Source: a virus (lineage: Duplodnaviria; Caudoviricetes). Taken from it: DNA of 64,000 nucleotides. The translations under genes were made by a program, and so were the position numbers. This document shows positions 1 through 64,000 of this stretch, in pieces (position 1 is the stretch's first letter; every line of letters begins with the position of its first letter). The stretch lies in the IMG/VR virus record IMGVR_UViG_3300024346_000003; one strand, given 5' to 3'. The notes under the pieces were generated by a model. It saw nothing but the letters and a program-made list of their open reading frames with translations, was not told the DNA's origin and made no database searches.

Positions 1-1108
1 ATTCTCTAATATCATCACCTTCAAGTATACCTTCTTCGGCAGTATAATCAATAACCGTATTGTAATCAACGTTTAGTGCTTCATGTATGAATTTTCTATG
101 TTTAGTCTTATATTCATCCAATTCATCTGGATTTACGTATCCATGAGGTGTTGATGCAATTGTACCATTTCTTTCAATACCTGTTACGTGATTTTTTTCA
201 CATCTAATTTTAGCTTCAGTACCATATTGGAAATCTTGATTTAATGCTTTCGCTGTTAGTTTTTTAGTCCCATGTGTTAATATACCACCTAAGTGTACGA
301 TAATTCTAGAATTAAAGAACATGAATTCACCACCTTTATGTTTAACAACTGTACCATTCATATTATCTAACCAAATCTTTTGAACACAAATCATTGTGTT
401 AGTATATTCACTATCAATAGCCCTAGTAGATGGTATTTTAAAATTAACAATTGCTTGGAAGGCACCCATAGCACCAGCATTCCACATGTTATTACTTGTA
501 TTTGAGCAAGCTGATTTATAACAATTAAGTGTACCGATAGAGTCCCATAGAAAAACCATATTCATAGGGATAATACCATTTTCTTGTTTTTGAATCATCT
601 CACTAATAAATAATGATACATCTTCAATGACAGGTTCACCTCTTGTTGGTTTTGTCATTGTTTTACTATCTTGATGATTGTAATTTTTATACATGTTGTA
701 TAAATCTTTATTTCTAACTAACATGAAGTTATCTGGCTTTTCAGTAATTTCACCAGTTTCTTCATTAATAACCTCTTTAAATTTAACACCAATTTGTTTA
801 GCATGTTCAGCATTCCAGTTACCTTCAGTTTCAATTACAACTGCAAAGTCACCAATTTTTTGAGCTCCAGCTATTGCTTCATAAAAAGCGGTAGACTTAC
901 CAGTATTAGAGTAACCTCTAACCAAACTTACGTAACCTCTAGGAAATCCAGGTAATTTTAATGCATCGAACCAGCCTTTAGATAATGGTACCCATGATAA
1001 ATCTTTATCTTTTGGTTCTGAATTTAAATTTTCACTTTCTAGGAAAGCATCTAAATCAAATGTCTTTTTTTGAATTGATTTTTTTGGTAGTTTTTTGTTT
1101 TCGCTCAT
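1..1108 (-). CDS. uvsX: RecA/UvsX-like recombinase (runs to window edge; not in ORF track)
   Basis: Manual translation from ATG 1108: MSENKKLPKK...LPGFPRGYVSLVRGYSNTGKSTAFYE (Walker A), VIETEG, VFLWDSIG (Walker B), KGG, KIRCEKNHV. Frame open to base 1; acidic C-terminus. Confidence 0.85.
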   Translation of the reverse strand, partial: MSENKKLPKKSIQKKTFDLDAFLESENLNSEPKDKDLSWVPLSKGWFDALKLPGFPRGYVSLVRGYSNTGKSTAFYEAIAGAQKIGDFAVVIETEGNWNAEHAKQIGVKFKEVINEETGEITEKPDNFMLVRNKDLYNMYKNYNHQDSKTMTKPTRGEPVIEDVSLFISEMIQKQENGIIPMNMVFLWDSIGTLNCYKSACSNTSNNMWNAGAMGAFQAIVNFKIPSTRAIDSEYTNTMICVQKIWLDNMNGTVVKHKGGEFMFFNSRIIVHLGGILTHGTKKLTAKALNQDFQYGTEAKIRCEKNHVTGIERNGTIASTPHGYVNPDELDEYKTKHRKFIHEALNVDYNTVIDYTAEEGILEGDDIRE

Positions 1109-1126
1109 AATTTTAATTTTGATTTT

Positions 1127-1153
1127 AAAAAAAGGGTGAACGAATGTCCACCC
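1127..1153 (-). terminator. Intrinsic terminator after SSB
   Basis: Minus strand GGGTGGAC-ATTC-GTTCACCC followed by T7. Confidence 0.7.
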
Positions 1154-1183
1154 ATTTATAATTATTTATTTTTATTTTTTAAC

Positions 1184-2089
<906 letters not shown>

Positions 2090-2118
2090 AATTTTAATTT
2101 ATATTTGTTTGATTATTA

Positions 2119-2156
2119 TACTATTTAATTCTACTATTTAATTCTACTATTTAATT
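2119..2156 (-). repeat. 13-bp tandem repeat x3 in SSB leader
   Basis: Plus strand TACTATTTAATTC three times (third copy 12/13), between promoters and ATG 2089. Confidence 0.9.
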
Positions 2157-2192
2157 TCCCTATGTCAATTTTACTATATTAATTTATATGTA

Positions 2193-2296
2193 CAAATGTA
2201 CTACTAAATTGGTAAAAAGTAAAGGGGTTTTTTAAATATTTTGATTAATTTCGAATTATGTTTTACAAAAGTACTAGGTTTATAATCTTATAACAA
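2193..2296 (-). promoter_or_regulatory. Tandem Bacteroidota-type sigma promoters for SSB
   Basis: TACATTTG (2193-2200) and TTG(2294-2296)-N20-TACTTTTG(2266-2273); matches the TAnnTTTG -7 consensus. Confidence 0.6.
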
Positions 2297-2320
2297 CTTT
2301 TTTTAAATATTTTTAACTAT

Positions 2321-2353
2321 AAAAAAGAAAAACAAGGCTAATGCCTTGTTTTT
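2321..2353. terminator. Bidirectional-type terminator
   Basis: AAAAACAAGGC-TAAT-GCCTTGTTTTT. Confidence 0.75.
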
Positions 2354-2376
2354 CAATATATTAATTATGTATTATT

Positions 2377-3168
2377 TTACATATTTTCTTCTTCGTATTC
2401 ATCACCATTGAAACTATCTTCAATATCTGACTCACTATAATCATCATCAATATCTTTTTGTGTTAACACATATTCCTCTGGTTTATCATCATCAGCTCCA
2501 GTATCATAACGGTCACCTTTTTCATCCCAAAAATCAGTTAATTTAACACTATATGGGAATGAATCTAATGAACGCATTTCTAATTTTTCTTTTGGTGTTG
2601 GATTTCTTCTTTCGATTTCTTTTTCCAAACCATCAATTTTATCTGAAATTGAGCTCATTGATGATAATTGACTTTCTAACTTATCAACCATACTCATTAA
2701 TTGTTCTATTTTAGAATTTGCAGCATCTGCTGATTGTTTTGCAGCTTCAGAACCTTTTACTAATTCAGTAACATCTAATTCTACAGCATCTTCTTCAGGT
2801 GCTGGTTCTTCGATTGGCATTTCTTCAGCTGGTGCAACATCGTCAACTGGTAATTCAGCACTTGCATCACCCATTGGTTCTGTTGGTTCTTCAGCGTTAG
2901 CTTCAATATCAGCAGTGATATCTTCAACATCAGCATCTAAATTATCTTCTGCTGGTGCATTTGCTTCATCACCTTCAGCTTCGGCCATACCTAATATGAT
3001 ATCTTTACCAGAATACATAGGGTCTTCTGGTCTTTCTTCTTCCATACTTACGATTGGGAAGTTTTCAGATATAGTAGACCTATCATCATAGTAATTATAA
3101 TTCGTAAGTGATTTAAACTTTTTAAGTTCTTCACTTAGTAATGCTTTATTTATAGTTTTATTTCTCAT
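2377..3168 (-). CDS. Highly acidic protein, possible prohead core/scaffold
   Basis: 263 aa, E/D/P/A-rich, coiled-coil middle, N-terminal LLSEE motif; downstream of a late-type motif. Confidence 0.4.
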   Translation of the reverse strand: MRNKTINKALLSEELKKFKSLTNYNYYDDRSTISENFPIVSMEEERPEDPMYSGKDIILGMAEAEGDEANAPAEDNLDADVEDITADIEANAEEPTEPMGDASAELPVDDVAPAEEMPIEEPAPEEDAVELDVTELVKGSEAAKQSADAANSKIEQLMSMVDKLESQLSSMSSISDKIDGLEKEIERRNPTPKEKLEMRSLDSFPYSVKLTDFWDEKGDRYDTGADDDKPEEYVLTQKDIDDDYSESDIEDSFNGDEYEEENM

Positions 3169-3169
3169 C

Positions 3170-3346
3170 TTAAAATAATAATTGTCTTCCGTCTTCTGTT
3201 ATTATTTTTTTATTGATTCTTTCAACTAAGCTTTTATCAGTTTTAATGATACAACCTTCGTCATTACAATCTACATTTACATTTTCACTTGTTAAAAACT
3301 CATCTAAGTTTTTTTCTAAGTTTATTTTTTTATCATTATTTTCCAT
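3170..3346 (-). CDS. Small hypothetical protein (58 aa, not in ORF track)
   Basis: MENNDKKINLEKNLDEFLTSENVNVDCNDEGCIIKTDKSLVERINKKIITEDGRQLLF; stop 1 nt from the next ATG; ATATTTAT motif 35 nt upstream. Confidence 0.7.
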   Translation of the reverse strand: MENNDKKINLEKNLDEFLTSENVNVDCNDEGCIIKTDKSLVERINKKIITEDGRQLLF

Positions 3347-3397
3347 AACACCTGTTTTTAATTTAATTATGTATTTGTATATAAATATCTGATAATA

Positions 3398-3796
3398 TTA
3401 TAAAATTCGCTTTATTGGTGTTATAACCAGATTATTATTTTTGATTAATAATAAATTATCCTGGTAATTTGACCAGTCAATAATTACTGATTTATAATTT
3501 ATATTACCAATGTTATCGACATTATATGTTTCGATTAATTTATTTAAAGCATTTATACTATAGATTGCATTACCTTTTTTATGTATTAAGGTTGCGTTTG
3601 GGAATACTTTTTTGAAGTTTATATGAGTGTCAGCTTTTATTAGCAATTTAAAAGTAACCATGACTTTAGTGCCATCCTCTATATCATATAGGAATACTAC
3701 ATTTTTATTGATTTGGAATGACGATTCTAGATAAGTTAAAAACCAATCTAATCTGTCCTTAAATATGAAAGATGCTAATAATACTGTCTTATCCAT
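3398..3796 (-). CDS. Hypothetical protein (likely start MDKTVLL at 3796)
   Basis: ATG 3796 overlaps the stop of the upstream gene; the track's 3850 start lies deep inside that gene. Confidence 0.6.
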   Translation of the reverse strand: MDKTVLLASFIFKDRLDWFLTYLESSFQINKNVVFLYDIEDGTKVMVTFKLLIKADTHINFKKVFPNATLIHKKGNAIYSINALNKLIETYNVDNIGNINYKSVIIDWSNYQDNLLLIKNNNLVITPIKRIL

Positions 3797-4385
3797 GCTC
3801 AATAGAATACAAAAAGGGAACATACTTAACCTCGTTATTAAGCATGTCAATTATGTCCTTGTATTCTATAAGTATTTCATCATTGTCCAAAAATACTGAG
3901 CAATATGATTTTATTTTATTTAATGTTTCAAGTAAATTATAATCTAAATAATTAACTAGGTTTAAATCAAGACCATATACTATATTTTCAGTATAAATAT
4001 ATAACATATTTTGATGTATATATCCAACAGCGTTGGTGCTTTTTTTAATAGTTTTAAACGTAATTTTTAGTTCTGATTCTGTTAATTGGATTAAATCTAT
4101 AAATTCATAATTAATATCCTTAATCAATAAGTTGTAACAGTAGTGTACAAAATCATATAAATCATTTTCAAATATATCCCTTCGTTCAGTTTTTTTAAAT
4201 GTCCAAAAAATATCATCTGATAGTTTTCTATTTATAAAATCGACATCTGGATTAGTTGTTTTAACTATATCCCAACCAACTATTAAAGTAGGTAACCCAT
4301 GGATGATACCATCCATGGATTCAACTACATTGAAATATTTATCAATATTTATTTTACTCTGTACTACTATATTTCCAACAAACAT
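3789..4385 (-). CDS. Hypothetical protein
   Basis: 198-aa ORF directly after a host-type promoter. Confidence 0.7.
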   Translation of the reverse strand: MFVGNIVVQSKINIDKYFNVVESMDGIIHGLPTLIVGWDIVKTTNPDVDFINRKLSDDIFWTFKKTERRDIFENDLYDFVHYCYNLLIKDINYEFIDLIQLTESELKITFKTIKKSTNAVGYIHQNMLYIYTENIVYGLDLNLVNYLDYNLLETLNKIKSYCSVFLDNDEILIEYKDIIDMLNNEVKYVPFLYSIEHG

Positions 4386-4389
4386 ATTG

Positions 4390-4420
4390 CAAATATAACC
4401 AAATTATTTTAAAAAAACAA
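4390..4420 (-). promoter_or_regulatory. Bacteroidota-type promoter TTG-N20-TATATTTG
   Basis: TATATTTG at 4390-4397, TTG at 4418-4420; the ATG begins 5 nt after the G. Confidence 0.65.
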
Positions 4421-4426
4421 TATTAC

Positions 4427-7400
4427 TTATTCGGATATATACTTTAAACTTGCATTTTTATCTACTAAAAATAATTGAGCCTCTTCTATTCTTCTTTTAA
4501 TCAAACCACTTAATACACCTGATTGTGCACCACTTATTGGTCCGTTTAATATACCTTGAGCAGCCTCTTTAAAATCATTTTTTTCAATAGCATTTTTTAT
4601 TTGTTCACCATATTCTCTAGCTGAAATATAATAAGCACCAGCGTTATAACCTAAACTAACTAATGCTGCCTTTTGATATTTATTTAACTTATTCCAATTA
4701 GCACTACCCAAATCTTTTTCGATTTGTTTACCGTATGTATTTTTAATTTGATAAACTAATGTATTTTTAGCAACTTCTTTCGTAAATACAGTACTAGATG
4801 TTACTTTTACTAATGAACCATTCTGTAATATTTTATCAGTACCGTATCCAGCTCTTAATGTACCTTCATCATTACCAGGTGTTGCTGTAAACGTTTCTTT
4901 TTTAGCAATATAATTACTAGTTACCGCTAACCAATCATTTTTATAATCGCTAATGGCTACACCAGCATAATTACCATTAGTAATTATACTTTTTAACTCT
5001 GCACTGAATGGTGTTAACTTATCTACTTTCATATCTTCTCTACTTGCACCAACTAAACTATTACCATCTCTAGCTTTAATGTATTTATCATCACAACTAT
5101 TTGTTGGGTATACAGCTTCTTTACCGTCTGGTGTTTTTGGATTTTTAACTATTGAGTCTAATGGTTTGCTAGTATCATATGCTTGTCCAAATATAGTTTT
5201 ACTTTTTGCGACTATACATTTTGCTTGTGTCCCATGATATTCCCAGTGCCATACTTCATCATAACTACCCTTATCATGGGCCCAGCCTGGATTTAAAAAT
5301 CCAAATCTATATGAATTATTAAATAACCATCCTACTATTGGGTCTGTATTAAAATCAAACTCACTTGGCCTACTACCTTCTTTATAAAGCCTTGTAAACA
5401 TGACACCGTCTGGACTAACCCAATTCCAATCTACAGCAAGGCCCCATCCATGAAGTGATGTTCCAGCTGCTGCTGCTGTTTTTTGACCTTTTGCCAATTC
5501 AACTTGTTTTGCGTAAGTTCTATAAAACGAACCAGCTTTTCCATATGTTTCTTTTTCTTTAAAACGACCAGCTTTAACTTCACCCTCAACCCATTTACTT
5601 AATTCTTGTACCATTTTTCTAAATGCATCTGCCGCTTCAGTAACCATGAATCCGATATCTCCAGCACTATTTTTAAATTTAGTACCACTTAAATCAACTT
5701 TTTTATTGGTTATTTGACCAATTGGTTTACCAAGTTCCATAAAACCATTAGTTACACCATTTTCAATTAATGTTGCTATTATAGCTGAATAATAACCAGC
5801 GGATACACCTCTATCAGAACCAATTAGTGCTCCAGAACCTGTTGTTCCAATCAAATTCATAAGCATTGTTGCTTTGTCCATTAATGGCGTTTTAGCTTTT
5901 TTAACTCTATTACCTTTAAAGGTTGTTGTCATTGAATGCGGTTTGATAGAGTGTGTTACCTTGTAAATTAAATAAGCACCTCTAAACATTGGTATATTAT
6001 TTAATTGGAAATACATCATTGGTTGAATCATTGCTGAACCTAACATTTCCACTTCAGCACTATATGACCTAGTTTGATAAACATTAAATAAATTATTACC
6101 AGCATACGTTGGTTTACTTTTATCACCAGTTTGTGATATACTTTCAATAACTTGGAGTGATTCCATTGTTTCGGTAAACTCTCTTTGGTCTAATTTAATA
6201 CTTCTAAAGTAATTCTGATTTTGTTGTCCATAGTTAACCGCAAATACTGGTACATTACCATCTAAACTATCAGCTTCTATTGGTGAATTTAAATCACTAG
6301 CTTCTACTGGTAATTCTATGGTTCCAGTATCACTATCCATTGATATCGATAGTCCATCATCTGGATAAACAGAGCCAGTACCCAAATCTAAGTTTGTTGA
6401 GGCTTGTCCAACATATACACAAACAAACGCTGGACCCGTACCTTTAAATGTAACTGGGTTATTATATGTGTATGCAGTAAACACCGTTTTTAATTCATCT
6501 ATATTGTTAAAGTTAACGAAGGTTGGTAGTGGTATAAAGTTAAAATTATTATCAGATAAAATTTTATTAATTATATCAAAATAACTTTGATTATAATTTG
6601 CTCTAATCAAATCTGTAACTGAATTTATATTTAAATAAAATTTATCACCAATATCAGCAAAGGCCCTATCAACAAATCTAAATGTATCAATTAAAGACGC
6701 TTCCGTTGCTGATGCTCTAAATTTTTTGGCATGTTTTAAATCTATTTCATTTTTAGTTGTTTCACCACATTGTGAAAATGCACTTTTATTTTCTGAACCA
6801 TTTAACCATTTGTCATTAATCGATGATAATATTCTATATATCATCAAGTTTATAGTATCATCATCACCAGTTCCAAATATTTCTTGTTGCGCTTCATCTT
6901 CTGGGTCTGGTATTACTTCTTTTTGATATGCTTCATTTAATGTTATTAATTTACTATAAAAACCAGATAAATATATTCTAAATTTATCAGCTCTAACTCT
7001 AATGCTTTTAGATGATGTACCATTTTGATACCCAGCCTCTGATGCTTGTTTTTTAAATTTATTACCACCAACATAACCAGCAGCTTTATCATAATAATCA
7101 TAGTTCCAAATATTTGGATTAACATTTTGTATTACTGTTGGTTGTGTAAGTAAAGATACCATATAGTTCATGACTGGTGTGTTAGGTTTAAATATTGTAT
7201 TTAAATTACCAACCGTTGATGCACCGTCATTAACAATATCTTTTACACCAGCAATCAATGCATAATTATTAACAACTGATTCAGTAAATAATTTATTTAA
7301 TTCAGTTCTTGATATTCGTTTTTGTAACCCCGTTTGATTTGAATTTGGTGCTTTTGCTAAATTTCTAACTTCTTGATTTTTAGTAAACCAATCGTCATAA

Positions 7401-10400
7401 TTACTTTTTGATTTATATAATTCTAACTCTTTTTGTATAAATTTAAATCCAGTATCATCCTTAACCCATTCTTCAAAATAAGAAATAAATTCATCTCTAA
7501 CTTGTTTTGGTAAATTCATTAATGTTAAATCTAGTGGTACATATGTTTCATATGCTGTAGCAGCACCTCTTATTCCATATTCCAAATCCCTTGTTACTGC
7601 ATACCCATCAGGGGCATCACCAAAAAACATACCCCATGGGTTATGTTCAGCATAAGCATCACCATATGGTGCTGATAAATATAAATATTCTTTTGATAGT
7701 GGCGTTCTTACGTTTGCTGGTATTAGTGTGTATTTTTTACCTTCCCTACCAGAATATACTATAGGGTCGGTATTATTGTGTGTTGCTGTATATCTTACTC
7801 TCCAAAGCATAGCACCAACAAATAATACCCACGCTTTTGGTGCGTGAACAAATGCTCCATTAACTTGAAATAATGTTCTAATACTACTAACTCTTGTATA
7901 GTTACCTTTAGTTTCTTCTTCCTTAAGGCGTTGCCATGATGTCCAGTCAAGATATTTATCTAACATCATCATTTCTTGAATATCAGCCCCGAAATTTTTA
8001 ACACCTTGCCATGGAATTGTGTGTAAGAATAAAAGTGCTCTAACTTCATCTAATGGTTGTCTATAATAAAAATAACTACCAAATAGTGATACTGATAAAT
8101 TACCTGTATTATTTGAACCAGATGTTCGCACGTCTGCGTTAGAAATACCAAATTCTATAAATGGTAAATAAAGTTTATTCCCCTTTATCCCTAAACTTAA
8201 TAACCCCTTTTGTTTTAAATAGGCACCGTTATCTGCCCATGTTTTTCTGAAAATTTTAGAATTAGTGTTGATTTGTGTTCTTTCTAATTCAGGCATAAAA
8301 TATATATTATCACTAAATTCACCATCACCAGCGTATAATATTGCATCGTCATATAATTTCTTATCAATTGGGTATGATAAGTAAGTACCAACAACTGGTA
8401 AGTTAACATTATCTCTATCACCATTAAATTTAAAATTATTAAATTCTGTATAAAAACCTATTAATGATGAATCTACTTTAGTATCGTTTTTCCACATTGG
8501 CTCACCCATATAATAATTAAATTCATCAGCAAAATCTGCTTCCGTTGCATCATAATTTAAAGTGTTCATCTCTAAAACTGAATAATTACCATTATATGGG
8601 TTTAAACCATCAATAATTTCATCAGAATCATTTGATTTAGTATCTTGATTATTAACAATACTTCTATATACCGAATCAACACGAGGTACTGAATTTGCTT
8701 CATCTAAGTTTCCTTTATGAAAATCAACAAGTTCTTTCCCAAATTCTGGAATCATCGATGATGCTGTATACTCGCTTAATTCGTATAACTTAACATGTAG
8801 TGAACCATCATCTTCATCTTTGAATGTATCTACATTATCTGTACCTTCATAATTTTTAGGGTTACTAACAAATATTATACTACTAGATAACTCTTTTAAA
8901 TCATCTCTTGATTTAAATGTATTATCATTATTATAAAATCCAGAACCGTCAAATCCTGTGTTTACTGGTATATAAGCGGCTTTTGCATCATCATCTCTAA
9001 TATATACGTATTTATAATAGTGAGATTTAAGCTGGTCTCCTGGAATTGTCTGCACAACATTATCAACACCAACCGTAGTTTTAATCAGTATTGGTTTTTT
9101 ACTAACAGCGCCTGGGTTGGTTATTTTAGATGAGCCTTCTGCACCAAATTCTGTAATTTTATTTATAAAGGCAGTAATTCGTTTTTCTTCATCCTCATCT
9201 TTAACTTCCTCCAACATTGTTGCTAATAAATCTTGACCATGTTTACCTAACTTTCTACAAGCAGCGACTAAAGTTTCAGCTTCTAGCCCACCCATTGTTT
9301 TTAATAATGCACCGCCTTTTGATGATTCAATCTTACTATTGAATGTACTAACACCTAATAACATAAAAGTCCTAAGTAATACTAATCTTTTTACTTCGTC
9401 AGCATTATTAGCATCTGTTGCTTCAATGTATGGATTTTGTGTCATTAATGGATTAATTGGTGTGTCAGCTGGTGTTAACGGAAACCAAGCATCTGCTGGT
9501 GCTATCGCATTTGTATCAACATCTGCACCAGCATCTGGATTATCAATTTGCTCTTGTAAATCTTTATCAAATTTTGCAACGTTTAATAACTCAGTGTGTA
9601 ACTCTTTAACGAAAACAACTTCATTTATATTTGTTGCTATAACGGGCGCTTTTCCTAGCCAGGTTTCAACATAACCTTCACCAGCTTTTTCTTGTCTATA
9701 TTCTGGCCAAGGATATATTGTTTTCTTTTCAACATTAACTACATCAGCTTGATTAACATTTAAAAGACCAGATATTTTATTAAATTCAACTGCTCGTTTA
9801 CCACTAGCGTCACTTTGTGCTTCTACTGATACATCTTTTAATACCTCTAAAAATATTTCAGCATTTACTGATAAAACTCTAAATATATTTCTAATTGTTG
9901 GTTCAAAACCAATAATACCTTCAGCAGTATCTGCTAATTTAGCGTTAAAGTCTGTTTCAGTTTTTGTTTTATTTTCAGCAAGTTTTGTTTTTATATCATT
10001 AAAATGGTATTGTATTCTTTTTAAATTATAAATATTAAGTTTAGTATCATCAGTGGCTACTGATGTTCCTAAATTACCAATCACTTTCAATAACTCTTTA
10101 ACATAATCTTTGTTAGTTTCATCACTCGTGTATTTACCACCAGAATGGTTAATAATTTCATTAATATTATCAGCACTAGTTAATTGTGCTTTAGTAATAT
10201 CGGATATTTTAACAACATCTTTCAATAAGTTTTCATTTAACTTCAAAGTATCATCTGAAATCTTATTATTTACCGCATTAACTAATCCTGTAATTGTTTC
10301 TTCATAAGCTTTAAGTGCGGTTTCATATTTTTTATCAGAGTCAGCACCATTTGGTACACATAAAACTACACCATCTGGTGATTTAAAATAAGTATTAACT

Positions 10401-11278
10401 GGGTTAACACCATCATATATTGCAGCGCTAAATGTATCAAAGGCAACTCTTATAGACTCTAAATCAGCAGCTATTTCATCATGCCCTTGTAGCTGTGCAG
10501 CTGAATTATCTTCTTGTGATATTTTTTGTGTGGTGTTAGCTAATTCAACAAATTTAGTTAACATCTCATCTATTGTTATGATTAAATTTGAGTTTTCACC
10601 ATATTCATCTTGTTTTAAAATTAATTTAGCTTGTCCTTTTTTTGTTCTAACTGCCGCTCTAATTAACCCAATTAATAAATCCGTTAATAAGGCATAAGTA
10701 AATCCCATAAAATCGGCTTGTATTTCAAAGTTACCAGTTTCTGAATTAAATGATGCGTTCCATCTTTGCATATGCAAACAATAGTTTACAGTGCCACCAT
10801 AAAAACCTTTAACTTTTAAACTAAAGATTGGGTATGGTAATTCAAAAAACATTCTATATTTAGACATACTACCTTGTGATAGTATTGCATTACCTCTTAC
10901 ATCTATAAATTTTATTTTAATTAATGGTGTATTTGCAGTGTCAAATTCAATATCAATACTTTCAATACCTAAACTTTCAAAATCATCAGTTTGTTGTTCT
11001 GATGCGTTCATTACATCTAAAGCAATCGCATCAGTATATCTGGTTGTTAAAGCTGGTAATAAACCATTATCAACTTTTGACCCCTCAATAAATGTAACAT
11101 TTGCATTACTATCAACGGTATTGATAGTTTCGGCACCTGAATAAATTATACTTCTACCTTTTCGCTTAGTACTAAATTCAACTTTAATACATAAATCTTC
11201 TGGGTTAACCATTACATTGTTAGCCTTATTAGGGTCTAACCACAATATTCTATTTTGTGAAACACTAGATTTATCCAT
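4427..11278 (-). CDS. Giant baseplate hub (gp27/VgrG-like) with C-terminal M15 peptidase and GH24 lysozyme
   Basis: Hub-like SAEVEMLGSAMIQPMMYFQL...GAYLIYKVTHSI...TTTFKGNR; M15 motifs SFYRTY.KQ, SLHGWGLAVD, EVWHWEY; lysozyme KKE-x8-D...GYG, KAALVSLGYNAG, LIKRRIEEAQLF. Confidence 0.7.
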   Translation of the reverse strand: MDKSSVSQNRILWLDPNKANNVMVNPEDLCIKVEFSTKRKGRSIIYSGAETINTVDSNANVTFIEGSKVDNGLLPALTTRYTDAIALDVMNASEQQTDDFESLGIESIDIEFDTANTPLIKIKFIDVRGNAILSQGSMSKYRMFFELPYPIFSLKVKGFYGGTVNYCLHMQRWNASFNSETGNFEIQADFMGFTYALLTDLLIGLIRAAVRTKKGQAKLILKQDEYGENSNLIITIDEMLTKFVELANTTQKISQEDNSAAQLQGHDEIAADLESIRVAFDTFSAAIYDGVNPVNTYFKSPDGVVLCVPNGADSDKKYETALKAYEETITGLVNAVNNKISDDTLKLNENLLKDVVKISDITKAQLTSADNINEIINHSGGKYTSDETNKDYVKELLKVIGNLGTSVATDDTKLNIYNLKRIQYHFNDIKTKLAENKTKTETDFNAKLADTAEGIIGFEPTIRNIFRVLSVNAEIFLEVLKDVSVEAQSDASGKRAVEFNKISGLLNVNQADVVNVEKKTIYPWPEYRQEKAGEGYVETWLGKAPVIATNINEVVFVKELHTELLNVAKFDKDLQEQIDNPDAGADVDTNAIAPADAWFPLTPADTPINPLMTQNPYIEATDANNADEVKRLVLLRTFMLLGVSTFNSKIESSKGGALLKTMGGLEAETLVAACRKLGKHGQDLLATMLEEVKDEDEEKRITAFINKITEFGAEGSSKITNPGAVSKKPILIKTTVGVDNVVQTIPGDQLKSHYYKYVYIRDDDAKAAYIPVNTGFDGSGFYNNDNTFKSRDDLKELSSSIIFVSNPKNYEGTDNVDTFKDEDDGSLHVKLYELSEYTASSMIPEFGKELVDFHKGNLDEANSVPRVDSVYRSIVNNQDTKSNDSDEIIDGLNPYNGNYSVLEMNTLNYDATEADFADEFNYYMGEPMWKNDTKVDSSLIGFYTEFNNFKFNGDRDNVNLPVVGTYLSYPIDKKLYDDAILYAGDGEFSDNIYFMPELERTQINTNSKIFRKTWADNGAYLKQKGLLSLGIKGNKLYLPFIEFGISNADVRTSGSNNTGNLSVSLFGSYFYYRQPLDEVRALLFLHTIPWQGVKNFGADIQEMMMLDKYLDWTSWQRLKEEETKGNYTRVSSIRTLFQVNGAFVHAPKAWVLFVGAMLWRVRYTATHNNTDPIVYSGREGKKYTLIPANVRTPLSKEYLYLSAPYGDAYAEHNPWGMFFGDAPDGYAVTRDLEYGIRGAATAYETYVPLDLTLMNLPKQVRDEFISYFEEWVKDDTGFKFIQKELELYKSKSNYDDWFTKNQEVRNLAKAPNSNQTGLQKRISRTELNKLFTESVVNNYALIAGVKDIVNDGASTVGNLNTIFKPNTPVMNYMVSLLTQPTVIQNVNPNIWNYDYYDKAAGYVGGNKFKKQASEAGYQNGTSSKSIRVRADKFRIYLSGFYSKLITLNEAYQKEVIPDPEDEAQQEIFGTGDDDTINLMIYRILSSINDKWLNGSENKSAFSQCGETTKNEIDLKHAKKFRASATEASLIDTFRFVDRAFADIGDKFYLNINSVTDLIRANYNQSYFDIINKILSDNNFNFIPLPTFVNFNNIDELKTVFTAYTYNNPVTFKGTGPAFVCVYVGQASTNLDLGTGSVYPDDGLSISMDSDTGTIELPVEASDLNSPIEADSLDGNVPVFAVNYGQQNQNYFRSIKLDQREFTETMESLQVIESISQTGDKSKPTYAGNNLFNVYQTRSYSAEVEMLGSAMIQPMMYFQLNNIPMFRGAYLIYKVTHSIKPHSMTTTFKGNRVKKAKTPLMDKATMLMNLIGTTGSGALIGSDRGVSAGYYSAIIATLIENGVTNGFMELGKPIGQITNKKVDLSGTKFKNSAGDIGFMVTEAADAFRKMVQELSKWVEGEVKAGRFKEKETYGKAGSFYRTYAKQVELAKGQKTAAAAGTSLHGWGLAVDWNWVSPDGVMFTRLYKEGSRPSEFDFNTDPIVGWLFNNSYRFGFLNPGWAHDKGSYDEVWHWEYHGTQAKCIVAKSKTIFGQAYDTSKPLDSIVKNPKTPDGKEAVYPTNSCDDKYIKARDGNSLVGASREDMKVDKLTPFSAELKSIITNGNYAGVAISDYKNDWLAVTSNYIAKKETFTATPGNDEGTLRAGYGTDKILQNGSLVKVTSSTVFTKEVAKNTLVYQIKNTYGKQIEKDLGSANWNKLNKYQKAALVSLGYNAGAYYISAREYGEQIKNAIEKNDFKEAAQGILNGPISGAQSGVLSGLIKRRIEEAQLFLVDKNASLKYISE

Positions 11279-11289
11279 ATTATTTTAAA

Positions 11290-11607
11290 TTAACCATAAA
11301 GTTGTTTGTATCTATTTACTTGCCCTATATATCTTTCAAGTGCAGAATCAAAAGGATAAGGTACTCTTATTACATCACCATCTTTTATATTAAATTCCAA
11401 ACCACCATATTGTGGATTTGCTAACATAATTAAAAAACCATGATATGGGTTATTATAATAAGTTTGACTGACTTTGTCAAGTCTAGTTCTACTTAATTTA
11501 TAAATAATATTTTTATCAGTAGCTTCTACTGGTATCCTGATATATGGTATGGGTAATATCTTACCTTCATATCTAAACTTTTCGTATCTATCGAAATAAC
11601 TTGCCAT
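11290..11607 (-). CDS. LysM/tail-X-like baseplate protein
   Basis: TRLDKVSQTYYNNP...IMLANP...IKDGDVIRVP; located between tube initiator and hub. Confidence 0.7.
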   Translation of the reverse strand: MASYFDRYEKFRYEGKILPIPYIRIPVEATDKNIIYKLSRTRLDKVSQTYYNNPYHGFLIMLANPQYGGLEFNIKDGDVIRVPYPFDSALERYIGQVNRYKQLYG

Positions 11608-11627
11608 AATTTATTTTTTTATTAATT

Positions 11628-14600
11628 TTATGTACAACCAGAGATTGGACAATTCACAAGTACACCTTTATCGTTATAAACTGAAATAGTACTTTTACCA
11701 GTTCCATTTGGCCAACAATTACAACAAGGGTCTTTTAAGATATAACCCCACTCCTCATAATCTAACATATCCGCATATTTAATATCTTCCTCTGGACAAT
11801 CAAATTGTGCAATCGCTTTAGATTTATAATATTTATAATCTGGATATGCCAAAACTGAAACAATAAATAAAACACCACCATTTTTTACATCAGCTAATTC
11901 ACCTAAAGCTGATTTCCAACCACCTTTTTCACTAATAAATTCACCCATATTTGGTAAGTCAGGGTGTGAACTAGAGTTTATTGTAAATGTTGCAATATCA
12001 ATATTACCACCCGTTGAACTAAATAACCTAAGTTTAGCTTGATAGTCTTTAGATAAACCATTAACAACCCCAAATCTACCTTTTAATTTATCACCATCAT
12101 AATTAATATTAAATGCATAAGTATTAGTAAACTCAGCATTACTAAATACCGCTTGGTCTGGGTCAGTTGGTACTGGTGGTGCTGTTGGTGGTACTGGAAC
12201 CGTTGTTGCAGTAGTAGCTGTTAAGCTAGTTAATGGTTGATTACCAGCATTTGCATTATTATTTTGAGCAAGTTGATTCGCAGTTGGTGTTATATTTGGA
12301 CTCATCTGCGCTTCTGTTAAATTATTTTTGAAAGCAGAAATACTATCTTCACCATTAACAATACTTCCCTTGTCATCTTTAACTACAATAGTATCAGCTC
12401 TTGGGTCATATACTTCAGTATTTGCAAAGTAATTAAATGATACAGCATTTTGTAATTTATTAATTGGTCCAGTAAGACTTGAACCACCAATAAATGCAAA
12501 TGACATATCTACATTACAAATCATTGGTTGTACACCAACACCCTCTGGGTTTAAATCCCAAACCAATGGGTCAAATGTGAAATTTAAATTTTCAATTATA
12601 ATCTTAGTATGGTAAAAATCACCAATTCTTAATATACATACTGGTGGTCTACCAAATGCTAAATTACTTGGGTTATTTGTAGTACCAGCACCTTGAGTTG
12701 GCCCTTGTCTCATACATTGTTGTAAGAATGTTAATCTAGAATTAAAACCTTCTGGCGTTGTTGAGTGAAACGCTGGTTGGAAAAATTTAATTTTAGTTTT
12801 TAAAGTATCATATACCGTTGGGTCTGAAAGTTCTAATTTCTGAAAATAATCACATTCTGTATAAAATCTAGATGGACTTATTTTAGGTAATAAAACTTTA
12901 GGTGGTGGTACTGTTTCCTTTTCTGTTTTTGGTTTATCTTCAGTATTTAAATTAGGGTCAATAACAAATTTAACCGTAACGTATCTATTAATCTTACAAC
13001 CATAAACATCATTTACAGATTTTAAATAATTTCTTTTTCTTGATGCTGGTGATTCTGGACATGAACTAGTACCATCACCACCTTTATTAGTTGCACCACC
13101 AACTACTGCTGCAACTGTTACTCTTTCTGAAAATGGTGGGTCTGTTAATATATTTGTTAATAACCAATCTTTAACACTATTTGCCCTAAGTTCTGATAAT
13201 TTATCATTTCTATTATCACCAAAAGTACCAACAACACTAGCAAAACCTTCAACTACTACTTTACAATTTTTACATTTTGTAAGTAAATAATTTTGTAAAT
13301 CAATTTTATATTGTGGGTCTCTCCAACCTAAATATTTTTTATCAGCAAGTCTAGTTCCAGTATAATCAACTGTTGTCCCCGTACCATTTAAACCAAAATC
13401 AGTTCTATCTGGTTCATCTCTACCGTCAGTACCCTGGTAAACATTAGGTGTGTCTCCGCATTGGACTGATGACCATGTTTTTTTACCCTCAACTAAAAAT
13501 TGATAGCATGATTCGTTATATCTATCTATACCTTCACCTTTACCCGTAATATTTTTACTATAATCAATTCTACAAACACCATAATTTTTTGTTGCATCCC
13601 ATATTTTAGCGGTATCATCAAATGATGCAGTTACAATTTTAGTATTATCTGGGCTGAATTCAGCTGTTAAAACCCAATCAGTATGTCCAGCTAATGTTGA
13701 TAATAAAGCACCATTTGATACATCCCATATTTTACCTGTATTATCAGATGATGCAGTTACAATTTTAGTTCCATCTGGACTAAAGTTAGCGTCATTAATC
13801 GCATCAGTATGTTCGTCTAATGTAAATAATAAACCACCGTTTGATACATTCCATATTTTAGATGTGTTATCTGGGGATGTGGCGGCAGTTACAATTTTAG
13901 TTCCGTCTGGACTAAATCTAGCAGCATTAAGAAACTGAGTGTGGCCACTTAAATTAAATATTAAAGCACCAGTTGCTGTATCCCATATTTTAGCTGTACC
14001 TTCATATGATGCGGTAACTACTTTAGTTCCATCTGGGCTGAATTCAGAACTTAGTATTCCATCAGTATGGCCACTTAAGATATGTATTAAAGTACCAGAT
14101 GCTACATCCCATATTCTAGCTGTAGTATCATTTGATGAAGTTATAATTTTAGTTCCATTTGGATTAAATTTAGCATCGTAAACGGTATTAGTATGTCCAC
14201 TTAAATTAAATATTAGAGTACCATTGATTGCGTTCCATATTTTAGCGGTATCATCATATGATGCTGTTACCACTTTAGTTCCATCTGGGCTGAATTCAGC
14301 ATAACTAACAGAATTAGTGTGTCCTAATGTAAATAATGAACTACCATTTGATACATCCCATATTCTAGCGGTATCATCATATGATGCTGTTACCACTTTA
14401 GTACCATCTGAACTAAATTTAGCAGTAATGAGAGAATTAGTATGTCCAGCTAATATATATATAGTATCACCAGATGTTGCATCCCATATTCTAGCTGTAT
14501 TATCATATGATGCTGTAACTACTTTAGTTCCATCTGGACTAAATTCAGCATAATGAACACTATCAGTATGACCTTTTAATGTTTCTAATGCATTATCAAC

Positions 14601-16970
14601 ATCACACACACCATCTTCATATTTTGGATATTTATCAATTTCAAAAACATCATTTGGAAAATAAACATTAAATGATGGTGGCGCTAATTGTTCAAGTAAT
14701 GTTTCTTCTGGTTTTGTTTGAGCATTTGCAGTTTCAGTTTTATCACTCTCATTTTTTGTAAGAATTTGTTTTGCTTCTTCCAATGGAATACAACCAGCAA
14801 AAAATGATGCAACATAATCATCAAAATTTGTAGGGTTTATACCTTCAGCACCACCAATAAAATTAAGGTAATTCGGATGGTCAATAATTATTTTCCAACT
14901 TAAATTACCAGTTCTTTCAGTATTATTATAAGTATACATCGGTTCCCCTCTACCTATAAAATTATGTTTATCCCAACTTGCTGATGTTGATTCACTGAAG
15001 CTAATATCATATGGTGGGAACCACATTATTCTACCTTTATGACCACTTAATTGGTCACCAGGACCAATTTCACATGCTAATAAATTAGGTAAATTATCAT
15101 TCCAGGCTAAATTCTCAATTGAGAACATATATCTTTTATTGTCAGTATATTTTTTTGACATATCATCAGTCTTATATGGTGCTATTCTAGCAAAACCATT
15201 ATCTTCTAAAACTGATAATTCAACATTTTTTCTAAATATATTACGATTTGAACCATATAACCCTCTATTCTTTTGTAAATCTAAAACATCATCATATCTA
15301 TCGTATGTTGTCCATGTTCTACAAAATACTTTGGCTGGGTCATCGTTAACACCTTTAATTAAAGCATTATATGATAATACACCACTACCTTTTGAAACAA
15401 AACGACCAACACTAGATACGGCAGTTTGTATTTGAGATTCAGAATCATCTTTAACACCATGACCTGTTACAAGTGTTTGCATTCTATTTGTTTCAAATAA
15501 TTTTCTTGTTTTATATAAAAGTGTTTTTTTATTGTTGAATAATGTTTCTTGATTGAAATCTTTAACACTATCTGGTGTGTTGTTATACTCATCAGTCCAA
15601 CCAAAAGCATCTTTATATTTTTTAATTGTTGTTCCAGCTCTATTTAATTCAGCATCAGACTCTGAAACTGGTAAATCATAACTAGCATAAAAACCTCTAT
15701 AGTCTTCAGCCCAACCATCACCTATAATTTGTCCAGGTCTATCATAGTTACCTGATGATATTGGGCTATTTTCCTTTCCGTTTAAGAAATCTATAATACC
15801 ACCATCACCATCACCTCTTGCATATAAATTATAATTTACACCATCACCAGTATTATCACCCTTTTTAATTCTATCATCTTCGTATCCAGCCGCATATCCC
15901 TGTCTTAATGTTGTTCCATTTGGATTAGAGATAATCATATTAGCTCTCATATGATTAATTAAAGTTTGAACTTGACCCACACCAGAATTTTTAAGCATTT
16001 CATTTGCTCGTTTAATATTTGGTTGACCAATATAATCTAATTTATTACTAAATGAATAAATACTTGAAGATTCTTCTAATAAACTTTTTGGTGATTGAAC
16101 ACCAAGTATATTTGCTGCAAAGTTAAGGATTCTACCAACGGTACCTTTAGGTACTGTAATACTATAATTTAAATTAACTAAACTTTTACCTTGAAGTAAT
16201 GATAATGGATTTAAATTTAAACTACCTAATGTTTCTTGTTGTAAACCAAATGCTGCATTATAACCAACATGTGCTAATAATTGTTGACCACCTATATTAC
16301 CTAAAGGTGTATCATTTATAGTTCCAGTAGCACCTAATACTCTACCTAGTAAAGTTGACCTAATATCTTCATTAGCAACCAAACCACCTGTTGAATTAAA
16401 ACCAACTCCTTGACCACCTACAACACCACCGATTATATCGGCAGCTTGTGTACTAGGTCCACCTATATTTAAATTATTATTCTCATCAATATATGATTTA
16501 AGATTTTGAAAAGTTGGTACTGGTTGTGTATTTAAATCAATAACTGATTGTTTAGGTACATCAACATATATATTTTTAGATGTCATACCTTCTCTAACAT
16601 CAGAACTATTAGTTAAATTACCATTAGCTAAAAATTGACCATTTAATAATTCATTTGAATTTGAATAAAGACCTTGATTACCTATTACACTATTTGTTGA
16701 TTGATTTAATATAATATTAGTTTGAGAGTAATCATCAGTAGTACCTTGAAAAGTATTTAATATAGTATTTAATTCTTGATATATAGTACCAGTATTATCA
16801 ATACTATTTGACGGTTGAACCGCAATTGGTAACGTTTCTACTTCAACTGGATAACCAATACCACCTAATAATGATTGTAAACCATTATCAATTACAGTAT
16901 CTGTTACTAAATTCTTAAGTAATAAATAATCCCTAAAGGAAGGTGATAGTGAATTTATTGAATTTGGCAT
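11628..16970 (-). CDS. Baseplate tube-initiator-like protein with OmpA-like domain and WD40 propeller
   Basis: Split initiator motifs WFPPYDISFSE..W...FIGRGEP.YTYNNTERTGNLSW and FGRPPVCILRIGDFYHTKIII; OmpA-like VYFPND...VEGFAS..G...NDKLSELRANSV...NRYV; 8 WD40 repeats. Confidence 0.6.
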   Translation of the reverse strand: MPNSINSLSPSFRDYLLLKNLVTDTVIDNGLQSLLGGIGYPVEVETLPIAVQPSNSIDNTGTIYQELNTILNTFQGTTDDYSQTNIILNQSTNSVIGNQGLYSNSNELLNGQFLANGNLTNSSDVREGMTSKNIYVDVPKQSVIDLNTQPVPTFQNLKSYIDENNNLNIGGPSTQAADIIGGVVGGQGVGFNSTGGLVANEDIRSTLLGRVLGATGTINDTPLGNIGGQQLLAHVGYNAAFGLQQETLGSLNLNPLSLLQGKSLVNLNYSITVPKGTVGRILNFAANILGVQSPKSLLEESSSIYSFSNKLDYIGQPNIKRANEMLKNSGVGQVQTLINHMRANMIISNPNGTTLRQGYAAGYEDDRIKKGDNTGDGVNYNLYARGDGDGGIIDFLNGKENSPISSGNYDRPGQIIGDGWAEDYRGFYASYDLPVSESDAELNRAGTTIKKYKDAFGWTDEYNNTPDSVKDFNQETLFNNKKTLLYKTRKLFETNRMQTLVTGHGVKDDSESQIQTAVSSVGRFVSKGSGVLSYNALIKGVNDDPAKVFCRTWTTYDRYDDVLDLQKNRGLYGSNRNIFRKNVELSVLEDNGFARIAPYKTDDMSKKYTDNKRYMFSIENLAWNDNLPNLLACEIGPGDQLSGHKGRIMWFPPYDISFSESTSASWDKHNFIGRGEPMYTYNNTERTGNLSWKIIIDHPNYLNFIGGAEGINPTNFDDYVASFFAGCIPLEEAKQILTKNESDKTETANAQTKPEETLLEQLAPPSFNVYFPNDVFEIDKYPKYEDGVCDVDNALETLKGHTDSVHYAEFSPDGTKVVTASYDNTARIWDATSGDTIYILAGHTNSLITAKFSSDGTKVVTASYDDTARIWDVSNGSSLFTLGHTNSVSYAEFSPDGTKVVTASYDDTAKIWNAINGTLIFNLSGHTNTVYDAKFNPNGTKIITSSNDTTARIWDVASGTLIHILSGHTDGILSSEFSPDGTKVVTASYEGTAKIWDTATGALIFNLSGHTQFLNAARFSPDGTKIVTAATSPDNTSKIWNVSNGGLLFTLDEHTDAINDANFSPDGTKIVTASSDNTGKIWDVSNGALLSTLAGHTDWVLTAEFSPDNTKIVTASFDDTAKIWDATKNYGVCRIDYSKNITGKGEGIDRYNESCYQFLVEGKKTWSSVQCGDTPNVYQGTDGRDEPDRTDFGLNGTGTTVDYTGTRLADKKYLGWRDPQYKIDLQNYLLTKCKNCKVVVEGFASVVGTFGDNRNDKLSELRANSVKDWLLTNILTDPPFSERVTVAAVVGGATNKGGDGTSSCPESPASRKRNYLKSVNDVYGCKINRYVTVKFVIDPNLNTEDKPKTEKETVPPPKVLLPKISPSRFYTECDYFQKLELSDPTVYDTLKTKIKFFQPAFHSTTPEGFNSRLTFLQQCMRQGPTQGAGTTNNPSNLAFGRPPVCILRIGDFYHTKIIIENLNFTFDPLVWDLNPEGVGVQPMICNVDMSFAFIGGSSLTGPINKLQNAVSFNYFANTEVYDPRADTIVVKDDKGSIVNGEDSISAFKNNLTEAQMSPNITPTANQLAQNNNANAGNQPLTSLTATTATTVPVPPTAPPVPTDPDQAVFSNAEFTNTYAFNINYDGDKLKGRFGVVNGLSKDYQAKLRLFSSTGGNIDIATFTINSSSHPDLPNMGEFISEKGGWKSALGELADVKNGGVLFIVSVLAYPDYKYYKSKAIAQFDCPEEDIKYADMLDYEEWGYILKDPCCNCWPNGTGKSTISVYNDKGVLVNCPISGCT
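13590..14590 (-). repeat. Eight WD40 repeats
   Basis: L.GHT..V..AEFSPDGTK.VTAS.D.TA.IW repeated 8 times at about 42-aa spacing. Confidence 0.95.
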
Positions 16971-16999
16971 AGTATTAATTCTTTATATATAAATACTAT

Positions 17000-17220
17000 G
17001 GTAATAAAAATTTTGAAAAAATAAATAACTTTTATAATATATATTACTTTATTAATTATTATATTATAATATATATTATTATTTTATTATATATATTACT
17101 TTATTAATTATTATATATATTATATTAATATATTATTTATCCATTTAAGACAATGTAAATAAACTGATTTATTTATTAAATAACAACTTTTTTTATAATT
17201 TTAACAAAAAATTAACATAT
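17000..17220. repeat. Extremely AT-rich intergenic region with 27-bp direct repeat
   Basis: TATATATTACTTTATTAATTATTATAT at 17038-17064 and 17090-17116; almost no G/C from 17030 to 17140. Confidence 0.8.
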
Positions 17221-19821
17221 TTATTTACCTCTTCGTTTAGGTCCACTACCAGTAACTTTGCCACCACTTGATGCTTCTTCACTACTTATATGAACACCTT
17301 GAGTTATTTTTTTCATTATATCTGGTTGATTTACGATACTTTCCCAAAATTTAGAATCACTAGGTGCATCAACTGATATTTTAATATTTAAATCATTAAA
17401 TTTATGTGTTGTTTCATTTGATGAACCCCCATTACCCATTTTTTCAGCTAATTTAGCATTACCACCAGCTTGAGTTCCAGCAATTGTAATAGCATCATTT
17501 ACTTTTAAGAATTTATCTTGCGGGTGAAACATAATACCATCTTGCATACCAACACTTTTGAAATCACCAGCTTTATTTTTACCTCTACCAGCTGAAACTG
17601 CGGTTGCATTTTCATTGCCCCATATTGCATCACCAATTTCTTCACCTAATGCACTACCAGCAATACCACCAATTATACCACCAAGTAAAACACCAACAGG
17701 GCCACCAATAGCACCCATTGCAGCACCAGCAGCAGCACCACCCATTGCGCCACCACCTTTCGATACAGTTCTACCAGCATTTTCACCACCACTCATACCC
17801 GTAGCAGCATTTTCACTATATTCATCATAAGCAGCAAAACCACCAGCAAGAAGACCAGCACCACCAGGACCTTTTAAAAATTTACCAATTTTACCAAATC
17901 TACCCATTTTACCTGATTTACCCTTTCCTTTTCCGTCACCCATATCCAACATATCAAGCATAGAACCACCGCCACCACCTCCACCACTAGCTACTGAATT
18001 GAATCCCATACCTAATAATTTACCATTCAACAACCACATTGCTGACTCGCCAAGATATTTTAAAATAGAACCACCAAATATTGCCGCACCAGCAGTAACT
18101 GCCGCTGTTATTGGATTATTTTTCATAAAATCACTAATATATTTTATAAAATCACCAACACCCTTAATAACACCTTCGACCATATCTCTAAATTCTGAAC
18201 TATTAAACCATTTAGCTAATTCTTTAACTCTTTCACCAAAATTTTCTCTTAAAGATTTAGCTAATGGTAATAACATTTCTTTTACCATTAAAATTAAGTC
18301 TTGTATAGTTTCATCAAAAGACCTACCAAATTCAGCTCTTTCCTGTAATGTTTTATCCTCAGCTTTAATCCTTGCAATATCATTTTTATTTAAATCTTTT
18401 AAATCTTTACTAAAGCTACCAGCTTCTATTTTCCATTTACCATCTTTAAATTTAGCAAATGAACTTATTAGTTGAGTATCTTCTTCACCAAAAATACCAG
18501 ATTTAAGATTTTTACCAACTTCCACAATTTTAAGTTGAGCCGAACCCATTTCTTTTAACTCCTCAACAGCTATACCAGTTATTGTTGATATCTCACGCAT
18601 TCTATCAGCAGCCAAACCAGCTTTAATATTAAATTCACCAGTCTCTTTATTAAATTCAATAAATTCAGCAGAAGCTTTACCAACATCTTTAGAAAATCCA
18701 GCCATATCATTTCTACTTTTAAATAGTAATGTCATCGGGTCACCTAGTTTAGCAAATTCACCACCCATTGTTGTTAATTGAGCGGCCATTTCTATTGCAC
18801 CTTCTGGTCTAAATACTTTTTCAGCCATACCAGCAATACCTTGCATATCTAATTTTAATCTAGTAGCTTCAACTGATAACTTAGCTAAACCAGCAATACC
18901 ACCTTTAAAATTAAATCTTTGTGCTAATTTTAAATTGTTTTGTAATGACTTTAATGCAGCGGCACCATTTACACCAAGTTTAGCAGCTTTATTCATAGTC
19001 ATCTCAACTATTGAGCCAGACCTTTCAGCTGAAATGTTAAATTTATCCATTTCAGCAGCCATACCAACAGCAAATTCCTTACCTAACCCAGTACCTTCAG
19101 CCATACCAGCCATAGCCTTATAACCATCTTCAGTCAACATCACCGACTTTCCAATAGCTTCACTATAACCTTGTTGCATAACAGCCAAATCCTTAACACC
19201 AACACCCCACATTGTGGTTGTTTTAGCAGAATCTTTAATAGTATTATAAAGATTGTTAAATGTTTTTTCAGAACCAGCCATGCTTTTATTAGCATTTAAT
19301 ATAGCTTTGTCCATTTCAAAGATTCCAGTACCCTTAAGCATACCGAAACCTTTAGTGATTAAACCTGGTACTTTACCTAAAAAACCAACTGCTGAACCTA
19401 ATCCAGCGCTTATTAAACTAGTTTGTTTTACTTGTTCAGTTAACTCAGCTGTTTGTTGCTTAAGTAAACCTAATTCTTTTTCAGTTATATCTACACCTTC
19501 TTTTTTAGCTGCAATTATTTTTTTTAATTCTTTTTCCTTTTCTTTAAGTGCTTTTATTTCATTAGCATCACCGTCTGCTGTTGCTTTATTAAGTTTTTTA
19601 GTATTTTCTAATAAATCATTTTCAGCTTTAAGTTGTTCTTTTTTTAATTGAGCGACTTTTTGCTCAATAAATTGTAAGTTTTTTTGTAGTTCAGTTAATT
19701 TTTTAACACCTTCCATATAACCATTAAGGTTACTGTTCATCTTTTCCTGAAGTTCAGCAGATTCCTTTTGAGCTTGTTTCCACTCCTCAAATTTTTTCTT
19801 ATCAAATTCGTATTTTGCCAT
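17221..19821 (-). CDS. Tape measure protein
   Basis: Long helical, Ala/Gly/Lys-rich protein; coiled-coil N-terminus; hydrophobic glycine-zipper GGAAAGAAMGAIGGPVG; lies between chaperone and baseplate genes. Confidence 0.75.
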   Translation of the reverse strand: MAKYEFDKKKFEEWKQAQKESAELQEKMNSNLNGYMEGVKKLTELQKNLQFIEQKVAQLKKEQLKAENDLLENTKKLNKATADGDANEIKALKEKEKELKKIIAAKKEGVDITEKELGLLKQQTAELTEQVKQTSLISAGLGSAVGFLGKVPGLITKGFGMLKGTGIFEMDKAILNANKSMAGSEKTFNNLYNTIKDSAKTTTMWGVGVKDLAVMQQGYSEAIGKSVMLTEDGYKAMAGMAEGTGLGKEFAVGMAAEMDKFNISAERSGSIVEMTMNKAAKLGVNGAAALKSLQNNLKLAQRFNFKGGIAGLAKLSVEATRLKLDMQGIAGMAEKVFRPEGAIEMAAQLTTMGGEFAKLGDPMTLLFKSRNDMAGFSKDVGKASAEFIEFNKETGEFNIKAGLAADRMREISTITGIAVEELKEMGSAQLKIVEVGKNLKSGIFGEEDTQLISSFAKFKDGKWKIEAGSFSKDLKDLNKNDIARIKAEDKTLQERAEFGRSFDETIQDLILMVKEMLLPLAKSLRENFGERVKELAKWFNSSEFRDMVEGVIKGVGDFIKYISDFMKNNPITAAVTAGAAIFGGSILKYLGESAMWLLNGKLLGMGFNSVASGGGGGGGSMLDMLDMGDGKGKGKSGKMGRFGKIGKFLKGPGGAGLLAGGFAAYDEYSENAATGMSGGENAGRTVSKGGGAMGGAAAGAAMGAIGGPVGVLLGGIIGGIAGSALGEEIGDAIWGNENATAVSAGRGKNKAGDFKSVGMQDGIMFHPQDKFLKVNDAITIAGTQAGGNAKLAEKMGNGGSSNETTHKFNDLNIKISVDAPSDSKFWESIVNQPDIMKKITQGVHISSEEASSGGKVTGSGPKRRGK

Positions 19822-19823
19822 AA

Positions 19824-21230
19824 TTAGTAAGCGTCAGTAACTCTTATTGTTCTATTTTCACGATATTCATTATCGGTATTATAATCTATTATTAATGTAG
19901 CTCTAAAGTCATTTTTAGTATCACCGTAAATTGAATTTATTTTAAACATAAATCCTTTACCGTAAAGAAAAACAGTTACACCACCATCAACATTTGTTCT
20001 TTTCTTTGTTTTAACTTTATATTTTTTTGTAATATCTAATATTACCTCACCTCTACTAAATGTTTTATCTAATAACTGTACAAAATATTCTTGGTTATTT
20101 TTAAAGAAATCAACAACTAAATCTTTTTCTTTATCATCACCAGACCTACCACCAAATTCATTAAAATTCTTTAATATTTTTTTAGCGGCCAATATTCCTT
20201 TAGGTTTACCACCCACTAGTTTTTTCCAAAATCCTGGTTTAGATAAAAATGCAGCTTTAAATGTGGGGTCATTCAAAACCATACTAGTTATATCCTCTGG
20301 TGACATATCATCAATTTCCTCATCAGATATATCTTTTATATCCTTTGTATCACCAGACATTTTTTCTTCACCATCTTCTTTATCTGACTTACCAGTTAAG
20401 TCAATATCTATAATATTCTTAATTAAGATTTTTTTATATGACCTATTGTTTTCATCATCCTGACCTTTAACTATTTTTTTAAAAGTAATATTGTATACTG
20501 AATCAACATTCTCATCATCAGTTGTTGATGATACCATTTGTTGAACTGAATTAGAATCAATATCAAGCATCAATTCAGCGTTAATTAAATCACTATATGA
20601 TTTTGCTGGACCAGTTAAACCATCATGCTCAAAGAACAGACTATCATCCTTATTATCAATTAAATTTAAACTTATTGTACCACCATTTGATAATACTAGT
20701 TTATATACATTACCAGGTTTTAAACTTTTTAATTCATCTAAAAATGGATTAATATCTCTTACCTTTACGTAATCTTTAAATTTTTCATCTTCAGCATCAG
20801 GTTTCTCAATATCAATAGTATCACCACCCATATTAAGTTTTGATATATTTTTAAATGTTGAACTTCGCCATGTATTAATTGGAAATGATTTTAATAACTC
20901 TTTTAATTTTACTGAATCATTAGTTTCACCTTTAAGGTTATCTGGTAAATTTTTAGGGACATTAATAGTTTTAAATGTCAAATCATCTTTTGATAAATCA
21001 GTAATAGTTATAAAAAAATAATTATTCTTATAAACACCACTATCCAAGTTCTTTAAATAAACTTGACCACTATCATTAAATATCACTTCAAATGAAAGGT
21101 TAGTACCCTTATCATCAGTATATTCTAATTTATCACCTACTTTAAGCTTTTTAATTACATCTTGATACTTTTCTTCGGTTATTAAACCTTTAGATACCAA
21201 AAATCGCCATTCATTAATTATTATCTTCAT
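19824..21230 (-). CDS. Hypothetical late protein, possible internal head protein
   Basis: 468 aa; N-terminus MKIIINE...LITEE; own ATATTTAT motif. Confidence 0.5.
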   Translation of the reverse strand: MKIIINEWRFLVSKGLITEEKYQDVIKKLKVGDKLEYTDDKGTNLSFEVIFNDSGQVYLKNLDSGVYKNNYFFITITDLSKDDLTFKTINVPKNLPDNLKGETNDSVKLKELLKSFPINTWRSSTFKNISKLNMGGDTIDIEKPDAEDEKFKDYVKVRDINPFLDELKSLKPGNVYKLVLSNGGTISLNLIDNKDDSLFFEHDGLTGPAKSYSDLINAELMLDIDSNSVQQMVSSTTDDENVDSVYNITFKKIVKGQDDENNRSYKKILIKNIIDIDLTGKSDKEDGEEKMSGDTKDIKDISDEEIDDMSPEDITSMVLNDPTFKAAFLSKPGFWKKLVGGKPKGILAAKKILKNFNEFGGRSGDDKEKDLVVDFFKNNQEYFVQLLDKTFSRGEVILDITKKYKVKTKKRTNVDGGVTVFLYGKGFMFKINSIYGDTKNDFRATLIIDYNTDNEYRENRTIRVTDAY

Positions 21231-21286
21231 TATTAAAATAGTTACTATTAATAAATATCTAATCTAAAGAAAAATACCCAACTAAT

Positions 21287-21562
21287 TTACTGGTTGGGTA
21301 TTTCTCCTGATTTTAATCTTGCTTTTAATTGGTCACCACTAACTTTAGTTGACCTGGTACCTTTAGCACCTTTGTTGTTTATTTCCTCTTTTTGCTCTTC
21401 TAAAGCTTCAGTTTTTCTATTATTTTCATTTAACAAATGTGATAAATACTGTCTCCTTTCGTAAACTGACATATTTAAAACATCTGAATACGTAAACCCA
21501 ATATGTTTAACACAATAATAAATTTCCTCTAATAGGTAATTTTTATATGTTAAAGTCAGGCC
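21287..21562 (-). CDS. Tail assembly chaperone downstream (T-like/gp51-like) frame, probably reached by frameshift
   Basis: The frame is open well upstream of ATG 21472 (GLTLTYKNYLLEEIYYCVKHIGFTYSDVLNMSVYERRQYL) with no ATG/GTG/TTG, and overlaps the end of the previous gene. Confidence 0.65.
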   Translation of the reverse strand, partial: GLTLTYKNYLLEEIYYCVKHIGFTYSDVLNMSVYERRQYLSHLLNENNRKTEALEEQKEEINNKGAKGTRSTKVSGDQLKARLKSGEIPNQ

Positions 21563-22610
21563 AAAAAAACTTGACCGTAAAGGGAAGAAACCTAGTAACG
21601 GACCCTCCCCCAGGGGTCCCGAACGTAATGTTCATATCAATACCACAATCTAATTCTGACATATAGGTTTTTAATTTTTTACTATCCATGATTCTCATTG
21701 TATCAATAAATTCAGAAATATAGTTTTTATCTCTATTTCCATCAATTTCAACAACCTGAGACTCAAGTAATAATGTTGATTCAGTATTAATTAAATTATT
21801 TTCTTCTTTTAAAAATAATGCTAACTTTTCAAGCTCACTAATTTCACCAACTGTCAATAATTTAAATTTAACAGTTGATTTTGATAAAGGTAATGTAAAT
21901 GTAAACAACCCCTCACCATCTGGCTCAACTGATAAATGTTTAACTTTAAGTTTAGTTAAATCAACTTCAGTTTCAAATGGTTTATCATTTTCATCTAAAA
22001 TTGTAACTGGATACATTTCACCATAACCAGTAGCTCTAAGCCAAACCATAATAGCATCTCTATCACCAGGTATCAAATCATTATATCTTAATTCTGGTTC
22101 TAATATTTTTCTATTTAATAATATTTCTAAGAAATCACCACTCTCAAGTAAGTTTGGTGATGTTAAAATATTTTCATCAGCCGCAGTTAAGAATGAAACT
22201 TTAATTTTACCTTTTTTATTTCTATATAACTTACCTTCACTTGGTAATGGAATGATATCATAAGGTTGATTCATTTGTGGTTGACTAATTTGAGCTATTT
22301 CAATATCTCTATTAGTGTTGATTTGTGGTTTTAAATTTTCCATTGGACTTTTCATTGTGTGTTGTTGTACTTCAACTCTTGGGTTTAATACTTCTTGAGC
22401 AACATCTTGATTTGATGATTTTAAGGATTCCTCTCTTAATCGTAATTGTTCAGCTGTTCTTCTAGCCATTTCAGTTGCCGCCTCTATTTCACCAGAAGAC
22501 ACCTGATTATTCATTATTGTTTCTTCTTGCTCTTTTGCGATTTGCACCCCAGTTTGATTTGCTGCGGCAATTTGGTCTGCCGTTGGGAAGACTTTTGGTC
22601 TGTTTTCCAT
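21543..22610 (-). CDS. Tail assembly chaperone (T4 gp26-like)
   Basis: IPLPSEGKLY...FLTAADENILTS...DL..GDRDAIMVWLRATGYGE.YPV; between tube and tape measure; ends KFFWPDFNI. Confidence 0.75.
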   Translation of the reverse strand: MENRPKVFPTADQIAAANQTGVQIAKEQEETIMNNQVSSGEIEAATEMARRTAEQLRLREESLKSSNQDVAQEVLNPRVEVQQHTMKSPMENLKPQINTNRDIEIAQISQPQMNQPYDIIPLPSEGKLYRNKKGKIKVSFLTAADENILTSPNLLESGDFLEILLNRKILEPELRYNDLIPGDRDAIMVWLRATGYGEMYPVTILDENDKPFETEVDLTKLKVKHLSVEPDGEGLFTFTLPLSKSTVKFKLLTVGEISELEKLALFLKEENNLINTESTLLLESQVVEIDGNRDKNYISEFIDTMRIMDSKKLKTYMSELDCGIDMNITFGTPGGGSVTRFLPFTVKFFWPDFNI

Positions 22611-22693
22611 AATTAAAACTTATTTATTAATATTATTTTTATAACTCAAAAATAAATATACCATAATAAGTTTTTTTGTAAATAACATAAAAT

Positions 22694-22720
22694 AAAAAAA
22701 CCACTTTTAAAAGTGGTTTT
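22694..22720 (-). terminator. Terminator
   Basis: AAAACCACTTT-TA-AAAGTGGTTTT with A-run on plus strand. Confidence 0.7.
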
Positions 22721-22723
22721 ATG

Positions 22724-23584
22724 TTATTTATTATAACTTAGCATTTCTATTACTTTTTCTTCTGAGTCAGCATCAGTTAATTTGATACCTTTATACTCAT
22801 CAATATAATAACCCAGTGTTTGGTCATATGTTATAAAAAGATTAGCACCACTCCAATCATTTTCACCTTTAGGTTTTGTAAATATCAAATCATAATTACC
22901 ATAATTATTTTTATATTTTATATCAAAAAAGGTATATAATCCGTTAGTTGTTTCAATTGTTTGCCCAGCGTAACTTTTTTTAAATTCATTTTCGAACCCT
23001 TCCTTATCTTTAATATTTTGTTTTTTGTCAGATTCACCTTTTTCTTTATTACCTAAATAAGTTGTCCATGGATAGTTACCAGTATTTTGTAAATTACTTC
23101 TATATGCACCCAAATCACCTTCTTCAACACCTTCATTTTGTTGAGGCATTAATTTAACAGCACCACCTTCAGCTTTACGTCTAATAAATTTAATAACTTC
23201 ATCAGGAGTTCTAAATTCACAATCAACACATTGAGTATGTAATATGTTATTAACATAATATTTACCAGTAATACTATTTCTAACTTTATAAAGTTTACTA
23301 TTTAAATCATAAGTTATCTCCAAATCTAAACCTATAACTTTCAAAGCATCAAAATTAATTGTAAAATTTGGTTTTAAATCTTCAATTTGTCTTTTAATCA
23401 CCATTAATTCATTATTAACACCAATTGGGTCTTCATTTACTGGTCTGTGCATACTGTCAACACCAATAGGTGTACCATCTGGTTTATGAAATGATTCAGT
23501 TATTATACCTTTTGATTCCAAATATCTTTGTTCGGCTAATAAATTAACTTTAGACATATTATGTTTTTTATCACTTTTTCTCAT
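22724..23584 (-). CDS. Hypothetical late protein, possible processed internal head protein
   Basis: N-terminal MRKSDKKHNMSKVNLLAEQRYLESKGIITE leader; own promoter motif and terminator. Confidence 0.5.
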   Translation of the reverse strand: MRKSDKKHNMSKVNLLAEQRYLESKGIITESFHKPDGTPIGVDSMHRPVNEDPIGVNNELMVIKRQIEDLKPNFTINFDALKVIGLDLEITYDLNSKLYKVRNSITGKYYVNNILHTQCVDCEFRTPDEVIKFIRRKAEGGAVKLMPQQNEGVEEGDLGAYRSNLQNTGNYPWTTYLGNKEKGESDKKQNIKDKEGFENEFKKSYAGQTIETTNGLYTFFDIKYKNNYGNYDLIFTKPKGENDWSGANLFITYDQTLGYYIDEYKGIKLTDADSEEKVIEMLSYNK

Positions 23585-23616
23585 TTGAATTTTATTATAA
23601 ATATCTAATAAAAAAC

Positions 23617-23644
23617 AAAAAAACCTATAATTACTTATAGGTTT
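23617..23644 (-). terminator. Terminator after tail tube
   Basis: AAACCTATAA-TTAC-TTATAGGTTT. Confidence 0.7.
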
Positions 23645-23686
23645 AATTGATATTTTTAATTAATTCTTTTTGATAAAGTAATTCTG

Positions 23687-24175
23687 CTAGAACAAAAGTA
23701 TAGCTCTGTCAAATCTCATGTCAGCTGTGATATCTGCGATACCATCATCATCCATCGATAAGTCACCAAAGTTAACATTCGTCAACATTGTACCTTGCAA
23801 TTGCCATTTTTCAATAACAACTCCAGTTGGGTCCAACATCTCTAATTCAATATCTTTTTTGTAACCAGCAGCATAACCCTGTCTACCTGTAATAGATTCA
23901 GATTGTAAACGAACCCATTCCATAATAGCTTGAGCAGCAGATGGCCCAATAGGGTCTCTAAACGTCACACTTATAGATTCCCATGTAAATCTACCGATTA
24001 CCCAAGTAGATGTGTTTAGGAAAGGTATTTCAACCTCATTTTGTGTTATAGAAGGTCTTGAGGCAGACGCTAACCACCATTCTTGTATACCTAAATCAGC
24101 TGGAAATCTTAAAAGCCATCTATTCTTCTTTTTAGGCTCATAAGGTACGGGCATTTTCATCAATAAATCAGCCAT
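23687..24175 (-). CDS. gp19: Tail tube protein (T4 gp19-like)
   Basis: EPKKKNRWLLRF, ASRPSI, W..ISVTFRD, VMEW-like IMEW, YKKDI.LEMLDP.G.VIEKW.L.G; directly follows sheath. Confidence 0.9.
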   Translation of the reverse strand: MADLLMKMPVPYEPKKKNRWLLRFPADLGIQEWWLASASRPSITQNEVEIPFLNTSTWVIGRFTWESISVTFRDPIGPSAAQAIMEWVRLQSESITGRQGYAAGYKKDIELEMLDPTGVVIEKWQLQGTMLTNVNFGDLSMDDDGIADITADMRFDRAILLF

Positions 24176-24240
24176 GTTCTTTTATTTTTTTAATTCTTTT
24201 TGTTATCTTTTATTATAAATATTAATGATTCTATTTTTTT

Positions 24241-24271
24241 AAAAAAAAGGGTTAAATAAATAACCCTTTTT
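24241..24271 (-). terminator. Terminator after sheath
   Basis: AAAAAGGGTTA-AATAAA-TAACCCTTTTT. Confidence 0.75.
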
Positions 24272-24282
24272 ATTAATTATTT

Positions 24283-27117
24283 TTAGATATCATCAAATGA
24301 TGCACCAGTTGGTACGATATTAAATTCTACACATATAAATTCTAATGCTCTAGTTGGCTTCAAGAAAATTCTACCAAGTAATTCATTTCTATCTATTGAT
24401 TCTGGACTTGAATCCAATACTACCCTAAAGTCAGTTAAACCTCTTTCACTTCTAATGTTATCCAAAATTGGGTTAACCAAGCTTAAGAATTGATTTCTAA
24501 CGATATCATCGTTTTGTTCAAATAATAATCTAATTGCAACAGCAGAAATAAGTTTTCTAGCTTGTAGTAACAATCTTCTAACATTGATTCTGTCAAGAGC
24601 ACTTTCTTTAACTTGTAATGTTTTGTTACCCCATATCTTAATACCTTCAGATGCAAACGTTGCAATTGGGTTTATTCTATTTTCGTATAATGTATCTCTC
24701 TCACCCAAAGTCAATTTAACTCTTGCCTTGATAGCATCAACATCACCTCTTTGAACACCAGCTACAGCAAACCATGGAAATGCGATATTATCTGTCAATG
24801 CAATGTTTCTAACCACATCTCTTGTTGGTGGAACATATATGTAAACATTGTTCTCAGCATCGTTAATTTGAATCCAAGGCCAGTATGTACAAGTATAGTT
24901 ACTATCGTATTGACCATATAATTGGTCAGCAACATCTTCTGGTAATAAAACTTCACCACCAGCATCAGTATCAGGAGTTGTAACAATGTATAAAGAGTCA
25001 GCTCTATCTTGTTCAACCATTTCAATTGCTTCTTCAACTAAGTTAGTATTGTTAAATGTATCAACACCTGGAGTTGAGAATACGTTAATATTTGTTGCTT
25101 CTGGATTTTTAAATGTCCAAATAGCTTCTAAGTATGCGTAGTAATCAGATGTGATACCTGGGTCACCATTACTTAATGTTCTATTAGCGAATGTACCGTT
25201 AATTAAACCAACTGAACCTTTAGTACCGTTAATTAAATAAGGGTCTGTATTTGTTCTTCTTGTTCTATATGGGTCCCAACCATCAAATCCACCGTAAGGT
25301 ACAAATGTAAATTTACGTGAGTATAATTTTTCATATGAAGTACCTTGTAATTGGAAATCATTTTGGAATACACAACATCCCGTATCAAATGTGTATATTG
25401 GGCTATAAGTACCACCAGTTGTGTTTACAGTAATAAATACGTTATCAATTGTAGCGGCACTAGCATTAACATCCATGTGGAAACCATTTGTCATACCAGT
25501 CCACATATCGATAGTTGTACTATCTGGAACACCTTTATAATCAAAGAAGTCTTGGTCAATACCCTTAGTATCAGTTAAACCTAAATAATATTTACGTTTG
25601 TTTTCAAATGAACCATATGTTTTCTTATATTCAATTGTTGGTGCTTGAACAGTTGTATTATTATTTTCAGTATAATCTCTTAATGGGTAACCAATAAATC
25701 CAGCTGGGAAAGCATCTGAAGTATCAGAACCAGTTTCCATATCAACTAAGATATAACTAGACATTGATGGAAATTCACCATCCAATGTACCAATTCTTTT
25801 AGCAATATAGTTATTTGAAGCTGGGTTCATTGAACATCTTGAATAAGCTTCCAATATATTTGGTCTTGCATCAGTATCATAATAACTTCTAACAATTAAA
25901 TCAAATTCTTTAACATCTGGTTGGATGTTTCTAATTGAAATCTTAAATTGTTTGTTTGCTGAATCACCATCAGAAATAGTCCAAAGTCTAAATAATCTTA
26001 ATAAGTTTGAACCACGAAGTTCAGATACAACCCAAGGAGTTACCGCTGGTTGGAATTCTTTCTTATAATCATCAAATGCTCTATTGTAGTTAACTAAATC
26101 TGTAATGTTAATCCCTAACACTTCATCGTTAGTAACATAATCACTGAACATGTTTTCAAATATCTCTTCAACAAATAGTGCTGTTTTACCATCTTGTGCA
26201 TTTCTACCCAATACTCTAGTGATGTAATTCTTTTTAGTTTTATCAAATGATAAATCATATCTAAATATACCTGAAATATTTGAAGTACCTTCGATTGCGA
26301 AATCACCATAAGGGTCTGTTTCAGCATTTAAAGGTGTTGTTGCAAAATCAACTTGTGTATTTGCAGAAACTTCGAATACTAATTGTTCAGAACCATTGTA
26401 TCTACCTCTAGACCTTAATAATGCAACTACCTTGTTTTCAACATTAGAATAACCAGCACCAGAATAAACAATAGTATCACCAGATGTTACACCAGTTGTT
26501 CCATTAGTATTTGTTACTATCGAAGTTACAACAAAATTAGGAATTTCAGCACCTTGGAAAGCAACACCTATTTTTTCAAATGTTAAAGGAACTGGAGCAA
26601 CTGGACCAAGTGATGATGCAGCTAAATAATCTAAACCGATTAAACCATTATCCCATAAACTTTGAATAACTGAATCACTAGAAACTAAACTAGTTATAGT
26701 ACCAGTTGAATCAGCTGTAAATGAAATTAATGGTGAATATGAAGTTGCAGACACAACATCAATTGTATTTGGGTCTAAAGCAGCACTTAACGTTATACCC
26801 CAAGCTAAACCAGCATCATAACCAGAGAAACCTAATACTCTAGTTACAAACAATTGGTTAGATTGTGATAAATATGATTTTGCAATATATGGTAATTCAT
26901 ATTTTGGTGCACCCGTATCTTTTACTCTAGTAGCATCTAAGCCACCGAAGAAAGACCTAAATTCATCGTAGTTTGATACGAAGATAGGTTGGAATGCTGG
27001 ACCTTGCGTTGTTTCACCAACCAATCCCAATGTTGTTACACCCACTTGTCGTGTAACGAATGTTAAGTCTTTTTCTGATGTATAGACACCTGGACTGACG
27101 AATACTTTCTCTGCCAT
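24283..27117 (-). CDS. gp18: Tail sheath protein (T4 gp18-like)
   Basis: SPGVYTSEKDL, GLVGETTQGPAFQP, YWPWIQ, PWFAVAG..RG, LYENRINPI, IWGNKTLQ...ALDRINVRRLLL, LFEQND, KPTRALEFI. Confidence 0.95.
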   Translation of the reverse strand: MAEKVFVSPGVYTSEKDLTFVTRQVGVTTLGLVGETTQGPAFQPIFVSNYDEFRSFFGGLDATRVKDTGAPKYELPYIAKSYLSQSNQLFVTRVLGFSGYDAGLAWGITLSAALDPNTIDVVSATSYSPLISFTADSTGTITSLVSSDSVIQSLWDNGLIGLDYLAASSLGPVAPVPLTFEKIGVAFQGAEIPNFVVTSIVTNTNGTTGVTSGDTIVYSGAGYSNVENKVVALLRSRGRYNGSEQLVFEVSANTQVDFATTPLNAETDPYGDFAIEGTSNISGIFRYDLSFDKTKKNYITRVLGRNAQDGKTALFVEEIFENMFSDYVTNDEVLGINITDLVNYNRAFDDYKKEFQPAVTPWVVSELRGSNLLRLFRLWTISDGDSANKQFKISIRNIQPDVKEFDLIVRSYYDTDARPNILEAYSRCSMNPASNNYIAKRIGTLDGEFPSMSSYILVDMETGSDTSDAFPAGFIGYPLRDYTENNNTTVQAPTIEYKKTYGSFENKRKYYLGLTDTKGIDQDFFDYKGVPDSTTIDMWTGMTNGFHMDVNASAATIDNVFITVNTTGGTYSPIYTFDTGCCVFQNDFQLQGTSYEKLYSRKFTFVPYGGFDGWDPYRTRRTNTDPYLINGTKGSVGLINGTFANRTLSNGDPGITSDYYAYLEAIWTFKNPEATNINVFSTPGVDTFNNTNLVEEAIEMVEQDRADSLYIVTTPDTDAGGEVLLPEDVADQLYGQYDSNYTCTYWPWIQINDAENNVYIYVPPTRDVVRNIALTDNIAFPWFAVAGVQRGDVDAIKARVKLTLGERDTLYENRINPIATFASEGIKIWGNKTLQVKESALDRINVRRLLLQARKLISAVAIRLLFEQNDDIVRNQFLSLVNPILDNIRSERGLTDFRVVLDSSPESIDRNELLGRIFLKPTRALEFICVEFNIVPTGASFDDI

Positions 27118-27191
27118 TATTTACTTTTTTTAATTAATTATTATCTTGAGTCATTTTTATAATAAATATATAGTAAAAATCGAAAAATTTC

Positions 27192-27245
27192 TTTTTGTTG
27201 TTTTACAACAAAAAATAGTATGACAAATAACTTACTTTTGTCATA
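27192..27245. promoter_or_regulatory. Two inverted repeats (operator-like) between sheath and RHH genes
   Basis: TTTTTGTTGT-n3-ACAACAAAAA (27192-27214) and TATGACAAA-n9-TTTGTCATA (27219-27245). Confidence 0.55.
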
Positions 27246-27263
27246 TTTATAAAAAAAAGGATT

Positions 27264-27413
27264 ATGAAACGAACTAAAAACCTTAAAATAACACCCAATA
27301 CCCATAAAATCCTTAAAGATTACTGTGAAGAAAATGGTTTAAAAATGTTTGCATACGTGGAAAAATTAATTAAAGAAAAATGTATTAAACCAAAAGACTT
27401 GTATGGTGAATAA
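27264..27413 (+). CDS. Ribbon-helix-helix (Arc/CopG-like) DNA-binding protein, 49 aa (not in ORF track)
   Basis: MKRTKNLKITPNTHKILKDYCEENGLKMFAYVEKLIKEKCIKPKDLYGE: strand-helix-G-helix pattern; ATATTTAT 14 nt upstream; terminator downstream. Confidence 0.7.
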   Translation: MKRTKNLKITPNTHKILKDYCEENGLKMFAYVEKLIKEKCIKPKDLYGE

Positions 27414-27416
27414 AAC

Positions 27417-27442
27417 AAAAAAGGGGTTATAAGACCCCTTTA
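27417..27442. terminator. Bidirectional terminator
   Basis: AAGGGGT-TATAAG-ACCCCTT between convergent genes. Confidence 0.7.
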
Positions 27443-27467
27443 TTATTTTTATAAAATATTTACATTA

Positions 27468-28997
27468 TTAGAATGTTGAACCCGAAACCCTCAACCATTG
27501 ACCATTCGCTTTCCAATAAAAATGAGTATTATCCCATGTTATAGAACCATTTTCACCAACAGTATCTGCTGAACTTGTTGGAACTGATGCTGTTTTTTTA
27601 ATTACAAAATCTGGAACATAAACAGTATCAGCAGCTGAACCAGTTATACCTTGACCACCAATAATAGCACTTCTATCACCACTTATTGTTGAATTAGATG
27701 AATGAACGAATGATACGATACCAGTTGCGGTTGAACCTGAACCACCCGCATGTGAATGAAACCCAGATGCTATTGTATATAAATTTTGTGAATGTGAATT
27801 AATTCCAGTTGCTTTGGTACCATAACCTTCAGCGTGTGAACCCGTACCACTAGCAAGTGTACCAATACCTTCAGCGTGTGTATTATATGTTGTTGCTGAG
27901 GTTTGCTGACCTTCAGCATGTGAATTTTGACCACTAGCTAATGTAATATAACCTTGAGAATGTGAATAATAACCACTAGCAGTTGTTTGATACCCTTCAG
28001 CATGTGAATAATCACCAAAAGCTCTTGTTAAACTACCCTCAGCATGCGATGTGGTACCACTAGCTATTGTTCTATCACCTTCAACATGTGACGCTGTACC
28101 ACTAGCAGTTGTACCAGAACCTTCAGAATGTGATAGATAACCACTAGCTATTGTTAAACCACCTTCAGCGTGTGAAAAAATACCACTAGCAGTTGTAAGT
28201 GAACCCTCAACATGTGAATAATCACCACTAGCAGTTGTACCTTGACCTTCAGCATGTGAATAATTACCACTAGCAGTTGCATAACTACCCTCAGCATGTG
28301 ATGCAGCACCACTAGCTGTTGTTAAATTACCTTCAGCATGTGAATAAATACCACTAGCAAGTGTACCAGTACCTTCAGCATGTGATGTATTACCACTAGC
28401 TATCGTTCCATATCCCTCACTATGTGAATAATCACCAATAGCGGTTGTAAAACTACCTTCAGCATGTGATGTATTACCACTAGCTATCGTTCCATATCCC
28501 TCACTATGTGAATAATCACCAATAGCAGTCGTATTAGAACCTTCAGCATGTGACGCACTACCACTAGCCGTTGTAGTTGCACCTTCAGCATGTGACTGAT
28601 TACCAATCGCTATTGTATTTGCACCTTCAGCATGAGAACCATAATCACCACTAGCTGTTGATTGATATCCTTCAGCATGTGATGTAATACCACTGGCTAT
28701 TGTTAAATTACCTTCAGCATGTGAATAAACACCACTAGCGGTTGTATTAGCACCTTCAGCATGTGATGAATCACCACTAGTTATTGTATAATCACCTTCA
28801 GCATGTGATGAATTACCAATAGCTGTTGTAAAACTACCTTCGGTATGTGAACTAGTACCAATAGCTGTTGTATCTTGACCTTCAGCATGTGAATTAATAC
28901 CACTAGATATTGCACCACTACCTTGTGATAATGCACCAAAAATGGTTTGACCCGTTAATGTAGAATCATTGTTGTTAATAATATAAGAAATAGACAT
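27468..28997 (-). CDS. YadA-head (Hep_Hag)-like repeat fibre/adhesin
   Basis: About 28 14-aa repeats T(T/I)ASGxxSHAEGxx; fibre-like C-terminus WDNTHFYWK. Confidence 0.8.
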   Translation of the reverse strand: MSISYIINNNDSTLTGQTIFGALSQGSGAISSGINSHAEGQDTTAIGTSSHTEGSFTTAIGNSSHAEGDYTITSGDSSHAEGANTTASGVYSHAEGNLTIASGITSHAEGYQSTASGDYGSHAEGANTIAIGNQSHAEGATTTASGSASHAEGSNTTAIGDYSHSEGYGTIASGNTSHAEGSFTTAIGDYSHSEGYGTIASGNTSHAEGTGTLASGIYSHAEGNLTTASGAASHAEGSYATASGNYSHAEGQGTTASGDYSHVEGSLTTASGIFSHAEGGLTIASGYLSHSEGSGTTASGTASHVEGDRTIASGTTSHAEGSLTRAFGDYSHAEGYQTTASGYYSHSQGYITLASGQNSHAEGQQTSATTYNTHAEGIGTLASGTGSHAEGYGTKATGINSHSQNLYTIASGFHSHAGGSGSTATGIVSFVHSSNSTISGDRSAIIGGQGITGSAADTVYVPDFVIKKTASVPTSSADTVGENGSITWDNTHFYWKANGQWLRVSGSTF

Positions 28998-29086
28998 AAT
29001 ATAATTTTATATATAAATATTAAAGACTTTATAATAAGACTGTATTTTATATTTATTTTTAAAAAAATTAATACTATATTTAACTC

Positions 29087-32000
29087 ATGGTTAAAAATAA
29101 TTTATTAATAATAACATCTCACTTATCAACAGGTGGTGCACCTCAGTTTACATTAAATAAAATTGAACTATTAATGCTTGATTATAATGTTGTATGTGTT
29201 GAATATAATTTTTTATCACCAGACTTCGTAGTTCAAAGAAATAAGATAATTAATTTATTAGGTGATAAATTTATTTCTCTTGGTGATGATAAATTTAACC
29301 TACTTAAAGTTATAGAAGATTTTGACCCTGAATTAATTTTTATAGAAGAATTATCTGAAACTTTTATTGATTCAACCATGTTACCTAAACTTTATGATGA
29401 AAATAGACAATATAAGATATTTGAAACAACACATAGTTCATACGATTCAAAACAATTAAAAAAGTACTTACCTGATAAATTTATATTCGTATCTGAATAC
29501 TCAAAAAAAATGTATGAGGATTTGGGTGTTGAATCAACAGTTATAGAATATCCAGTTGATAAAAAAAATAAATCACAAGAACTTGCCATTGAAAAATTAA
29601 ATCTTGACCCAAATTCAAAACATGTTATAAATATTGGATTGTTTACTCCAGGCAAAAACCAAGGTTATGCTTTTGAATTAGCTAGACAATTTGAAGGTGA
29701 AAATGTAACATTCCATTTTATAGGGAATCAAGCTGGTAATTTTCAAGATTATTGGAAACCATTAATGGAAACTATACCAAGTAATTGTGTAATATGGGGA
29801 GAGAAAGATAATACTGAAGATTTTATAATGGCTAGTGATTTATTCTTATTCACATCTAAACTAGAATTAAATCCATTAGTGGTTAAAGAAGCACTAATGT
29901 ATGACTCAAATATCCTAATGTTTAATTTAGAAACATATTGTGGTTCATATGATAATGAAGAATGTATTTCTTTTTTAACTGGTGATATTGATACCGATGT
30001 TAATAAAATGATTGACTTATTACAATTGAATGAAGTTGATGATGGTCATTATGATTTTATTGAGATTGGTACATCAGATTTTGACACATTAATTGAAGAA
30101 TCGACTAACCTAACTAAAGGGATAAGTATTGAACCAATAAAGTATTATATCGATAGATTACCAAATAAACGAAATGTTGAAAAGGTACAAGCTGCTATGT
30201 CAGATGAAGAAGGTAAAATAGATATATACTACATAGAAGATAATAATATTGATGCTTATAATTTACCATGGTGGGTTAGGGGTAGTAATAGTGTAAATAA
30301 TCCACATCCATTTACCGTTAAAGAAATTGGTAAAGAATTATATGATAAATTAGTTACAATTCAAGAAGTACCAACTATTACTTGGTCAACCTTAATTGAT
30401 AAGTATAATGTAAAAAGTATTGATTATTTAAAAGTTGATACTGAAGGTTATGACCACGTTATTTTAAATGAGTATTTAAATGAGTGTGAAAAGAATCCAG
30501 GTTTATTAGCAAATAAAATAAAATTTGAATGTCATAATGAAGTTTCAAATAAAGAGGAAATTACTAAATTATTAAAAAGATTTACTGGTTATGATGTTGA
30601 ATATCTAATGAGTGATATAATTTTAAGAAAACAAAAGATACCTAGAATTATACATCAAACATATAAAACAAATGAGTTACCAGTTGAATTAAGTAATAAT
30701 GTTGAACAACTTAAAAAAATGAATCCAACATTTGAATATAGATTCTACAATGATGAAGACTGTGTAAATTTTATAAAGGAAAATTATCCAGAAGAAACAT
30801 TAAAACTGTATTTAACCATTAATGATAGTTATGGCCCAGCTAAAGCTGACTATTTTAGATATCTATTAATGTATAAAGTTGGTGGGGTTTATTTAGACAT
30901 TAAAAGCACAACAACAGTACCATTAGAAGACACATTATTATATACCGATGAATATCTTTTGTCACATTGGCCAGGTAAAGATTGGTCCGATGAATTAGGT
31001 TATTCACTTGGTGAATTTCAAAATTGGCATATCATATGCAAACCCGAACACCCATTTCTAAAGAAAACAATAGAACTAGTTGAAGATAACATTAGAAACT
31101 ATACCGATGGAGCGGGTAAAGAGGCCGTATTAAGAACTACAGGACCAATTGCATACAGTAAGGCGATATTATCATTATTAAACGATTATAGACCACTTAT
31201 GACTGATTCACCAGTAAGAGAATACCAAGTGTCAGAAGAAATTGGTTTAACGTATATGAATACTAACGTACATCACCATAGTTTATACAAAGGATATCCA
31301 GATAATGAAAAATTAATTAATGATAGTTTAGTAAAGCATGGGTATGTATTATACAGTAATGTTAAATACTTTAACATCGTTAGTGCGGCAGCAAAATCAA
31401 TTAGAGCATTTAGTAATCTACCAATATATGTATATATGTTAGATTCTGATTTAAAGGTTAATGTTGAAAATGTAACAACAATTAAGTGGGTTTGTAATTT
31501 AGAAAACGATGCTAATATGTATGAAAGTTCAGAATCTAACTTTTATATAAATAGAAATAATTCAAACATCTATAAATTACTAATACAAAGACCACTAATC
31601 ATGAAAGATGTTTTAACTAATTATTTAGATATTGCGGTATATGTTGATAGTGATTCGATTGCAACACCAAATGTTGATAATATCTTTAACTTATACACTG
31701 ATTTTAGTTACCCATTCTTTGTTCAAGGTGTTTATGATTATTTATTTGCAAATGGTAGAGGTGGTGCTGAAACTAAAGAAGATTTAACAACCACATTGGA
31801 ACACCCAGCTTGTGAACTATATAGCGTTAATCAAAAGGTACGTGAAAGATATAGACAAACTGGTTATTTTATTGCTAGTAAAGATTGTATCGATTTCATG
31901 GATGAGTGGTATTGGATGTGCATAAACCCAAAAATATTAAAAAATAATGAACATTATGCACCATATAATGAAGAAACAATATTAAATGTTTTGTTATGGA

Positions 32001-32215
32001 AATACAACATATTAAATGGGTTACCATACATTTATGTTAATGGTAGTTTAGATAATATTGATTTAATTTATGATAAAGTTGGTCTTGATGATAATGAAGA
32101 AGAGTTATCAAAATGGGTTAGAGTTCCAGCTAGTAAAGAAAATTTATTATTTTTCCATGGTGAAAAAGATGTTGATATAATGGAAAAAATGATTGAAAAA
32201 TTAAAAGAAATATGA
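29087..32215 (+). CDS. Multidomain glycosyltransferase: GT4-like + FkbM-like methyltransferase + GT32-like + GT-A (GT8-like)
   Basis: NIGLFTPGKNQ...ASDLFLFTSK.ELNPLVVKEAL; FIEIGTSDFD...IEP...LKVDTEGYD; IPRIIHQTYK...ADYFRY...GGVYLDIK; VYVDSDSI. Confidence 0.75.
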   Translation: MVKNNLLIITSHLSTGGAPQFTLNKIELLMLDYNVVCVEYNFLSPDFVVQRNKIINLLGDKFISLGDDKFNLLKVIEDFDPELIFIEELSETFIDSTMLPKLYDENRQYKIFETTHSSYDSKQLKKYLPDKFIFVSEYSKKMYEDLGVESTVIEYPVDKKNKSQELAIEKLNLDPNSKHVINIGLFTPGKNQGYAFELARQFEGENVTFHFIGNQAGNFQDYWKPLMETIPSNCVIWGEKDNTEDFIMASDLFLFTSKLELNPLVVKEALMYDSNILMFNLETYCGSYDNEECISFLTGDIDTDVNKMIDLLQLNEVDDGHYDFIEIGTSDFDTLIEESTNLTKGISIEPIKYYIDRLPNKRNVEKVQAAMSDEEGKIDIYYIEDNNIDAYNLPWWVRGSNSVNNPHPFTVKEIGKELYDKLVTIQEVPTITWSTLIDKYNVKSIDYLKVDTEGYDHVILNEYLNECEKNPGLLANKIKFECHNEVSNKEEITKLLKRFTGYDVEYLMSDIILRKQKIPRIIHQTYKTNELPVELSNNVEQLKKMNPTFEYRFYNDEDCVNFIKENYPEETLKLYLTINDSYGPAKADYFRYLLMYKVGGVYLDIKSTTTVPLEDTLLYTDEYLLSHWPGKDWSDELGYSLGEFQNWHIICKPEHPFLKKTIELVEDNIRNYTDGAGKEAVLRTTGPIAYSKAILSLLNDYRPLMTDSPVREYQVSEEIGLTYMNTNVHHHSLYKGYPDNEKLINDSLVKHGYVLYSNVKYFNIVSAAAKSIRAFSNLPIYVYMLDSDLKVNVENVTTIKWVCNLENDANMYESSESNFYINRNNSNIYKLLIQRPLIMKDVLTNYLDIAVYVDSDSIATPNVDNIFNLYTDFSYPFFVQGVYDYLFANGRGGAETKEDLTTTLEHPACELYSVNQKVRERYRQTGYFIASKDCIDFMDEWYWMCINPKILKNNEHYAPYNEETILNVLLWKYNILNGLPYIYVNGSLDNIDLIYDKVGLDDNEEELSKWVRVPASKENLLFFHGEKDVDIMEKMIEKLKEI

Positions 32216-33360
32216 ATTCAGAAGAAACTAGATTAAAGTATTTGAAAGAAATAAAAAACACTAAAATTAATATAATGAAACCTAAAGAACAAATGTCATT
32301 TAATTACCATTTTGTAAATAATCCTTTTTTTGAAGTTATTGGGAATGTTGATGATGAGTTTTTAGTTGAGTTTTATGATAATAATATGGTATTAGTTCAT
32401 TCAGCAACCATAAATAGTAATATGTGGACCAAGTTAAATAGAAAATATTTTACAGAATGGAATATTAAAGCTTATCGTAAAGGTGAATTAGTTTGTGATT
32501 ATACTTTAGATTTATCAGATAAACGTGTGTTTATAACAATGGAGTCATCATCATTAGGTGATACTATTGCTTGGATACCTTATGTTGAAGAATTTAGAAA
32601 AAAACATAATTGCAAAGTTATACTATCAACTTTCTGGAACAAACTATTAAAAGAATCATACCCTAATATTGAATTTGTTGAACCTGGAGTAACTGTGCAT
32701 AATTTATTCGCTATGTATTCATTAGGTTGGTTTTATGACGAGGATGCTGAACCAGTATTACCAAACACAATTCCACTGCAACAAACTGCTACAAATATTT
32801 TAGGTTTAGAATTTACTGAAATAAAACCAGATATTGATTTTAAACCAAAGGAAAATCCATACGATACAAAATATGTGACAATTGCACCAAATTCAACATC
32901 AGGTCTTAAGTATTGGAATAATAAAACTGGTTGGCAAGAAGTAATTGATTTCTTAATTGAAAATGGTTACAAAGTTATCGATGTATCCAAAGAAGGGTCA
33001 AAATATAAAGGTGTTGAAAAATTAAAAGACTGCTCAATTGAAAATACAATGAATGTTATTCACCATAGCGAGTTCTTAATCGGACTTAGCTCTGGTTTAT
33101 CATGGTTATCTTGGGCGATTGGAAAACATGTTGTTATGATTTCTAATTTTACAGTAGAAGACCATGAGTTTACAAGTAACTGTACTAGAATTGTTAATAA
33201 ATCAGTATGTAACGGTTGTTGGAATAATCCAAATTATAAATTTGATAAGGGTGATTGGAATTGGTGTCCAGAACATAAAAACACTTATAAACAATTTGAA
33301 TGCCATAAAAGAATAACTGGTGACATGGTTATTACTGAAATTAAAAAATTATTAAAATGA
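32212..33360 (+). CDS. Aah/TibC-family (GT-B) protein O-heptosyltransferase-like enzyme with iron-finger Cys motif
   Basis: SSSLGDTIAWIPYVEEFRKKH; KYWNNK.GWQEV; IGLSSGLSWLSWA; CNGCWN...WNWCPEHK...FECHK.IT. ATGA overlap with previous gene. Confidence 0.8.
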   Translation: MNSEETRLKYLKEIKNTKINIMKPKEQMSFNYHFVNNPFFEVIGNVDDEFLVEFYDNNMVLVHSATINSNMWTKLNRKYFTEWNIKAYRKGELVCDYTLDLSDKRVFITMESSSLGDTIAWIPYVEEFRKKHNCKVILSTFWNKLLKESYPNIEFVEPGVTVHNLFAMYSLGWFYDEDAEPVLPNTIPLQQTATNILGLEFTEIKPDIDFKPKENPYDTKYVTIAPNSTSGLKYWNNKTGWQEVIDFLIENGYKVIDVSKEGSKYKGVEKLKDCSIENTMNVIHHSEFLIGLSSGLSWLSWAIGKHVVMISNFTVEDHEFTSNCTRIVNKSVCNGCWNNPNYKFDKGDWNWCPEHKNTYKQFECHKRITGDMVITEIKKLLK

Positions 33361-34031
33361 ATTTAGATAACTTTGATTGGGGGTGGATGAATACATCAGA
33401 AGGTGAACACCACAAAGATTTAATAACATATGAAACTTTTGAAACTAAAATGTATGAAAGGTTTTTTGAAGTTGAGGAAAATGATATAGTTTTAGATGTT
33501 GGTGGTAGTATCGGGTCATTTACATATTCCATATTAGATAAAAAACCAAAACATGTTTATGTTATTGAACCAAGTGAATTAGAGTTTGAAACGTTAGTTA
33601 AAAATACTGTTGGGTACCCAGTAACACCAATACTTAAAGGTGTGTCTGATTATAATACGTATATTGAGAACCACCAAGTATATGGTGATGAAACACATAT
33701 GGAAGGTATTACATTTAAAAAATTAATTAAATTATATAATTTGGATAAAATTGATTTTTTAAAGACTGATTGTGAAGGTGGTGAATACTCAATATTTAAT
33801 GATGAAAATCTTGAATATATACAAAGCAATATTAAAAAGATTGTTGGTGAATGGCATTTGTTAACAGCAGAACTAAAAACTAAATTTATAAACTTTAGGG
33901 ATAATTATTTAGTTAAGTTCACAAATTACGAGGTGTACTCAATAGACGGTGTTAATATTAAATGGGATTTGTTCAACGAACACTTCATGGAATATTACAC
34001 TGAAGTAATAATATATATAGATAATAGATAA
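33357..34031 (+). CDS. FkbM-family SAM methyltransferase
   Basis: IVLDVGGSIGSF, VIEP, IDFLKTDCEGGEY, IVGEWH. Confidence 0.85.
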   Translation: MNLDNFDWGWMNTSEGEHHKDLITYETFETKMYERFFEVEENDIVLDVGGSIGSFTYSILDKKPKHVYVIEPSELEFETLVKNTVGYPVTPILKGVSDYNTYIENHQVYGDETHMEGITFKKLIKLYNLDKIDFLKTDCEGGEYSIFNDENLEYIQSNIKKIVGEWHLLTAELKTKFINFRDNYLVKFTNYEVYSIDGVNIKWDLFNEHFMEYYTEVIIYIDNR

Positions 34032-34034
34032 AAT

Positions 34035-34409
34035 ATGGAAATAGAAGTTTCAATAGGAGAGATAGTTGATAAATTATCAATCTTGGATATCAAAAGAAGA
34101 AGAATAACAAATAGTGATAAATTATTTAAAATTGAAAATGAGTATAATTACCTACATAAAATTGTATTTACTGATTTAAATATTAACACACATGATTATG
34201 AACAATTGTTAATAATAAATGAACAATTATGGGATATTGAAGATGATATTAGAATCAAAGAAAAAAATAAAGAATTTGATGAACCGTTTATCGAATTAGC
34301 TAGATTAGTTTACATAACCAATGATATTAGGTTTGAACTTAAAAAAGTTATTAACATAAAGTATGGTTCAAACTTTTCTGAAGAAAAATCATATGAACCA
34401 TATAATTAA
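34035..34409 (+). CDS. Small helical protein, DUF6165-like (GT-cluster associated)
   Basis: IEVSIGEIVDKLSIL.IK...N..LWDIEDDIR.KE....FDE.FIELAR.VY.TND.R..LK..IN. Confidence 0.65.
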   Translation: MEIEVSIGEIVDKLSILDIKRRRITNSDKLFKIENEYNYLHKIVFTDLNINTHDYEQLLIINEQLWDIEDDIRIKEKNKEFDEPFIELARLVYITNDIRFELKKVINIKYGSNFSEEKSYEPYN

Positions 34410-34898
34410 TTAAAACTTTTTATCAGTTTTCTTCTTAAAATATTTTTCCCTAAGTGCTTTTCTAGCTTGGGTGTATTCCCACGCATCTAAAGCATGTTGT
34501 TTTTGACCAAATGCAAAGTTTAATAATCTACTAAACCAAAGTCCAAATCTATTCAACTTACCTTCTTTTTGTAATTTACCAACACTTGCTGATACAGAAA
34601 TATCTCTATCAGTAAATGTTGTATTTTCTTCAGCTGTCATAAAATCTTCAAGTATTTCACCATTCACATTCCATATTAAATCTAAAGAATATGCTAACTC
34701 ATACAGTATATGACCTAAAGCAAAGAATACACCATCTATTAGTCGCCACCAGAATATAAAAAATGCATACCATTTTTTTAATGTTATTGTCAACCAAATA
34801 GAATAACCTAATGAATACGCAGTACCCATTGTTATCATTAAACAACTCACTATTGTAGCCCATATTAAAGCCCAAACTCCTTGAAAAAATTCTTTCAT
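34410..34898 (-). CDS. Hypothetical membrane protein
   Basis: Hydrophobic N-terminal half; last gene of the fibre operon. Confidence 0.6.
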   Translation of the reverse strand: MKEFFQGVWALIWATIVSCLMITMGTAYSLGYSIWLTITLKKWYAFFIFWWRLIDGVFFALGHILYELAYSLDLIWNVNGEILEDFMTAEENTTFTDRDISVSASVGKLQKEGKLNRFGLWFSRLLNFAFGQKQHALDAWEYTQARKALREKYFKKKTDKKF

Positions 34899-34909
34899 AA
34901 TTAATTTTT

Positions 34910-35659
34910 TTATTCTAATCTTAATCTATCAATAATACCATCCTTAATAGTTTGTGTTAAATATGGTTTTGTAGAATTGGTTATAGCGGTTCTTAACGGG
35001 TCAGTATACCCATCTATGAATAAATCAACTTCTGTTTTTACACCACTTAATAAATCGAATGACTGTGTCTGACCAATTTGAAATAATGTGTATGATTTAG
35101 TATCAGCAATTATATTACCCCTTCTATCTAACCCTTCTTGTATTGCCTCATCTGTTGAATAATATTTTATAATATTTTTCTCAACACCAATAGTGTCATC
35201 ACTTAAATACCATTTTATATTTAAATTTCTATTTTTAATTAAACCATTAACATCTCTAATGCAAACCATATTTTCTTCTAAAATCAATTCAGAATAGGTG
35301 ATACCATCATAATTTTTAAAATACTCAACCTTTATTAAATTACCGTATAAAATTGTTCTTTTTTTATGAAACCCTAATATATCATAATTGATATCAGAAG
35401 GGTTAATAATTGAATCAGTTATCTTATATTGTACATTAATATATTGTGGTTTTATATCTTCAGGTAATAAGTTATAAAGCTCAATTCTAACGATAGGTTT
35501 ATAATATGTAATTGTTTCATCAATTGAATTATTTACCAATTGATACATATTACCATTAAATAAATAATCTCTTATTTCATCATTTAATGGTACATATTCA
35601 ATATATAAACCATCCTCGAATAGTTCATATCTATTTAATTTTATGTCGAATAATTTCAT
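34910..35659 (-). CDS. Hypothetical protein in fibre operon
   Basis: 249-aa ORF, tightly packed. Confidence 0.6.
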   Translation of the reverse strand: MKLFDIKLNRYELFEDGLYIEYVPLNDEIRDYLFNGNMYQLVNNSIDETITYYKPIVRIELYNLLPEDIKPQYINVQYKITDSIINPSDINYDILGFHKKRTILYGNLIKVEYFKNYDGITYSELILEENMVCIRDVNGLIKNRNLNIKWYLSDDTIGVEKNIIKYYSTDEAIQEGLDRRGNIIADTKSYTLFQIGQTQSFDLLSGVKTEVDLFIDGYTDPLRTAITNSTKPYLTQTIKDGIIDRLRLE

Positions 35660-35662
35660 AGT

Positions 35663-36547
35663 TTAATAATCAGTTTCATAATATATAGATACATAATCAA
35701 GACCAACAGCTGAAGCTGTTGCATTATTAGTTCTATAATCGTTATTTGATAATAGTGCTGTATTTAAAGGTAAAGCTACACCAGCAGCTCCAGTTAACGT
35801 ACCCATAGCAACATCACCAGTATTTAATCTCTCAACCCTATAACCAACACTATTCGTTGAAGATGGACTATTAAATAAAGCTAACTCATATAAATCAGTA
35901 CTTCTTGTATTTGATGGAAATAATGCCCCTAAATTAATTGGTGTTTGGGCTGCTGAACCTCCGTAATATATTCTTAAGGTTGTATCGGCAGCACCATGAC
36001 CAACGCCAATTACGTTAGTTAATGTTGATGGTTCAACATTTACTGGTGAAGTAGCGATGTTTCTTAAACCAACAAACATTCTAGCACCAGCTACCGCAGC
36101 AGCATCAGATATACCAAATCTAACCACATAATAAAAACCACCACCAGTTAATATAGCGCCAGACCCCATTGTTAAAATTAATGAAGTAAGTCTTTGACCA
36201 GTTAATGAACCAGCGGGTGTTCCTGATAATACTTTAAGTCTTCTTGTTCTGGTGAAAAGGTTAGTAGTTGATAAAGCAACTGCTGTTGCTGTACCTGTAA
36301 TTACCATTGGACCTAAACCGAATGTAGTAGTAGCAACAGTTATCCCATTTGCAGTCCAATAACCAACTTTATTGGCAAATAATCCTGATTGAAACGAATA
36401 ATCAACTCCACTAGGACCTACTTGTCCATACATAAGTCTACCACCTCTATCTTTTAATTGTAAAAAAGCACCATCAGGAATTGGTAATGGTTGTGTCACT
36501 GTTTTAGGTGTAAATACTACACCATTGTTTATATTAAATTCTGCCAT
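35663..36547 (-). CDS. Fibre-associated beta-rich protein
   Basis: 294 aa, T/S/G/A-rich, lectin-like beta-sandwich character; follows the 1657-aa fibre. Confidence 0.45.
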   Translation of the reverse strand: MAEFNINNGVVFTPKTVTQPLPIPDGAFLQLKDRGGRLMYGQVGPSGVDYSFQSGLFANKVGYWTANGITVATTTFGLGPMVITGTATAVALSTTNLFTRTRRLKVLSGTPAGSLTGQRLTSLILTMGSGAILTGGGFYYVVRFGISDAAAVAGARMFVGLRNIATSPVNVEPSTLTNVIGVGHGAADTTLRIYYGGSAAQTPINLGALFPSNTRSTDLYELALFNSPSSTNSVGYRVERLNTGDVAMGTLTGAAGVALPLNTALLSNNDYRTNNATASAVGLDYVSIYYETDY

Positions 36548-36556
36548 ATTATTTTT

Positions 36557-39500
36557 TTATGTATGTCTAACTATTATTGAACTAAACCATGAAATTGATG
36601 TTGCAGCTTCACCAGTAACTTGTACTAGTATATCTGAACCAGATATTGACATCGATACCGCTGCTGATGAAAATGACGTATTTTGTGTTATTACCTGTGA
36701 ACCAATTTGAGTTATAACACCAGCTTTATTAATAAAACTACCAAGTATTTTACTTGTGATACCTCTATTAAAAACACTATCATATGCTAATACATTTGAT
36801 TCAATCATATATACTTTATTAGATGATAAAGTGATAGTTTCAAGTGTTGTAATTGTAGCATTACCTGTTGATGTTGAACTATTACCATTATGTGTAAAAT
36901 CGCCAAGCAATGTTAATATTGAACCATCAAATGTTAATGCTGATTCACCATTAATTGACCCAGCAACACCAGTCGCAGTTAATAGATAATTATCAACATT
37001 ATTACTTATTGTAACACCACCAGCACCACTAGTACCAGATGTACCATTAGTTCCACTTACACCAATACCACCACTAGTACCCGATGTACCAAAGAATGTA
37101 CCATCAACACCACTAGTACCCGATGTTCCAGATGTACCACTAGTTCCTGAAGTACCATATATTGCTTTTAATTTAGTAACACTTAAAACCGCATTATTAA
37201 CTAAACCACCCGAAGAAGCAACATAACGTGATGCTAATGAAACATAATCACCAGCTGATAAAATTTCTTGAGTAGTAATACCAACAGTCATTTTATCCGT
37301 ACTTGAATTTTTACCTTGAATCAAACTACCATTTAAAACGGTTAAAGCATTTTTAGTAACAGCAAATTCAAAGTCGTTTGTTGTGGTACCTTGAGCAACA
37401 TCACAATGGTAATGTATTGAGTATAATCCACTATCATAAACATAAATTCTATCAGTATTTGTGTTATCATGAGCGATAACTGCGGAATCATTTTCAACAT
37501 CTGTAACATCAAAAGGTATCAATGCTGGTGCAAGTGTTAACGTATACGATGTAGTCCTTCTAGCTTGAGCAACTACCATATCACCAGTTACCGCAAAACC
37601 AGATATTGACCCACTTGTACCACTAGTTCCAGATGTACCATTAGTCCCACTCACACCAGTACCTGATGTTCCAGATGTACCATTATCACCACTACTACCT
37701 GATGTACCCGTTGTTCCACTAGTTCCACTTGTACCTGTAGTTCCAGACGAACCATTAGCACCACTACTACCTGATGTGCCAGATGTACCACTTGTACCTG
37801 ACGAACCATTTGCACCACTACTACCACTAGTTCCAGTTGTACCAGAAGACCCATTAGCACCACTACTACCTGATGTACCACTCGTACCAGTTGACCCTGA
37901 AGTTCCAGTTGTACCTGAAGTACCTGATGAACCATTCACCCCACTACTACCACTAGTACCTGACGTTCCACTTGAACCATTATCACCACTACTACCTGAT
38001 GTACCCGTTGTTCCAGATGAACCAGAGGTTCCACTTGTTGCAGATGAACCTGATGTACCCGAACTACCGTTAGCACCACTTGAACCTGATGTACCACTTG
38101 TAGCTGAACTACCTGACGTTCCCGAAGTTCCTGTTGTACCTGACGAACCATTAGCACCAGATGAACCACTAGTCCCCGTTGTTCCACTTGAACCATTTAC
38201 ACCACTTGAACCTGATGTACCACTTGTAGCTGAACTACCTGACGTTCCCGTAGTACCAGATGTTCCTGATGTTCCACTTGAACCGTTAGCTCCACTACTA
38301 CCAGATGTTCCACTTGTAGCTGATGTACCTGAAGTACCACTCGTACCAGTTGTTCCACTAGTTCCAGAAGTTGCTGATGTTCCACTAGTTCCACTTGTAG
38401 CTGAACTACCTGATGTTCCACTTGTACCCGATGTACCGCTAGTTCCAGAGCTACCCGATGTACCAGACGTACCATCAGAACCACCACTTCTATAATATAC
38501 AGTACCATTAGTATCTGTAACCATAAATCTAGTTAAAGTGGGGTTATTAGTTAATCCAGTAACATTAATATTTGAAGTTTCTAATAAATCGACATTAACG
38601 ATATTATTATTACCCATATTTAAATTTCCAGACATAGGTCTAGCACCATCAACTAATAGATATTGTAAGTGGTCATCTGATGAAAGCCCTAATAAGTTAG
38701 CATGTAATGATGATGCATTTACCCCACCAGCTTTAAACCCAATAACTGGTCTAATATCTTCAAATTGTGTAATACCTGTTAAACCTTGTTGAATATATAT
38801 GTTTGCAATTTGAGCAACTGAATCATTAAAAAAAGTTGGAGGTGTTGGTAATAAAGCATTTTCAGCTTGAACCAATGTTGCATATTCATTTTGACCTAAT
38901 ACTAAAAAATATTTTTCATATGAACCATCACCAACAATATAAAGAGTGTGTTTTGTAAAATAATTTGTAGTTAATCCAGATAAAACACCATTATTATCAA
39001 AATCTGTATTATTAACAATAGTTGTACCTGATGTAATCCAACCACCAAGACCATCTCTACGATATTGTAAAAATGATATAGGTGAACCACCGATAGTTGT
39101 ATAAACATTAGTTGAATAATAATACTCACCAGCGGTAACATCTAAAGTAAATCCAGTAGTTCCTTCTGTGACAATAGAACCATAAGCATAAATTGGACCC
39201 AAAGCTTCCCTAAATAAATTACCATATCTATTTGAGGTGTGGTCAGCATTTAATGGACTTAAATCAATAAAAACAACACCTGTTGAATCTGTAACAACCC
39301 TACCTAAAATTATATTATTTACTGAACTTGGTCTACTACCAGAACTTGATAAAATACTATTTTCATTTATATAAATGTAATCATTTGTATTTGGTAATAA
39401 AGTAATTTGAGAATTACCCCAATCAATTCTAACTATAACACTAGGTGATAGTGTTTTAGCCAAATAACCAAAACCAATTTTTACTGTAACTGTAAATCCA

Positions 39501-41530
39501 CTATCGAGTATAATAGTACCACCTTCCATTAGACCCATCGACCCACCTTGAAATATTAAAGTTGTAAAATCTGTATGGGTTCCGTCTGCAAATGTTACAG
39601 AAGCTTTTCTTGTAATTTCTAATTCACCATCATCAATATCTAGATAAGACCAATATATGTCAGAACTGTTTGTAAATATTTTTTGGTGACTAGAACTACC
39701 ACCAAAAGTACCAAATGTGTCAATTTGTTCAACATATAAATCCCATTCCCCATTTACAATACTTACATTATCAATATCAAACATAATTGGGTCTCCCACA
39801 TTTGGATTTCTAATGCCATATGTAAAACCATCTATTGTAATTGTACTACAATATAATCCAGCACCATCTTGAACAAAGTATGCAGTACTACCTGAAACAC
39901 CATTACTTGCATTGTCACCAACAAAAACACTTAATGTTGCACCACTACCTGATACATAGTTACAATAAGTCACATTTGCTCCCGTTGGGAAGTTAAAATA
40001 GTTTTCCATATTGGCTAACGCCTCATAACCGTTGTTTCCTATAACTTTTGTTCCATAAGTATATGTACCATTATAATCAACATATTCACCATAAAACTTA
40101 GTATCTTGAGTGTTTGATTCAACCCAGATATTTGTATCGCAATCGTAAAATGATATTTTATGTGCTTGACCGAAATCACCAATATCATAAACATAAATAC
40201 CAGCATACCCAACTCCAGAACCACTAAGACTTAAAAAAGATATTTCATTATTAACTCCTAATTTCATTATATGTTGTGATGATGTTGCTGGTAATATTTG
40301 TGTTGTTTGGATATTACTACCAACAATACTTACGTATGGTGTTTGTGTTAAATCAATTTCGTTTTCTGTAAATTGACCAGGACCAACCTGAATAACATAT
40401 CTACTATTAGAAGATGTTGACCCACTAGCAATTAAATAATCAACTGCTGATTTTATAGATGTAAAATCAGCACCTTTTTTTGCTACAGTAATTATTCTAG
40501 CATCTTGACCAACCTCATAAAGTGGTGAATTTATATTTATTCTTGTTTTTAAGAAATTATCAGTACCTTGAACCTTACCAATTGCACCAGAATGTATTAT
40601 ATCAACATCCTTTGTACAGTTTTCAAAATTAAGTGAAATAGCATCAATACTTGGTGCAGAACCAACTTGCGGTGCATAAATACCCGTAGCCCATCTTTGA
40701 AAATTAACACCTGTCAATCTTAAAGATGCACCATTCTCAATCCAGAACCCAACACCAGCAGCACTACCGCTTGCCTTTGTTAATAAACAACCATTAACAA
40801 TAAACGCACAACCAGGTTGGTCAGCCTTAGCGAATACTAATCCAGCTGTTGTTGCAACACCACCATTTGTTGATGTTACGTTTCTTAATTGCATTCTACC
40901 TATACCTGAACCATCGTTTGTACAATAGAACCCTAAAGTAAATGGATAACCACCGTATTTTACATTTGAACATTGCATAATACAGTTACCACCAGAAGTA
41001 CCAACAACTTTAGCATGTGTATAGTTAGTACCAAATCTTACATTTTCAACATAAAATATAGCATTTAATTGAGGTGTTGTAGGTGATGAATAATATACAG
41101 CCGCAACACCAGTACCAGTACAACCTTGAATTTGTACGTTATTAATCATAGATTGGTCAGCACCAATAATTAATGATACATTTGGATTTATAGCTTGTAT
41201 AATTGTATTTGTTGCACTTTCACCAATAACATCAACATATGATTTCATGGTTATGGTGTTTTCATAGAATACGCCAGGACCAACTGCAACAACATAAGTA
41301 TTTGTTGACGAAGCACCAGTGATACTATCAACCGCCGCTTTAATTGAATTAAAATCTACAGTACTCCCAGAAAGACCAACGGTAACTAAATTTTTAACAT
41401 TAATTAAATCATTAATATTTCTACTTTTTACAAGACCAACATTATCAATAGCTAATACTTCATTTTCAGTTGTACCACTATTTATCGACTTAATAATTAT
41501 ACCTTTTCTGGCTACAAATTCATTTGACAT
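36557..41530 (-). CDS. Large fibre: beta-helix-like region, Gly-Thr-Ser collagen-like stalk, C1q/BclA-like domain
   Basis: Two V.KKGADF.SIK.AV(D)-type motifs (the first more divergent); about 96 G-X-Y triplets at 37607-38473; IPFD...DSGLYSI.Y...LSAGDYV.L at about 37170-37580. Confidence 0.7.
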   Translation of the reverse strand: MSNEFVARKGIIIKSINSGTTENEVLAIDNVGLVKSRNINDLINVKNLVTVGLSGSTVDFNSIKAAVDSITGASSTNTYVVAVGPGVFYENTITMKSYVDVIGESATNTIIQAINPNVSLIIGADQSMINNVQIQGCTGTGVAAVYYSSPTTPQLNAIFYVENVRFGTNYTHAKVVGTSGGNCIMQCSNVKYGGYPFTLGFYCTNDGSGIGRMQLRNVTSTNGGVATTAGLVFAKADQPGCAFIVNGCLLTKASGSAAGVGFWIENGASLRLTGVNFQRWATGIYAPQVGSAPSIDAISLNFENCTKDVDIIHSGAIGKVQGTDNFLKTRININSPLYEVGQDARIITVAKKGADFTSIKSAVDYLIASGSTSSNSRYVIQVGPGQFTENEIDLTQTPYVSIVGSNIQTTQILPATSSQHIMKLGVNNEISFLSLSGSGVGYAGIYVYDIGDFGQAHKISFYDCDTNIWVESNTQDTKFYGEYVDYNGTYTYGTKVIGNNGYEALANMENYFNFPTGANVTYCNYVSGSGATLSVFVGDNASNGVSGSTAYFVQDGAGLYCSTITIDGFTYGIRNPNVGDPIMFDIDNVSIVNGEWDLYVEQIDTFGTFGGSSSHQKIFTNSSDIYWSYLDIDDGELEITRKASVTFADGTHTDFTTLIFQGGSMGLMEGGTIILDSGFTVTVKIGFGYLAKTLSPSVIVRIDWGNSQITLLPNTNDYIYINENSILSSSGSRPSSVNNIILGRVVTDSTGVVFIDLSPLNADHTSNRYGNLFREALGPIYAYGSIVTEGTTGFTLDVTAGEYYYSTNVYTTIGGSPISFLQYRRDGLGGWITSGTTIVNNTDFDNNGVLSGLTTNYFTKHTLYIVGDGSYEKYFLVLGQNEYATLVQAENALLPTPPTFFNDSVAQIANIYIQQGLTGITQFEDIRPVIGFKAGGVNASSLHANLLGLSSDDHLQYLLVDGARPMSGNLNMGNNNIVNVDLLETSNINVTGLTNNPTLTRFMVTDTNGTVYYRSGGSDGTSGTSGSSGTSGTSGTSGTSGSSATSGTSGTSATSGTSGTTGTSGTSGTSATSGTSGSSGANGSSGTSGTSGTTGTSGSSATSGTSGSSGVNGSSGTTGTSGSSGANGSSGTTGTSGTSGSSATSGTSGSSGANGSSGTSGSSATSGTSGSSGTTGTSGSSGDNGSSGTSGTSGSSGVNGSSGTSGTTGTSGSTGTSGTSGSSGANGSSGTTGTSGSSGANGSSGTSGTSGTSGSSGANGSSGTTGTSGTSGTTGTSGSSGDNGTSGTSGTGVSGTNGTSGTSGTSGSISGFAVTGDMVVAQARRTTSYTLTLAPALIPFDVTDVENDSAVIAHDNTNTDRIYVYDSGLYSIHYHCDVAQGTTTNDFEFAVTKNALTVLNGSLIQGKNSSTDKMTVGITTQEILSAGDYVSLASRYVASSGGLVNNAVLSVTKLKAIYGTSGTSGTSGTSGTSGVDGTFFGTSGTSGGIGVSGTNGTSGTSGAGGVTISNNVDNYLLTATGVAGSINGESALTFDGSILTLLGDFTHNGNSSTSTGNATITTLETITLSSNKVYMIESNVLAYDSVFNRGITSKILGSFINKAGVITQIGSQVITQNTSFSSAAVSMSISGSDILVQVTGEAATSISWFSSIIVRHT
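37607..38473 (-). repeat. (Gly-Thr/Ser-Ser)n collagen-like repeat
   Basis: [15 protein letters not shown] triplets, about 289 aa. Confidence 0.95.
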
Positions 41531-41681
41531 AATATATACGTTTAGTATTATTTTTGGACAATAAGATATATGTTTGACTACTCACCAAGATATTAAACTA
41601 TTTCTTCACTGTCCAAAATAATCTTACTAATAAATATTAGATTATATTGAAAAATTTTATAAATTAAATGATAAAAAGATA

Positions 41682-43277
41682 TTATATTACTCTAACACCA
41701 TTTTTAATAGTCCAAGTACCACTTGATATAGTTGCAATAAGATTAACATTACCACCAGATAAACTAACTGATAAATCAACTTGATTTGTAGTACCACCTA
41801 AATCTAATGTAGATGTATCAGTATATTCAGTACCAATACCATTCCAAACACTCACAACTGTACCAACCCTCATAGTAGTACCACTCATAACATAATAATC
41901 AAAATAAGCACCATAACCAAATGTTTCTGGTATTGAAGAACAAACATGGATACCAGTAGTTAATCCACTTATAATATTAGTGTCCATAACTAATGTACCA
42001 TCAAGTATTAACCTTGAATTATCATACGTTAATCCAGATTGTGCAATTGCACCATTTGTTGTACCATCAGATGTTAATAATCTAGTTATTTGTGGGAATT
42101 GTACAGTATTGAATCCTGTTCCACTACTACCCGAAGTTCCACTTGTACCAGTAGTTCCAGAAGTACCACTTGTTCCAGTTGTCCCAGAACTACCTGATGT
42201 GCCAGAGGTTCCTGATGTACCCGAAGTGGCTGAACTACCTGATGTTCCACTAGTACCACTTGTTCCAGTTGTCCCAGAACTACCTGATGTGCCAGAGGTT
42301 CCTGATGTACCCGAAGTGGCTGAACTACCTGATGTTCCACTAGTACCACTAGTTCCAGAAGTCCCGCTTGTTGCTGAACTTCCACTTGTTCCGCTTGTTC
42401 CAGTTGTCCCAGAACTACCAGATGTACCCGAACTACCAGAACTACCACTAGTTCCAGATGTACCACTTGTTGCTGAACTTCCACTTGTTCCGCTTGTAGC
42501 CGAACTACCCGAAGTCCCACTTGTACCCGTAGTTCCAGATGTACCACTTGTTGCTGAACTTCCACTTGTACCCGTAGTTCCAGATGTACCACTTGTTGCT
42601 GAACTTCCACTTGTACCCGTAGTTCCAGATGTACCACTTGTACCTGATGTTCCAGTTGTCCCAGAAGTTCCACTTGTGGCAGAACTACCTGATGTACCCG
42701 AACTACCAGAAGCACCACTACTACCAGTACCACCACTTGTACCACTTGTTGCTGAACTACCACTTGTTCCACTTGTACCTGTAGTTCCAGATGTTCCCCT
42801 CGTGCCTGAAGTACCGCTAGTTCCACTTGTTGCTGAACTACCTGATGTTCCGCTAGTTGCTGAACTACCCGATGTACCACTAGTTGCTGAACTACCTGAT
42901 GTACCACTCGTACCTGACGTACCTCTAGTTCCACTTGACCCAGAAGTACCTGATGTGCCAGAGGTTCCTGATGTACCATCCGAACCACCAGATTGATAAT
43001 GAACATTATCATTTGCATCTAAAACTAAAAATTTAGATGAACCTATTATGTTACTAACATTTGGTAATTTTAATATATTTAAACTTGTTTCACCTGTAAC
43101 ATTAAAATTACCATCTATCGTTGCAGTTGTTGCTGATAATCTAATAGACATAGTTCCATCACAACTAACTATATCAGCAGTTGTAATACCAGTACATGGT
43201 TTAAACGGAGTAACTGGTGTGCTACTAATTATGAACGTCTTATTTACGTTTATATTACCTTGTGAAAAATTATCCAT
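41682..43277 (-). CDS. Gly-Thr-Ser collagen-like fibre protein
   Basis: About 288-aa GTS/GSS/ATS tract (42114-42977) flanked by small beta domains. Confidence 0.75.
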
Positions 43278-44346
43278 TTAATGAGTTTCCGATTAAGCTG
43301 AATGTACTATTCCCATTATTATCAGTCCTAGTTATTGTTATTGTAATATTATCCCATTTATTAAACATTAATGGTTCAACAATAGTAGTACCATTAAATA
43401 TTACCACATTATTTGATTTAATCTCAATATTGGATATATTGATTAAATTTTCAATTGAATTAAACCTACCATCAAAATCAGATACAAATGAAAATGAATT
43501 GACATTTTGAGATGGGTTTGAACCTTTTTGGAAAATAAAATTATAAATAACACCATCATCAACACTACTTGGTAATATTTTAAATTTAACTTTACTTATT
43601 TGACCATCAACTTCAATTGCAACAAATATTCTATTAATAGATGGTATTACCTCAAAATCATTTTCATCTAATATATAACCATAAAGTACCATCTCAAATG
43701 GTTGAACATAAAATCTTCTATTTTCAAAATCATCGATATTACTTTCATCACCAATACTCTCTAAATGTAATGGCATTGGATGACCATTGACACGAACATA
43801 ATGTTGTCTAGACTGAAACATTTTTTGAACCAATTGATTTAATTGATTTAAATCTTTCATTCTATTACAGAACAACCTAACTTCATAAGTTAAATCAACT
43901 GAGGTTGGTTGTGGAATCTTATATGTATCAACACCAACTCTACCACCTTCAAATGTTGGTATCTTCATATACGTATAAGACCTTCTACCAGGTATATTAA
44001 ACAATCCAGCTTGATTTCTACCTACCTGTGGGTTTGGTAGTCTTACAATCGTTATAAATGGCATTTTAATATCTTTATACTTATCGGCAAATTGCCAAGA
44101 TTGACTAAATTCAGACCACCTTTGTAAAGTTAAAAACAAAACAGGTACCTTTTCACCTTCAATTGTAATTGATAAATCCTTTTCAATAAATTCAATAACA
44201 GTTGAATCCATATCTTCATACATTACCCCTCTAGGTAGAAAAGTTCCCTTTCTAGCAATATCATCCAACATATCTTGTCTTTGTTCAAAACCAATTGGTT
44301 GACGTGTAATCTTTATGTCTTTTCTAAATCCTTTAGGTACTGCCAT
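43270..44346 (-). CDS. Tail terminator/completion protein (gp15-like)
   Basis: VPV.FLT.QRWS...KMPFITIVR...[12 protein letters not shown]; follows the gp14-like gene. Confidence 0.5.
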
Positions 44347-44362
44347 AATTTATTTTTAAATT

Positions 44363-44887
44363 TTAAATTCCTCTGAATTCATTATAATCTATTGGTGCGC
44401 AAAGTACAGTTCTAAATGCACCTTTGTAACCTAATATCGTATGTTTATTATCATAATTTTTTCTACCGTCATTAACGATACTAAAATATCTCATTTCACT
44501 TTCATTAACAGCATAACCAACATAGTCACCAAAACTTAATTCAACATCCATTTCAGCAAGTTGTGCATCATAAATACCAAAAGTTAATTGACCATCCTGT
44601 AAATATCTTAATGAACCAGAACCACTATTATAAGCTTTATTTTCAGCTTCATTTAATATTGGTACTATTCTAAGCTCAACAGGTGGTAAAAATCTAATAC
44701 CATCCATAGTTGATTCACCATAAACATCATCTGATGAAGTTAGAGTTCTATCAACACGATAAAGTATGATTGTAAAATTACCATCATCCTCAATAGCCTC
44801 TCTACCCATATTAATTTCTAAATCAAAATCATCCCTACTAAAAAATTTAGCATTTCTATTTATCGGTATTATTCTAGGTCTCGACAT
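44363..44887 (-). CDS. Neck/head-closure protein (gp14-like)
   Basis: 174 aa; IILYRVD...DDVYGES...F.PPVEL...GDYVGY..F.I; context. Confidence 0.55.
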   Translation of the reverse strand: MSRPRIIPINRNAKFFSRDDFDLEINMGREAIEDDGNFTIILYRVDRTLTSSDDVYGESTMDGIRFLPPVELRIVPILNEAENKAYNSGSGSLRYLQDGQLTFGIYDAQLAEMDVELSFGDYVGYAVNESEMRYFSIVNDGRKNYDNKHTILGYKGAFRTVLCAPIDYNEFRGI

Positions 44888-45013
44888 AGTTTTTTATAGA
44901 TAAATATTTGAAATAATATAAATGTCAATTTAATCTTGATTTTTATTTAAAAATCCTTATATTTAATAGTATTTTTAGATACAAATAACAATTAAATTTT
45001 AACTATATGAGAT

Positions 45014-46864
45014 TTGATAAATTTAGATGAAATAGGTGGGTATTCAGCAATCTCAAAACTTAAGGGTTATGAAGGTAAAAACCCATATATAAAAAAAATG
45101 AAAAAAAAATTATTGGCTGACGGTAAAATAATTCTTACACCAACCCAAAGTAAATATGTAATGGATAACTTTGATAAAGAACCTATGTTAATTAATAAAA
45201 TTGTTAATATAACTGAATTCTTAGGTGAATCATTACAACAAAATGAGAAATTAACATTCAAACCAGAAAGGATTTTAATTGAATTTATGTTAGCTGATTC
45301 TGAAAAGACTTATCATGTATATGGTAAATTAACTAAAAAACAAGCAAAGTCTGGAATGTATTTTTTACCAAAAACACAAGTGGTTGATGACCCATATTTC
45401 CAAGAATGTGATATTGATGTTGATTTTGAAAAATATGAGAAACTAGACAGCTTTATTGATTCAGAAGGTAAAGTTGGTAGAAAAATATTAGACCATCAAA
45501 AATCAGGTATAAAATTCTTATTGACTAGAAATGGTGCAATACTAGCTGATGATATGGGTTTAGGTAAATCAATGCAATCAATAGTGGCCGCTATTGAAAG
45601 TGGTGCTAAAAAAATATTAATTGTTTGTCCATCATCAGCAAAAATAAACTGGCAAAGAGAAATTAATTACTTACAAGAAGAAGATATTACGATAATCAGT
45701 GGTTCGAGATGGTCACACGCAAAGTTTACAATAATTAACTTTGATATATTGAAAAATTTCCACACATTAAAAGATGATAAAAATGATGGTATGCCACCGA
45801 TTAGAGATTTAGTTAACTCTAATTTTGATTTGTGTATTATAGATGAAGCTCACAACCTTAGAAACCATAAAAGTATTCGTGGTGCTATTATGACTGAACT
45901 TTGTGTAGATTATGGAATTGAACGAGTTTGGTTATTATCAGGAACACCTGTGGCAAACAGACCTATGGACTTTTATAACTTATTACGATTAATTAAATCA
46001 CCATTAGTTGATAATTGGAAATTCTATGCTCAAAGATACTGTGAAGGTAAACAAATTACAACAACATTAAAGAATAGAACAAAAAGAAAAATTTGGATTA
46101 CCAATGGTGCATCAAATTTAGATGAATTATCTATTAAAACTAGGAATCTTCTATTAAGAAGAATGAAAGATGAAGTTTTAGATATGCCAGACAAAATACG
46201 AGTTCCGAATTATTTTAAAATGTCAAACAAACAACAACTAGAATATGACTCACTATGGGAAGATTATCTACTTGAAAGAAAAAAACAAAAGAAAAAAGGT
46301 ACTATACAAAGAGATTTAGTTGAATTAGGTTTACTAAGAAAATATATTGCAATGGAAACTATACCAGAAACTATAGCTTTAGTTGATGAAGTAATAGAAC
46401 AAGGTCATAAAGTAATCATCTTTACATGTTTCACTGATGAATTAAACGCACTAGCTGAACATTATGGTAGTAATTGTGTAATTCATTATGGTGAATTAAA
46501 TGAAAAAGAAAAACAAAAATCAGTAGATAAATTCCAAATGGAAGGTGGTCCGATGGTATTTATAGGTAATATTATATCAGCTGGTGTTGCGATTACATTA
46601 ACAAGGTCAACATATGTTGTTTTTAATTCATTTGACTGGGTTCCTGGTAATTCAGAACAAGCTGAAGATAGAAGTTATAGATTAGGTCAAAAAAATAATG
46701 TTACAGTTTATTATAACTTATTTGAGAACACAATAGTTAGCACAATGTGGCACACCTTGAATAGAAAGAAAAACATAATTAATCAAATTATGTCAAGAAA
46801 TGATAATAACACAACCGCAGTTGATGAAATTGTGGATTATATAATAGAAGATAAAATAGAATAA
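45014..46864 (+). CDS. SNF2-family (SMARCAL1/HARP-like) helicase
   Basis: ILADDMGLGKS, IIDEAH, LSGTPV.NRP.D, KVIIF, GVAITLT, QAEDRSYRLGQ. Confidence 0.9.
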   Translation: MINLDEIGGYSAISKLKGYEGKNPYIKKMKKKLLADGKIILTPTQSKYVMDNFDKEPMLINKIVNITEFLGESLQQNEKLTFKPERILIEFMLADSEKTYHVYGKLTKKQAKSGMYFLPKTQVVDDPYFQECDIDVDFEKYEKLDSFIDSEGKVGRKILDHQKSGIKFLLTRNGAILADDMGLGKSMQSIVAAIESGAKKILIVCPSSAKINWQREINYLQEEDITIISGSRWSHAKFTIINFDILKNFHTLKDDKNDGMPPIRDLVNSNFDLCIIDEAHNLRNHKSIRGAIMTELCVDYGIERVWLLSGTPVANRPMDFYNLLRLIKSPLVDNWKFYAQRYCEGKQITTTLKNRTKRKIWITNGASNLDELSIKTRNLLLRRMKDEVLDMPDKIRVPNYFKMSNKQQLEYDSLWEDYLLERKKQKKKGTIQRDLVELGLLRKYIAMETIPETIALVDEVIEQGHKVIIFTCFTDELNALAEHYGSNCVIHYGELNEKEKQKSVDKFQMEGGPMVFIGNIISAGVAITLTRSTYVVFNSFDWVPGNSEQAEDRSYRLGQKNNVTVYYNLFENTIVSTMWHTLNRKKNIINQIMSRNDNNTTAVDEIVDYIIEDKIE

Positions 46865-46866
46865 AA

Positions 46867-47124
46867 ATGGTAAAATTATATGGATTTGAAGATTGCCCTT
46901 ATTGTCAAGAATTAAAAGGGTTATTTGATACAAACGGTATTGAATACACTTATGTTGATGTTATGGCTGATGAGAATGAAAAAGAAATTGAAAAAATATT
47001 TGAATTGACTAAACAAGAGTCAGTTCCAGTTGTTTTAGTTAATAAAACAATCTTAGCACCAGAATCTTCATTCAAAACAATAGCTGAAGCTTACAAATTA
47101 ACTTTAAAATTTTTAAATACTTAA
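46867..47124 (+). CDS. Glutaredoxin/NrdH-like redoxin
   Basis: CPYC active site; SVPVV cis-Pro motif. Confidence 0.9.
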   Translation: MVKLYGFEDCPYCQELKGLFDTNGIEYTYVDVMADENEKEIEKIFELTKQESVPVVLVNKTILAPESSFKTIAEAYKLTLKFLNT

Positions 47125-47170
47125 TTGATGATTATAGTATTGTTAGATATTTATATATAAATCAGATATC

Positions 47171-48322
47171 ATGGCAGTAAATGAAGACGAAAAATTAAAA
47201 ATATTTGAACAATTCAGGGTGTCTATGGGTTGGCCTAATCGTAAGATTGAACTTGACGATGACCAACTTTGTGTACTACTTGAAATTGCAATAGAAGATT
47301 ATGCACAATACACTCAAGAATGGTTAATTGAACATCAATGGATGTCATTATTGGGTAAAGATGTTGATACAATTGATATGGCATTTGCCTTAAGTGTTAG
47401 AAGTTTAGATTTCTCAACACAATATACTTACGCATACTCAAAACAAGTTGGACTACAAACCAGAGGTCCATGGGAACTTAAAAAAGATTATATAAATGTA
47501 GAAGCTGGTAGACAAGTTTATCAGATTCCAGCTGGTAGAGAAGTTAATGAAGTATTATGGGTAACACCACCAACAACAGATAGAGCTTTATTTGCTAACT
47601 ATGGTGGTCTTAACTATGGTTTAGGTGGTGGGTTTGCTCAAATGGGTTCTGGTGGTGGTGCCATGGGTGCTGGTATGGGTGGTGCTGGTATGGGTGGTTA
47701 CTTTATCGCACCAGCATATGACATCTTATTGACCGCATCTGACATGAACTTAAAGAATAGAATTTTAAGAAGTGAATTAGTTTATAAAATAACTAAAGGT
47801 CCAGATGGAACTAGATTACTACATTTATTAAGTACACCAGGTTCTAAATTTAGTTTTGGTGGTGCTATAGGAAATCAAGGTGTTGGTGGTGGAATTAATT
47901 TAACTGGTTGTCAAGTGTGGTATTACTATTATGATACTGATAACCCAGAGGAATGTAGATTACAAAACCCTGATATTATCATGTCACCAAATGATGTTCC
48001 ACTTTCTAAATTAGATTTCGCTAAGTTCAATGAACCAACTAGAACATTAATACGTCAATTATTTGTATCTGAAGCAAAAAGAGCATTAGGTAGAACTAGA
48101 GGTAAATTCGGAGGAGTTGTTGGACCACCAGAAGCTGAAAAGACAATGGATTATGATTCATTATTATCTGAAGGTAATGAAGAAAGAAGAACTATACTAG
48201 AAAGGTTAGATGAAAGATTAGCAAGGTTATCTAGTACAACACAATTAGAAAGAGCAGCAAATGAAGCTGAATATCTAAATAGAGCATTAAAATTCAGACC
48301 AATGGGTTTTTATATGAAATAA
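47171..48322 (+). CDS. Neck/head-tail adaptor (gp13-like)
   Basis: G.P...IELDDDQL...IAIEDY...K...G..RGKFGGV.GP...MDYDSLLSEG.EE; late motif 17 nt upstream. Confidence 0.6.
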   Translation: MAVNEDEKLKIFEQFRVSMGWPNRKIELDDDQLCVLLEIAIEDYAQYTQEWLIEHQWMSLLGKDVDTIDMAFALSVRSLDFSTQYTYAYSKQVGLQTRGPWELKKDYINVEAGRQVYQIPAGREVNEVLWVTPPTTDRALFANYGGLNYGLGGGFAQMGSGGGAMGAGMGGAGMGGYFIAPAYDILLTASDMNLKNRILRSELVYKITKGPDGTRLLHLLSTPGSKFSFGGAIGNQGVGGGINLTGCQVWYYYYDTDNPEECRLQNPDIIMSPNDVPLSKLDFAKFNEPTRTLIRQLFVSEAKRALGRTRGKFGGVVGPPEAEKTMDYDSLLSEGNEERRTILERLDERLARLSSTTQLERAANEAEYLNRALKFRPMGFYMK

Positions 48323-48347
48323 AAAAAGGGACTTCAGAGTCCCTTTT
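48321..48347. terminator. Bidirectional terminator
   Basis: AAAAGGGACT-TCAG-AGTCCCTTTT between convergent genes. Confidence 0.8.
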
Positions 48348-48353
48348 CTATTT

Positions 48354-51300
48354 TTAGAAGTTCCAATCATTACCATCGTCATCAATCGAAATTTTATCTT
48401 CACTAGGTGGAAATTCTTCATTCATATATTCCTCATGTTCTTTATACACTTCTTCATTATATATGGTTGCCCCCAAATCCCTAAGTTCTTTTTCCATTGT
48501 TCCACCAGACATAGCTTCCATTTCAGCTTTATAATCTAACCACATATCATACATATTATCAGCACCATGTTCTACTGAACTATACCACAGAGCCCTTTCT
48601 TTTGCATCATCTTCGTAATCAAATAATGCTGCTGATTTAAATAATGGTTCATCCCATTTTATAGACATTAAATGTTCTTTAGTAACCTCAATGATAGACT
48701 CAAGTCTCAAAGGCAATTTATTATAATTAATCATTTTATGATAATCAGAAGTTTCCATTCTTTTTAATAAATTTAAAACTTCTCTTTTTTCTTCCTTAAT
48801 ACCCTCTTCTTTAGCAATTCGCATTCTCTCAAGATAATCTTCAGTAAGTAGTAACCAATCAGCATCATCGATAAAGTTAGGTGTTTTATTTACTGAAATC
48901 CAGAATTTAATTTCTCTATCTTCTAATCGCATTAAATCATCTTCGTAATCATCTTGGTCACCTGGCTCCAATGGTTTACCAGATACAAGTGTACATTCAG
49001 ATTCAGTGAAAACACTTCTTTGTTGAAGTTTCATTAATTTAGTCTTCTTATCCTTTTCAACACTAATTAAAATTCTATCTCTAATATCAGTATCGAAACA
49101 AACTAATAGTGATTTTATTCTATTGTTTAAACTTTCTAAGTATTTAGCAACATTATAATCATCGACTAATAAATCTGGGTTTTTCTCAATTTGTTCTTGA
49201 GGTATTAACTGACAATTAAATCCAACTTCAACCAAACCAGTCTCTTTATTTTTTGTAGCTTTAATATCATTATGTGATTTAGCTGTACCAGTATTGATAT
49301 AATAAATAACATCACCAATATCAACCTTCAAATCATTTGCTATTGCAAGTTCCATATGGGCTTGTCTTGATTTTGAATTACCAGCTTTATTCTTTTCACC
49401 ACAATAGACATTTTTGTAGTTATTTAATGTCATTTTAATTCTAGATTTTGATGCAATTTTTAATGCTGGAATCTGATAATTATAAATCTTATTAACTGTC
49501 TCATAATACAATTCAATAAATTCATATCCCTTACCATCAAGTAACAAAGCAATACACTCATTTATAAATTCCTCAATATATACAGGCATTGATTTTGATT
49601 TGATACTGTTACCAACAAGCTTAACCTTACCATCAATTTTGTTTGCATAGTTTTTTCGCTTAAAATTGATTGATGCATCGTAAATATCATCTATATCAAG
49701 ACCCATACGACCTTCCATATATGTCTCATTAAATTCAGCCAATGTAGCATCCAAACCTACTAATTCAGTTCCTGGTTCATACTTTTCAGTTTTCCAATGA
49801 CTTGCTTTAACAATATATTTAATATCATTAATATTTTCTGGAATAATAAAGTTACAACCATCGGTATCTAATACTAAAGGTTCAAAATCATATTTACCCT
49901 TAAAGAATTTAACCATAAGTCTTAATGATTGTCTACCTCTACATGTTGTTTCTTCAGCACAATCTGTATCACCCCATGGGAACAAATAAGGTGCACCGTA
50001 TGAACCAAACCATGAGTTAGCTAGAATTTTAAGTGGTAATTGTTTCTTATCGTAATCTGAACTCTTTTTAGATTCAATAGTAATCATTGATTTAGCCTTC
50101 TCAATGCGCTCTGGTGTTAATTTACCCATGTTGGTATCCAACAACTCTTTTAGTCGCTTAGATTCATCCTTATGCTCACCAGTTAAGAATTTAAACTCAT
50201 CACGTTTATCAACAACATATGTTAATAAACCTTCCATTACACCAGTAATATCAAGATTCGGGAATATTCCCCAAGTTAATTGTGTTTTAGGATATAGGGC
50301 TGCAAAGTCAAACTTAACAACACCACGATTACCAGCGTACCCAACTTTTAATAATCTAGATAAACCACCTGTAAATTCTCTTTTTGGTTGAAGACTAGGA
50401 ATACCTAACCCATTTTCATATGACCAAGCGGCCATAATCAACTTCCATTGACCAGCAGTTCCCATTGTTGAACTTCGCATATAAGAAGTTGGTAAAATCT
50501 TAGCTAATAAGAATGATGCTTGATTATAGATATAATCAACTTGTTCAGTTTCCCAAAGGTCATCTAATAAATAACGTTGAACTATGTAATCACCTTTAAC
50601 CCTAGTTAACCCACCGTCATTGAGTAATTTATTCACAGTTTCATCTGATAAATTACTTTCTTTATCTAGCAACGTATCCAATAACCCCCAAGAACCATCT
50701 TCATTATTAAACCAATAATCTCTTTTGTCAGCCCATGTATAATTGATTTTATCACCTGGAACATAAACACGATTTGTTTTTGCTACTTTAGAGAATTTAG
50801 TAATATACTTCAAACTCCATTGTTTAATATCTGAATTAATTGCTTGCGCTCTACGAACAGCATGTGAAATATCCAAGATATTATAACCCCACATATAAGT
50901 TTGTAGGTAGTTAATAGTTTCTTGACCTAATTTTAATTGGGAATCCTTTCTTTTTATTTTAGAATTAGGACTTAATGTTTTAACGATTTGAGTAAAATCA
51001 ATTGATAATCTTTCACATCGTCTTTCGATATACGGCCAGTCAAAGTTTTCAGAATTATAAGCTGTAATTAAATCTGGTTTTAACCTATCTATTATCTTAA
51101 ACATTTCGATAATATTTTCTTTTTCAGATTCTCTTCGTTCTTTTGGTGTATCACCTTTGGTTTCTAATATAATTTCAAATCCATGATTATCTTTTACACC
51201 AACTTGGAAAATCTCATGTCTGCTAGCATCTAAACCAGCAGTTTCCAAGTCAAATTGCAATCTATGCAACCCATTATAATCATCAATACCTTTAAATAAA

Positions 51301-51761
51301 CGCTTACCAGTTTGTATTAGAAATTGTTCAGATGGTGGTAATGCTAAAAATAAACCCTTATATTTATCACCCCATATATCAACACCACCTTCTTTAAAGA
51401 ATGCAATTAAACTACTATAACCATTTGTTGTTTCAGCTATAAATTTATAACCATTATCCATTCGGTCTGGTATAAACCCACTTTCATCACTAACCCTTAA
51501 TGGTTTTAACTTAATATTGAATTTAGCTCTAGCTTCTCTTAACCTAGTTTTATTACCACCATATAAAATATTTGACGCATCCTGTTTCAACCAAACAAAT
51601 GGTTTATAATTATGTCGCTCAAGTCTTTTACCTGTTTCAGGGTCATTAATTACTAAATCAACATAGTTCTCACTATAATTAGACTCGATAGCAATAATAT
51701 ATTTTTGTGGGTCTCTACCCTCTAGAAATGATTCAATTTCTTCAAAATTTATTTTACTCAT
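48354..51761 (-). CDS. polB: Family B DNA polymerase
   Basis: ExoI FDLET, ExoII YNSENFDWPY, ExoIII YLLDD; polymerase motifs KFDFAALYP, KILANSWFG, LDTDG. Confidence 0.92.
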   Translation of the reverse strand: MSKINFEEIESFLEGRDPQKYIIAIESNYSENYVDLVINDPETGKRLERHNYKPFVWLKQDASNILYGGNKTRLREARAKFNIKLKPLRVSDESGFIPDRMDNGYKFIAETTNGYSSLIAFFKEGGVDIWGDKYKGLFLALPPSEQFLIQTGKRLFKGIDDYNGLHRLQFDLETAGLDASRHEIFQVGVKDNHGFEIILETKGDTPKERRESEKENIIEMFKIIDRLKPDLITAYNSENFDWPYIERRCERLSIDFTQIVKTLSPNSKIKRKDSQLKLGQETINYLQTYMWGYNILDISHAVRRAQAINSDIKQWSLKYITKFSKVAKTNRVYVPGDKINYTWADKRDYWFNNEDGSWGLLDTLLDKESNLSDETVNKLLNDGGLTRVKGDYIVQRYLLDDLWETEQVDYIYNQASFLLAKILPTSYMRSSTMGTAGQWKLIMAAWSYENGLGIPSLQPKREFTGGLSRLLKVGYAGNRGVVKFDFAALYPKTQLTWGIFPNLDITGVMEGLLTYVVDKRDEFKFLTGEHKDESKRLKELLDTNMGKLTPERIEKAKSMITIESKKSSDYDKKQLPLKILANSWFGSYGAPYLFPWGDTDCAEETTCRGRQSLRLMVKFFKGKYDFEPLVLDTDGCNFIIPENINDIKYIVKASHWKTEKYEPGTELVGLDATLAEFNETYMEGRMGLDIDDIYDASINFKRKNYANKIDGKVKLVGNSIKSKSMPVYIEEFINECIALLLDGKGYEFIELYYETVNKIYNYQIPALKIASKSRIKMTLNNYKNVYCGEKNKAGNSKSRQAHMELAIANDLKVDIGDVIYYINTGTAKSHNDIKATKNKETGLVEVGFNCQLIPQEQIEKNPDLLVDDYNVAKYLESLNNRIKSLLVCFDTDIRDRILISVEKDKKTKLMKLQQRSVFTESECTLVSGKPLEPGDQDDYEDDLMRLEDREIKFWISVNKTPNFIDDADWLLLTEDYLERMRIAKEEGIKEEKREVLNLLKRMETSDYHKMINYNKLPLRLESIIEVTKEHLMSIKWDEPLFKSAALFDYEDDAKERALWYSSVEHGADNMYDMWLDYKAEMEAMSGGTMEKELRDLGATIYNEEVYKEHEEYMNEEFPPSEDKISIDDDGNDWNF

Positions 51762-51776
51762 AAGATATTATTTATA

Positions 51777-51883
51777 CAAATATATGGGGTAAAATAAATT
51801 AAAACAACAGATTAAGGGTATTTTATTTTTTAACCGTTTTCCAAACGGTTAACAAAGTTACTAAATTAAGATTAAAAATGCAA
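51777..51883 (-). promoter_or_regulatory. Tandem Bacteroidota-type promoters for polB with palindrome
   Basis: TTG-N20-TATATTTG (51777-51807) and TTG-N20-TAACTTTG (51853-51883); palindrome at 51830-51852. Confidence 0.65.
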
Positions 51884-51891
51884 CAAAAAGG

Positions 51892-52260
51892 TTATTTTTT
51901 AATACTACCGTCTAAAATATGTATGTATAATTCTTCTCTAATAGGCATAATTAAAGTACCATAACCATCTAAAAACTCAATAGTAAATTGACCAACATAA
52001 GTACCTGGTTTTTTTGTTTCTCTTTCTGAAAATTTATATGCTATATAATATTCATCATAACCACAGTCAGATGGTTTGGCAATACAAAGTGCTGGTTTTT
52101 TACCAATTACTTTAACACCAGTCTCCAATTCAGACATAGAAAAATACATATTTGAATTTTGTATCAGTTCATATATTTTTTTCACATCATATCTACCATC
52201 TTGAACAACATCAAGCTTCATTATAGGTAAAGTTGAATTTTTATTTATATAGAAATCCAT
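51892..52260 (-). CDS. Possible BppU-like fibre/baseplate adaptor
   Basis: IAYKF...ET.KPG.YVGQFTIEF..G...PI; late motif upstream. Confidence 0.4.
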   Translation of the reverse strand: MDFYINKNSTLPIMKLDVVQDGRYDVKKIYELIQNSNMYFSMSELETGVKVIGKKPALCIAKPSDCGYDEYYIAYKFSERETKKPGTYVGQFTIEFLDGYGTLIMPIREELYIHILDGSIKK

Positions 52261-52284
52261 AAAGTTTTTTTATTATAAATATCA

Positions 52285-53334
52285 CTAACTTTTACTTTCT
52301 AAGTATTTTTTTATGGAATTAATAACAGTTTCTGATTTAGTAACAAATGGTGCATAATAATTAACATTTTTTAAAGTTGGATTAGCCGATATTCTACTGA
52401 CATTAGATTGAAATTCATGATTCATTTGGGTAACATCACTAATTAAAAATGTATGAGTACCAACACCCCAAGACAACCATGATAATCCAGAACTAACACC
52501 CATGAAAAATTCAGCATTTCGTAATGTTTGAGCACGATTAAGTATTGACCTATCACCAGTTAAATCAGTTACATTTGTAAGATTAGTTGGTTCTTTAGAT
52601 ATAACAAACACATCATAATCAATTGAATTTAGATAATCAACAACATCTTGCCAACCATTTTCACATTTCCAATGTTTTTTTTCATGACTTGCAAATTCAG
52701 AAATACAAACGTATTTTCTATTGAATTTCATATCTCTTAATTGTTTTTCCAATTCTGGTCTTATCTCAACCATTGGTAAATATAATATTGATGATGCAAC
52801 ATATTGTAATGGCATTTCATCAACCACTACAGGTGAATATTTTTGATTACCATCATTAGATGCACCTATGTAATATTGAGCATAAACATTATCAACATTT
52901 GTATTCGGTGCTACAAATAAAATATTTGGGTAAACATCTTTAAATAAATCATTATAGAAAGTTGAACAAATTAAAACACAGTTATATTTTTTTCTGAATT
53001 CCTCAATGTATGGTATCCAAGCAATATTATCACCTAAAGCATATGCATCTAATTTTATAAATATAACTGAATTTTCTGGGTTAAAACTATTTTCAGCAAC
53101 TAATAACCCATCATGGTGAACAGTTGTATACCAATTCATATACCATTGCACTATATTTGAATATACCGTTTCACCAGTTTTACATTTAACTGATTTTACC
53201 TTTTCCATACCATCAGATTTTACAACATAAAATGTTACATCATATTCAACAAGTAAATCCCCACCAATAGTTACTGATGGAGCATTTGCCTCTTTAGGTA
53301 ATGTTGTTTTATAATTAAACTTAATATAATTCAT
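52285..53334 (-). CDS. Second Aah/TibC-family glycosyltransferase (no Cys iron finger)
   Basis: AYALGDNIAWIPYIEEFRKKY; KHWKCENGWQDVV; MGVSSGLSWLSW; Cys cluster absent. Confidence 0.75.
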   Translation of the reverse strand: MNYIKFNYKTTLPKEANAPSVTIGGDLLVEYDVTFYVVKSDGMEKVKSVKCKTGETVYSNIVQWYMNWYTTVHHDGLLVAENSFNPENSVIFIKLDAYALGDNIAWIPYIEEFRKKYNCVLICSTFYNDLFKDVYPNILFVAPNTNVDNVYAQYYIGASNDGNQKYSPVVVDEMPLQYVASSILYLPMVEIRPELEKQLRDMKFNRKYVCISEFASHEKKHWKCENGWQDVVDYLNSIDYDVFVISKEPTNLTNVTDLTGDRSILNRAQTLRNAEFFMGVSSGLSWLSWGVGTHTFLISDVTQMNHEFQSNVSRISANPTLKNVNYYAPFVTKSETVINSIKKYLESKS

Positions 53335-53375
53335 AAGTTTATTATATTAAAAATATAATAAAAATAAATATTAAA

Positions 53376-53636
53376 TTACAGTTTCGGTGTTGAACCTACT
53401 ATATCTTCCCTAGTAATATCAACTGGTAAAACTGGTTCTTCATATTTATCAACATCTAATAAAGCTGTGTGTGTATTAGATAATATTGTATTGTTATCAT
53501 CAGATTCTAAACCTGTGAATGATACATTGTATAGGTAATTATTAGTATCTGTTACTAATATTACCCATTTGTCATTTAAAAATGTTGCACGAACAATTTT
53601 AGTTAAAGTGATATCTCTATCTGTTAATTTTGGCAT
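53376..53636 (-). CDS. Small protein after fibre gene (possible chaperone/adaptor)
   Basis: 86 aa, 10 nt after the 1298-aa fibre. Confidence 0.5.
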   Translation of the reverse strand: MPKLTDRDITLTKIVRATFLNDKWVILVTDTNNYLYNVSFTGLESDDNNTILSNTHTALLDVDKYEEPVLPVDITREDIVGSTPKL

Positions 53637-53646
53637 AATTTTTATT

Positions 53647-56600
53647 TTAATATGTTTTATTTAGTGTAAATATTTCCGAATAAATTGAATCAGATGCACT
53701 CGCAGTGTCCCATTGTGCAGTAACTTCTAATGTATTAGAAATTGTTGTATCAAATAATGCACTTTCTATTTTACTGAACCCAATACCTTCAATCGAATTA
53801 CTCGATGTTTTAGTATAATTAAAGATACCACCCGATGCTATAGAAGCCACACCAGCAGCACCAATAGCCCTAACTGTAAAATTAATATCTATATTCCAAT
53901 GTTCAATATTTGTAACTGGCATAGTAATAGAACCAGTGTCAGCCAAAACAACAATACCCGATTTAATCCTAATACGTAATTTATGACCATTTACCGAAGA
54001 TACATGACCAATTAGTTTAGCAGTAAAACTGTCACCAACACTAAAGCCATTTGCTGGTATTGATAATGAACCAGTACCATTATTAATCAAAGTGGTTTCA
54101 ACAAGTGTATTTGTAACATCCACACTAGTTCCAGTTTGCGAGAATAAACCATAATTTAATGGGTATGGTGATACTGTTCTATATTTAACGGTACCATCTG
54201 TTGCTCTAACTAATACTTGTGTTAATGAATTATCATTTGTTGGTGTTGAATTAATATTTAAATTAGGTACATAAACCGTATCAGCTGTCGCACCAGTTAT
54301 ATTCTGACCACCTAATACCGCACTACGTGCACCAGTAACTCTTGAATTAGTTGAATGTATAAATGAAGTATTAGTACTTGCTATTGTATTAATACCACCA
54401 GCATGTGAATAATCACCACTAGCCGTTGTAAGGGCACCTTCACTATGTGAATATTTACCACTTGCGGTTGTACCTGAACCTTCAGTGTGTGAACCATTAC
54501 CATTAGCTGTTGTATAAAAACCTTCAGCATGTGAACCGAAATTACCAAGAGCTTTTGTAAAATAACCTTCAGAATGTGAATAACTACCACTAGCTGTTGT
54601 ATTTGAACCCTCACTATGTGACGATGCACCACTAGCGACTGTATAATAACCCTCACCATGTGAATAGGCACTACTAACAATTGTACCACTACCTTCAGCA
54701 TGTGAAACAGTACCACTAGCAGTTGTATTTGCACCTTCAGCATGTGAATTTGAACCCATTGCTTTTGTATAATGACCTTCAGCATGTGACACATAATTAC
54801 CAGCTATTGTACCAGTACCTTCAGCATGTGATGTACTACCACTAGCATTTGTTTGATACCCTTCAGCATGCGAATAAGTACCACTAGCTGTTGTATAAAT
54901 ACCTTCAGCGTGTGCACGAGAACCATTAGCTGTTGTTTGTTGACCTTCGGCATGTGATACATAACCACTAGCTATTGATAAATAACCCTCAGCATGTGCT
55001 GCCATATTTGATGTAGTTGTACCTGAACCTTCAGCATGGGCCGTATTACCACCAGCAATTGTACTATTACCTTCAGTGTGTGATGCAAGACCATTAGCTG
55101 TTGTTAATCTACCTTCAGAATGTGACCAACTACCAACAGATGTTGTAATAAGACCCTCAGCATGTGAATTTTGACCAAATGATGTTGTACCATTACCTTC
55201 AGCATGTGAACCACTACCAGTAGCTCTTGTACTTACATTCTCAGCATGTGATGCAGTACCAATAGCTGTTGTTTGATACCCTTCAGAATGTGAATATTGA
55301 CCACCAGCTCTTGTAACAAAACCCTCAGCATGTGATGTAGTACCACTAGCTATTGTTAATTGACCTTCAGCATGTGAATAAGTACCACTAGCTGTTGTAG
55401 TTGCACCCTCAGCATGTGAATAATTACCAATTGCTATTGTAATATAACCTTCAGCATGTGATACTTCACCATTAGCAATTGTTGATTGACCTTCAGCATG
55501 TGAATAAGAACCAAAAGACTTTGTTGAAATACCTTCAGCATGTGATGTGTTACCACTAGCGGTTGTACTTTGACCTTCAGCATGTGATTGTGCACCACTA
55601 GCAATTGTTGATTGACCTTCAGCATGTGATACAGCACCACTAGCGGTTGTATTAGCACCTTCAGCATGTGAAAAACTACCACTAGCTGTTGTTTGATATC
55701 CTTCAGAATGTGCATTATTACCACTAGCTCTTGTAACAAAACCCTCAGCATGTGATACAGCACCACTAGCTATTGTTAATTGACCTTCAGCATGTGAATA
55801 AACACCACTAGCGGTTGTAGTTGCACCCTCAGCATGTGAAGCATAACCACCAGCTCTTGTAACAAAACCTTCAGCATGTGACGTAATACCACTAGCTGTT
55901 GTTTGATATCCTTCAGCATGTGAATATTGACCAACAGCGGCTGTATTTTGACCTTCAACATGTGAATAATTACCAATAGCTGTTGTTTGAAAACCTTCAG
56001 CATGTGATGCACCACCACTAGCTGTTGTTAAACTACCTTCAGCATGTGATGCTTGACCAACAGCGTCTGTATAATAACCTTCAGCATGTGAATAATTACC
56101 AATAGCTGTTGTTTGAAGACCTTCAGCATGTGATGTATTACCACTAGCGGTTGTACTTTGACCTTCAGCATGTGAATATAATCCAGTTGCAATAACATCT
56201 TTACCAAATGCAAATGCTGTTCTTTGAAACGTAGTTGATACATAATAAAATGTATTACCACTAATTAATGTGTAGTTTGAACCAACTAATGATGAATCAA
56301 CTATGTACGTTGATGAAACGCCATCATAATAAATGTCATATACACTACAACCAACATTTAATATTTCGGTTCCAGATGAACCAGATATTAAAAATTCAGA
56401 ACAAAAATTCCATATATATTCTTGCCATGAAGCAGTTACATCACCAGGTAATATAATTGCTGGGTATGAATAATTTGGGTCTGAATTAGTAAATGAACAA
56501 CCACTAATTATTGTTATTGGTGTTTGTGTGTTTATTATTTCAGCTGCATTTACAACCGCATTTTCACCAAATGCAATTCCAAATGAGTTATTAACTGATG

Positions 56601-57543
56601 AACCACTACTTTGAATTGAATTATGTATTGTAATTGGTGAGCAACCGTGTAAATTAGAAACCCATAAATCCCCGATACAATTTCCAGATGTATTACCTGT
56701 AAACTCTATTGAAGATAAATCTAACGTATAAGCTGATAATGCATCGGTTCTATCAAAATATGCGACTGTACCAATTAATGTTGACCCAGTTGTATAATAA
56801 TTTGTATAACCAGTTAAGAATCCATTTACATTGAATGTACCACCTGTGTTATTCGTAAAGGTAGCGACACCATTACTTTGGTTATAAGTACCACCAGTGA
56901 TAAATATTTCAGTACTACCAGTATAGAATCCATTTACATTAAACGTACCACCCGTATTATTAGTGAATATAGCAGTACCGTTAGAATAAGTACCACCTGT
57001 AACTAATACTTCAACACCACCAGTGTAAAACCCATTTACGTTAAATGTACCACCTGTATTATTAGTAAAGGTAGCAGTACCGTTAGAATAAGTACCTCCA
57101 GTAACCACCGTATCAAATTGAGGTAACTCAACTAATAATGTAGTACCATTACCACTAATACTACCACCACTAAGTATAATATCACCGTTTAATACAACTA
57201 ATTGAGCACCATCATTCAATTTAAGCAACCCTTCAATATATAAGTCACCATAAATAAAACTTTGATAACCATTAGCTATTTCAACAGTTGTACCTGAAGG
57301 TATATGCCATCTATTCCCCTCAGCTTCAAATTGAGTTAAATCAACAAATATATCATTACCATTAATTTTATTTAAAATTAAATTAGTACCAGAGGTTTGT
57401 GCTGAATATATAAGTTCACCCTTTAAGTATATGAAGTTATTATCAACATCAGCCCAAGACAATACACTACCCGTAGTGATATCATTAAATGGTGTAATCC
57501 ATGGACTATTTAAACTCCTTAATATTAGTTTATTATTTGGCAT
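53647..57543 (-). CDS. Long fibre with TGGTY repeats and YadA-head-like repeats
   Basis: Three TGGTY.NG.ATFTNNTGGTFNVNGF units; about 43 14-aa SHAEG repeats (about 54350-56200); C-terminal beta domain. Confidence 0.8.
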   Translation of the reverse strand: MPNNKLILRSLNSPWITPFNDITTGSVLSWADVDNNFIYLKGELIYSAQTSGTNLILNKINGNDIFVDLTQFEAEGNRWHIPSGTTVEIANGYQSFIYGDLYIEGLLKLNDGAQLVVLNGDIILSGGSISGNGTTLLVELPQFDTVVTGGTYSNGTATFTNNTGGTFNVNGFYTGGVEVLVTGGTYSNGTAIFTNNTGGTFNVNGFYTGSTEIFITGGTYNQSNGVATFTNNTGGTFNVNGFLTGYTNYYTTGSTLIGTVAYFDRTDALSAYTLDLSSIEFTGNTSGNCIGDLWVSNLHGCSPITIHNSIQSSGSSVNNSFGIAFGENAVVNAAEIINTQTPITIISGCSFTNSDPNYSYPAIILPGDVTASWQEYIWNFCSEFLISGSSGTEILNVGCSVYDIYYDGVSSTYIVDSSLVGSNYTLISGNTFYYVSTTFQRTAFAFGKDVIATGLYSHAEGQSTTASGNTSHAEGLQTTAIGNYSHAEGYYTDAVGQASHAEGSLTTASGGASHAEGFQTTAIGNYSHVEGQNTAAVGQYSHAEGYQTTASGITSHAEGFVTRAGGYASHAEGATTTASGVYSHAEGQLTIASGAVSHAEGFVTRASGNNAHSEGYQTTASGSFSHAEGANTTASGAVSHAEGQSTIASGAQSHAEGQSTTASGNTSHAEGISTKSFGSYSHAEGQSTIANGEVSHAEGYITIAIGNYSHAEGATTTASGTYSHAEGQLTIASGTTSHAEGFVTRAGGQYSHSEGYQTTAIGTASHAENVSTRATGSGSHAEGNGTTSFGQNSHAEGLITTSVGSWSHSEGRLTTANGLASHTEGNSTIAGGNTAHAEGSGTTTSNMAAHAEGYLSIASGYVSHAEGQQTTANGSRAHAEGIYTTASGTYSHAEGYQTNASGSTSHAEGTGTIAGNYVSHAEGHYTKAMGSNSHAEGANTTASGTVSHAEGSGTIVSSAYSHGEGYYTVASGASSHSEGSNTTASGSYSHSEGYFTKALGNFGSHAEGFYTTANGNGSHTEGSGTTASGKYSHSEGALTTASGDYSHAGGINTIASTNTSFIHSTNSRVTGARSAVLGGQNITGATADTVYVPNLNINSTPTNDNSLTQVLVRATDGTVKYRTVSPYPLNYGLFSQTGTSVDVTNTLVETTLINNGTGSLSIPANGFSVGDSFTAKLIGHVSSVNGHKLRIRIKSGIVVLADTGSITMPVTNIEHWNIDINFTVRAIGAAGVASIASGGIFNYTKTSSNSIEGIGFSKIESALFDTTISNTLEVTAQWDTASASDSIYSEIFTLNKTY

Positions 57544-57600
57544 TATTCTTTTTTATTATAAATATGTTACAATTAATTTATTTAGGAACTTTATCACCCC

Positions 57601-57978
57601 TTACAATTTCCCAATAATTGAAGCCCAATTACTTTTAGTGTCAGTTACTTTTTGAGTCATGTTTGGATTATCCAATAGAATTTCTACTTCTTTAGCATAA
57701 TCTTTTGTGGTGTCAATAGTTACGTTTGTTGTCGCTATAACAGATATAGGGTTATTTTTATCTCCAGCATTTACTGTTATTGACAAAACAAAAGTTAATC
57801 TTTCCGCTATTGTTAATATATCTCCGTTTAATGATACACCGTTAGGGACTTCATTAGTAAAACTATACGAATAAGGACCGTTAAAACCTTTTGTTATTAC
57901 ATCATCTAAAAAATATTCAGTATTTTGTTTTTCATAATTTGATGAAAGTATTTGTGTATTAAAATTTGCACTTGCCAT
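57601..57978 (-). CDS. Small protein after fibre gene
   Basis: 125 aa, follows the 1230-aa gene. Confidence 0.5.
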   Translation of the reverse strand: MASANFNTQILSSNYEKQNTEYFLDDVITKGFNGPYSYSFTNEVPNGVSLNGDILTIAERLTFVLSITVNAGDKNNPISVIATTNVTIDTTKDYAKEVEILLDNPNMTQKVTDTKSNWASIIGKL

Positions 57979-58007
57979 TTTATTTTTATTTTTTAATTTT
58001 CTTATTA

Positions 58008-61000
58008 TTATGCATCAATGTTAGTTATGTTTAACACATCTGAGTTATCGTAGTAAGATAATCTAGGTGTACCATCTTGTCTACCGAATATTGTACAATT
58101 ATATACACCATAAACGTGTGTTGCTGGCCCACTAGTAAAATCAATACTATTAACCCAAAAGTCTACTATATTATATTGGAAACTATTATCAATAACATTT
58201 TGTTGGAAATTATCGGTTGTAATTCTATTATTGTAAAATTGTGAACCAATAGTATTGTCATAAAAATAGTAGCTAATAAAATTAGAACAGAAATTATTAC
58301 CAACACTGTTATTGTTAAATCCAAAACCTACTTCGTTACTGTAAAAGTCTGTTCCAATTGAATTGTTGTTAAAACCACCACCAATATTATTACCATAGAA
58401 TGTTCCAGCAGTGTTGTTGTTATTGAATCTATTACCAATTTCATTATTATGGAATATATTACCACCTCCACCACTTAACGTATTAGTAAAAAACTCATTT
58501 CCGATGTCATTTCTAAAAAATTCCGCATCAACTTGGTTACCATAGAATTTGTTACCAATTAAGTTATCGTAAAATTCATAATTAATAACGTTACCCCCAC
58601 TAGTATTAGAACCGTCATCACCAAAGTAATTACCGATGTTGTTATTGTTAAATCCAGTAGAAATAATGTTTTGTGTTCCACTACCAGCGTTACCAAAGAA
58701 ATGACCAACCTTGTTATATTGGAAATCAGTATCAATTTCGTTAAACGCTGAGTAGTTACCCAAATTATTAGATATAAAGTTATCACCAATTTCAGTTGGG
58801 AATCCACCAATACCTGAGTTACCGACAAATAAATTCCCTATTGTATTATTGTTGTTGTTTGACCCAAAAACGTTAAGCCAAAAATCATTACCAATTTTAT
58901 TATTGTCAAAATTTAAATTAAAAGCAGAATAAATGCAGTTGTCACCTATCTCGTTGAATTGGAATCCATCATTTATAATGTTACCACCATCAGTTCCAGT
59001 TCCCCCACCTACTGTAGGAAAATTTAACTCATTACCGAAGAAATTTCCAATCTTGTTATATTTAAAGTCATTGAATATTATATTTTGGATGACACCCCCA
59101 TTTTGACCAAAATAGTTGCCTATGTCATTACTTTCAAAACCATTTAATATAGAGTTTCCTATGAAATAGTTTTTAATTGTGTTATTGATAAATTGATTAC
59201 CTATAGTGTTATTATTGAAATAATTCTCAATAGTGTTATTCTCAAATTCATCTCCAATAGAGTTACTATTAAAATAATTGTTAATTGAGTTAGCCTCAAA
59301 GTTATCACCAATTGTATTGTTGGTAAAGTAATTACCTATAACATTATTGTACATAAATTGACCAATCGTATTATTCTGAAAAGTGTCATTTATTACATTA
59401 CCTTGAGCTTGACTGCCTCCGAAACCAAAATCATTTCCTATTGTGTTATCTTGAAACTCATTTCCTATTTTATTATAAGAAAAATTTTTCCCATTATTAG
59501 GTTCGGTATATATAGAGTTCCATTGAGTATCTGCTGGTGAAACTGAACCATTCCAAGAACCTTCAGAAACAATGTTATAAATACCATTTTGAACACCTCT
59601 AGTTATTTCAAGAACACCTGGAACAATAACATCTACCTCAGAACCATAATTAGTTTTAGTAAATAAAACTAAATTACCTACTAATGTACCACCAGAAGTA
59701 ATTTCTTGTCTTTCGTATTGGAATCCACCTCCATTTGCATTTTGTGTCCATTGTGTGAATTTAATTTTAAAATATTGTGATGTAGAGATAACTCTCATAA
59801 CTAACTCTTTACCTAAAATATAATTACCTATTTGACCATTAAGTGAATTAAGAAAAGTATCATATGTTCTTGTTGATACTGTCGATAAGTCTGACCACCC
59901 AAATAAATCTAAGTTAGATGGTAGATTACTTCTAAAATTTGTACCTATATCGTTGGTATTAAATTCATTACTAATAACATTATTATAAAAACTGTATTTA
60001 GTAGTATTTTCATTAAAACTATCATTAACTGTATTATTATTAAAAGCGTTACCAATTTCGTTTACACTAAAATAACTACCAATAGTATTATTATTAAACC
60101 CATTAAGTATTGTATTACCTTGAGATTCACCATTAATAGTATTCTCTTGGTAGTTTGTACCAATTTGATTGTTTTGGAAATTTTGTCTTATAATATTGTT
60201 GTTAAAATTATTACGAATATAATTTCTATAGAATTCAAAATTATCTAGGTTACCAAAGTCACCAATTGTATTATCTTGGAAGTTATCTAATATTTCATTT
60301 TTATAAAAACCATGATAAATAAGATTGTTACTAAAACCATTACCAATAATGTTGTCTTCAAAATCAGTACCATTCCCATTCAATAATCGGTTATTATTAA
60401 AATCATTACCAATATGGTTAGAGGTTAAATTTGCATTTATTAAGTTACGATTAAAATAATGACCTATAATACAATCATCAATATCGTTTACTGACACATT
60501 TTCATAACACCAATCCCCCCAAACATTATTTTGGTTGTCAGTTCCAAATGTGTTGTTATAACAATAATCACCAAATTTATTACTTTCATACTGACCTTCT
60601 AAGAATACGTTGTTTGCTAAAATAAAAGTTCCACTACCGATATTTGTGTAGTTATTAGCGTAATTACCAATATATGTATTTTTAGCATAATCATTTGATA
60701 TTGCGTCACCGAATGTTGTGTATTCTATAAAATCATCTGTTTTAACATTCGTTCTTTTAAAGTTAAAATAACCACTAGAATCATTCGTTTCTTCTATTGT
60801 TTTATAAAACTCAAACCCACCACCAAAGGTAGAAAGTGTATCACCAGTAATCGACATTAAAGTATCACCTGATATATGCACCACTTCAAAATAACTTGGG
60901 TTTATACCTGGTACATATATAACATCACCAACGGATAAATTTGTAAACTGTGTTGTAGTACCAGTTACATTATTAAGGTTAGTACTTGTTATTTCTATTG

Positions 61001-61700
61001 TACCATTTAAAGGTTGGTCTTGTCTATATGTGTATAATCTATATCTTTTAAATAAAATTGTTCTATGGTCATAATCAGTTCTATTATTGAATTCATCAAC
61101 TCTTTCAGTAATTCTACCATAAGCAACACCACCAGTAACTTCAGTTGTTGAATATGACCAATCATACGTTATTTTATCATTTGGATACATTGACTGATAC
61201 GCTTGATTTGAAATTGTATTAATTGATGTTGCAAGAACCATTAAAGGTTCAACAGGACCCTGTTTGTAATTACCTGTGATACCTGTATTAATAATAGGAC
61301 TATTATTATAATCAAAATCAGGTTGGTCATAACATGTTTGGAAGTCTGTTATTAAATAGTAACTACCATTTGATAACCCACTAGTAGTTATTAGGTCTGT
61401 TAACCCACTATATGACACATCAACAACACCAGCTTGTGGTAAATTTAAATAAGTTGTTGCTGAAAACGTAGTTGCACTTAATCCATTTGTAAATACCGTA
61501 TTACCCGTGATAGTTCCACCAGTAAATGAACCACCACTAGTAAAGTCATCAACACCCCCACTAGGGTTTAGTAGTTTATAATACCCATCTGTATCAACAC
61601 CAACATAATATGTGTTAGGTGATGCTGGTATATTATTAATATTCTCACCTGTAATATATACAGTTGTTTTACCATTGTTTTGTTGAATTATTCTTCCCAT
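58008..61700 (-). CDS. Asn-rich beta-solenoid fibre/spike protein
   Basis: Many 11-aa N.IGN.F..N repeats; YLITDF.T-type N-terminal module; C-terminus G..RLSYYD. Confidence 0.7.
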   Translation of the reverse strand: MGRIIQQNNGKTTVYITGENINNIPASPNTYYVGVDTDGYYKLLNPSGGVDDFTSGGSFTGGTITGNTVFTNGLSATTFSATTYLNLPQAGVVDVSYSGLTDLITTSGLSNGSYYLITDFQTCYDQPDFDYNNSPIINTGITGNYKQGPVEPLMVLATSINTISNQAYQSMYPNDKITYDWSYSTTEVTGGVAYGRITERVDEFNNRTDYDHRTILFKRYRLYTYRQDQPLNGTIEITSTNLNNVTGTTTQFTNLSVGDVIYVPGINPSYFEVVHISGDTLMSITGDTLSTFGGGFEFYKTIEETNDSSGYFNFKRTNVKTDDFIEYTTFGDAISNDYAKNTYIGNYANNYTNIGSGTFILANNVFLEGQYESNKFGDYCYNNTFGTDNQNNVWGDWCYENVSVNDIDDCIIGHYFNRNLINANLTSNHIGNDFNNNRLLNGNGTDFEDNIIGNGFSNNLIYHGFYKNEILDNFQDNTIGDFGNLDNFEFYRNYIRNNFNNNIIRQNFQNNQIGTNYQENTINGESQGNTILNGFNNNTIGSYFSVNEIGNAFNNNTVNDSFNENTTKYSFYNNVISNEFNTNDIGTNFRSNLPSNLDLFGWSDLSTVSTRTYDTFLNSLNGQIGNYILGKELVMRVISTSQYFKIKFTQWTQNANGGGFQYERQEITSGGTLVGNLVLFTKTNYGSEVDVIVPGVLEITRGVQNGIYNIVSEGSWNGSVSPADTQWNSIYTEPNNGKNFSYNKIGNEFQDNTIGNDFGFGGSQAQGNVINDTFQNNTIGQFMYNNVIGNYFTNNTIGDNFEANSINNYFNSNSIGDEFENNTIENYFNNNTIGNQFINNTIKNYFIGNSILNGFESNDIGNYFGQNGGVIQNIIFNDFKYNKIGNFFGNELNFPTVGGGTGTDGGNIINDGFQFNEIGDNCIYSAFNLNFDNNKIGNDFWLNVFGSNNNNNTIGNLFVGNSGIGGFPTEIGDNFISNNLGNYSAFNEIDTDFQYNKVGHFFGNAGSGTQNIISTGFNNNNIGNYFGDDGSNTSGGNVINYEFYDNLIGNKFYGNQVDAEFFRNDIGNEFFTNTLSGGGGNIFHNNEIGNRFNNNNTAGTFYGNNIGGGFNNNSIGTDFYSNEVGFGFNNNSVGNNFCSNFISYYFYDNTIGSQFYNNRITTDNFQQNVIDNSFQYNIVDFWVNSIDFTSGPATHVYGVYNCTIFGRQDGTPRLSYYDNSDVLNITNIDA

Positions 61701-61734
61701 TTTTTTTCCTTTTTTATATAAATATCTTATTATT

Positions 61735-62073
61735 TTATATATTACTTAATTTTTTAATTAAAGTGATAAAATTATTAACAATTGTTCTATCATTTGTGTT
61801 TAAAGTTAGATAATCAATATCACTCATTTCAGTTAAAACATTATTTGGTGTAACCATAGTACAATCAAAATATATTGGAGAATTGTTAATATTAACCATA
61901 GTATTAAAACTTGTTAAATTTGTAAATTCATTTATAATAAATTTATCTGAATCAGATAAATCATTAATATTACTATTAAATTGAGATAATGTATTATCTG
62001 ACATTGTTACCATACCCATTAGTATGTTTGTTAATTCGGGTAAATTACTACCATATAAAATCGTACTATTCAT
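61735..62073 (-). CDS. Small protein after fibre gene
   Basis: 112 aa, 3 nt after the upstream fibre. Confidence 0.5.
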   Translation of the reverse strand: MNSTILYGSNLPELTNILMGMVTMSDNTLSQFNSNINDLSDSDKFIINEFTNLTSFNTMVNINNSPIYFDCTMVTPNNVLTEMSDIDYLTLNTNDRTIVNNFITLIKKLSNI

Positions 62074-62076
62074 AAT

Positions 62077-64000
62077 TTAAAAATTTGGTACTAATGTATT
62101 AATATCTAATATAAAGCCACTTGGTGAATATATATCAGTAATTGCTGGGTTTAACCCTTTATTAAATCTTGAATTATTAACATATAATAACCCACCACCA
62201 ACGGCAGTCTCAACTGCATATCCAGACACACCTGGTGAATAACCTTGACAACCATCTAAAATTATTTTACATAATAAACCATTTGTACCAACTAGTGATG
62301 AATCTGTTAAAGTGTTATAAAAATATGTATCTTTAAAAAATACTCTAGCGGTATTATTTGTAGAAACACATTGTGCACCAGCAACATTACCTTTATTAAT
62401 AATTCTACATTTATGAAATATAAGTTCAGTAGACCCATAAGCCCATAAAGTATATTGATTTTCACTACTTAACATACCACTTGCTTCAATATAACCACCT
62501 TGTCCAGCATCTAAAGCTTTAATTGGACCACCAACTATATTACCATTTATTTTAATTTTAGGTGAAGAACCAGCCCAAGTTGTAATCATAGAACCAATCC
62601 CACCGTAATTAACAGTATCCCTATTTTCAATATCACCATTTATTACTATACTACCAGTAGATAAACCATCATAGACAATTATTGCTTGTTTAAAATTACC
62701 ACCATAAATATTTCCAGACCCTAAATATATTTTAGGGCAATTTATGATTACTGACCCAGTGAAATTCCTAAATGCAATAGTACTATGTACCGCTTCAATA
62801 CCCCTAGAAACATTCATAGTTACATTGGAATTATTTCGTATAGTAATACCATATCCAGTACCAGAAGTTGACGCATAAATATAATTAGCTTTTACCGTAA
62901 CAGTTGCAGTACCTGATGCTGGTATTATTAAGATTGCAGCACCAGAATTAGACATATAATCAAATTCAAAATTAACAGAAGATGCTGCTGATATGTATAT
63001 ATCCGTATTTGAAAATATTGAATACCCATAAAAATTACTTACAACTGCACCATAAGATTGGTCAGTAACCCTACCACCAGTAAATACAACACCAGGTTCA
63101 GAGTAGTAATCCAAGTAGTTTTGTAGAGCACCATTCCAGTAATACCCACCTTTTCTAATATAAATTAATGCTTTACTTGTTGAACTTTTTGAGATTAATG
63201 AAGCTAAATATGAGGCTTGGTATATACTTTGACATGGTTTATCAAACCTACCTGTAATAGCAGTACTGTCATTACCATTAGTAGCATCAACGAATATAAC
63301 ATTAGCATAATTAATTGAACCACCTAAAGAACTTAAATTAACAGTATAAGCTGACAAAGTATCCGTTCTATTAAAGTTAAGTGTAGTACCATTTAAAGTT
63401 GCACCAGTTGTATAATAATTTGTATAACCAGTTAAGAATCCATTTACGTTAAATGTACCACCAGTATTGTTAGTAAATTCAGCTGTACCATTACTTTGGT
63501 TATAAGTACCACCAGTGATAAATATTTCAGTACTACCAGTATAAAAACCATCTACATTGAATGTACCACCAGTATTGTTAGTAAATTCAGCTGTACCATT
63601 AGAGTATGTTCCACCAGTTATAAATACTTCAGTATTACCAGTATAGAATCCATTTACGTTAAATGTACCACCAGTATTGTTAGTAAATGTTGCAGTACCA
63701 TTAGAGTATGTTCCACCAGTCACAAATACTTCAGTATTACCAGTATAGAATCCATTTACGTTAAATGTACCACCAGTATTGTTAGTAAATGTTGCAGTAC
63801 CATTAGAGTATGTTCCACCAGTTGTTACTGTATTAAAAATAGGTATCTCAACCAATTGTGTGGTACCATCACCACTTATTGAACCTCCATTTAATATTAT
63901 ATCACCATTTAAGACAACCAATTTAGAATTAACTTCTAAATTAAGTAAACCTTCAATAATTAAATCACCATAAATAAAACTTTGTGAATTTGTGTTAACT
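62077..64000 (-). CDS. Fibre paralogue (5' end outside window) with TGGTY repeats and beta-helix C-terminus
   Basis: The frame stays open to 64000 (VNTNSQSFIYGDLIIEGLL), so the track's start at 63921 is internal; four TGGTY units; VIFVD...GNDS...PC.SI motif. Confidence 0.8.
   Translation of the reverse strand, partial: VNTNSQSFIYGDLIIEGLLNLEVNSKLVVLNGDIILNGGSISGDGTTQLVEIPIFNTVTTGGTYSNGTATFTNNTGGTFNVNGFYTGNTEVFVTGGTYSNGTATFTNNTGGTFNVNGFYTGNTEVFITGGTYSNGTAEFTNNTGGTFNVDGFYTGSTEIFITGGTYNQSNGTAEFTNNTGGTFNVNGFLTGYTNYYTTGATLNGTTLNFNRTDTLSAYTVNLSSLGGSINYANVIFVDATNGNDSTAITGRFDKPCQSIYQASYLASLISKSSTSKALIYIRKGGYYWNGALQNYLDYYSEPGVVFTGGRVTDQSYGAVVSNFYGYSIFSNTDIYISAASSVNFEFDYMSNSGAAILIIPASGTATVTVKANYIYASTSGTGYGITIRNNSNVTMNVSRGIEAVHSTIAFRNFTGSVIINCPKIYLGSGNIYGGNFKQAIIVYDGLSTGSIVINGDIENRDTVNYGGIGSMITTWAGSSPKIKINGNIVGGPIKALDAGQGGYIEASGMLSSENQYTLWAYGSTELIFHKCRIINKGNVAGAQCVSTNNTARVFFKDTYFYNTLTDSSLVGTNGLLCKIILDGCQGYSPGVSGYAVETAVGGGLLYVNNSRFNKGLNPAITDIYSPSGFILDINTLVPNF

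What the first reader, a model, noticed from the sequence alone, without database searches (positions are those of the whole stretch)
11628..16970. Nested domains: 8-blade WD40 propeller inside an OmpA-like domain inside a tube-initiator
Seen: tube-initiator motifs lie on both sides of an OmpA-like domain. That domain is interrupted after VYFPND by eight near-identical WD40 repeats (13590-14590). The insert is bracketed by a repeated GVC tripeptide (GGTGTGTGT 14604-14612; GGTGTTTGT 13572-13580), resembling an insertion duplication or a closing Cys pair. The OmpA-like motif reads GFAS rather than GHTD but keeps the Arg of LS..RA. Inference: a recently acquired bacterial-type WD40 cassette displayed on the baseplate or in the periplasm as a binding platform.
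Basis: partly seen in the sequence, partly recalled or inferred. Interest (0 to 1): 0.7.

Follow-up and report, generated by a model that had tools for sequence, protein, structure and literature searches.

The report
Swappable propeller on phage tube initiator
A giant uncultured phage's tail-tube starter protein has a cell-wall-anchor-like domain built into it, and inside that domain sits an exchangeable eight-bladed propeller whose binding face differs between closely related phages, which points to an unnoticed host-contact module at the tail tip.

Summary
ORF 11628-16970 (-) encodes a 1780-aa protein placed directly after the tape measure in a T4-like baseplate block.

Fold searches on a propeller-less positional orthologue show two nestings:
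- A tail-tube/tube-initiator fold is split by an OmpA-like domain.
- The OmpA-like domain starts at the VYFPND strand and has a long unaligned loop before helix 1.

In this phage that loop holds an eight-bladed WD40 propeller (pLDDT 98, Z 49).

The GVC...GVC repeat is chance. Only the two cysteines are conserved. All 33 insert-bearing relatives have the pair and none of the 87 insert-free ones do.

The site is a cassette hot spot with several states: no insert, a short Cys loop, a 240-aa module, a degenerate propeller, or WD40. WD40 presence needs at least 6 changes on the flank tree.

Propellers are about 55-69% identical where tube parts are 95-100% identical, with dS 3-10 times higher. Variation sits on the known top-face hotspot positions.

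"Recently acquired" is not supported. Peptidoglycan binding is doubtful because the DAP-binding Asp is Ser family-wide.

The scan had already noted OmpA-in-tube-initiator in other genomes. The swappable propeller and the Cys clamp are new here.

The parts
11628..16970 (-). Whole gene, 1780 aa (P0001): tail-tube-initiator-like baseplate core protein
   Evidence: gene position
15204..16970 (-). N-terminal region (aa 1-589). Conserved in the family, fold unknown; modelled as low-confidence helices.
14736..15203 (-). Tube-fold N-half (aa 590-745), with invariant GRIMWFPPY and FIGRGEP.YTYNNTER motifs
   Evidence: tube-fold matches start at P0098 residues 510-548, which align to about P0001 590-616
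14604..14678 (-). OmpA-like strand 1 (FNVYFPND), conserved YEDG, and first clamp cysteine (Cys789)
13581..14603 (-). Eight-bladed WD40 propeller (aa 790-1130). An exchangeable cassette.
13326..13580 (-). Second clamp cysteine (Cys1133) and a small Cys-containing beta module (aa 1131-1215). This is the rest of the strand 1 to helix 1 loop.
12951..13325 (-). OmpA-like core (aa 1216-1340): helix 1, strand 2 with GFAS, helix 2 with LSELRA, strands 3-4
12291..12908 (-). Tube-fold C-half (aa 1355-1560), the most conserved part (FHSTTPEGFNSRLTFLQQC ... GRPPVCILRIGDFY ... WDLNPEGVGVQPM)
11631..12290 (-). C-terminal Cys-rich domain (aa 1561-1780). Present in only some orthologues; a second variable module.
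17221..19821 (-). Tape measure protein, directly upstream
11290..11607 (-). 105-aa baseplate wedge-like protein, directly downstream
4427..11278 (-). 2283-aa protein with C-terminal VanY peptidase and phage lysozyme domains (candidate hub/spike enzyme)

Best explanation
P0001 is the tail-tube initiator (the gp48/gp54-position protein) of a giant contractile-tailed phage of Bacteroidota-like hosts. Its tube beta-barrel is split by an OmpA-like domain. The loop between strand 1 and helix 1 of that domain is a landing site for exchangeable modules, here an eight-bladed WD40 propeller. By the known WD40 topology, the propeller's two ends leave from its bottom face and are tied by a conserved Cys pair. 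The top face would therefore point away from the pedestal. The scaffold is nearly invariant. The top-face hotspot positions are hypervariable, and whole propellers are replaced by recombination between close relatives. Most likely the propeller binds a variable component of the host envelope, and the OmpA-like domain is its pedestal, possibly gripping the cell wall. Tube initiators ride on the tube tip during contraction, so the module would act at or just after outer-membrane puncture. Shown: the architecture, the cassette polymorphism and the hypervariability pattern. Inferred: the ligand, the disulfide, the location in the virion and the timing.
For: Gene order: T4 gp51-like, a 468-aa ORF, tape measure, P0001, wedge-like, then a lysozyme/VanY giant protein. 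This parallels T4 51-27-28-29-48-54 and is conserved in relatives with and without the propeller.

Orthologue model P0098, OmpA part: OmpA-like domains align over model residues 684-893. The best is 3td3_A at Z 10.9, rmsd 2.8, 119 of 120 residues. All 50 top Foldseek hits are OmpA-like.

Orthologue model P0098, tube part: tube initiators and tubes align over residues about 530-1060, across the OmpA part. The matches include:
- 9g8s_T, Z 8.9
- 9ay5_G, Z 8.5
- 9euf_M
- 6u5b_h
- 9ki1_0
- 8kea_P residues 2-180, which is the gp18 beta-barrel of PMC10966104

P0001 model: propeller pLDDT 98, OmpA part 80-93, strand FNVY 86-93. The propeller matches eight-bladed WD40 structures at Z 49.

Insert site and Cys pair. 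At least 6 gains or losses of WD40 on the flank tree.

Divergence in 43 close pairs: tube parts 0.95-0.98 identity, insert 0.63.

Synonymous divergence: dS of the propeller is 0.37 and 0.69, against 0.05-0.13 in the flanks, in two pairs.

A 17-kb comparison with the nearest relative shows a sharp divergence island over the nested module.

Entropy above 3 bits occurs only at repeat positions 5, 7, 8 and 23. These are R1-2, R1, R2 and D-1.

Phage 812: the tube initiator stays on the tube tip as it is driven through the wall (PMC13433997).
Against: The tube-fold Z scores (7-9) lie in the range the tool calls middling, and the tube halves are modelled at low pLDDT. No sequence-level link to T4 gp48/gp54 or to any PHROG or Pfam tube family was found. 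The DAP-binding Asp of GHTD is Ser in the whole family, so peptidoglycan binding is uncertain. A ring of 200-kDa subunits with propellers is bulky for a tube tip. No ligand is known, and no coordinates were available to measure the Cys-Cys distance. The nesting was shown on an orthologue that is 41-46% identical overall and transferred to P0001 by alignment.
Confidence: 0.6

Rival explanations
1. Purely structural module. The OmpA-like domain and the propeller are internal baseplate connectors that bind other phage proteins, as LysM domains do in other contractile baseplates. They do not touch the host.
For: LysM domains, another peptidoglycan-binding fold, serve as structural glue in baseplates of P2, T4 gp53, A-1(L) gp16 and the phage 812 sheath initiator. 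The DAP-binding Asp is lost family-wide. The OmpA core is under strong purifying selection in one pair (dN/dS 0.03).
Against: A fixed structural partner does not explain near-identical phages that have no insert, a Cys loop or unrelated cassettes at the same site. It also does not explain hypervariability confined to the propeller's ligand-binding face.
Confidence: 0.2
2. Counter-defence or decoy. The variable propeller binds or shields against a variable host immunity protein rather than an envelope receptor.
For: Rapid turnover and hotspot diversification fit any arms race. Bacterial STAND sensors recognise conserved phage structural proteins (PMC13581612, abstract seen).
Against: A virion baseplate protein with many cysteines, next to wall-degrading enzymes, suits an extracytoplasmic role. 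No defence-related neighbour was seen.
Confidence: 0.08
3. Diversity-generating retroelement target. The hotspot variation is written by a phage reverse transcriptase.
For: Variation is concentrated on a few surface positions of a phage tail protein.
Against: The 109-kb record has no reverse transcriptase and no second (template) copy of the repeat, but the record is only about 31% complete. dS is also strongly raised, which points to recombination of whole blades.
Confidence: 0.03

Closest known systems
Tail tube initiators of contractile systems (T4 gp48/gp54, Anabaena phage A-1(L) gp18, phage 812 gp113, Pvc7/Afp7-type proteins)
   Same: Gene placed right after the tape measure. Tube-type beta-barrel with an extra domain.
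   Different: No detectable sequence similarity. Five to seven times larger. The barrel is interrupted by an OmpA-like domain. There is a 590-aa N-terminal region of unknown fold.
LysM domains in contractile baseplates (P2 gpX, T4 gp53, A-1(L) gp16, phage 812 sheath initiator)
   Same: A cell-wall-binding type of fold recruited into the baseplate core next to the tube initiator.
   Different: A different fold (OmpA-like, not LysM). It is fused inside the tube domain rather than being a separate protein, and it carries an exchangeable insert.
OmpA-like peptidoglycan-binding domains (A. baumannii OmpA 3TD3/3TD5, Pal, OprF, MotB, T6SS TagL)
   Same: Same fold over the full domain (Z 10.9, 119 of 120 residues). 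The LS..RA arginine is kept.
   Different: GHTD is GFAS/GYAS, so the Asp that pairs with the Arg in DAP binding is lost; FopA1 (6u83), the best sequence match, also reads GYAS. There is an 85- to 450-residue insertion between strand 1 and helix 1. Extra cysteines are present.
Repetitive prokaryotic WD40 propellers with variable hotspots (Hu et al. 2017; Nostoc 2YMU; Thermomonospora PkwA 5YZV)
   Same: Complete DHSW tetrads, high blade-to-blade identity, and variation at R1-2/R1/D-1.
   Different: Nested in a virion protein, closed by a Cys pair, and exchanged as a cassette among phages.
Predicted WD40 folds in receptor-binding proteins of C. difficile diffocins and phages (PMC13324602)
   Same: Propellers proposed as host-recognition parts of contractile machines.
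   Different: Those lie in peripheral fibre/RBP proteins. This one lies in the central tube initiator.

Membership tests
WD40 repeat beta-propeller | Tandem units of about 42 aa with GH...WD signatures | tested here: met
   PF00400 E 5.8e-72, 8 stretches; units listed
WD40 repeat beta-propeller | DHSW hydrogen-bond tetrad residues | tested here: met
   H2, S22/T20, D24 and W30 are near invariant over 166 blades; definition from PMC3419727
WD40 repeat beta-propeller | Closed propeller fold | tested here: met
   pLDDT 98. Eight-bladed matches: 5naf_A Z 49.3, rmsd 1.6, 331 aligned; Tako8 rmsd 1.4
OmpA-like (PF00691) domain | Beta-alpha-beta-alpha-beta-beta fold over the whole domain | tested here: met
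   Orthologue P0098: 3td3_A Z 10.9, 119 of 120 residues, model 684-893; top 50 Foldseek hits all OmpA-like. Transferred to P0001 by alignment.
OmpA-like (PF00691) domain | Pfam gathering score | tested here: not met
   P0001 scores 21.6 bits against a cut-off of 27.2. Many orthologues carry a precomputed PF00691 hit, and the family profile reaches E 2.4e-5 against PDB OmpA-like chains.
OmpA-like (PF00691) domain | DAP-binding Asp (GHTD) and Arg (LS..RA) pair | tested here: not met
   The Arg is kept but the Asp is Ser. GFAS here, GYAS nearly invariant in 120 relatives.
OmpA-like (PF00691) domain | Binds peptidoglycan | not testable with these tools
   Needs a pull-down with purified sacculi
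Tail tube initiator | Tail-tube type beta-barrel | tested here: met
   About 20 of the 50 listed matches are tube, tube-initiator or Dit chains from phage and CIS baseplates. Z 6.3-8.9, 105-158 residues aligned, ranges about 530-1060. The Z values are moderate and that part of the model has low pLDDT.
Tail tube initiator | Gene directly after the tape measure, inside the baseplate hub block | tested here: met
   same order in L003, L086, L087
Tail tube initiator | Sequence similarity to T4 gp48 or gp54 | tested here: not met
   hhalign probability below 1%; weak BFVD fold hits to 'baseplate tail tube cap' only (E 0.17-0.6)
Tail tube initiator | Hexameric ring between the hub and the first tube ring | not testable with these tools
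   Needs a virion structure
DGR variable protein | Reverse transcriptase and template repeat in the genome | tested here: not met
   None in the 109-kb record; the record is about 31% complete

The most novel reading that the evidence does not exclude
The tube initiator carries a true host-range determinant. On this reading it is an exchangeable, disulfide-clamped propeller that recognises a variable periplasmic or inner-face envelope protein after the outer membrane is pierced. That would be a second recognition step at the tube tip, independent of the fibres, with the OmpA-like pedestal docking on the wall.
Probability: 0.2. Interest if true: 0.85.

Novelty: new variant of a known kind. Interest (0 to 1): 0.6.

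Why it matters
Host recognition in contractile phages is normally assigned to fibres and peripheral baseplate proteins, and the central tube initiator is treated as a conserved structural part. Here a large uncultured phage family (more than 2300 protein clusters) has a cassette-exchange site with a clamped, hypervariable propeller in the core of the injection machine. This gives a concrete, testable candidate for recognition at or after membrane puncture. It also offers a natural display scaffold: a Cys-clamped loop in an OmpA-like domain that tolerates inserts from 0 to about 420 residues.

Tried and rejected
Searches that found nothing:
- tblastn of the N-terminal part, the tube C-half and the OmpA part against 50,697 cultured phage records.
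- Pfam, PHROGs and NCBIfam on the flanks. Only weak OmpA hits appeared.
- hhalign of the family profile against T4 gp48 and gp54.
- ESM Atlas look-ups for the N-terminal region and for the 240-aa cassette.
- Literature searches for OmpA or WD40 in tube initiators. No description was found.

Searches that did not help:
- A search for shorter relatives returned only fragments without names.
- VIA and Foldseek on the whole P0001 model were filled by WD40 hits, so they could not test the flanks.

Readings rejected:
- GVC...GVC as a target-site duplication. The repeat is confined to two sequences.
- Recent acquisition from a bacterium.
- DGR mutagenesis.

Not generalised: positive selection on the OmpA core. 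dN/dS is 1.07 in one pair and 0.03 in another.

Full report
**What is there.** The finding's coordinates are exact. ORF 11628..16970 on the minus strand encodes a 1780-aa protein, P0001. Pfam finds eight WD40 repeats (E 5.8e-72). Tandem Repeats Finder gives a 126-nt period over 13588-14570 with 73% matches. The two GVC tripeptides lie at 14604-14612 and 13572-13580, and YFPND lies just upstream. The blades are 43-71% identical to each other, mean 56%. They are repetitive but not near-identical.

**Context.** The gene sits in a contractile-tail block. The order is sheath, tube, a T4 gp51-like protein, a 468-aa ORF, tape measure, P0001, a 105-aa wedge-like protein, then a 2283-aa protein ending in VanY peptidase and lysozyme domains. 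T4 has the order 51-27-28-29-48-54. P0001 therefore occupies the gp48/gp54 position, that of the tube initiators. The record is a 109-kb fragment of a giant uncultured phage. Earlier notes of this scan place the phage with Bacteroidota-like hosts; I did not test that.

**Relatives.**
- More than 2300 protein clusters match the N-terminal 790 residues, on contigs up to 380 kb.
- None is in cultured phages.
- Positional orthologues keep the same neighbours whether they are 1150, 1260 or 1776 aa long.
- All 120 retrieved relatives share the two tube-like halves, and nearly all share the OmpA-like segment between them.

**Nesting, tested by structure.**
- The P0001:590-1580 model gives the propeller pLDDT 98, the OmpA part 80-93 and the strand FNVY 86-93. 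The tube halves reach only 40-76.
- The propeller matches eight-bladed WD40 structures (5naf_A Z 49.3; Tako8 rmsd 1.4).
- Propeller hits fill every list for that model, so I also folded P0098, a 1150-aa orthologue without the propeller.
- Solved OmpA-like domains align to P0098 residues 684-893. The best is 3td3_A at Z 10.9, rmsd 2.8, with 119 of 120 residues aligned. All 50 best Foldseek hits are OmpA-like.
- That range begins at strand FKVYF, which aligns with P0001 FNVYF, and ends at strand 4. About 90 residues in between are unaligned.
- VYFPND is therefore strand 1 of the OmpA-like fold, and the strand 1 to helix 1 loop is the insertion site.
- In the same search, about twenty tube, tube-initiator and Dit chains from phage and CIS baseplates align over about 530-1060, on both sides of the OmpA part (Z 6.3-8.9).
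- Among them, 8kea_P residues 2-180 correspond to the beta-barrel of the A-1(L) tube initiator gp18 (PMC10966104).
- These Z values are moderate, and there is no sequence link to T4 gp48/gp54. I hold the tube-initiator reading at roughly 80%; it rests on the fold together with the gene position.

**The insertion site.**
- Alignment shows a precise junction. Every protein has YFPND...YE(D/N)G, then the variable part, then (I/L)xYK.N.TG.
- Insert-free orthologues read YENGL-QNPGTDP-ILYK, with no cysteine.
- Every insert carrier has one Cys just after YEDGx and one just before the resumption. That is 33 of 33 carriers: 21 WD40, 4 with a degenerate propeller of about 410 aa, 4 with an unknown 240-aa module, and 4 with short Cys loops.
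- None of the 87 insert-free proteins has the pair.
- GVC twice occurs only in P0001 and its nearest relative, so it is not a duplication scar. The conserved feature is the Cys pair.
- By the known WD40 topology, blade 8 is built from the N-terminal strand d (ALETL) and the last a-b-c strands. Both chain ends therefore leave from the bottom face, where the c-d loop would be. A disulfide there would close the blade and point the top face away from the pedestal. This is inference; I could not read the model coordinates.

**Turnover.**
- On a tree of the flanks (1333 columns, 60 proteins), WD40 presence needs at least 6 changes.
- P0028, with the 240-aa module, and P0030/31, with Cys loops, have almost identical flanks. 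P0031 keeps the first and last residues of the module, which suggests an internal deletion.
- In 43 close pairs the tube halves are 95-98% identical, the insert 63% and the OmpA core 86%.
- P0044 and P0045 are 98% identical in the flanks and 40% in the insert.
- Against the nearest relative, only blades 1 and 8 are orthologous (85% and 82%). The inner blades are no closer than paralogues.
- dS is 0.37 in the propeller against 0.08-0.13 in the flanks. In a second pair it is 0.69 against 0.05-0.13. Whole blades or cassettes are therefore replaced by recombination.
- Over 17 kb of the baseplate block, identity to the nearest relative is 96-100% except for sharp islands. One island covers the nested module; another lies inside the 2283-aa protein.

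**What varies.**
- Pooling 166 blades, the scaffold is nearly invariant with complete DHSW tetrads.
- Entropy exceeds 3 bits only at repeat positions 5, 7, 8 and 23.
- By the rules of Wu et al. 2012 these are R1-2, R1, R2 and D-1, the top-face residues that contact ligands in solved WD40 complexes.
- The same pattern is described for repetitive prokaryotic WD40 proteins (PMC5587647).

**Origin.**
- The nearest cellular propellers are 45-54% identical, from many bacterial phyla. Nothing above 56% appeared among shorter proteins.
- GC3 of the insert is 0.12, against 0.11 for the gene.
- The cassette is bacterial in type but old and native to this phage family.
- The record has no reverse transcriptase and no template copy.

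**Function.**
- In phage 812 the tube initiator stays on the tube tip as it is driven through the wall (PMC13433997). The neighbouring giant protein carries wall-degrading enzymes.
- The most likely reading is a tube-tip module whose propeller binds a variable host envelope component, on an OmpA-like pedestal.
- Peptidoglycan binding is doubtful. The Arg of LS..RA is kept, but the partner Asp is Ser in the whole family.
- The main rival is a purely structural role, like that of LysM domains in other baseplates. It does not explain the dispensability of the insert or the face-specific variation.

**Novelty.** Earlier first-stage notes of this scan recorded an OmpA-like domain inside a tube initiator in at least six other genomes, also with the Asp replaced. 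I found no publication describing it. New here are the nested propeller, the Cys-clamped cassette site with several alternative inserts, and the hotspot hypervariability.

Noticed in passing
window 4427-11278 (-), especially about 6900-9300: The 2283-aa downstream protein ends in VanY peptidase and phage lysozyme domains. It contains a second divergence island, 59-84% nt identity to the nearest relative against 94-99% around it. It may co-vary with the propeller.
   Followed up: partly
window 11631-12290 (-): The C-terminal Cys-rich domain of P0001 (aa 1561-1780) has no family match. It is present in only some orthologues and is only 28% identical between P0035 and P0032, whose tube halves are 99% identical. 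It is a second swappable module on the same protein.
   Followed up: partly
orthologues P0028/P0033/P0040/P0048 and P0044-P0047 (insert positions): Alternative cassettes occupy the same Cys-clamped site. One is a 240-aa module with no Pfam or Atlas match. The other is a degenerate propeller of about 410 aa with weak WD40/PQQ hits.
   Followed up: partly
window 17050-17920 (-): The C-terminal end of the tape measure is 86-90% identical to the nearest relative, while the rest of the gene is 96-100%.
   Followed up: no
window 21543-22610 (-): A 355-aa protein matches Pfam T4_baseplate (E 2.9e-5, 24.3 bits against a cut-off of 24.5) and PHROG 150 'baseplate hub'. This supports T4-like synteny of the hub block.
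   Followed up: partly
BFVD hit R9ZWT8 (Cellulophaga phage phi17:2), not in the window: A 327-aa 'OmpA domain containing protein' of a cultured Bacteroidota phage gave a weak Foldseek match spanning 302 columns of the P0098 model (E 0.034). It could be a minimal tube initiator with a nested OmpA-like domain in a culturable system. I could not fetch it for a test.
   Followed up: no

Follow-up and report, generated by a model that had tools for sequence, protein, structure and literature searches.

Frameshifting in the genes of tail assembly chaperones is a textbook case of recoding. A conserved frameshift of these genes, as in lambda gpG/gpGT and also P2 E/E+E', was reportedly described by Xu, Hendrix and Duda in 2004, and to our knowledge the tail-chaperone frameshifts recognized so far are nearly all in the -1 direction. 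G-T frameshifting has been called conserved among long-tailed phages "except T4" (PMC5009743). Both gp26 and gp51 of T4 appear among the listed hub assembly chaperones, and the particle contains no gp51 (PMC3004832). Shifts into the +1 frame are represented by RF2 genes, in which CUU_U is the norm and UUU_U is found in a minority of species; when tested in E. coli, UUU_U is reported to be far weaker than CUU_U as a +1 site, and a slow A-site codon promotes +1 shifts, as at Ty1 CUU_AGG_C, where the +1 codon is GGC, as at the site discussed here (PMC5009743). Such shifts can be stimulated by an upstream hairpin (PMC3639245). A frame may also be changed during transcription: high-efficiency slippage in vivo has been shown for runs of 9 A's or T's, and an IS630-family element of Roseiflexus displays hairpin-dependent transcriptional slippage (Penno et al. 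2015; PMC5009743).

The locus considered here lies in a window of 64,000 nucleotides, the whole stretch of DNA that was analysed (IMG/VR virus record IMGVR_UViG_3300024346_000003). Sequence comparisons support the view that one gene of this giant freshwater phage almost certainly does the job of T4 genes 26 and 51 by a one-base forward shift at a run of seven T's, a short form corresponding to gp26 and a long form to gp51. A preliminary description had proposed a programmed +1 (or -2) shift that would lengthen the tail chaperone to about 440 aa; the +1 proposal is supported by conservation, by selection and by homology to a longer paralogue. The features of the locus are collected in Table 1.

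Table 1. Features at and around the chaperone locus, in window positions
Feature	Position	Strand	Remarks
Tail tube gene	23687..24175	-	phrog_4542 tail tube, E 7e-27
0-frame ORF, 355 aa, predicted short gp26-like hub/tail assembly chaperone	21543..22610	-	PF12322, phrog_150
RNA hairpin GGACCC-CUGGGGGA-GGGUCC	21600..21619	-	Arms 21619..21614 and 21605..21600; 30 nt 5' of T run
Conserved pyrimidine tract UUUCUUCCCUUU	21579..21590	-	TTT CTT CCC TTT; frame 0 F L P F
Recoding site AAG UUU UUU UGG CCU	21558..21572	-	T7 run 21569..21563
Dual-coding overlap	21543..21562	-	Frame 0 W P D F N I stop; frame +1 G L T L T Y K
+1-frame extension, 91 codons from GGC (Gly)	21287..21562	-	Stop 21289..21287; probable gp51-type C-terminal tail, then conserved basic C-terminal motif
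Terminator-like hairpin UACCCAAC-N10-GUUGGGUA, then UUUUU	21270..21300	-	Encloses +1 ORF stop codon; read from sequence
468-aa ORF, chaperone/tape-measure interval	19824..21230	-	No Pfam or PHROG match
Tape measure gene	17221..19821	-	phrog_794, phrog_167, phrog_23574, all tail length tape measure

The chaperone gene and its extension

The genes of the window are arranged in the order tube, 286-aa ORF, chaperone, 468-aa ORF, tape measure, and in relatives the position of the 468-aa ORF is filled by ORFs of 453-529 aa. In the phages immuto, Mel-JY01 and LIS04, sheath and tube are followed by the chaperone with its extension, joined in Mel-JY01 by a 71-aa ORF, and then by a tape measure gene or, in its stead, a long ORF. 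The earlier label of tail chaperone holds as regards "chaperone" and is refined by profile matches that place the gene in the T4 gp26/gp51 family (PF12322 T4_baseplate / PHROG 150). PF12322 matches the window protein at E 2.9e-5 (24.3 bits, just below the cut-off of 24.5), precomputed PF12322 assignments exist for many close homologues, and phrog_150 matches the 0-frame product at E 4.8e-9 (profile positions 8-218 of 282). The N-terminal extension formed by residues 1-110 is clade-specific, and the PF12322 core spans residues ~111-355. Alignment of the 0-frame product with T4 gp26 runs from end to end, its C-terminus meeting that of gp26 (...KEFFELL*). The zinc-ribbon cysteines (CxxC ... CPxC) are absent, TPGGGS standing in the window protein at the CPECGK of T4 gp26; they are retained in the homologue of Listeria phage LIS04, and therefore this feature is not universal in the PF12322/PHROG 150 family.

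The 0-frame ORF (22610..21543) ends AAG TTT TTT TGG CCT GAC TTT AAC ATA TAA, with its stop six codons past the Phe-Phe pair of AAG TTT TTT TGG CCT. The +1 frame, which reads ...SSFFGLTLTYKNYLLEEIYYCVKHIGFTYSDVLNMSVYERR..., is open until the stop at 21289..21287, and the third frame has many stops at the locus. The first ATG, GTG or TTG of the +1 frame is an ATG at 21472. Thus, as the preliminary description reported, the chaperone 3' end and the T7 run at 21563-21569 are present on the minus strand, and no such codon precedes 21472. Together, 349 residues of the 0 frame and 91 of the +1 frame give a fusion of 440 aa.

A homologous +1 extension was found in 78 of 79 related IMG/VR loci (32-99% identity), and matches in the -1 frame in none; each of the 78 extensions matches the extension profile with an E value from 1e-42 to 5e-7, although such counts and P values overstate independence because the loci are phylogenetically related. 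The arrangement is kept in 10 of 10 close loci and in 3 marine loci at 50-56% identity, and a +1-frame extension was recognized by eye in Flavobacterium phage immuto, Microcystis phage Mel-JY01, Listeria phage LIS04 and a 484-kb megaphage. This recurrence is far beyond chance. More than 120 protein clusters end at a common point, where 79% of the fused query is covered, and PF12322/phrog_150 family genes number one per genome in each of four frameshift-type phages vs. two in T4. The genome of Bacillus phage AR9 gave no match to either PF12322 or phrog_150. Searches of 50,697 phage records with the locus (blastn) and the extension (tblastn) returned no match, and distant phages were recovered by the 0-frame protein only. 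Among 1.8 billion representatives, every match to the extension profile was a short called ORF, and a long fusion in a single frame was not found; gene callers often place a small ORF of 60-105 aa at the extension in relatives, with starts called at differing positions within the conserved region.

The extension is under strong purifying selection: from the 0-frame stop to the first ATG, the +1 stretch has a dN of 0.117 and a dS of 2.9 (dN/dS 0.04), and the other frames contain stops. Within the overlap, the +1 pattern G-L-[TSD]-x-x-Y-[KR] persists even when the 0-frame tail is different or has already ended, and matching peptide-like traces reappear past the +1 stop in relatives. The terminator-like hairpin enclosing this stop was missed by the terminator scan because its loop exceeds 8 nt.

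The extension is probably homologous to the C-terminal tail of gp51 that is absent from gp26, a rating kept short of certainty because the scores are weak. When the +1 part is added, the phrog_150 match gains 8 bits (E 1.5e-11) and its end moves from position 218 to 278 (positions 8-278 of 282); T4 gp51 covers positions 13-280 of this profile and T4 gp26 positions 14-235, with the gp51 tail at 228-281. Alignment of the fused family with the gp51 family by hhalign continues through the junction to the gp51 end, with E values of 0.0035 and 0.0077 and low probability. Searched alone, 6 of 53 extension peptides match phrog_634 (gp51 "hub assembly catalyst"; best 3.4e-7), and 14 of 53 match DUF6760 (PF20546) at E up to 0.01 (best 3.4e-5). 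The window extension scores 20.8-21.5 bits against DUF6760, under the cut-off of 27, and this similarity is taken as a lead to a related bacterial family, nothing more. The AF2 model of the extension is helical (pLDDT 80) and matches nothing in the PDB at E up to 0.001, and a predicted complex of the extension with the tail tube protein scored 0.29 against a mark of 0.32.

The recoding site and nearby RNA structure

The 86 unique homologous loci read TTT TTT TGG CCT at 74 sites, TTT TTT TAY CCT at eight, TTT CTT TGG CCY at three and CTT TTC TAC CCA at one. TTT TTT is used at all 82 Phe-Phe sites vs. a gene-wide TTT share of 0.78, and the T7 homopolymer is present at 82 of the 86. Alignment of homologues, which the preliminary description had named as a check, thus bears out both the T run and the +1 offset. 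Stops in relatives limit the shift to nt -2 to +15 around the run, that is, to TTT TTT TGG CCT plus one codon. A YUU_Y first codon is kept at all 86 sites and in four database phages, and UUU_UUU_U, UUU_CUU_U, CUU_UUC, UUU_UUA and UUU_CUA all permit the tRNA on the first codon to re-pair in the +1 frame. The A-site codon among the 86 sites is UGG, UAY or UUU, never a stop, and the only GGAGG-like element is in the hairpin loop, ~36-44 nt upstream of the run. An alternative shift site suggested earlier, CTT CCC TTT (21590..21579), was rejected: six relatives have a stop codon in the +1 frame that closes 3 nt upstream of the run, and substitutions in the region follow frame 0 (V/L/I in frame 0 vs. 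R/H/Q in +1).

The GGACCC/GGGTCC hairpin pointed out in the preliminary description, 30 nt 5' of the T run, is real and covaries in an alignment of 29 superclade sequences. Pairing is possible in 92.5% of cells vs. 29-63% with the partner slid, a level that none of 500 shuffles reaches, and at two pairs both partners change (A-U/U-A/G-C and G-C/A-U/C-G). The loop CUGGGGGA is purine-rich and Shine-Dalgarno-like. At a distance of 30 nt, the hairpin of the window's clade is too far off to contact a ribosome on the run. The pyrimidine tract between them contains a CCC proline codon, unusual at ~28% GC, and is (near-)invariant in the 29 sequences down to ~43% protein identity; pairing of the tract with the G-rich loop is predicted, and covariation sought for this pairing was not found. 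A long helix predicted between GGGGGAGGG and UUUCUUCCC was rejected, being without covariation and matched by slid controls that pair as well.

Compared with synonymous variants, the 45 nt upstream of the site are more stable (mean z -1.28 vs. -0.08 in control windows), whereas the whole 121-nt fold is not more stable than dinucleotide shuffles (z -0.28). Rfam has no family match at the site, and the terminator scan found nothing there. In distant relatives, 33 of 53 structured loci have a stem of different sequence that ends 0-6 nt before the run, as in GACATCC-CTAT-GGATGTC-AGC-T7 and ACGGTGAT-N7-ATCACCGT-ACGA-T7.

Routes to the longer product

The reading favoured here, to which we assign a probability of about 0.6, is that one gene gives rise to two assembly chaperones through ribosomal +1 slippage at UUU_UUU_UGG. 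The majority of ribosomes would stay in frame and stop six codons past Phe-Phe, giving the 355-aa gp26 equivalent. A minority would shift when the tRNA-Phe in the P site exchanges its UUU for the overlapping UUU one base ahead, after which GGC would be read in place of UGG and translation would continue for 91 codons. The resulting product (440 aa, ...VKFF-GLTLTYK...) would be built like T4 gp51. If lambda gpG/gpGT is a guide, the common body might hold the tape measure or the hub assembly, and the extra tail might recruit another tail component; neither form would be expected in the virion. We infer the ribosomal nature of the step, its efficiency, these binding partners and any role of the hairpin from the DNA; the single metatranscriptome contig found covers only 22180-22374 (~95% identity), short of the recoding site.

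The same gp26-like and gp51-like products could be made if RNA polymerase realigned on the T7 run and some mRNAs lost one U; only the frame-changing step would differ, and a nascent upstream hairpin might assist in some relatives. The T7 homopolymers, the invariably TTT Phe codons and the stems lying close to the run in many distant relatives are all consistent with this step, and there is a precedent in the Roseiflexus element, in which a stem-loop directly 5' of T5C5 yields one-base-short transcripts and a +1-equivalent frame (PMC5009743). However, the extension is kept where the run is broken (TTTCTTT in four lineages, CTTTTC, TTTTTTA and TTTCTATTC), and such sites fit codon-phased tRNA re-pairing better. 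Moreover, the run has 7 T's against the 9 A's or T's of the high-efficiency in vivo cases (PMC5009743), the covarying hairpin in the window's clade is not adjacent to it, and the terminator scan is empty at the site. Transcriptional slippage is considered the less likely route but a serious contender. Far less probable is a ribosomal -2 shift, in which the tRNA-Phe on the second UUU would slip back two bases and the product would contain one extra Phe (...KFFFGLT..., the junction reading ...VKFFFGLTLTYK). On T7 the tRNA could re-pair perfectly after moving back two bases, and the same frame would be reached, but the sites UUU_UUA_UGG (L057) and UUU_CUA_UUC (LR756508) permit re-pairing at +1 and not at -2. 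Because of these variants, the -2 shift is less likely than +1; of the two directions offered in the preliminary description, the first is thus favoured and the second disfavoured.

Similarly improbable is the view that the extension is a separate gene, its ~90-aa protein being translated alone from a non-canonical start or by re-initiation past the 0-frame stop. T4 gene 26 does have an annotated internal product, 26', and the small ORFs placed by gene callers would agree with such an arrangement. An in-frame start in homologues, which the preliminary description had regarded as evidence against a frameshift, proved to be a mixed case: some ATG, GTG or TTG lies in the overlap at 46 of 86 loci, whereas 40 of 86, the window included, have none from the opening of the +1 frame to the conserved, selected Gly-Leu...Tyr-Lys...LLEEIY, and 76 of 86 have no ATG there. 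Called starts also vary in position within the conserved region, the invariant TTT TTT T phase and +1 offset would be left unexplained, and the homologous tail of gp51 is covalently joined to the gp51 body. The remaining reading, that a single-base indel split a formerly continuous gene through assembly error or decay, is contradicted by the data. Homopolymers are indeed error-prone in sequencing; however, across many samples, the identical offset is seen in 78 of 79 divergent loci, locus DNA is present in ~19 separate studies, and contigs of three independent DNA runs span the seven T's with no gaps or indels, which disposes of the assembly error that the preliminary description had foreseen. 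Nor does decay agree with strong purifying selection on the extension or with a 0-frame end that is the natural end of T4 gp26.

Comparison with known systems

A search of mainly open-access literature found no published report of a frameshift in gp26, gp51, PF12322 or DUF6760 proteins. T4 has been quoted as the exception among long-tailed phages (PMC5009743), and at this locus relatives of its gp26 and gp51 are found to rely on a conserved shift to the +1 frame. Those annotated database phage genomes that were examined lack the long form, having at most a small ORF annotated in its place, and gene calls on relatives likewise omit it. This finding suggests a role, open to testing, for T4 gp26 and gp51, both poorly understood, with gp26 as the G-like and gp51 as the GT-like form, and the site variants and 5' structures constitute a natural series for studies of bacterial +1 recoding. 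Cultured phages with the same arrangement are available in Flavobacterium phage immuto, Microcystis phage Mel-JY01 and Listeria phage LIS04.

It is a tentative proposal, to which we give slightly less than even odds, that UUU_UUU_UGG together with 5' RNA structure is an undescribed ribosomal +1 signal and that T4 gp26/gp51 are the long-missing counterpart of lambda G/GT. The signal so proposed, with a sense codon rather than a stop in the A site and with no Shine-Dalgarno element close by, is conserved in myoviruses, hundreds of them uncultured and several cultured. If this proposal is true, the "two-form chaperone" rule would hold for all long-tailed phages, T4 included, and clades of one family would have reached two forms by different routes, among them a +1 shift and gene duplication. 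RF2 (prfB), with CUU_UGA_C, likewise shifts +1 with P-site re-pairing on YUU_U, and both CUU_U and UUU_U are found in the phage family. However, the A-site codon is a stop in RF2 and a sense codon, UGG or UAY, in the window family. RF2 also has, 3 nt upstream, a Shine-Dalgarno-like element for which the window has no equivalent; the RF2 shift serves autoregulation, whereas the shift proposed for the window would set the ratio of two products. In the Roseiflexus IS630 element, a T-rich run likewise follows a stem-loop, as in many relatives of the window, and the outcome is like the loss of one base. There, the stem-loop is adjacent and the motif is T5C5, whereas the hairpin of the window lies 30 nt upstream of T7GG.

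The closest parallel in organization is lambda gpG/gpGT, which likewise comprises a short and a C-terminally extended form with a common N-terminal body, the site lying a few codons before the 0-frame stop. In both cases, the chaperone gene has the tail tube gene on one side and the tape measure gene on the other, and the second frame is conserved, without a start of its own and reachable by a slip before the stop. The lambda shift is -1 on an X_XXY_YYZ heptamer, unlike the +1 shift proposed at UUU_UUU_UGG, and no sequence similarity between the window chaperone and gpG/gpT was detected. T4 gp26 and gp51, by contrast, belong to the same family as the window protein, whose short form ends where gp26 ends and whose long form probably carries the gp51 tail. 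The zinc-ribbon cysteines of its T4 relatives are gone from the window protein, which has a ~110-aa extra N-terminal part and ~45 more residues past the gp51-like helices. T4 has two diverged genes, 26 and 51, beside genes 25, 27, 28 and 29 and no frameshift, whereas in the window one gene would make both forms. The chaperone family of the window links T4 to the G-T frameshift rule.

Gene arrangement and reading frames

The gene under study lies on the minus strand in the order 944-aa ORF, tail tube (phrog_4542, 7e-27), 286-aa ORF, chaperone gene (PF12322 T4_baseplate and phrog_150 'baseplate hub'), 468-aa ORF and tape measure (phrog_794 and phrog_167). The window belongs to a 109-kb IMG/VR contig with a GC content of about 30%; because CheckV rates its completeness at 31%, the source is probably a giant phage. 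The T7 run and the start-less +1 frame of the preliminary description were confirmed in coordinates and reading; the predicted fusion would have 440 aa (P0003, 349 + 91 aa). No ATG/GTG/TTG occurs in the +1 frame before the ATG at 21472, well within protein-like sequence, and the third frame is full of stops.

Features of the chaperone locus and its surroundings
Feature	Position	Strand	Remarks
Palindromic terminator-like hairpin	22697-22720	both	perfect 10 bp, AAAACCACTT-TTAA-AAGTGGTTTT, T runs flanking both sides
0-frame ORF (P0001, 355 aa)	22610..21543	minus	3' end AAG TTT TTT TGG CCT GAC TTT AAC ATA TAA
Chaperone residues 1-110	22281-22610	minus	MxxxxPxVFPT..QI..AN.TG ... EM.RRT.EQL
+1 frame	open from ~21636 to stop 21289..21287	minus	reads ...FFGLTLTYKNYLLEEIYYCVKHIGFTYSDVLNMSVYERR...
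Inverted repeat GGACCC/GGGTCC	21619..21614 and 21605..21600	minus	as in the preliminary description
Pyrimidine tract TTT CTT CCC TTT	21590..21579	minus	position as in the preliminary description
T7 run	21569..21563	minus	read from sequence
-1-frame stop	21558-21562	minus	directly after the run
Last ~45 aa of the extension	21290-21420	minus	low-complexity linker, then basic end KG.R...[VI]SG..LK...K.G.I
Terminator-like hairpin	21270-21300	minus	UACCCAAC-N10-GUUGGGUA then U5; encloses the +1 ORF stop codon
AT-rich motif	21240-21270	minus	AGATTAGATATTTATTAATAG
468-aa ORF	19824-21230	minus	3' end 2 nt upstream of the tape measure start

The palindromic hairpin separates the 286-aa ORF from the chaperone gene. 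Downstream, the terminator-like hairpin and the AT-rich motif that follows it both recur in relatives, to ~50% protein identity, and may represent a terminator followed by a late promoter upstream of the 468-aa gene. The latter has no match in Pfam or PHROG; ORFs of 453-529 aa occupy its position between the chaperone and tape measure genes in relatives, and the immuto, LIS04 and Mel-JY01 phages have no such ORF.

Conservation and position of the probable shift

The T7 run, a 0-frame stop six codons past Phe-Phe and the +1 ORF are kept in 10 IMG/VR loci (71-99% protein identity), marine loci at 50-56% identity have the same arrangement, and over 120 protein clusters with identities as low as 50% share one end point at 79% coverage of the fused query. 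In a wider scan of 80 loci (32-99% identity), 79 of which were readable, the offset is conserved in 78: the +1 frame runs 44-116 codons beyond the 0-frame stop, and these extensions match the extension profile (E 1e-42 to 5e-7), which the -1 frame matches in none of the 79. The sole exception, L104 (IMGVR_UViG_3300034104_003933), has a +1 extension of 28 codons with no extension-profile match; it may have suffered truncation or damage. This type of locus is found in a large clade made up mostly of uncultured phages from freshwater and marine sources, as well as in several database phages.

The site reads TTT TTT TGG CCT in 74 of the 86 unique loci, TTT TTT TAY CCT in eight, TTT CTT TGG CCY in three and CTT TTC TAC CCA in one, TTT TTT T being retained in 82/86. 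Wherever the site encodes Phe-Phe (82 loci), both codons are TTT, compared with a TTT share of 0.78 among Phe codons in these genes (naive probability about 1e-19, loci not independent). Elsewhere the site reads TTT TTA TGG (locus L057), TTT TTT AGT (Listeria phage LIS04) and TTT CTA TTC (megaphage LR756508).

Six lineages carry a +1-frame stop whose end lies 3 nt 5' of the first T of the run. In others the 0-frame stop follows that T by 15 nt or, in locus L024, comes directly after CCT; if the mechanism is shared, these stops place the shift within TTT TTT TGG CCT plus one codon. Substitutions 5' of the run obey frame 0 (ACG/ACA synonymous; V/L/I conservative, which would be R/H/Q in frame +1), and just 3' of it, around the FFGLT peptide singled out earlier, the +1 pattern G-L-[TSD]-x-x-Y-[KR] is maintained while the 0-frame tail differs or is already over. 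Because of this change of pattern at the run, together with the +1-frame stops, the tract CTT CCC TTT, present as noted and proposed as an alternative shift site, was rejected. In most loci, although not universally, the -1 frame closes immediately past the run (UUG GCC UGA or UAA, from CCT GAC or CCT AAC), so a backward slip would end at once.

Probable short and long products in the gp26/gp51 family

The C-terminus of T4 gp26 (208 aa; ...KEFFELL*) aligns with that of the window protein (...VKFFWPDFNI*); thus the 0-frame product corresponds to a complete gp26 homologue. Its paralogue gp51 (249 aa) matches PF12322 over residues 1-201 (3.9e-52) and continues into a C-terminal tail, which by itself matches phrog_150 228-281 and phrog_634 'hub assembly catalyst'. 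On phrog_150, gp51 covers positions 13-280 of 282 and gp26 ends at 235; the 0-frame product of the window covers 8-218 (37 bits) and the fused product 8-278 (45.2 bits). Among 53 extension peptides taken alone, six match phrog_634 (best 3.4e-7) and 14 match DUF6760 (best 3.4e-5). By hhalign, 86 fused proteins align with gp51 homologues through the junction to the gp51 end (E 0.0035), and the extension aligns with the gp51 tail (E 0.0077); a feature search returned a look-alike cluster with Pfam Gp51_C in 30% of members. These scores are individually weak and all in one direction, and the extension is probably, on sequence comparison, the counterpart of the gp51 tail.

T4 has two genes of the family, and Flavobacterium phage immuto, Microcystis phage Mel-JY01, Listeria phage LIS04 and megaphage LR756508 have one each, whose frame-0 end falls at profile position about 150-236. 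In immuto, Mel-JY01 and LIS04 it follows sheath and tube and precedes either the tape measure or a long ORF at that position, and the extension space has no annotated gene or a small ORF only. In T4 (L021, 5803-7229), the paralogous genes 26 and 51 are adjacent and divergently transcribed, and gene 26 has an annotated internal product 26'; T4 therefore may make three forms of this chaperone. Both proteins are listed as hub assembly chaperones, gp51 being absent from the particle (PMC3004832). The ~110-aa N-terminal part of the window protein, conserved in its clade, has no counterpart in T4 gp26/gp51 or in the immuto and LIS04 homologues; likewise, T4 gp51 lacks the low-complexity linker and conserved basic end that follow the gp51-like helices in the extension. 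A structure model of the extension has lower confidence over the last ~45 aa.

Probable mechanism and comparison with known systems

Overall, recoding into the +1 frame, yielding a short form like gp26 and a long one like gp51, is best supported (probability about 0.9); the extended chaperone of the preliminary description is retained, and the -2 direction that it also allowed appears very unlikely, since several variant sites offer no -2 re-pairing. From the 0-frame stop up to its first ATG, the +1 frame has a dN of 0.117 and a dS of 2.9 (ratio 0.04; seven sequences of the window's clade), and stops interrupt both other frames. Separate translation of the extension is likewise very unlikely: a small ORF was predicted there by gene callers at some loci, but the starts differ in position among loci and fall within the conserved region. 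From the +1 frame opening to the conserved Gly-Leu, 40/86 unique loci have no ATG/GTG/TTG and 46/86 have some, ATG itself being absent in 76/86. An assembly error or pseudogene is negligible as an explanation, given the same arrangement in 78/79 loci and contigs of three independent DNA runs bridging the T7 run with 0 gaps; the DNA is present in about 19 studies.

The +1 frame is probably reached by ribosomal +1 slippage on YUU_Y. The other possible but clearly less favoured route is transcriptional loss of one U, for which the almost universal T7 run and the run-adjacent hairpins common in other clades speak; RNA polymerase can drop one base when a stem-loop directly precedes a T-rich run (PMC5009743). 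Ribosomal slippage is preferred because the broken-run variants remain codon-phased and re-pairable (first-codon tRNA +1 re-pairing, UUU to UUU or UUC and CUU to UUU, is possible in every variant) and because the window hairpin lies at a distance from the run.

This GC-rich hairpin (21619..21600), already recognised in the preliminary description, is supported in 29 sequences of the window's superclade: 92.5% of cells pair, versus 29-63% with a slid partner, a value reached by 0/500 shuffles, with two-sided changes at two pairs (A-U, U-A, G-C; and G-C, A-U, C-G). A longer helix, predicted to pair the G-rich loop with the pyrimidine tract, lacks support of this kind. Family-wide, the 45 nt before the site fold better than synonymous-codon variants, with a mean z of -1.28 (32% of loci below -2), compared with -0.08 (5%) in control windows of the same genes (Mann-Whitney P 1.6e-15, loci not independent); many distant relatives have stems unrelated in sequence that end 0-6 nt before the run. 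The 45 nt downstream are mildly structured (mean z -0.89). An upstream hairpin can also stimulate +1 frameshifting (PMC3639245), and upstream structure therefore does not discriminate between the two mechanisms; the window hairpin, 30 nt from the run, fits neither neatly.

No published report of frameshifting in gp26/gp51 homologues was found in a literature search of incomplete coverage, and a review describes G-T frameshifting as conserved among long-tailed phages 'except T4' (PMC5009743). What the two forms bind and how efficient the shift is are inferred only by analogy with lambda G/GT, the short and long tail assembly chaperones. It is known that +1 shifts are favoured by slow A-site codons, that RF2 genes use CUU_U, with UUU_U in a minority, and that at the Ty1 site CUU_AGG_C the shift places GGC in the A site (PMC5009743). 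The first codon here, YUU_Y, resembles that of RF2 genes, and GGC would likewise occupy the A site after a shift in the window, as in Ty1. The locus is a +1-direction variant with its own site and 5' structure.

Follow-up and report, generated by a model that had tools for sequence, protein, structure and literature searches.

Why would a tailed phage carry glycan-building genes in the midst of its tail-fiber genes and on the opposite strand? The stretch of DNA analyzed here (the window; 64,000 nt of the viral record IMGVR_UViG_3300024346_000003, Caudoviricetes, from a large uncultured phage) holds a plus-strand cassette embedded within a minus-strand tail module consisting of tape measure (17221–19821), sheath (24283–27117), and then fibers. 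The cassette encodes a 1042-aa multi-module glycan-building enzyme (29087–32215; Pfam GT4, FkbM, and Gly_transf_sug/DXD; NCBIfam fkbM_fam), a 382-aa predicted O-heptosyltransferase of the TibC/Aah type (32212–33360; TIGR04414), a 224-aa FkbM-family SAM methyltransferase (33357–34031; Pfam PF05050, TIGR01444), and a 124-aa DUF6165 protein (34035–34409; Pfam PF19662, 37.4 bits with a cut-off of 27). Genes one to three are joined by two 4-nt ATGA-type overlaps, and a 3-nt gap separates the third from the fourth. The first-pass annotation had described a translationally coupled four-gene cassette inverted in the fiber region, and its coordinates, coupling, and strands all check out. The occurrence of TibC/Aah relatives among the Ser/Thr-rich fiber genes makes it fairly probable, judging by homology, that the phage encodes a system O-glycosylating its own tail fibers in the host cytoplasm.

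The TibC–TibA and Aah–AIDA-I systems of E. coli represent the bacterial autotransporter heptosyltransferases (BAHT; TIGR04414; PDB 4rap/4rb4; PMC4358343). In a profile search, ORF 32212–33360 matched TIGR04414 with an E value of 3.2e-87 and 292.9 bits, over the cut-off of 200 bits, and it matched TibC (4rap) with an E value of 3e-56. Its AF2 model (pLDDT 90.5) shares the TibC fold, including the N-terminal β-barrel, with a Foldseek TM score of 0.82–0.83 over 378 columns, so the earlier Aah/TibC-like assignment stands in both sequence and structure comparison. It does not group with LPS heptosyltransferases: the best LPS model scores 23 bits, and the TM scores for WaaC/WaaF in the same comparison are 0.38–0.50. 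The LGD motif (L115-G116-D117) aligns the catalytic Asp, D117, with TibC D110, and Thr229 and Lys233 (phosphate contacts) and Trp298 (sugar contact) are kept, aligned with TibC T226, K230, and W305. The motifs C333xxC336, W351-C352-P353, and F362-E363-C364 supply a Cys4 iron finger (C333/336/352/364) aligned to TibC Cys339/342/358/370 (PMC4358343). D117, T229, K233, S293, W298, and the four Cys are unchanged across 81 phage homologs, and the phage enzyme has a Ser where that of Aah permits L,D-heptose. On this sequence evidence, the ORF is a genuine BAHT-family enzyme with the full catalytic set and iron finger, and we propose it as the priming enzyme. Its donor and assembly may differ from those of TibC because the whole phage clade has Thr where TibC has its adenine-contacting Arg286, and the β-hairpin thumb, required for the TibC dodecamer, is about 9 residues shorter.

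The second Aah/TibC paralog that had been noted in the other fiber cluster is indeed present (349 aa; 52285–53334, minus strand), directly downstream of a 1298-aa YadA-head-like SHAEG fiber (53647–57543, minus strand; phrog_25468 E 1e-138) that has 28 exact SHAEG copies and partial NCBIfam hits to BimA_second and EmaA. The paralog is 37.7% identical to the first copy and matches TibC with an E value of 1.4e-23 and TIGR04414 with 180.9 bits, under the cut-off. It retains all catalytic and ADP-heptose-contact residues and has lost the iron finger; of the LGD and CxxC...WCP...FEC motifs reported by the first-pass annotation, the statement holds for the first copy and is limited to it because the second is without the whole Cys4 motif. 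By its sequence, this paralog represents a large subfamily, and across 120 of its members D, S, K, S, and W never vary, R occurs in 117/120, and the iron finger is deleted in every one.

The loss of the finger bears on a reading in which one TibC-like protein, or both, would be a fiber-binding assembly factor with no catalytic role and the neighboring transferases would act elsewhere. Its precedent is BimC of Burkholderia, a member of the BAHT family whose gene neighbors that of BimA, a trimeric adhesin with YadA-type repeats; BimC binds BimA and reportedly has no glycosyltransferase activity (PMC6439308). Both phage paralogs lie beside SHAEG fibers in the same way. BimC is reportedly non-catalytic, however, whereas the phage proteins retain all catalytic residues, the catalytic Asp and the residues contacting phosphate and sugar being invariant in 81 + 120 sequences, and, unlike BimC with its iron site, paralog 2 has none. 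The TibC-like domain is moreover fused with other active-looking transferases, and ADP-heptose synthesis genes adjoin the enzyme in some phages, which makes a purely structural role highly improbable.

Glycosylation of the phage's own fibers calls for suitable acceptors, and the fiber neighbors named earlier, a Thr/Ser-rich YadA-like protein and two proteins with about 96 triplets, are all there. The divergent neighbor of the cassette is a 509-aa YadA-head-like SHAEG fiber (27468–28997, minus strand; Pfam YadA_head E 1.5e-23; phrog_25468) with 14-residue 'SHAEG..T.A.G' repeats, 17% Ser, and 13% Thr. On the other side, three small minus-strand genes (162, 249, and 294 aa; 34410–36547) stand between the cassette and the collagen-like fibers. 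The 294-aa product, which has a C-terminal match to phrog_13925 and is 39% identical to the C-terminus of the collagen-like ORF of related locus L006, resembles the C-terminal domain of that relative's fiber. Two minus-strand tail fibers, of 1657 aa (36557–41530; Pfam Collagen E 4e-37; tail-fiber PHROGs) and 531 aa (41682–43277; Pfam Collagen E 2.3e-31), each contain one Pro-free G/A-T/S-S tract about 290 residues long (about 96 triplets), located at residues 1017–1306 (nt 37613–38482) in the former and 98–387 (nt 42117–42986; 71 G[TS]S triplets) in the latter. In G-X-Y runs of at least five triplets, Ser makes up 71% of the Y residues in the 1657-aa fiber and 83% in the 531-aa fiber, with 0% Pro in both. 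Characterized BAHTs modify Ser, not Thr, and act on peptides (PMC4358343), a specificity that fits this Ser-dominated position. We regard the two collagen-like fibers and the 509-aa SHAEG fiber as candidate substrates, and the 1298-aa SHAEG fiber as a candidate substrate of paralog 2.

Pairing of the enzyme with Ser/Thr fibers, suggested as a check in the first-pass annotation, is seen across divergent phages. When all 2.9 million IMG/VR contigs were scanned, the enzyme turned up on at least 213 phage contigs, mostly fused to a GT4 module. A collagen-like ORF lies within the locus in 26/47 dereplicated lineages, 3 bp to 6.5 kb off and always downstream and convergent. Of the 33 lineages whose flank reaches at least 5 kb, 20 have such an ORF and the other 13 have no collagen gene nearby; at loci without collagen, Thr-Pro mucin-like giants stand beside the operon. 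The collagen-like ORFs of relatives reach 956 G-X-Y triplets, with 60–92% Ser at Y and about 0% Pro. Among phage records chosen solely for (GTS)5 DNA, 12 of 44 carry the enzyme, in contrast to just 213 relatives confirmed in the entire collection; the remaining 32 have (GTS)n fibers without it, though they are mostly fragments. All four near-complete enzyme-positive genomes have the repeats (0 for a reversed-pattern control), and the pairing recurs in two of three distant phages (41–43% identity). Bacterial homologs have a collagen-like neighbor at only 2 of the 80 best loci. Part of this co-occurrence is synteny passed down within a single phage lineage.

Phage proteins could also be glycosylated chiefly at an acceptor other than the collagen-like stalk, either the SHAEG fibers or another virion protein (sheath, capsid, or decoration protein). 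SHAEG β-roll fibers resemble the strand-loop-strand acceptors of TibA/AIDA-I, both BAHT genes directly adjoin the window's only two SHAEG fiber genes, and the synteny of paralog 2 with a YadA-head fiber is preserved in relatives down to 64% identity. In addition, a YadA-like fiber lies 6 kb from the TibC-like gene of related locus L072, and the 1298-aa fiber matches the model of BimA, the trimeric autotransporter that BimC adjoins (PMC6439308). However, SHAEG fibers accompany the iron-finger enzyme in only 1/80 related loci by motif count and in 5 loci only (L004, L008, L062, L072, and L081) by unfiltered BLAST, whereas collagen-like fibers do so in over half of the lineages, and distant members of the paralog-2 subfamily have no adjoining fiber gene in the neighborhoods inspected. 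We therefore think a different main acceptor unlikely.

The partner enzymes suggest what may follow priming of the fibers. In the 1042-aa protein, Pfam places GT4 at residues 165–312, FkbM at 338–461, and Gly_transf_sug/DXD at 532–613; the GT4 GT-B module extends to about residue 330, and 532–613 is a GT32-like DXD module. Language-model (Atlas) features of residues 740–1042 resemble Nucleotid_trans/GT8 at 0.93, a lead by which this C-terminal module is tentatively GT-A. Homologs of this enzyme occur in 76/80 related loci, usually fused with the TibC-like domain, those of the FkbM protein in 43/80, immediately after the TibC-like gene, and those of DUF6165 in 32/80. Most relatives, and Microcystis phage Mel-JY01 as well, have the TibC-like domain at the C-terminus of a 700–1600-aa protein with GT4 and, in some, FkbM, a fusion that supports the earlier idea of priming followed by extension and methylation. 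TibC/Aah differ in this respect from the phage enzyme, which is usually fused to, and here coupled with, additional GT and methyltransferase modules; the expected product would then be an oligosaccharide and not single heptoses.

GT9, GT4, GT2, and FkbM enzymes are also typical of LPS/polysaccharide synthesis, and the cassette might remodel the host surface (LPS, capsule, S-layer, or host adhesins) rather than the virion, for example to block superinfection. Its strand, opposite to the late structural genes, would agree with this, as would richer islands in relatives, with DegT, PglD-like, and sulfotransferase-like genes. Yet the enzyme falls in the protein-specific BAHT branch, whose N-terminal β-barrel and iron finger bind protein substrates (PMC4358343), fiber genes persistently adjoin it, and the examined loci contain no flippase, Wzy/Wzx, initiating phosphotransferase, or exporter. 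We hold a host-surface target to be quite improbable.

The first-pass annotation held that the donor need not be ADP-heptose. Gene content nevertheless makes ADP-heptose the likely donor: four related loci (L072, L077, L080, and L081) have hldD-, hldE-kinase-, and hldE-adenylyltransferase-like genes right next to the enzyme, and hld-like genes are also located elsewhere in complete relatives. The 109-kb record that holds the window is only 31% complete and yielded no ADP-heptose genes, and GmhA was not found in five complete relatives.

As with TibC and Aah, the gene next to that of the enzyme specifies a Ser-rich, highly repetitive surface protein, but here the enzyme is phage-encoded and its partner is a collagen-like or YadA-like tail fiber instead of a type V secreted β-helix. 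Mycobacteriophages offer a parallel: they encode glycosyltransferases that act in the cytoplasm on structural proteins of their own virions (Freeman et al., 2023, Cell Host Microbe; cited in PMC12619734), as proposed here from genes. As far as described there, that system uses other enzyme families on the C-termini of capsid and tail-tube subunits in actinobacterial hosts, with no BAHT enzyme and no collagen-like fibers. We found no published description of such a phage BAHT/fiber pairing in the literature.

A model based on our data is that heptose would be moved from ADP-heptose, presumably host-made in the present fragment and phage-made in some relatives, to serines of the fiber proteins before or during trimerization. 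The best-supported acceptors would be the collagen-like stalks of the 531-aa and 1657-aa fibers, whose (Gly-Thr/Ser-Ser)n tracts are free of Pro and have Ser at the majority of Y positions; a triple helix exposes these positions to solvent. The 1042-aa enzyme (GT4, GT32-like, probably GT-A, and FkbM) could build up to three more sugars onto the heptose and O-methylate it, the free-standing FkbM protein could add a further methyl cap by the proposed sugar O-methylation, and DUF6165 may be accessory. Paralog 2 would act as a second heptosyltransferase, probably assembled differently and most likely dedicated to the upstream SHAEG β-roll fiber.

O-glycans on hydroxy amino acids of G-X-Y repeats occur in Bacillus anthracis BclA, Riftia cuticle collagen, and Mimivirus fibrils, and in Riftia a glycosylated Thr at Y replaces hydroxyproline in helix stabilization. 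The phage tracts differ from these collagens in having Ser at Y and zero Pro, in the predicted GT9/BAHT heptosyltransferase as the enzyme, and in a tailed phage as the carrier. Glycosylation by the phage of its own fibers would likely stabilize and hydrate a collagen helix that has no Pro, and/or protect long exposed fibers.

The ORF at 32212-33360 (+, 382 aa) is shown by homology to encode a bacterial autotransporter heptosyltransferase (BAHT), the family of TibC and Aah, with a predicted intact active site. In the profile search proposed in the first-pass annotation, it scored 292.9 bits on TIGR04414 (hepto_Aah_TibC), above the curated equivalog cut-off of 200 bits, versus 23 bits for the best LPS heptosyltransferase model, and it aligned with TibC (PDB 4rap) over residues 71-380 with an E value of 3e-56. 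An AlphaFold2 model, built on 47 homologues with a mean pLDDT of 90.5, superposed on the 4rap chains with TM scores of 0.82-0.83 over about 378 columns, the N-terminal flattened β-barrel and the GT-B domain included, versus only 0.38-0.50 for WaaC and WaaF. Based on these scores and this fold, the enzyme does not group with the LPS GT9 enzymes. DNA modification was dismissed as its target because it belongs to the protein-specific BAHT branch.

In TibC, Asp110 is the catalytic base, Thr226 and Lys230 contact the β-phosphate, Trp305 the heptose and Arg286 the adenine N1, Pro300 determines stereoselectivity, Cys339/342/358/370 bind iron, and the tip of a thumb hairpin (Phe265/Val266) joins dimers into a dodecamer (PMC4358343). 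The phage enzyme shares the catalytic Asp (D117), the donor contacts (T229, K233 and W298) and the Cys4 finger (C333, C336, C352 and C364, the predicted iron ligands), all of which are invariant among 81 phage homologues. It differs from TibC by the replacement of Arg286 with Thr279, a Thr found in all 81 clade members, at the position of the ADP-specificity contact, and by a shorter thumb, with a deletion of about nine residues exactly at TibC 259-272 in a pairwise alignment only. The position of Pro300 is occupied by S293, as in Aah, which has Ser at this position and accepts L,D-heptose (PMC4358343). A rival explanation is that TibC-like proteins of phages play a non-catalytic role like that of BimC (PMC6439308), to be weighed against the conservation of this active site.

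The cassette was reported as four plus-strand genes inverted inside a minus-strand region, and all four ORFs are present at exactly those coordinates: 29087-32215 (1042 aa), 32212-33360, 33357-34031 (224 aa) and 34035-34409 (124 aa), the first two junctions being 4-nt overlaps and the third a 3-nt gap. The enclosing minus-strand tail module encodes a tape-measure-like protein (17221-19821), a 944-aa sheath (24283-27117) and several giant fibre-like proteins. Profile matches bear out an FkbM methyltransferase in the 224-aa product and DUF6165, over its threshold, in the 124-aa product. The four-domain glycosyltransferase stands in part: GT4, FkbM and Gly_transf_sug (DXD) domains were found in the 1042-aa protein, and its last ~300 residues, which resemble GT-A nucleotide-sugar transferases by language-model features only and gave no match in a PDB sequence search, are a lead for the fourth. 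The cassette had no megablast match among GenBank phages, and a sigma-70 promoter scan around it found fewer sites than in shuffled sequence, which makes the scan uninformative. A strong bidirectional hairpin and T-run terminator lies at 27420-27441, between the sheath gene and the gene of a 509-aa fibre. At 34409/34410 the DUF6165 gene (+) and a 162-aa gene (-) abut end to end with zero intergenic bases, leaving no space for a terminator between the two convergent transcripts. The source IMG/VR record is 109 kb long, with a G+C content of ~30% and a CheckV completeness of 31%, implying a jumbo-sized phage.

A scan of all 2.9 million IMG/VR contigs confirmed relatives of this enzyme in 213 contigs, the best 80 being 53-66% identical apart from one sister contig at 99%, and a large protein database held 3054 relatives at E <= 1e-10, for which the JGI pipeline label is the TIGR04414 name. 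Among GenBank phages, four of 50,697 records carry it, namely three 636-735 kb metagenomic phages and Microcystis phage Mel-JY01, and no PHROGs family was found for either BAHT paralogue of the window. Cassette homologues are frequent in the best 80 of the 213 loci: the 1042-aa enzyme in 76, the FkbM gene in 43 and DUF6165 in 32. Most relatives, like Mel-JY01, encode the TibC-like domain at the C-terminal end of one long protein (700-1600 aa) that also contains GT4 and often FkbM modules. This fusion is a functional link between the priming enzyme and the modules for extension; to it the window adds a split, unfused arrangement, in which the extension enzyme has four modules. Many relatives have larger islands that also encode another canonical GT9, GT2, class I methyltransferases, and DegT and PglD-like enzymes. 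Host-surface remodelling by the cassette is a rival reading of such gene content, to be set against the placement of the priming enzyme apart from LPS heptosyltransferases. At 13 loci (L072:14106-15379, L043, L045, L046, L057, L058, L066, L074, L077, L080, L134, L160 and L203), a NoeE-like sulfotransferase, an APS-kinase-like protein and an NMNAT-like adenylyltransferase lie together beside the TibC-like cassette, a gene content which suggests that some relatives also sulfate the glycan. At another locus, a 925-aa protein with several Hint/intein-type modules and AXH-like domains directly follows the FkbM gene (L029:11728-14502, +). The closest matches labelled as bacterial genomes (51-61% identity) come from small contigs in Sediminibacterium, Chitinophaga and gammaproteobacterial MAGs (L231-L233); these contigs look like phage DNA that was binned there, a possible hint that the hosts are of Chitinophagaceae type.

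No CTP_transf_like, SIS_2, Epimerase or NTP_transferase domain was found in the 109-kb record, which covers about 31% of the genome. In a 95%-complete 110-kb relative (L072), three ADP-heptose-type genes lie immediately beside the TibC-like gene, each below its equivalog cut-off: an ADP-glyceromanno-heptose 6-epimerase (TIGR02197, E 1.8e-47), a heptose-7-phosphate kinase (TIGR02198, E 6e-34) and a heptose-1-phosphate adenylyltransferase (TIGR02199, E 8e-28). The same trio adjoins the enzyme in L077, L080 and L081, and the kinase-adenylyltransferase pair is present elsewhere in a complete 326-kb relative. In five complete relatives no GmhA was found, and the host would therefore have to supply the intermediate from which the pathway begins. 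The phages with hld-like genes all have Thr at the Arg286 position, and this Thr is therefore no argument against ADP-heptose. Use of L,D-heptose, as by Aah, would agree with the Ser found in place of Pro300 and with the presence of an HldD-like gene in phages.

The partner of a BAHT enzyme is normally an adjacent autotransporter, such as TibA or AIDA-I, whereas the phage BAHT genes neighbour tail fibres, and no autotransporter β-barrel domain was found in the neighbouring YadA_head or collagen-like fibres. The two proteins credited with about 96 triplets each are the 1657-aa (36557..41530, -) and 531-aa (41682..43277, -) fibres, with G/A-T/S-S tracts of ~290 residues that share an SGGSDGTSG lead-in. 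Both match Pfam Collagen (PF01391; E 4e-37 for the 1657-aa fibre, 2.3e-31 for the 531-aa fibre) and, via these repeats, tail-fibre PHROGs. G[TS]S triplets number 78 in the 1657-aa and 71 in the 531-aa fibre, and in G-X-Y runs of at least five triplets, Y is Ser in 71% and 83%, respectively. In PF01391 collagens, Pro/Hyp-rich X and Y positions stabilise the helix; in contrast, the window tracts keep Gly at every third position with 0% Pro (at most 2.2% in 12 relatives), X being Thr/Ser and Y Ser. Ala replaces Gly every few repeats (GSS-ATS-GTS) in the tracts at 37613-38482 and 42117-42986, which is unusual for a triple helix; counted anywhere in the protein, ATS occurs 12 times in the 1657-aa and 8 times in the 531-aa fibre. 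Besides animal collagens, residues 1056-1285 of the 1657-aa fibre match PDB 8zxl (chains 'spindlefibril | axialfibril', E 5.5e-78). The Thr/Ser-rich YadA-like neighbour is also in place, as a 509-aa protein (27468..28997, -) divergent from the cassette and 90 bp away. It consists, like the 1298-aa YadA-head-like protein (53647..57543, -) located 312 bp upstream of the second BAHT paralogue, of 14-residue SHAEG..T.A.G repeats, and the association of YadA-like fibres with both paralogues is something that this window adds.

The co-occurrence analysis proposed in the first pass points to the collagen-like fibres. After dereplication at 90% identity, a collagen-like ORF (at least 20 G-X-Y triplets) was present in 26 of 47 lineages, and in 20 of the 33 whose downstream flank reaches at least 5 kb. 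The ORF invariably lies downstream of the enzyme gene, at a distance of 3 bp to 6.5 kb, and is encoded on the other strand; the enzyme thus does pair with Ser/Thr fibres. Some of these ORFs are giant (3196 aa with 956 triplets in L009, 3122 aa in L017), and all those examined have Ser as Y in 60-92% of their triplets and Thr/Ser as X, with almost no Pro. In the reverse direction, 12 of 44 phage records picked solely for DNA encoding five consecutive G-T-[S/T/R] triplets, mostly small fragments, matched TIGR04414, in 11 cases above the cut-off; by comparison, just 213 relatives were confirmed among the 2.9 million contigs of IMG/VR. The strict repeat pattern occurred in 22 of 50 enzyme-positive records, including all four that are at least 90% complete, and a reversed-pattern control gave zero everywhere. 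More distant phages extend the pairing: in Mel-JY01 (41% identity) a 1016-aa open frame with 202 G-X-Y triplets lies two genes from the fused enzyme, and in LR756501 (43% identity) a collagen-like ORF of 699 aa is divergent to the glycosyltransferase operon; none was found within 15 kb in LR756504. The Mel-JY01 frame (L001:2-3049, PP395634.1, plus strand) runs off the record start, and GenBank annotates two minus-strand hypothetical proteins over it instead, probably a strand mis-call in a repeat open on both strands. The family occupies at least 548 loci in bacterial genomes, and only two of the best 80 have a collagen-like ORF nearby, indicating that the pairing is a property of the phage branch and not of BAHT neighbourhoods generally. 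A lineage-wide two-by-two profile based on DNA polymerase relatives found 14 contigs, mostly fragmentary.

In phage loci without an adjacent collagen, a giant protein that is 18-28% Thr, with TPTxTPT mucin-like linkers, is encoded divergently from the operon, and in 31 of 47 lineages the locus encodes a protein of 300 aa or more in which Ser+Thr make up at least 27%. The SHAEG/YadA-like fibre was rejected as a general substrate of the iron-finger enzyme, the motif being counted in one of 80 loci (the sister contig only). Unfiltered BLAST raised this to five of 80 (L004, L008, L062, L072 and L081), with a YadA-like fibre 6 kb from the TibC-like gene in L072 and short partial matches at three further loci. 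We keep the SHAEG fibre as a rival substrate for this phage and for paralogue 2, a different phage acceptor being one of the rival explanations.

Paralogue 2, the second Aah/TibC-like gene predicted beside the other fibre cluster, is confirmed at 52285-53334 (-, 349 aa). It is 37.7% identical to the first enzyme and scores 180.9 bits on TIGR04414, below the cut-off, matching only profile positions 43-317. The cysteine motif noted in the first pass therefore holds for the first enzyme and fails for paralogue 2, whose C-terminus has zero cysteines and lacks the finger. A database search returned 749 relatives at E <= 1e-20. When 120 of these were aligned, none varied at the positions matching Asp110, Lys230 and Trp305 of TibC, or at those of Thr226 and Pro300, where every sequence has Ser; the Arg of position 286 is found in paralogue 2 and in 117 relatives, and all 120 carry a deletion of the iron finger. 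The number of relatives and the invariant catalytic residues rule out a decayed copy. Sequence conservation places paralogue 2 in a separate BAHT subfamily, which has no iron finger, looks competent for catalysis and offers a natural test of the role of the finger in BAHT enzymes. The gene order YadA-head fibre, paralogue 2, small ORF and DNA polymerase is kept in close relatives (79-98% identity) and also at 64% identity in a 286-kb contig, while the fibre itself has diverged to 50-67% identity with differing repeat numbers. Beside relatives at 51-54% identity no fibre was found, the neighbours being thioredoxin, a 470-aa leucine-rich-repeat protein and ClpB-like genes. In three 200-377 kb contigs with distant iron-finger-less members (L228-L230), a 112-aa ORF and the 470-aa leucine-rich-repeat protein are kept as neighbours, and the repeats of this solenoid might serve as a substrate instead. 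When paralogue 2 was modelled in complex with residues 430-640 of the 1298-aa fibre, the prediction scored 0.00, giving no verdict either way.

At the level of homology, the locus combines a BAHT enzyme with three to four more transferase or methyltransferase modules and with adjacent genes for Ser-rich fibres. The serines of the fibre repeats would be heptosylated in the cytoplasm, and the glycan would be extended and O-methylated after this priming; the BAHTs characterised to date act on Ser rather than Thr and can use peptides as acceptors (PMC4358343). Riftia collagen carries glycosylated Thr and BclA is O-glycosylated; by analogy, and speculatively, the phage glycan may steady the Pro-free collagen helix, or it may shield the fibre. 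A joint reading, which we consider possible and on the unlikely side, is that heptose glycans on Y-position Ser replace hydroxyproline so that the Pro-free (Gly-Thr-Ser)n helix folds, a glycan-dependent collagen, and that two BAHT lineages are matched to two fibre architectures, the iron-finger enzyme with extension modules to collagen stalks and the previously undescribed iron-finger-less enzyme to a YadA-like β-roll.

Our literature search found no paper linking BAHT enzymes, TibC or heptosyltransferase with phages or collagen-like fibres, and no relevant paper on Mel-JY01. The phage particles whose protein glycosylation is established to date are those of mycobacteriophages, which use unrelated enzymes (Freeman 2023, as cited in PMC12619734).

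TibC and Aah belong to a family of virulence-associated bacterial enzymes, and our data show that this type of enzyme is common in environmental jumbo phages, being represented on at least 213 contigs in IMG/VR and by about 3000 metagenomic proteins. To our knowledge, the neighbouring phage proteins are among the longest Pro-free collagen-like proteins known. Glycosylation of the fibres, if it occurs, would bear on the folding of such collagens, on protease resistance and host recognition, and on how phage fibres should be expressed for structural and applied work.
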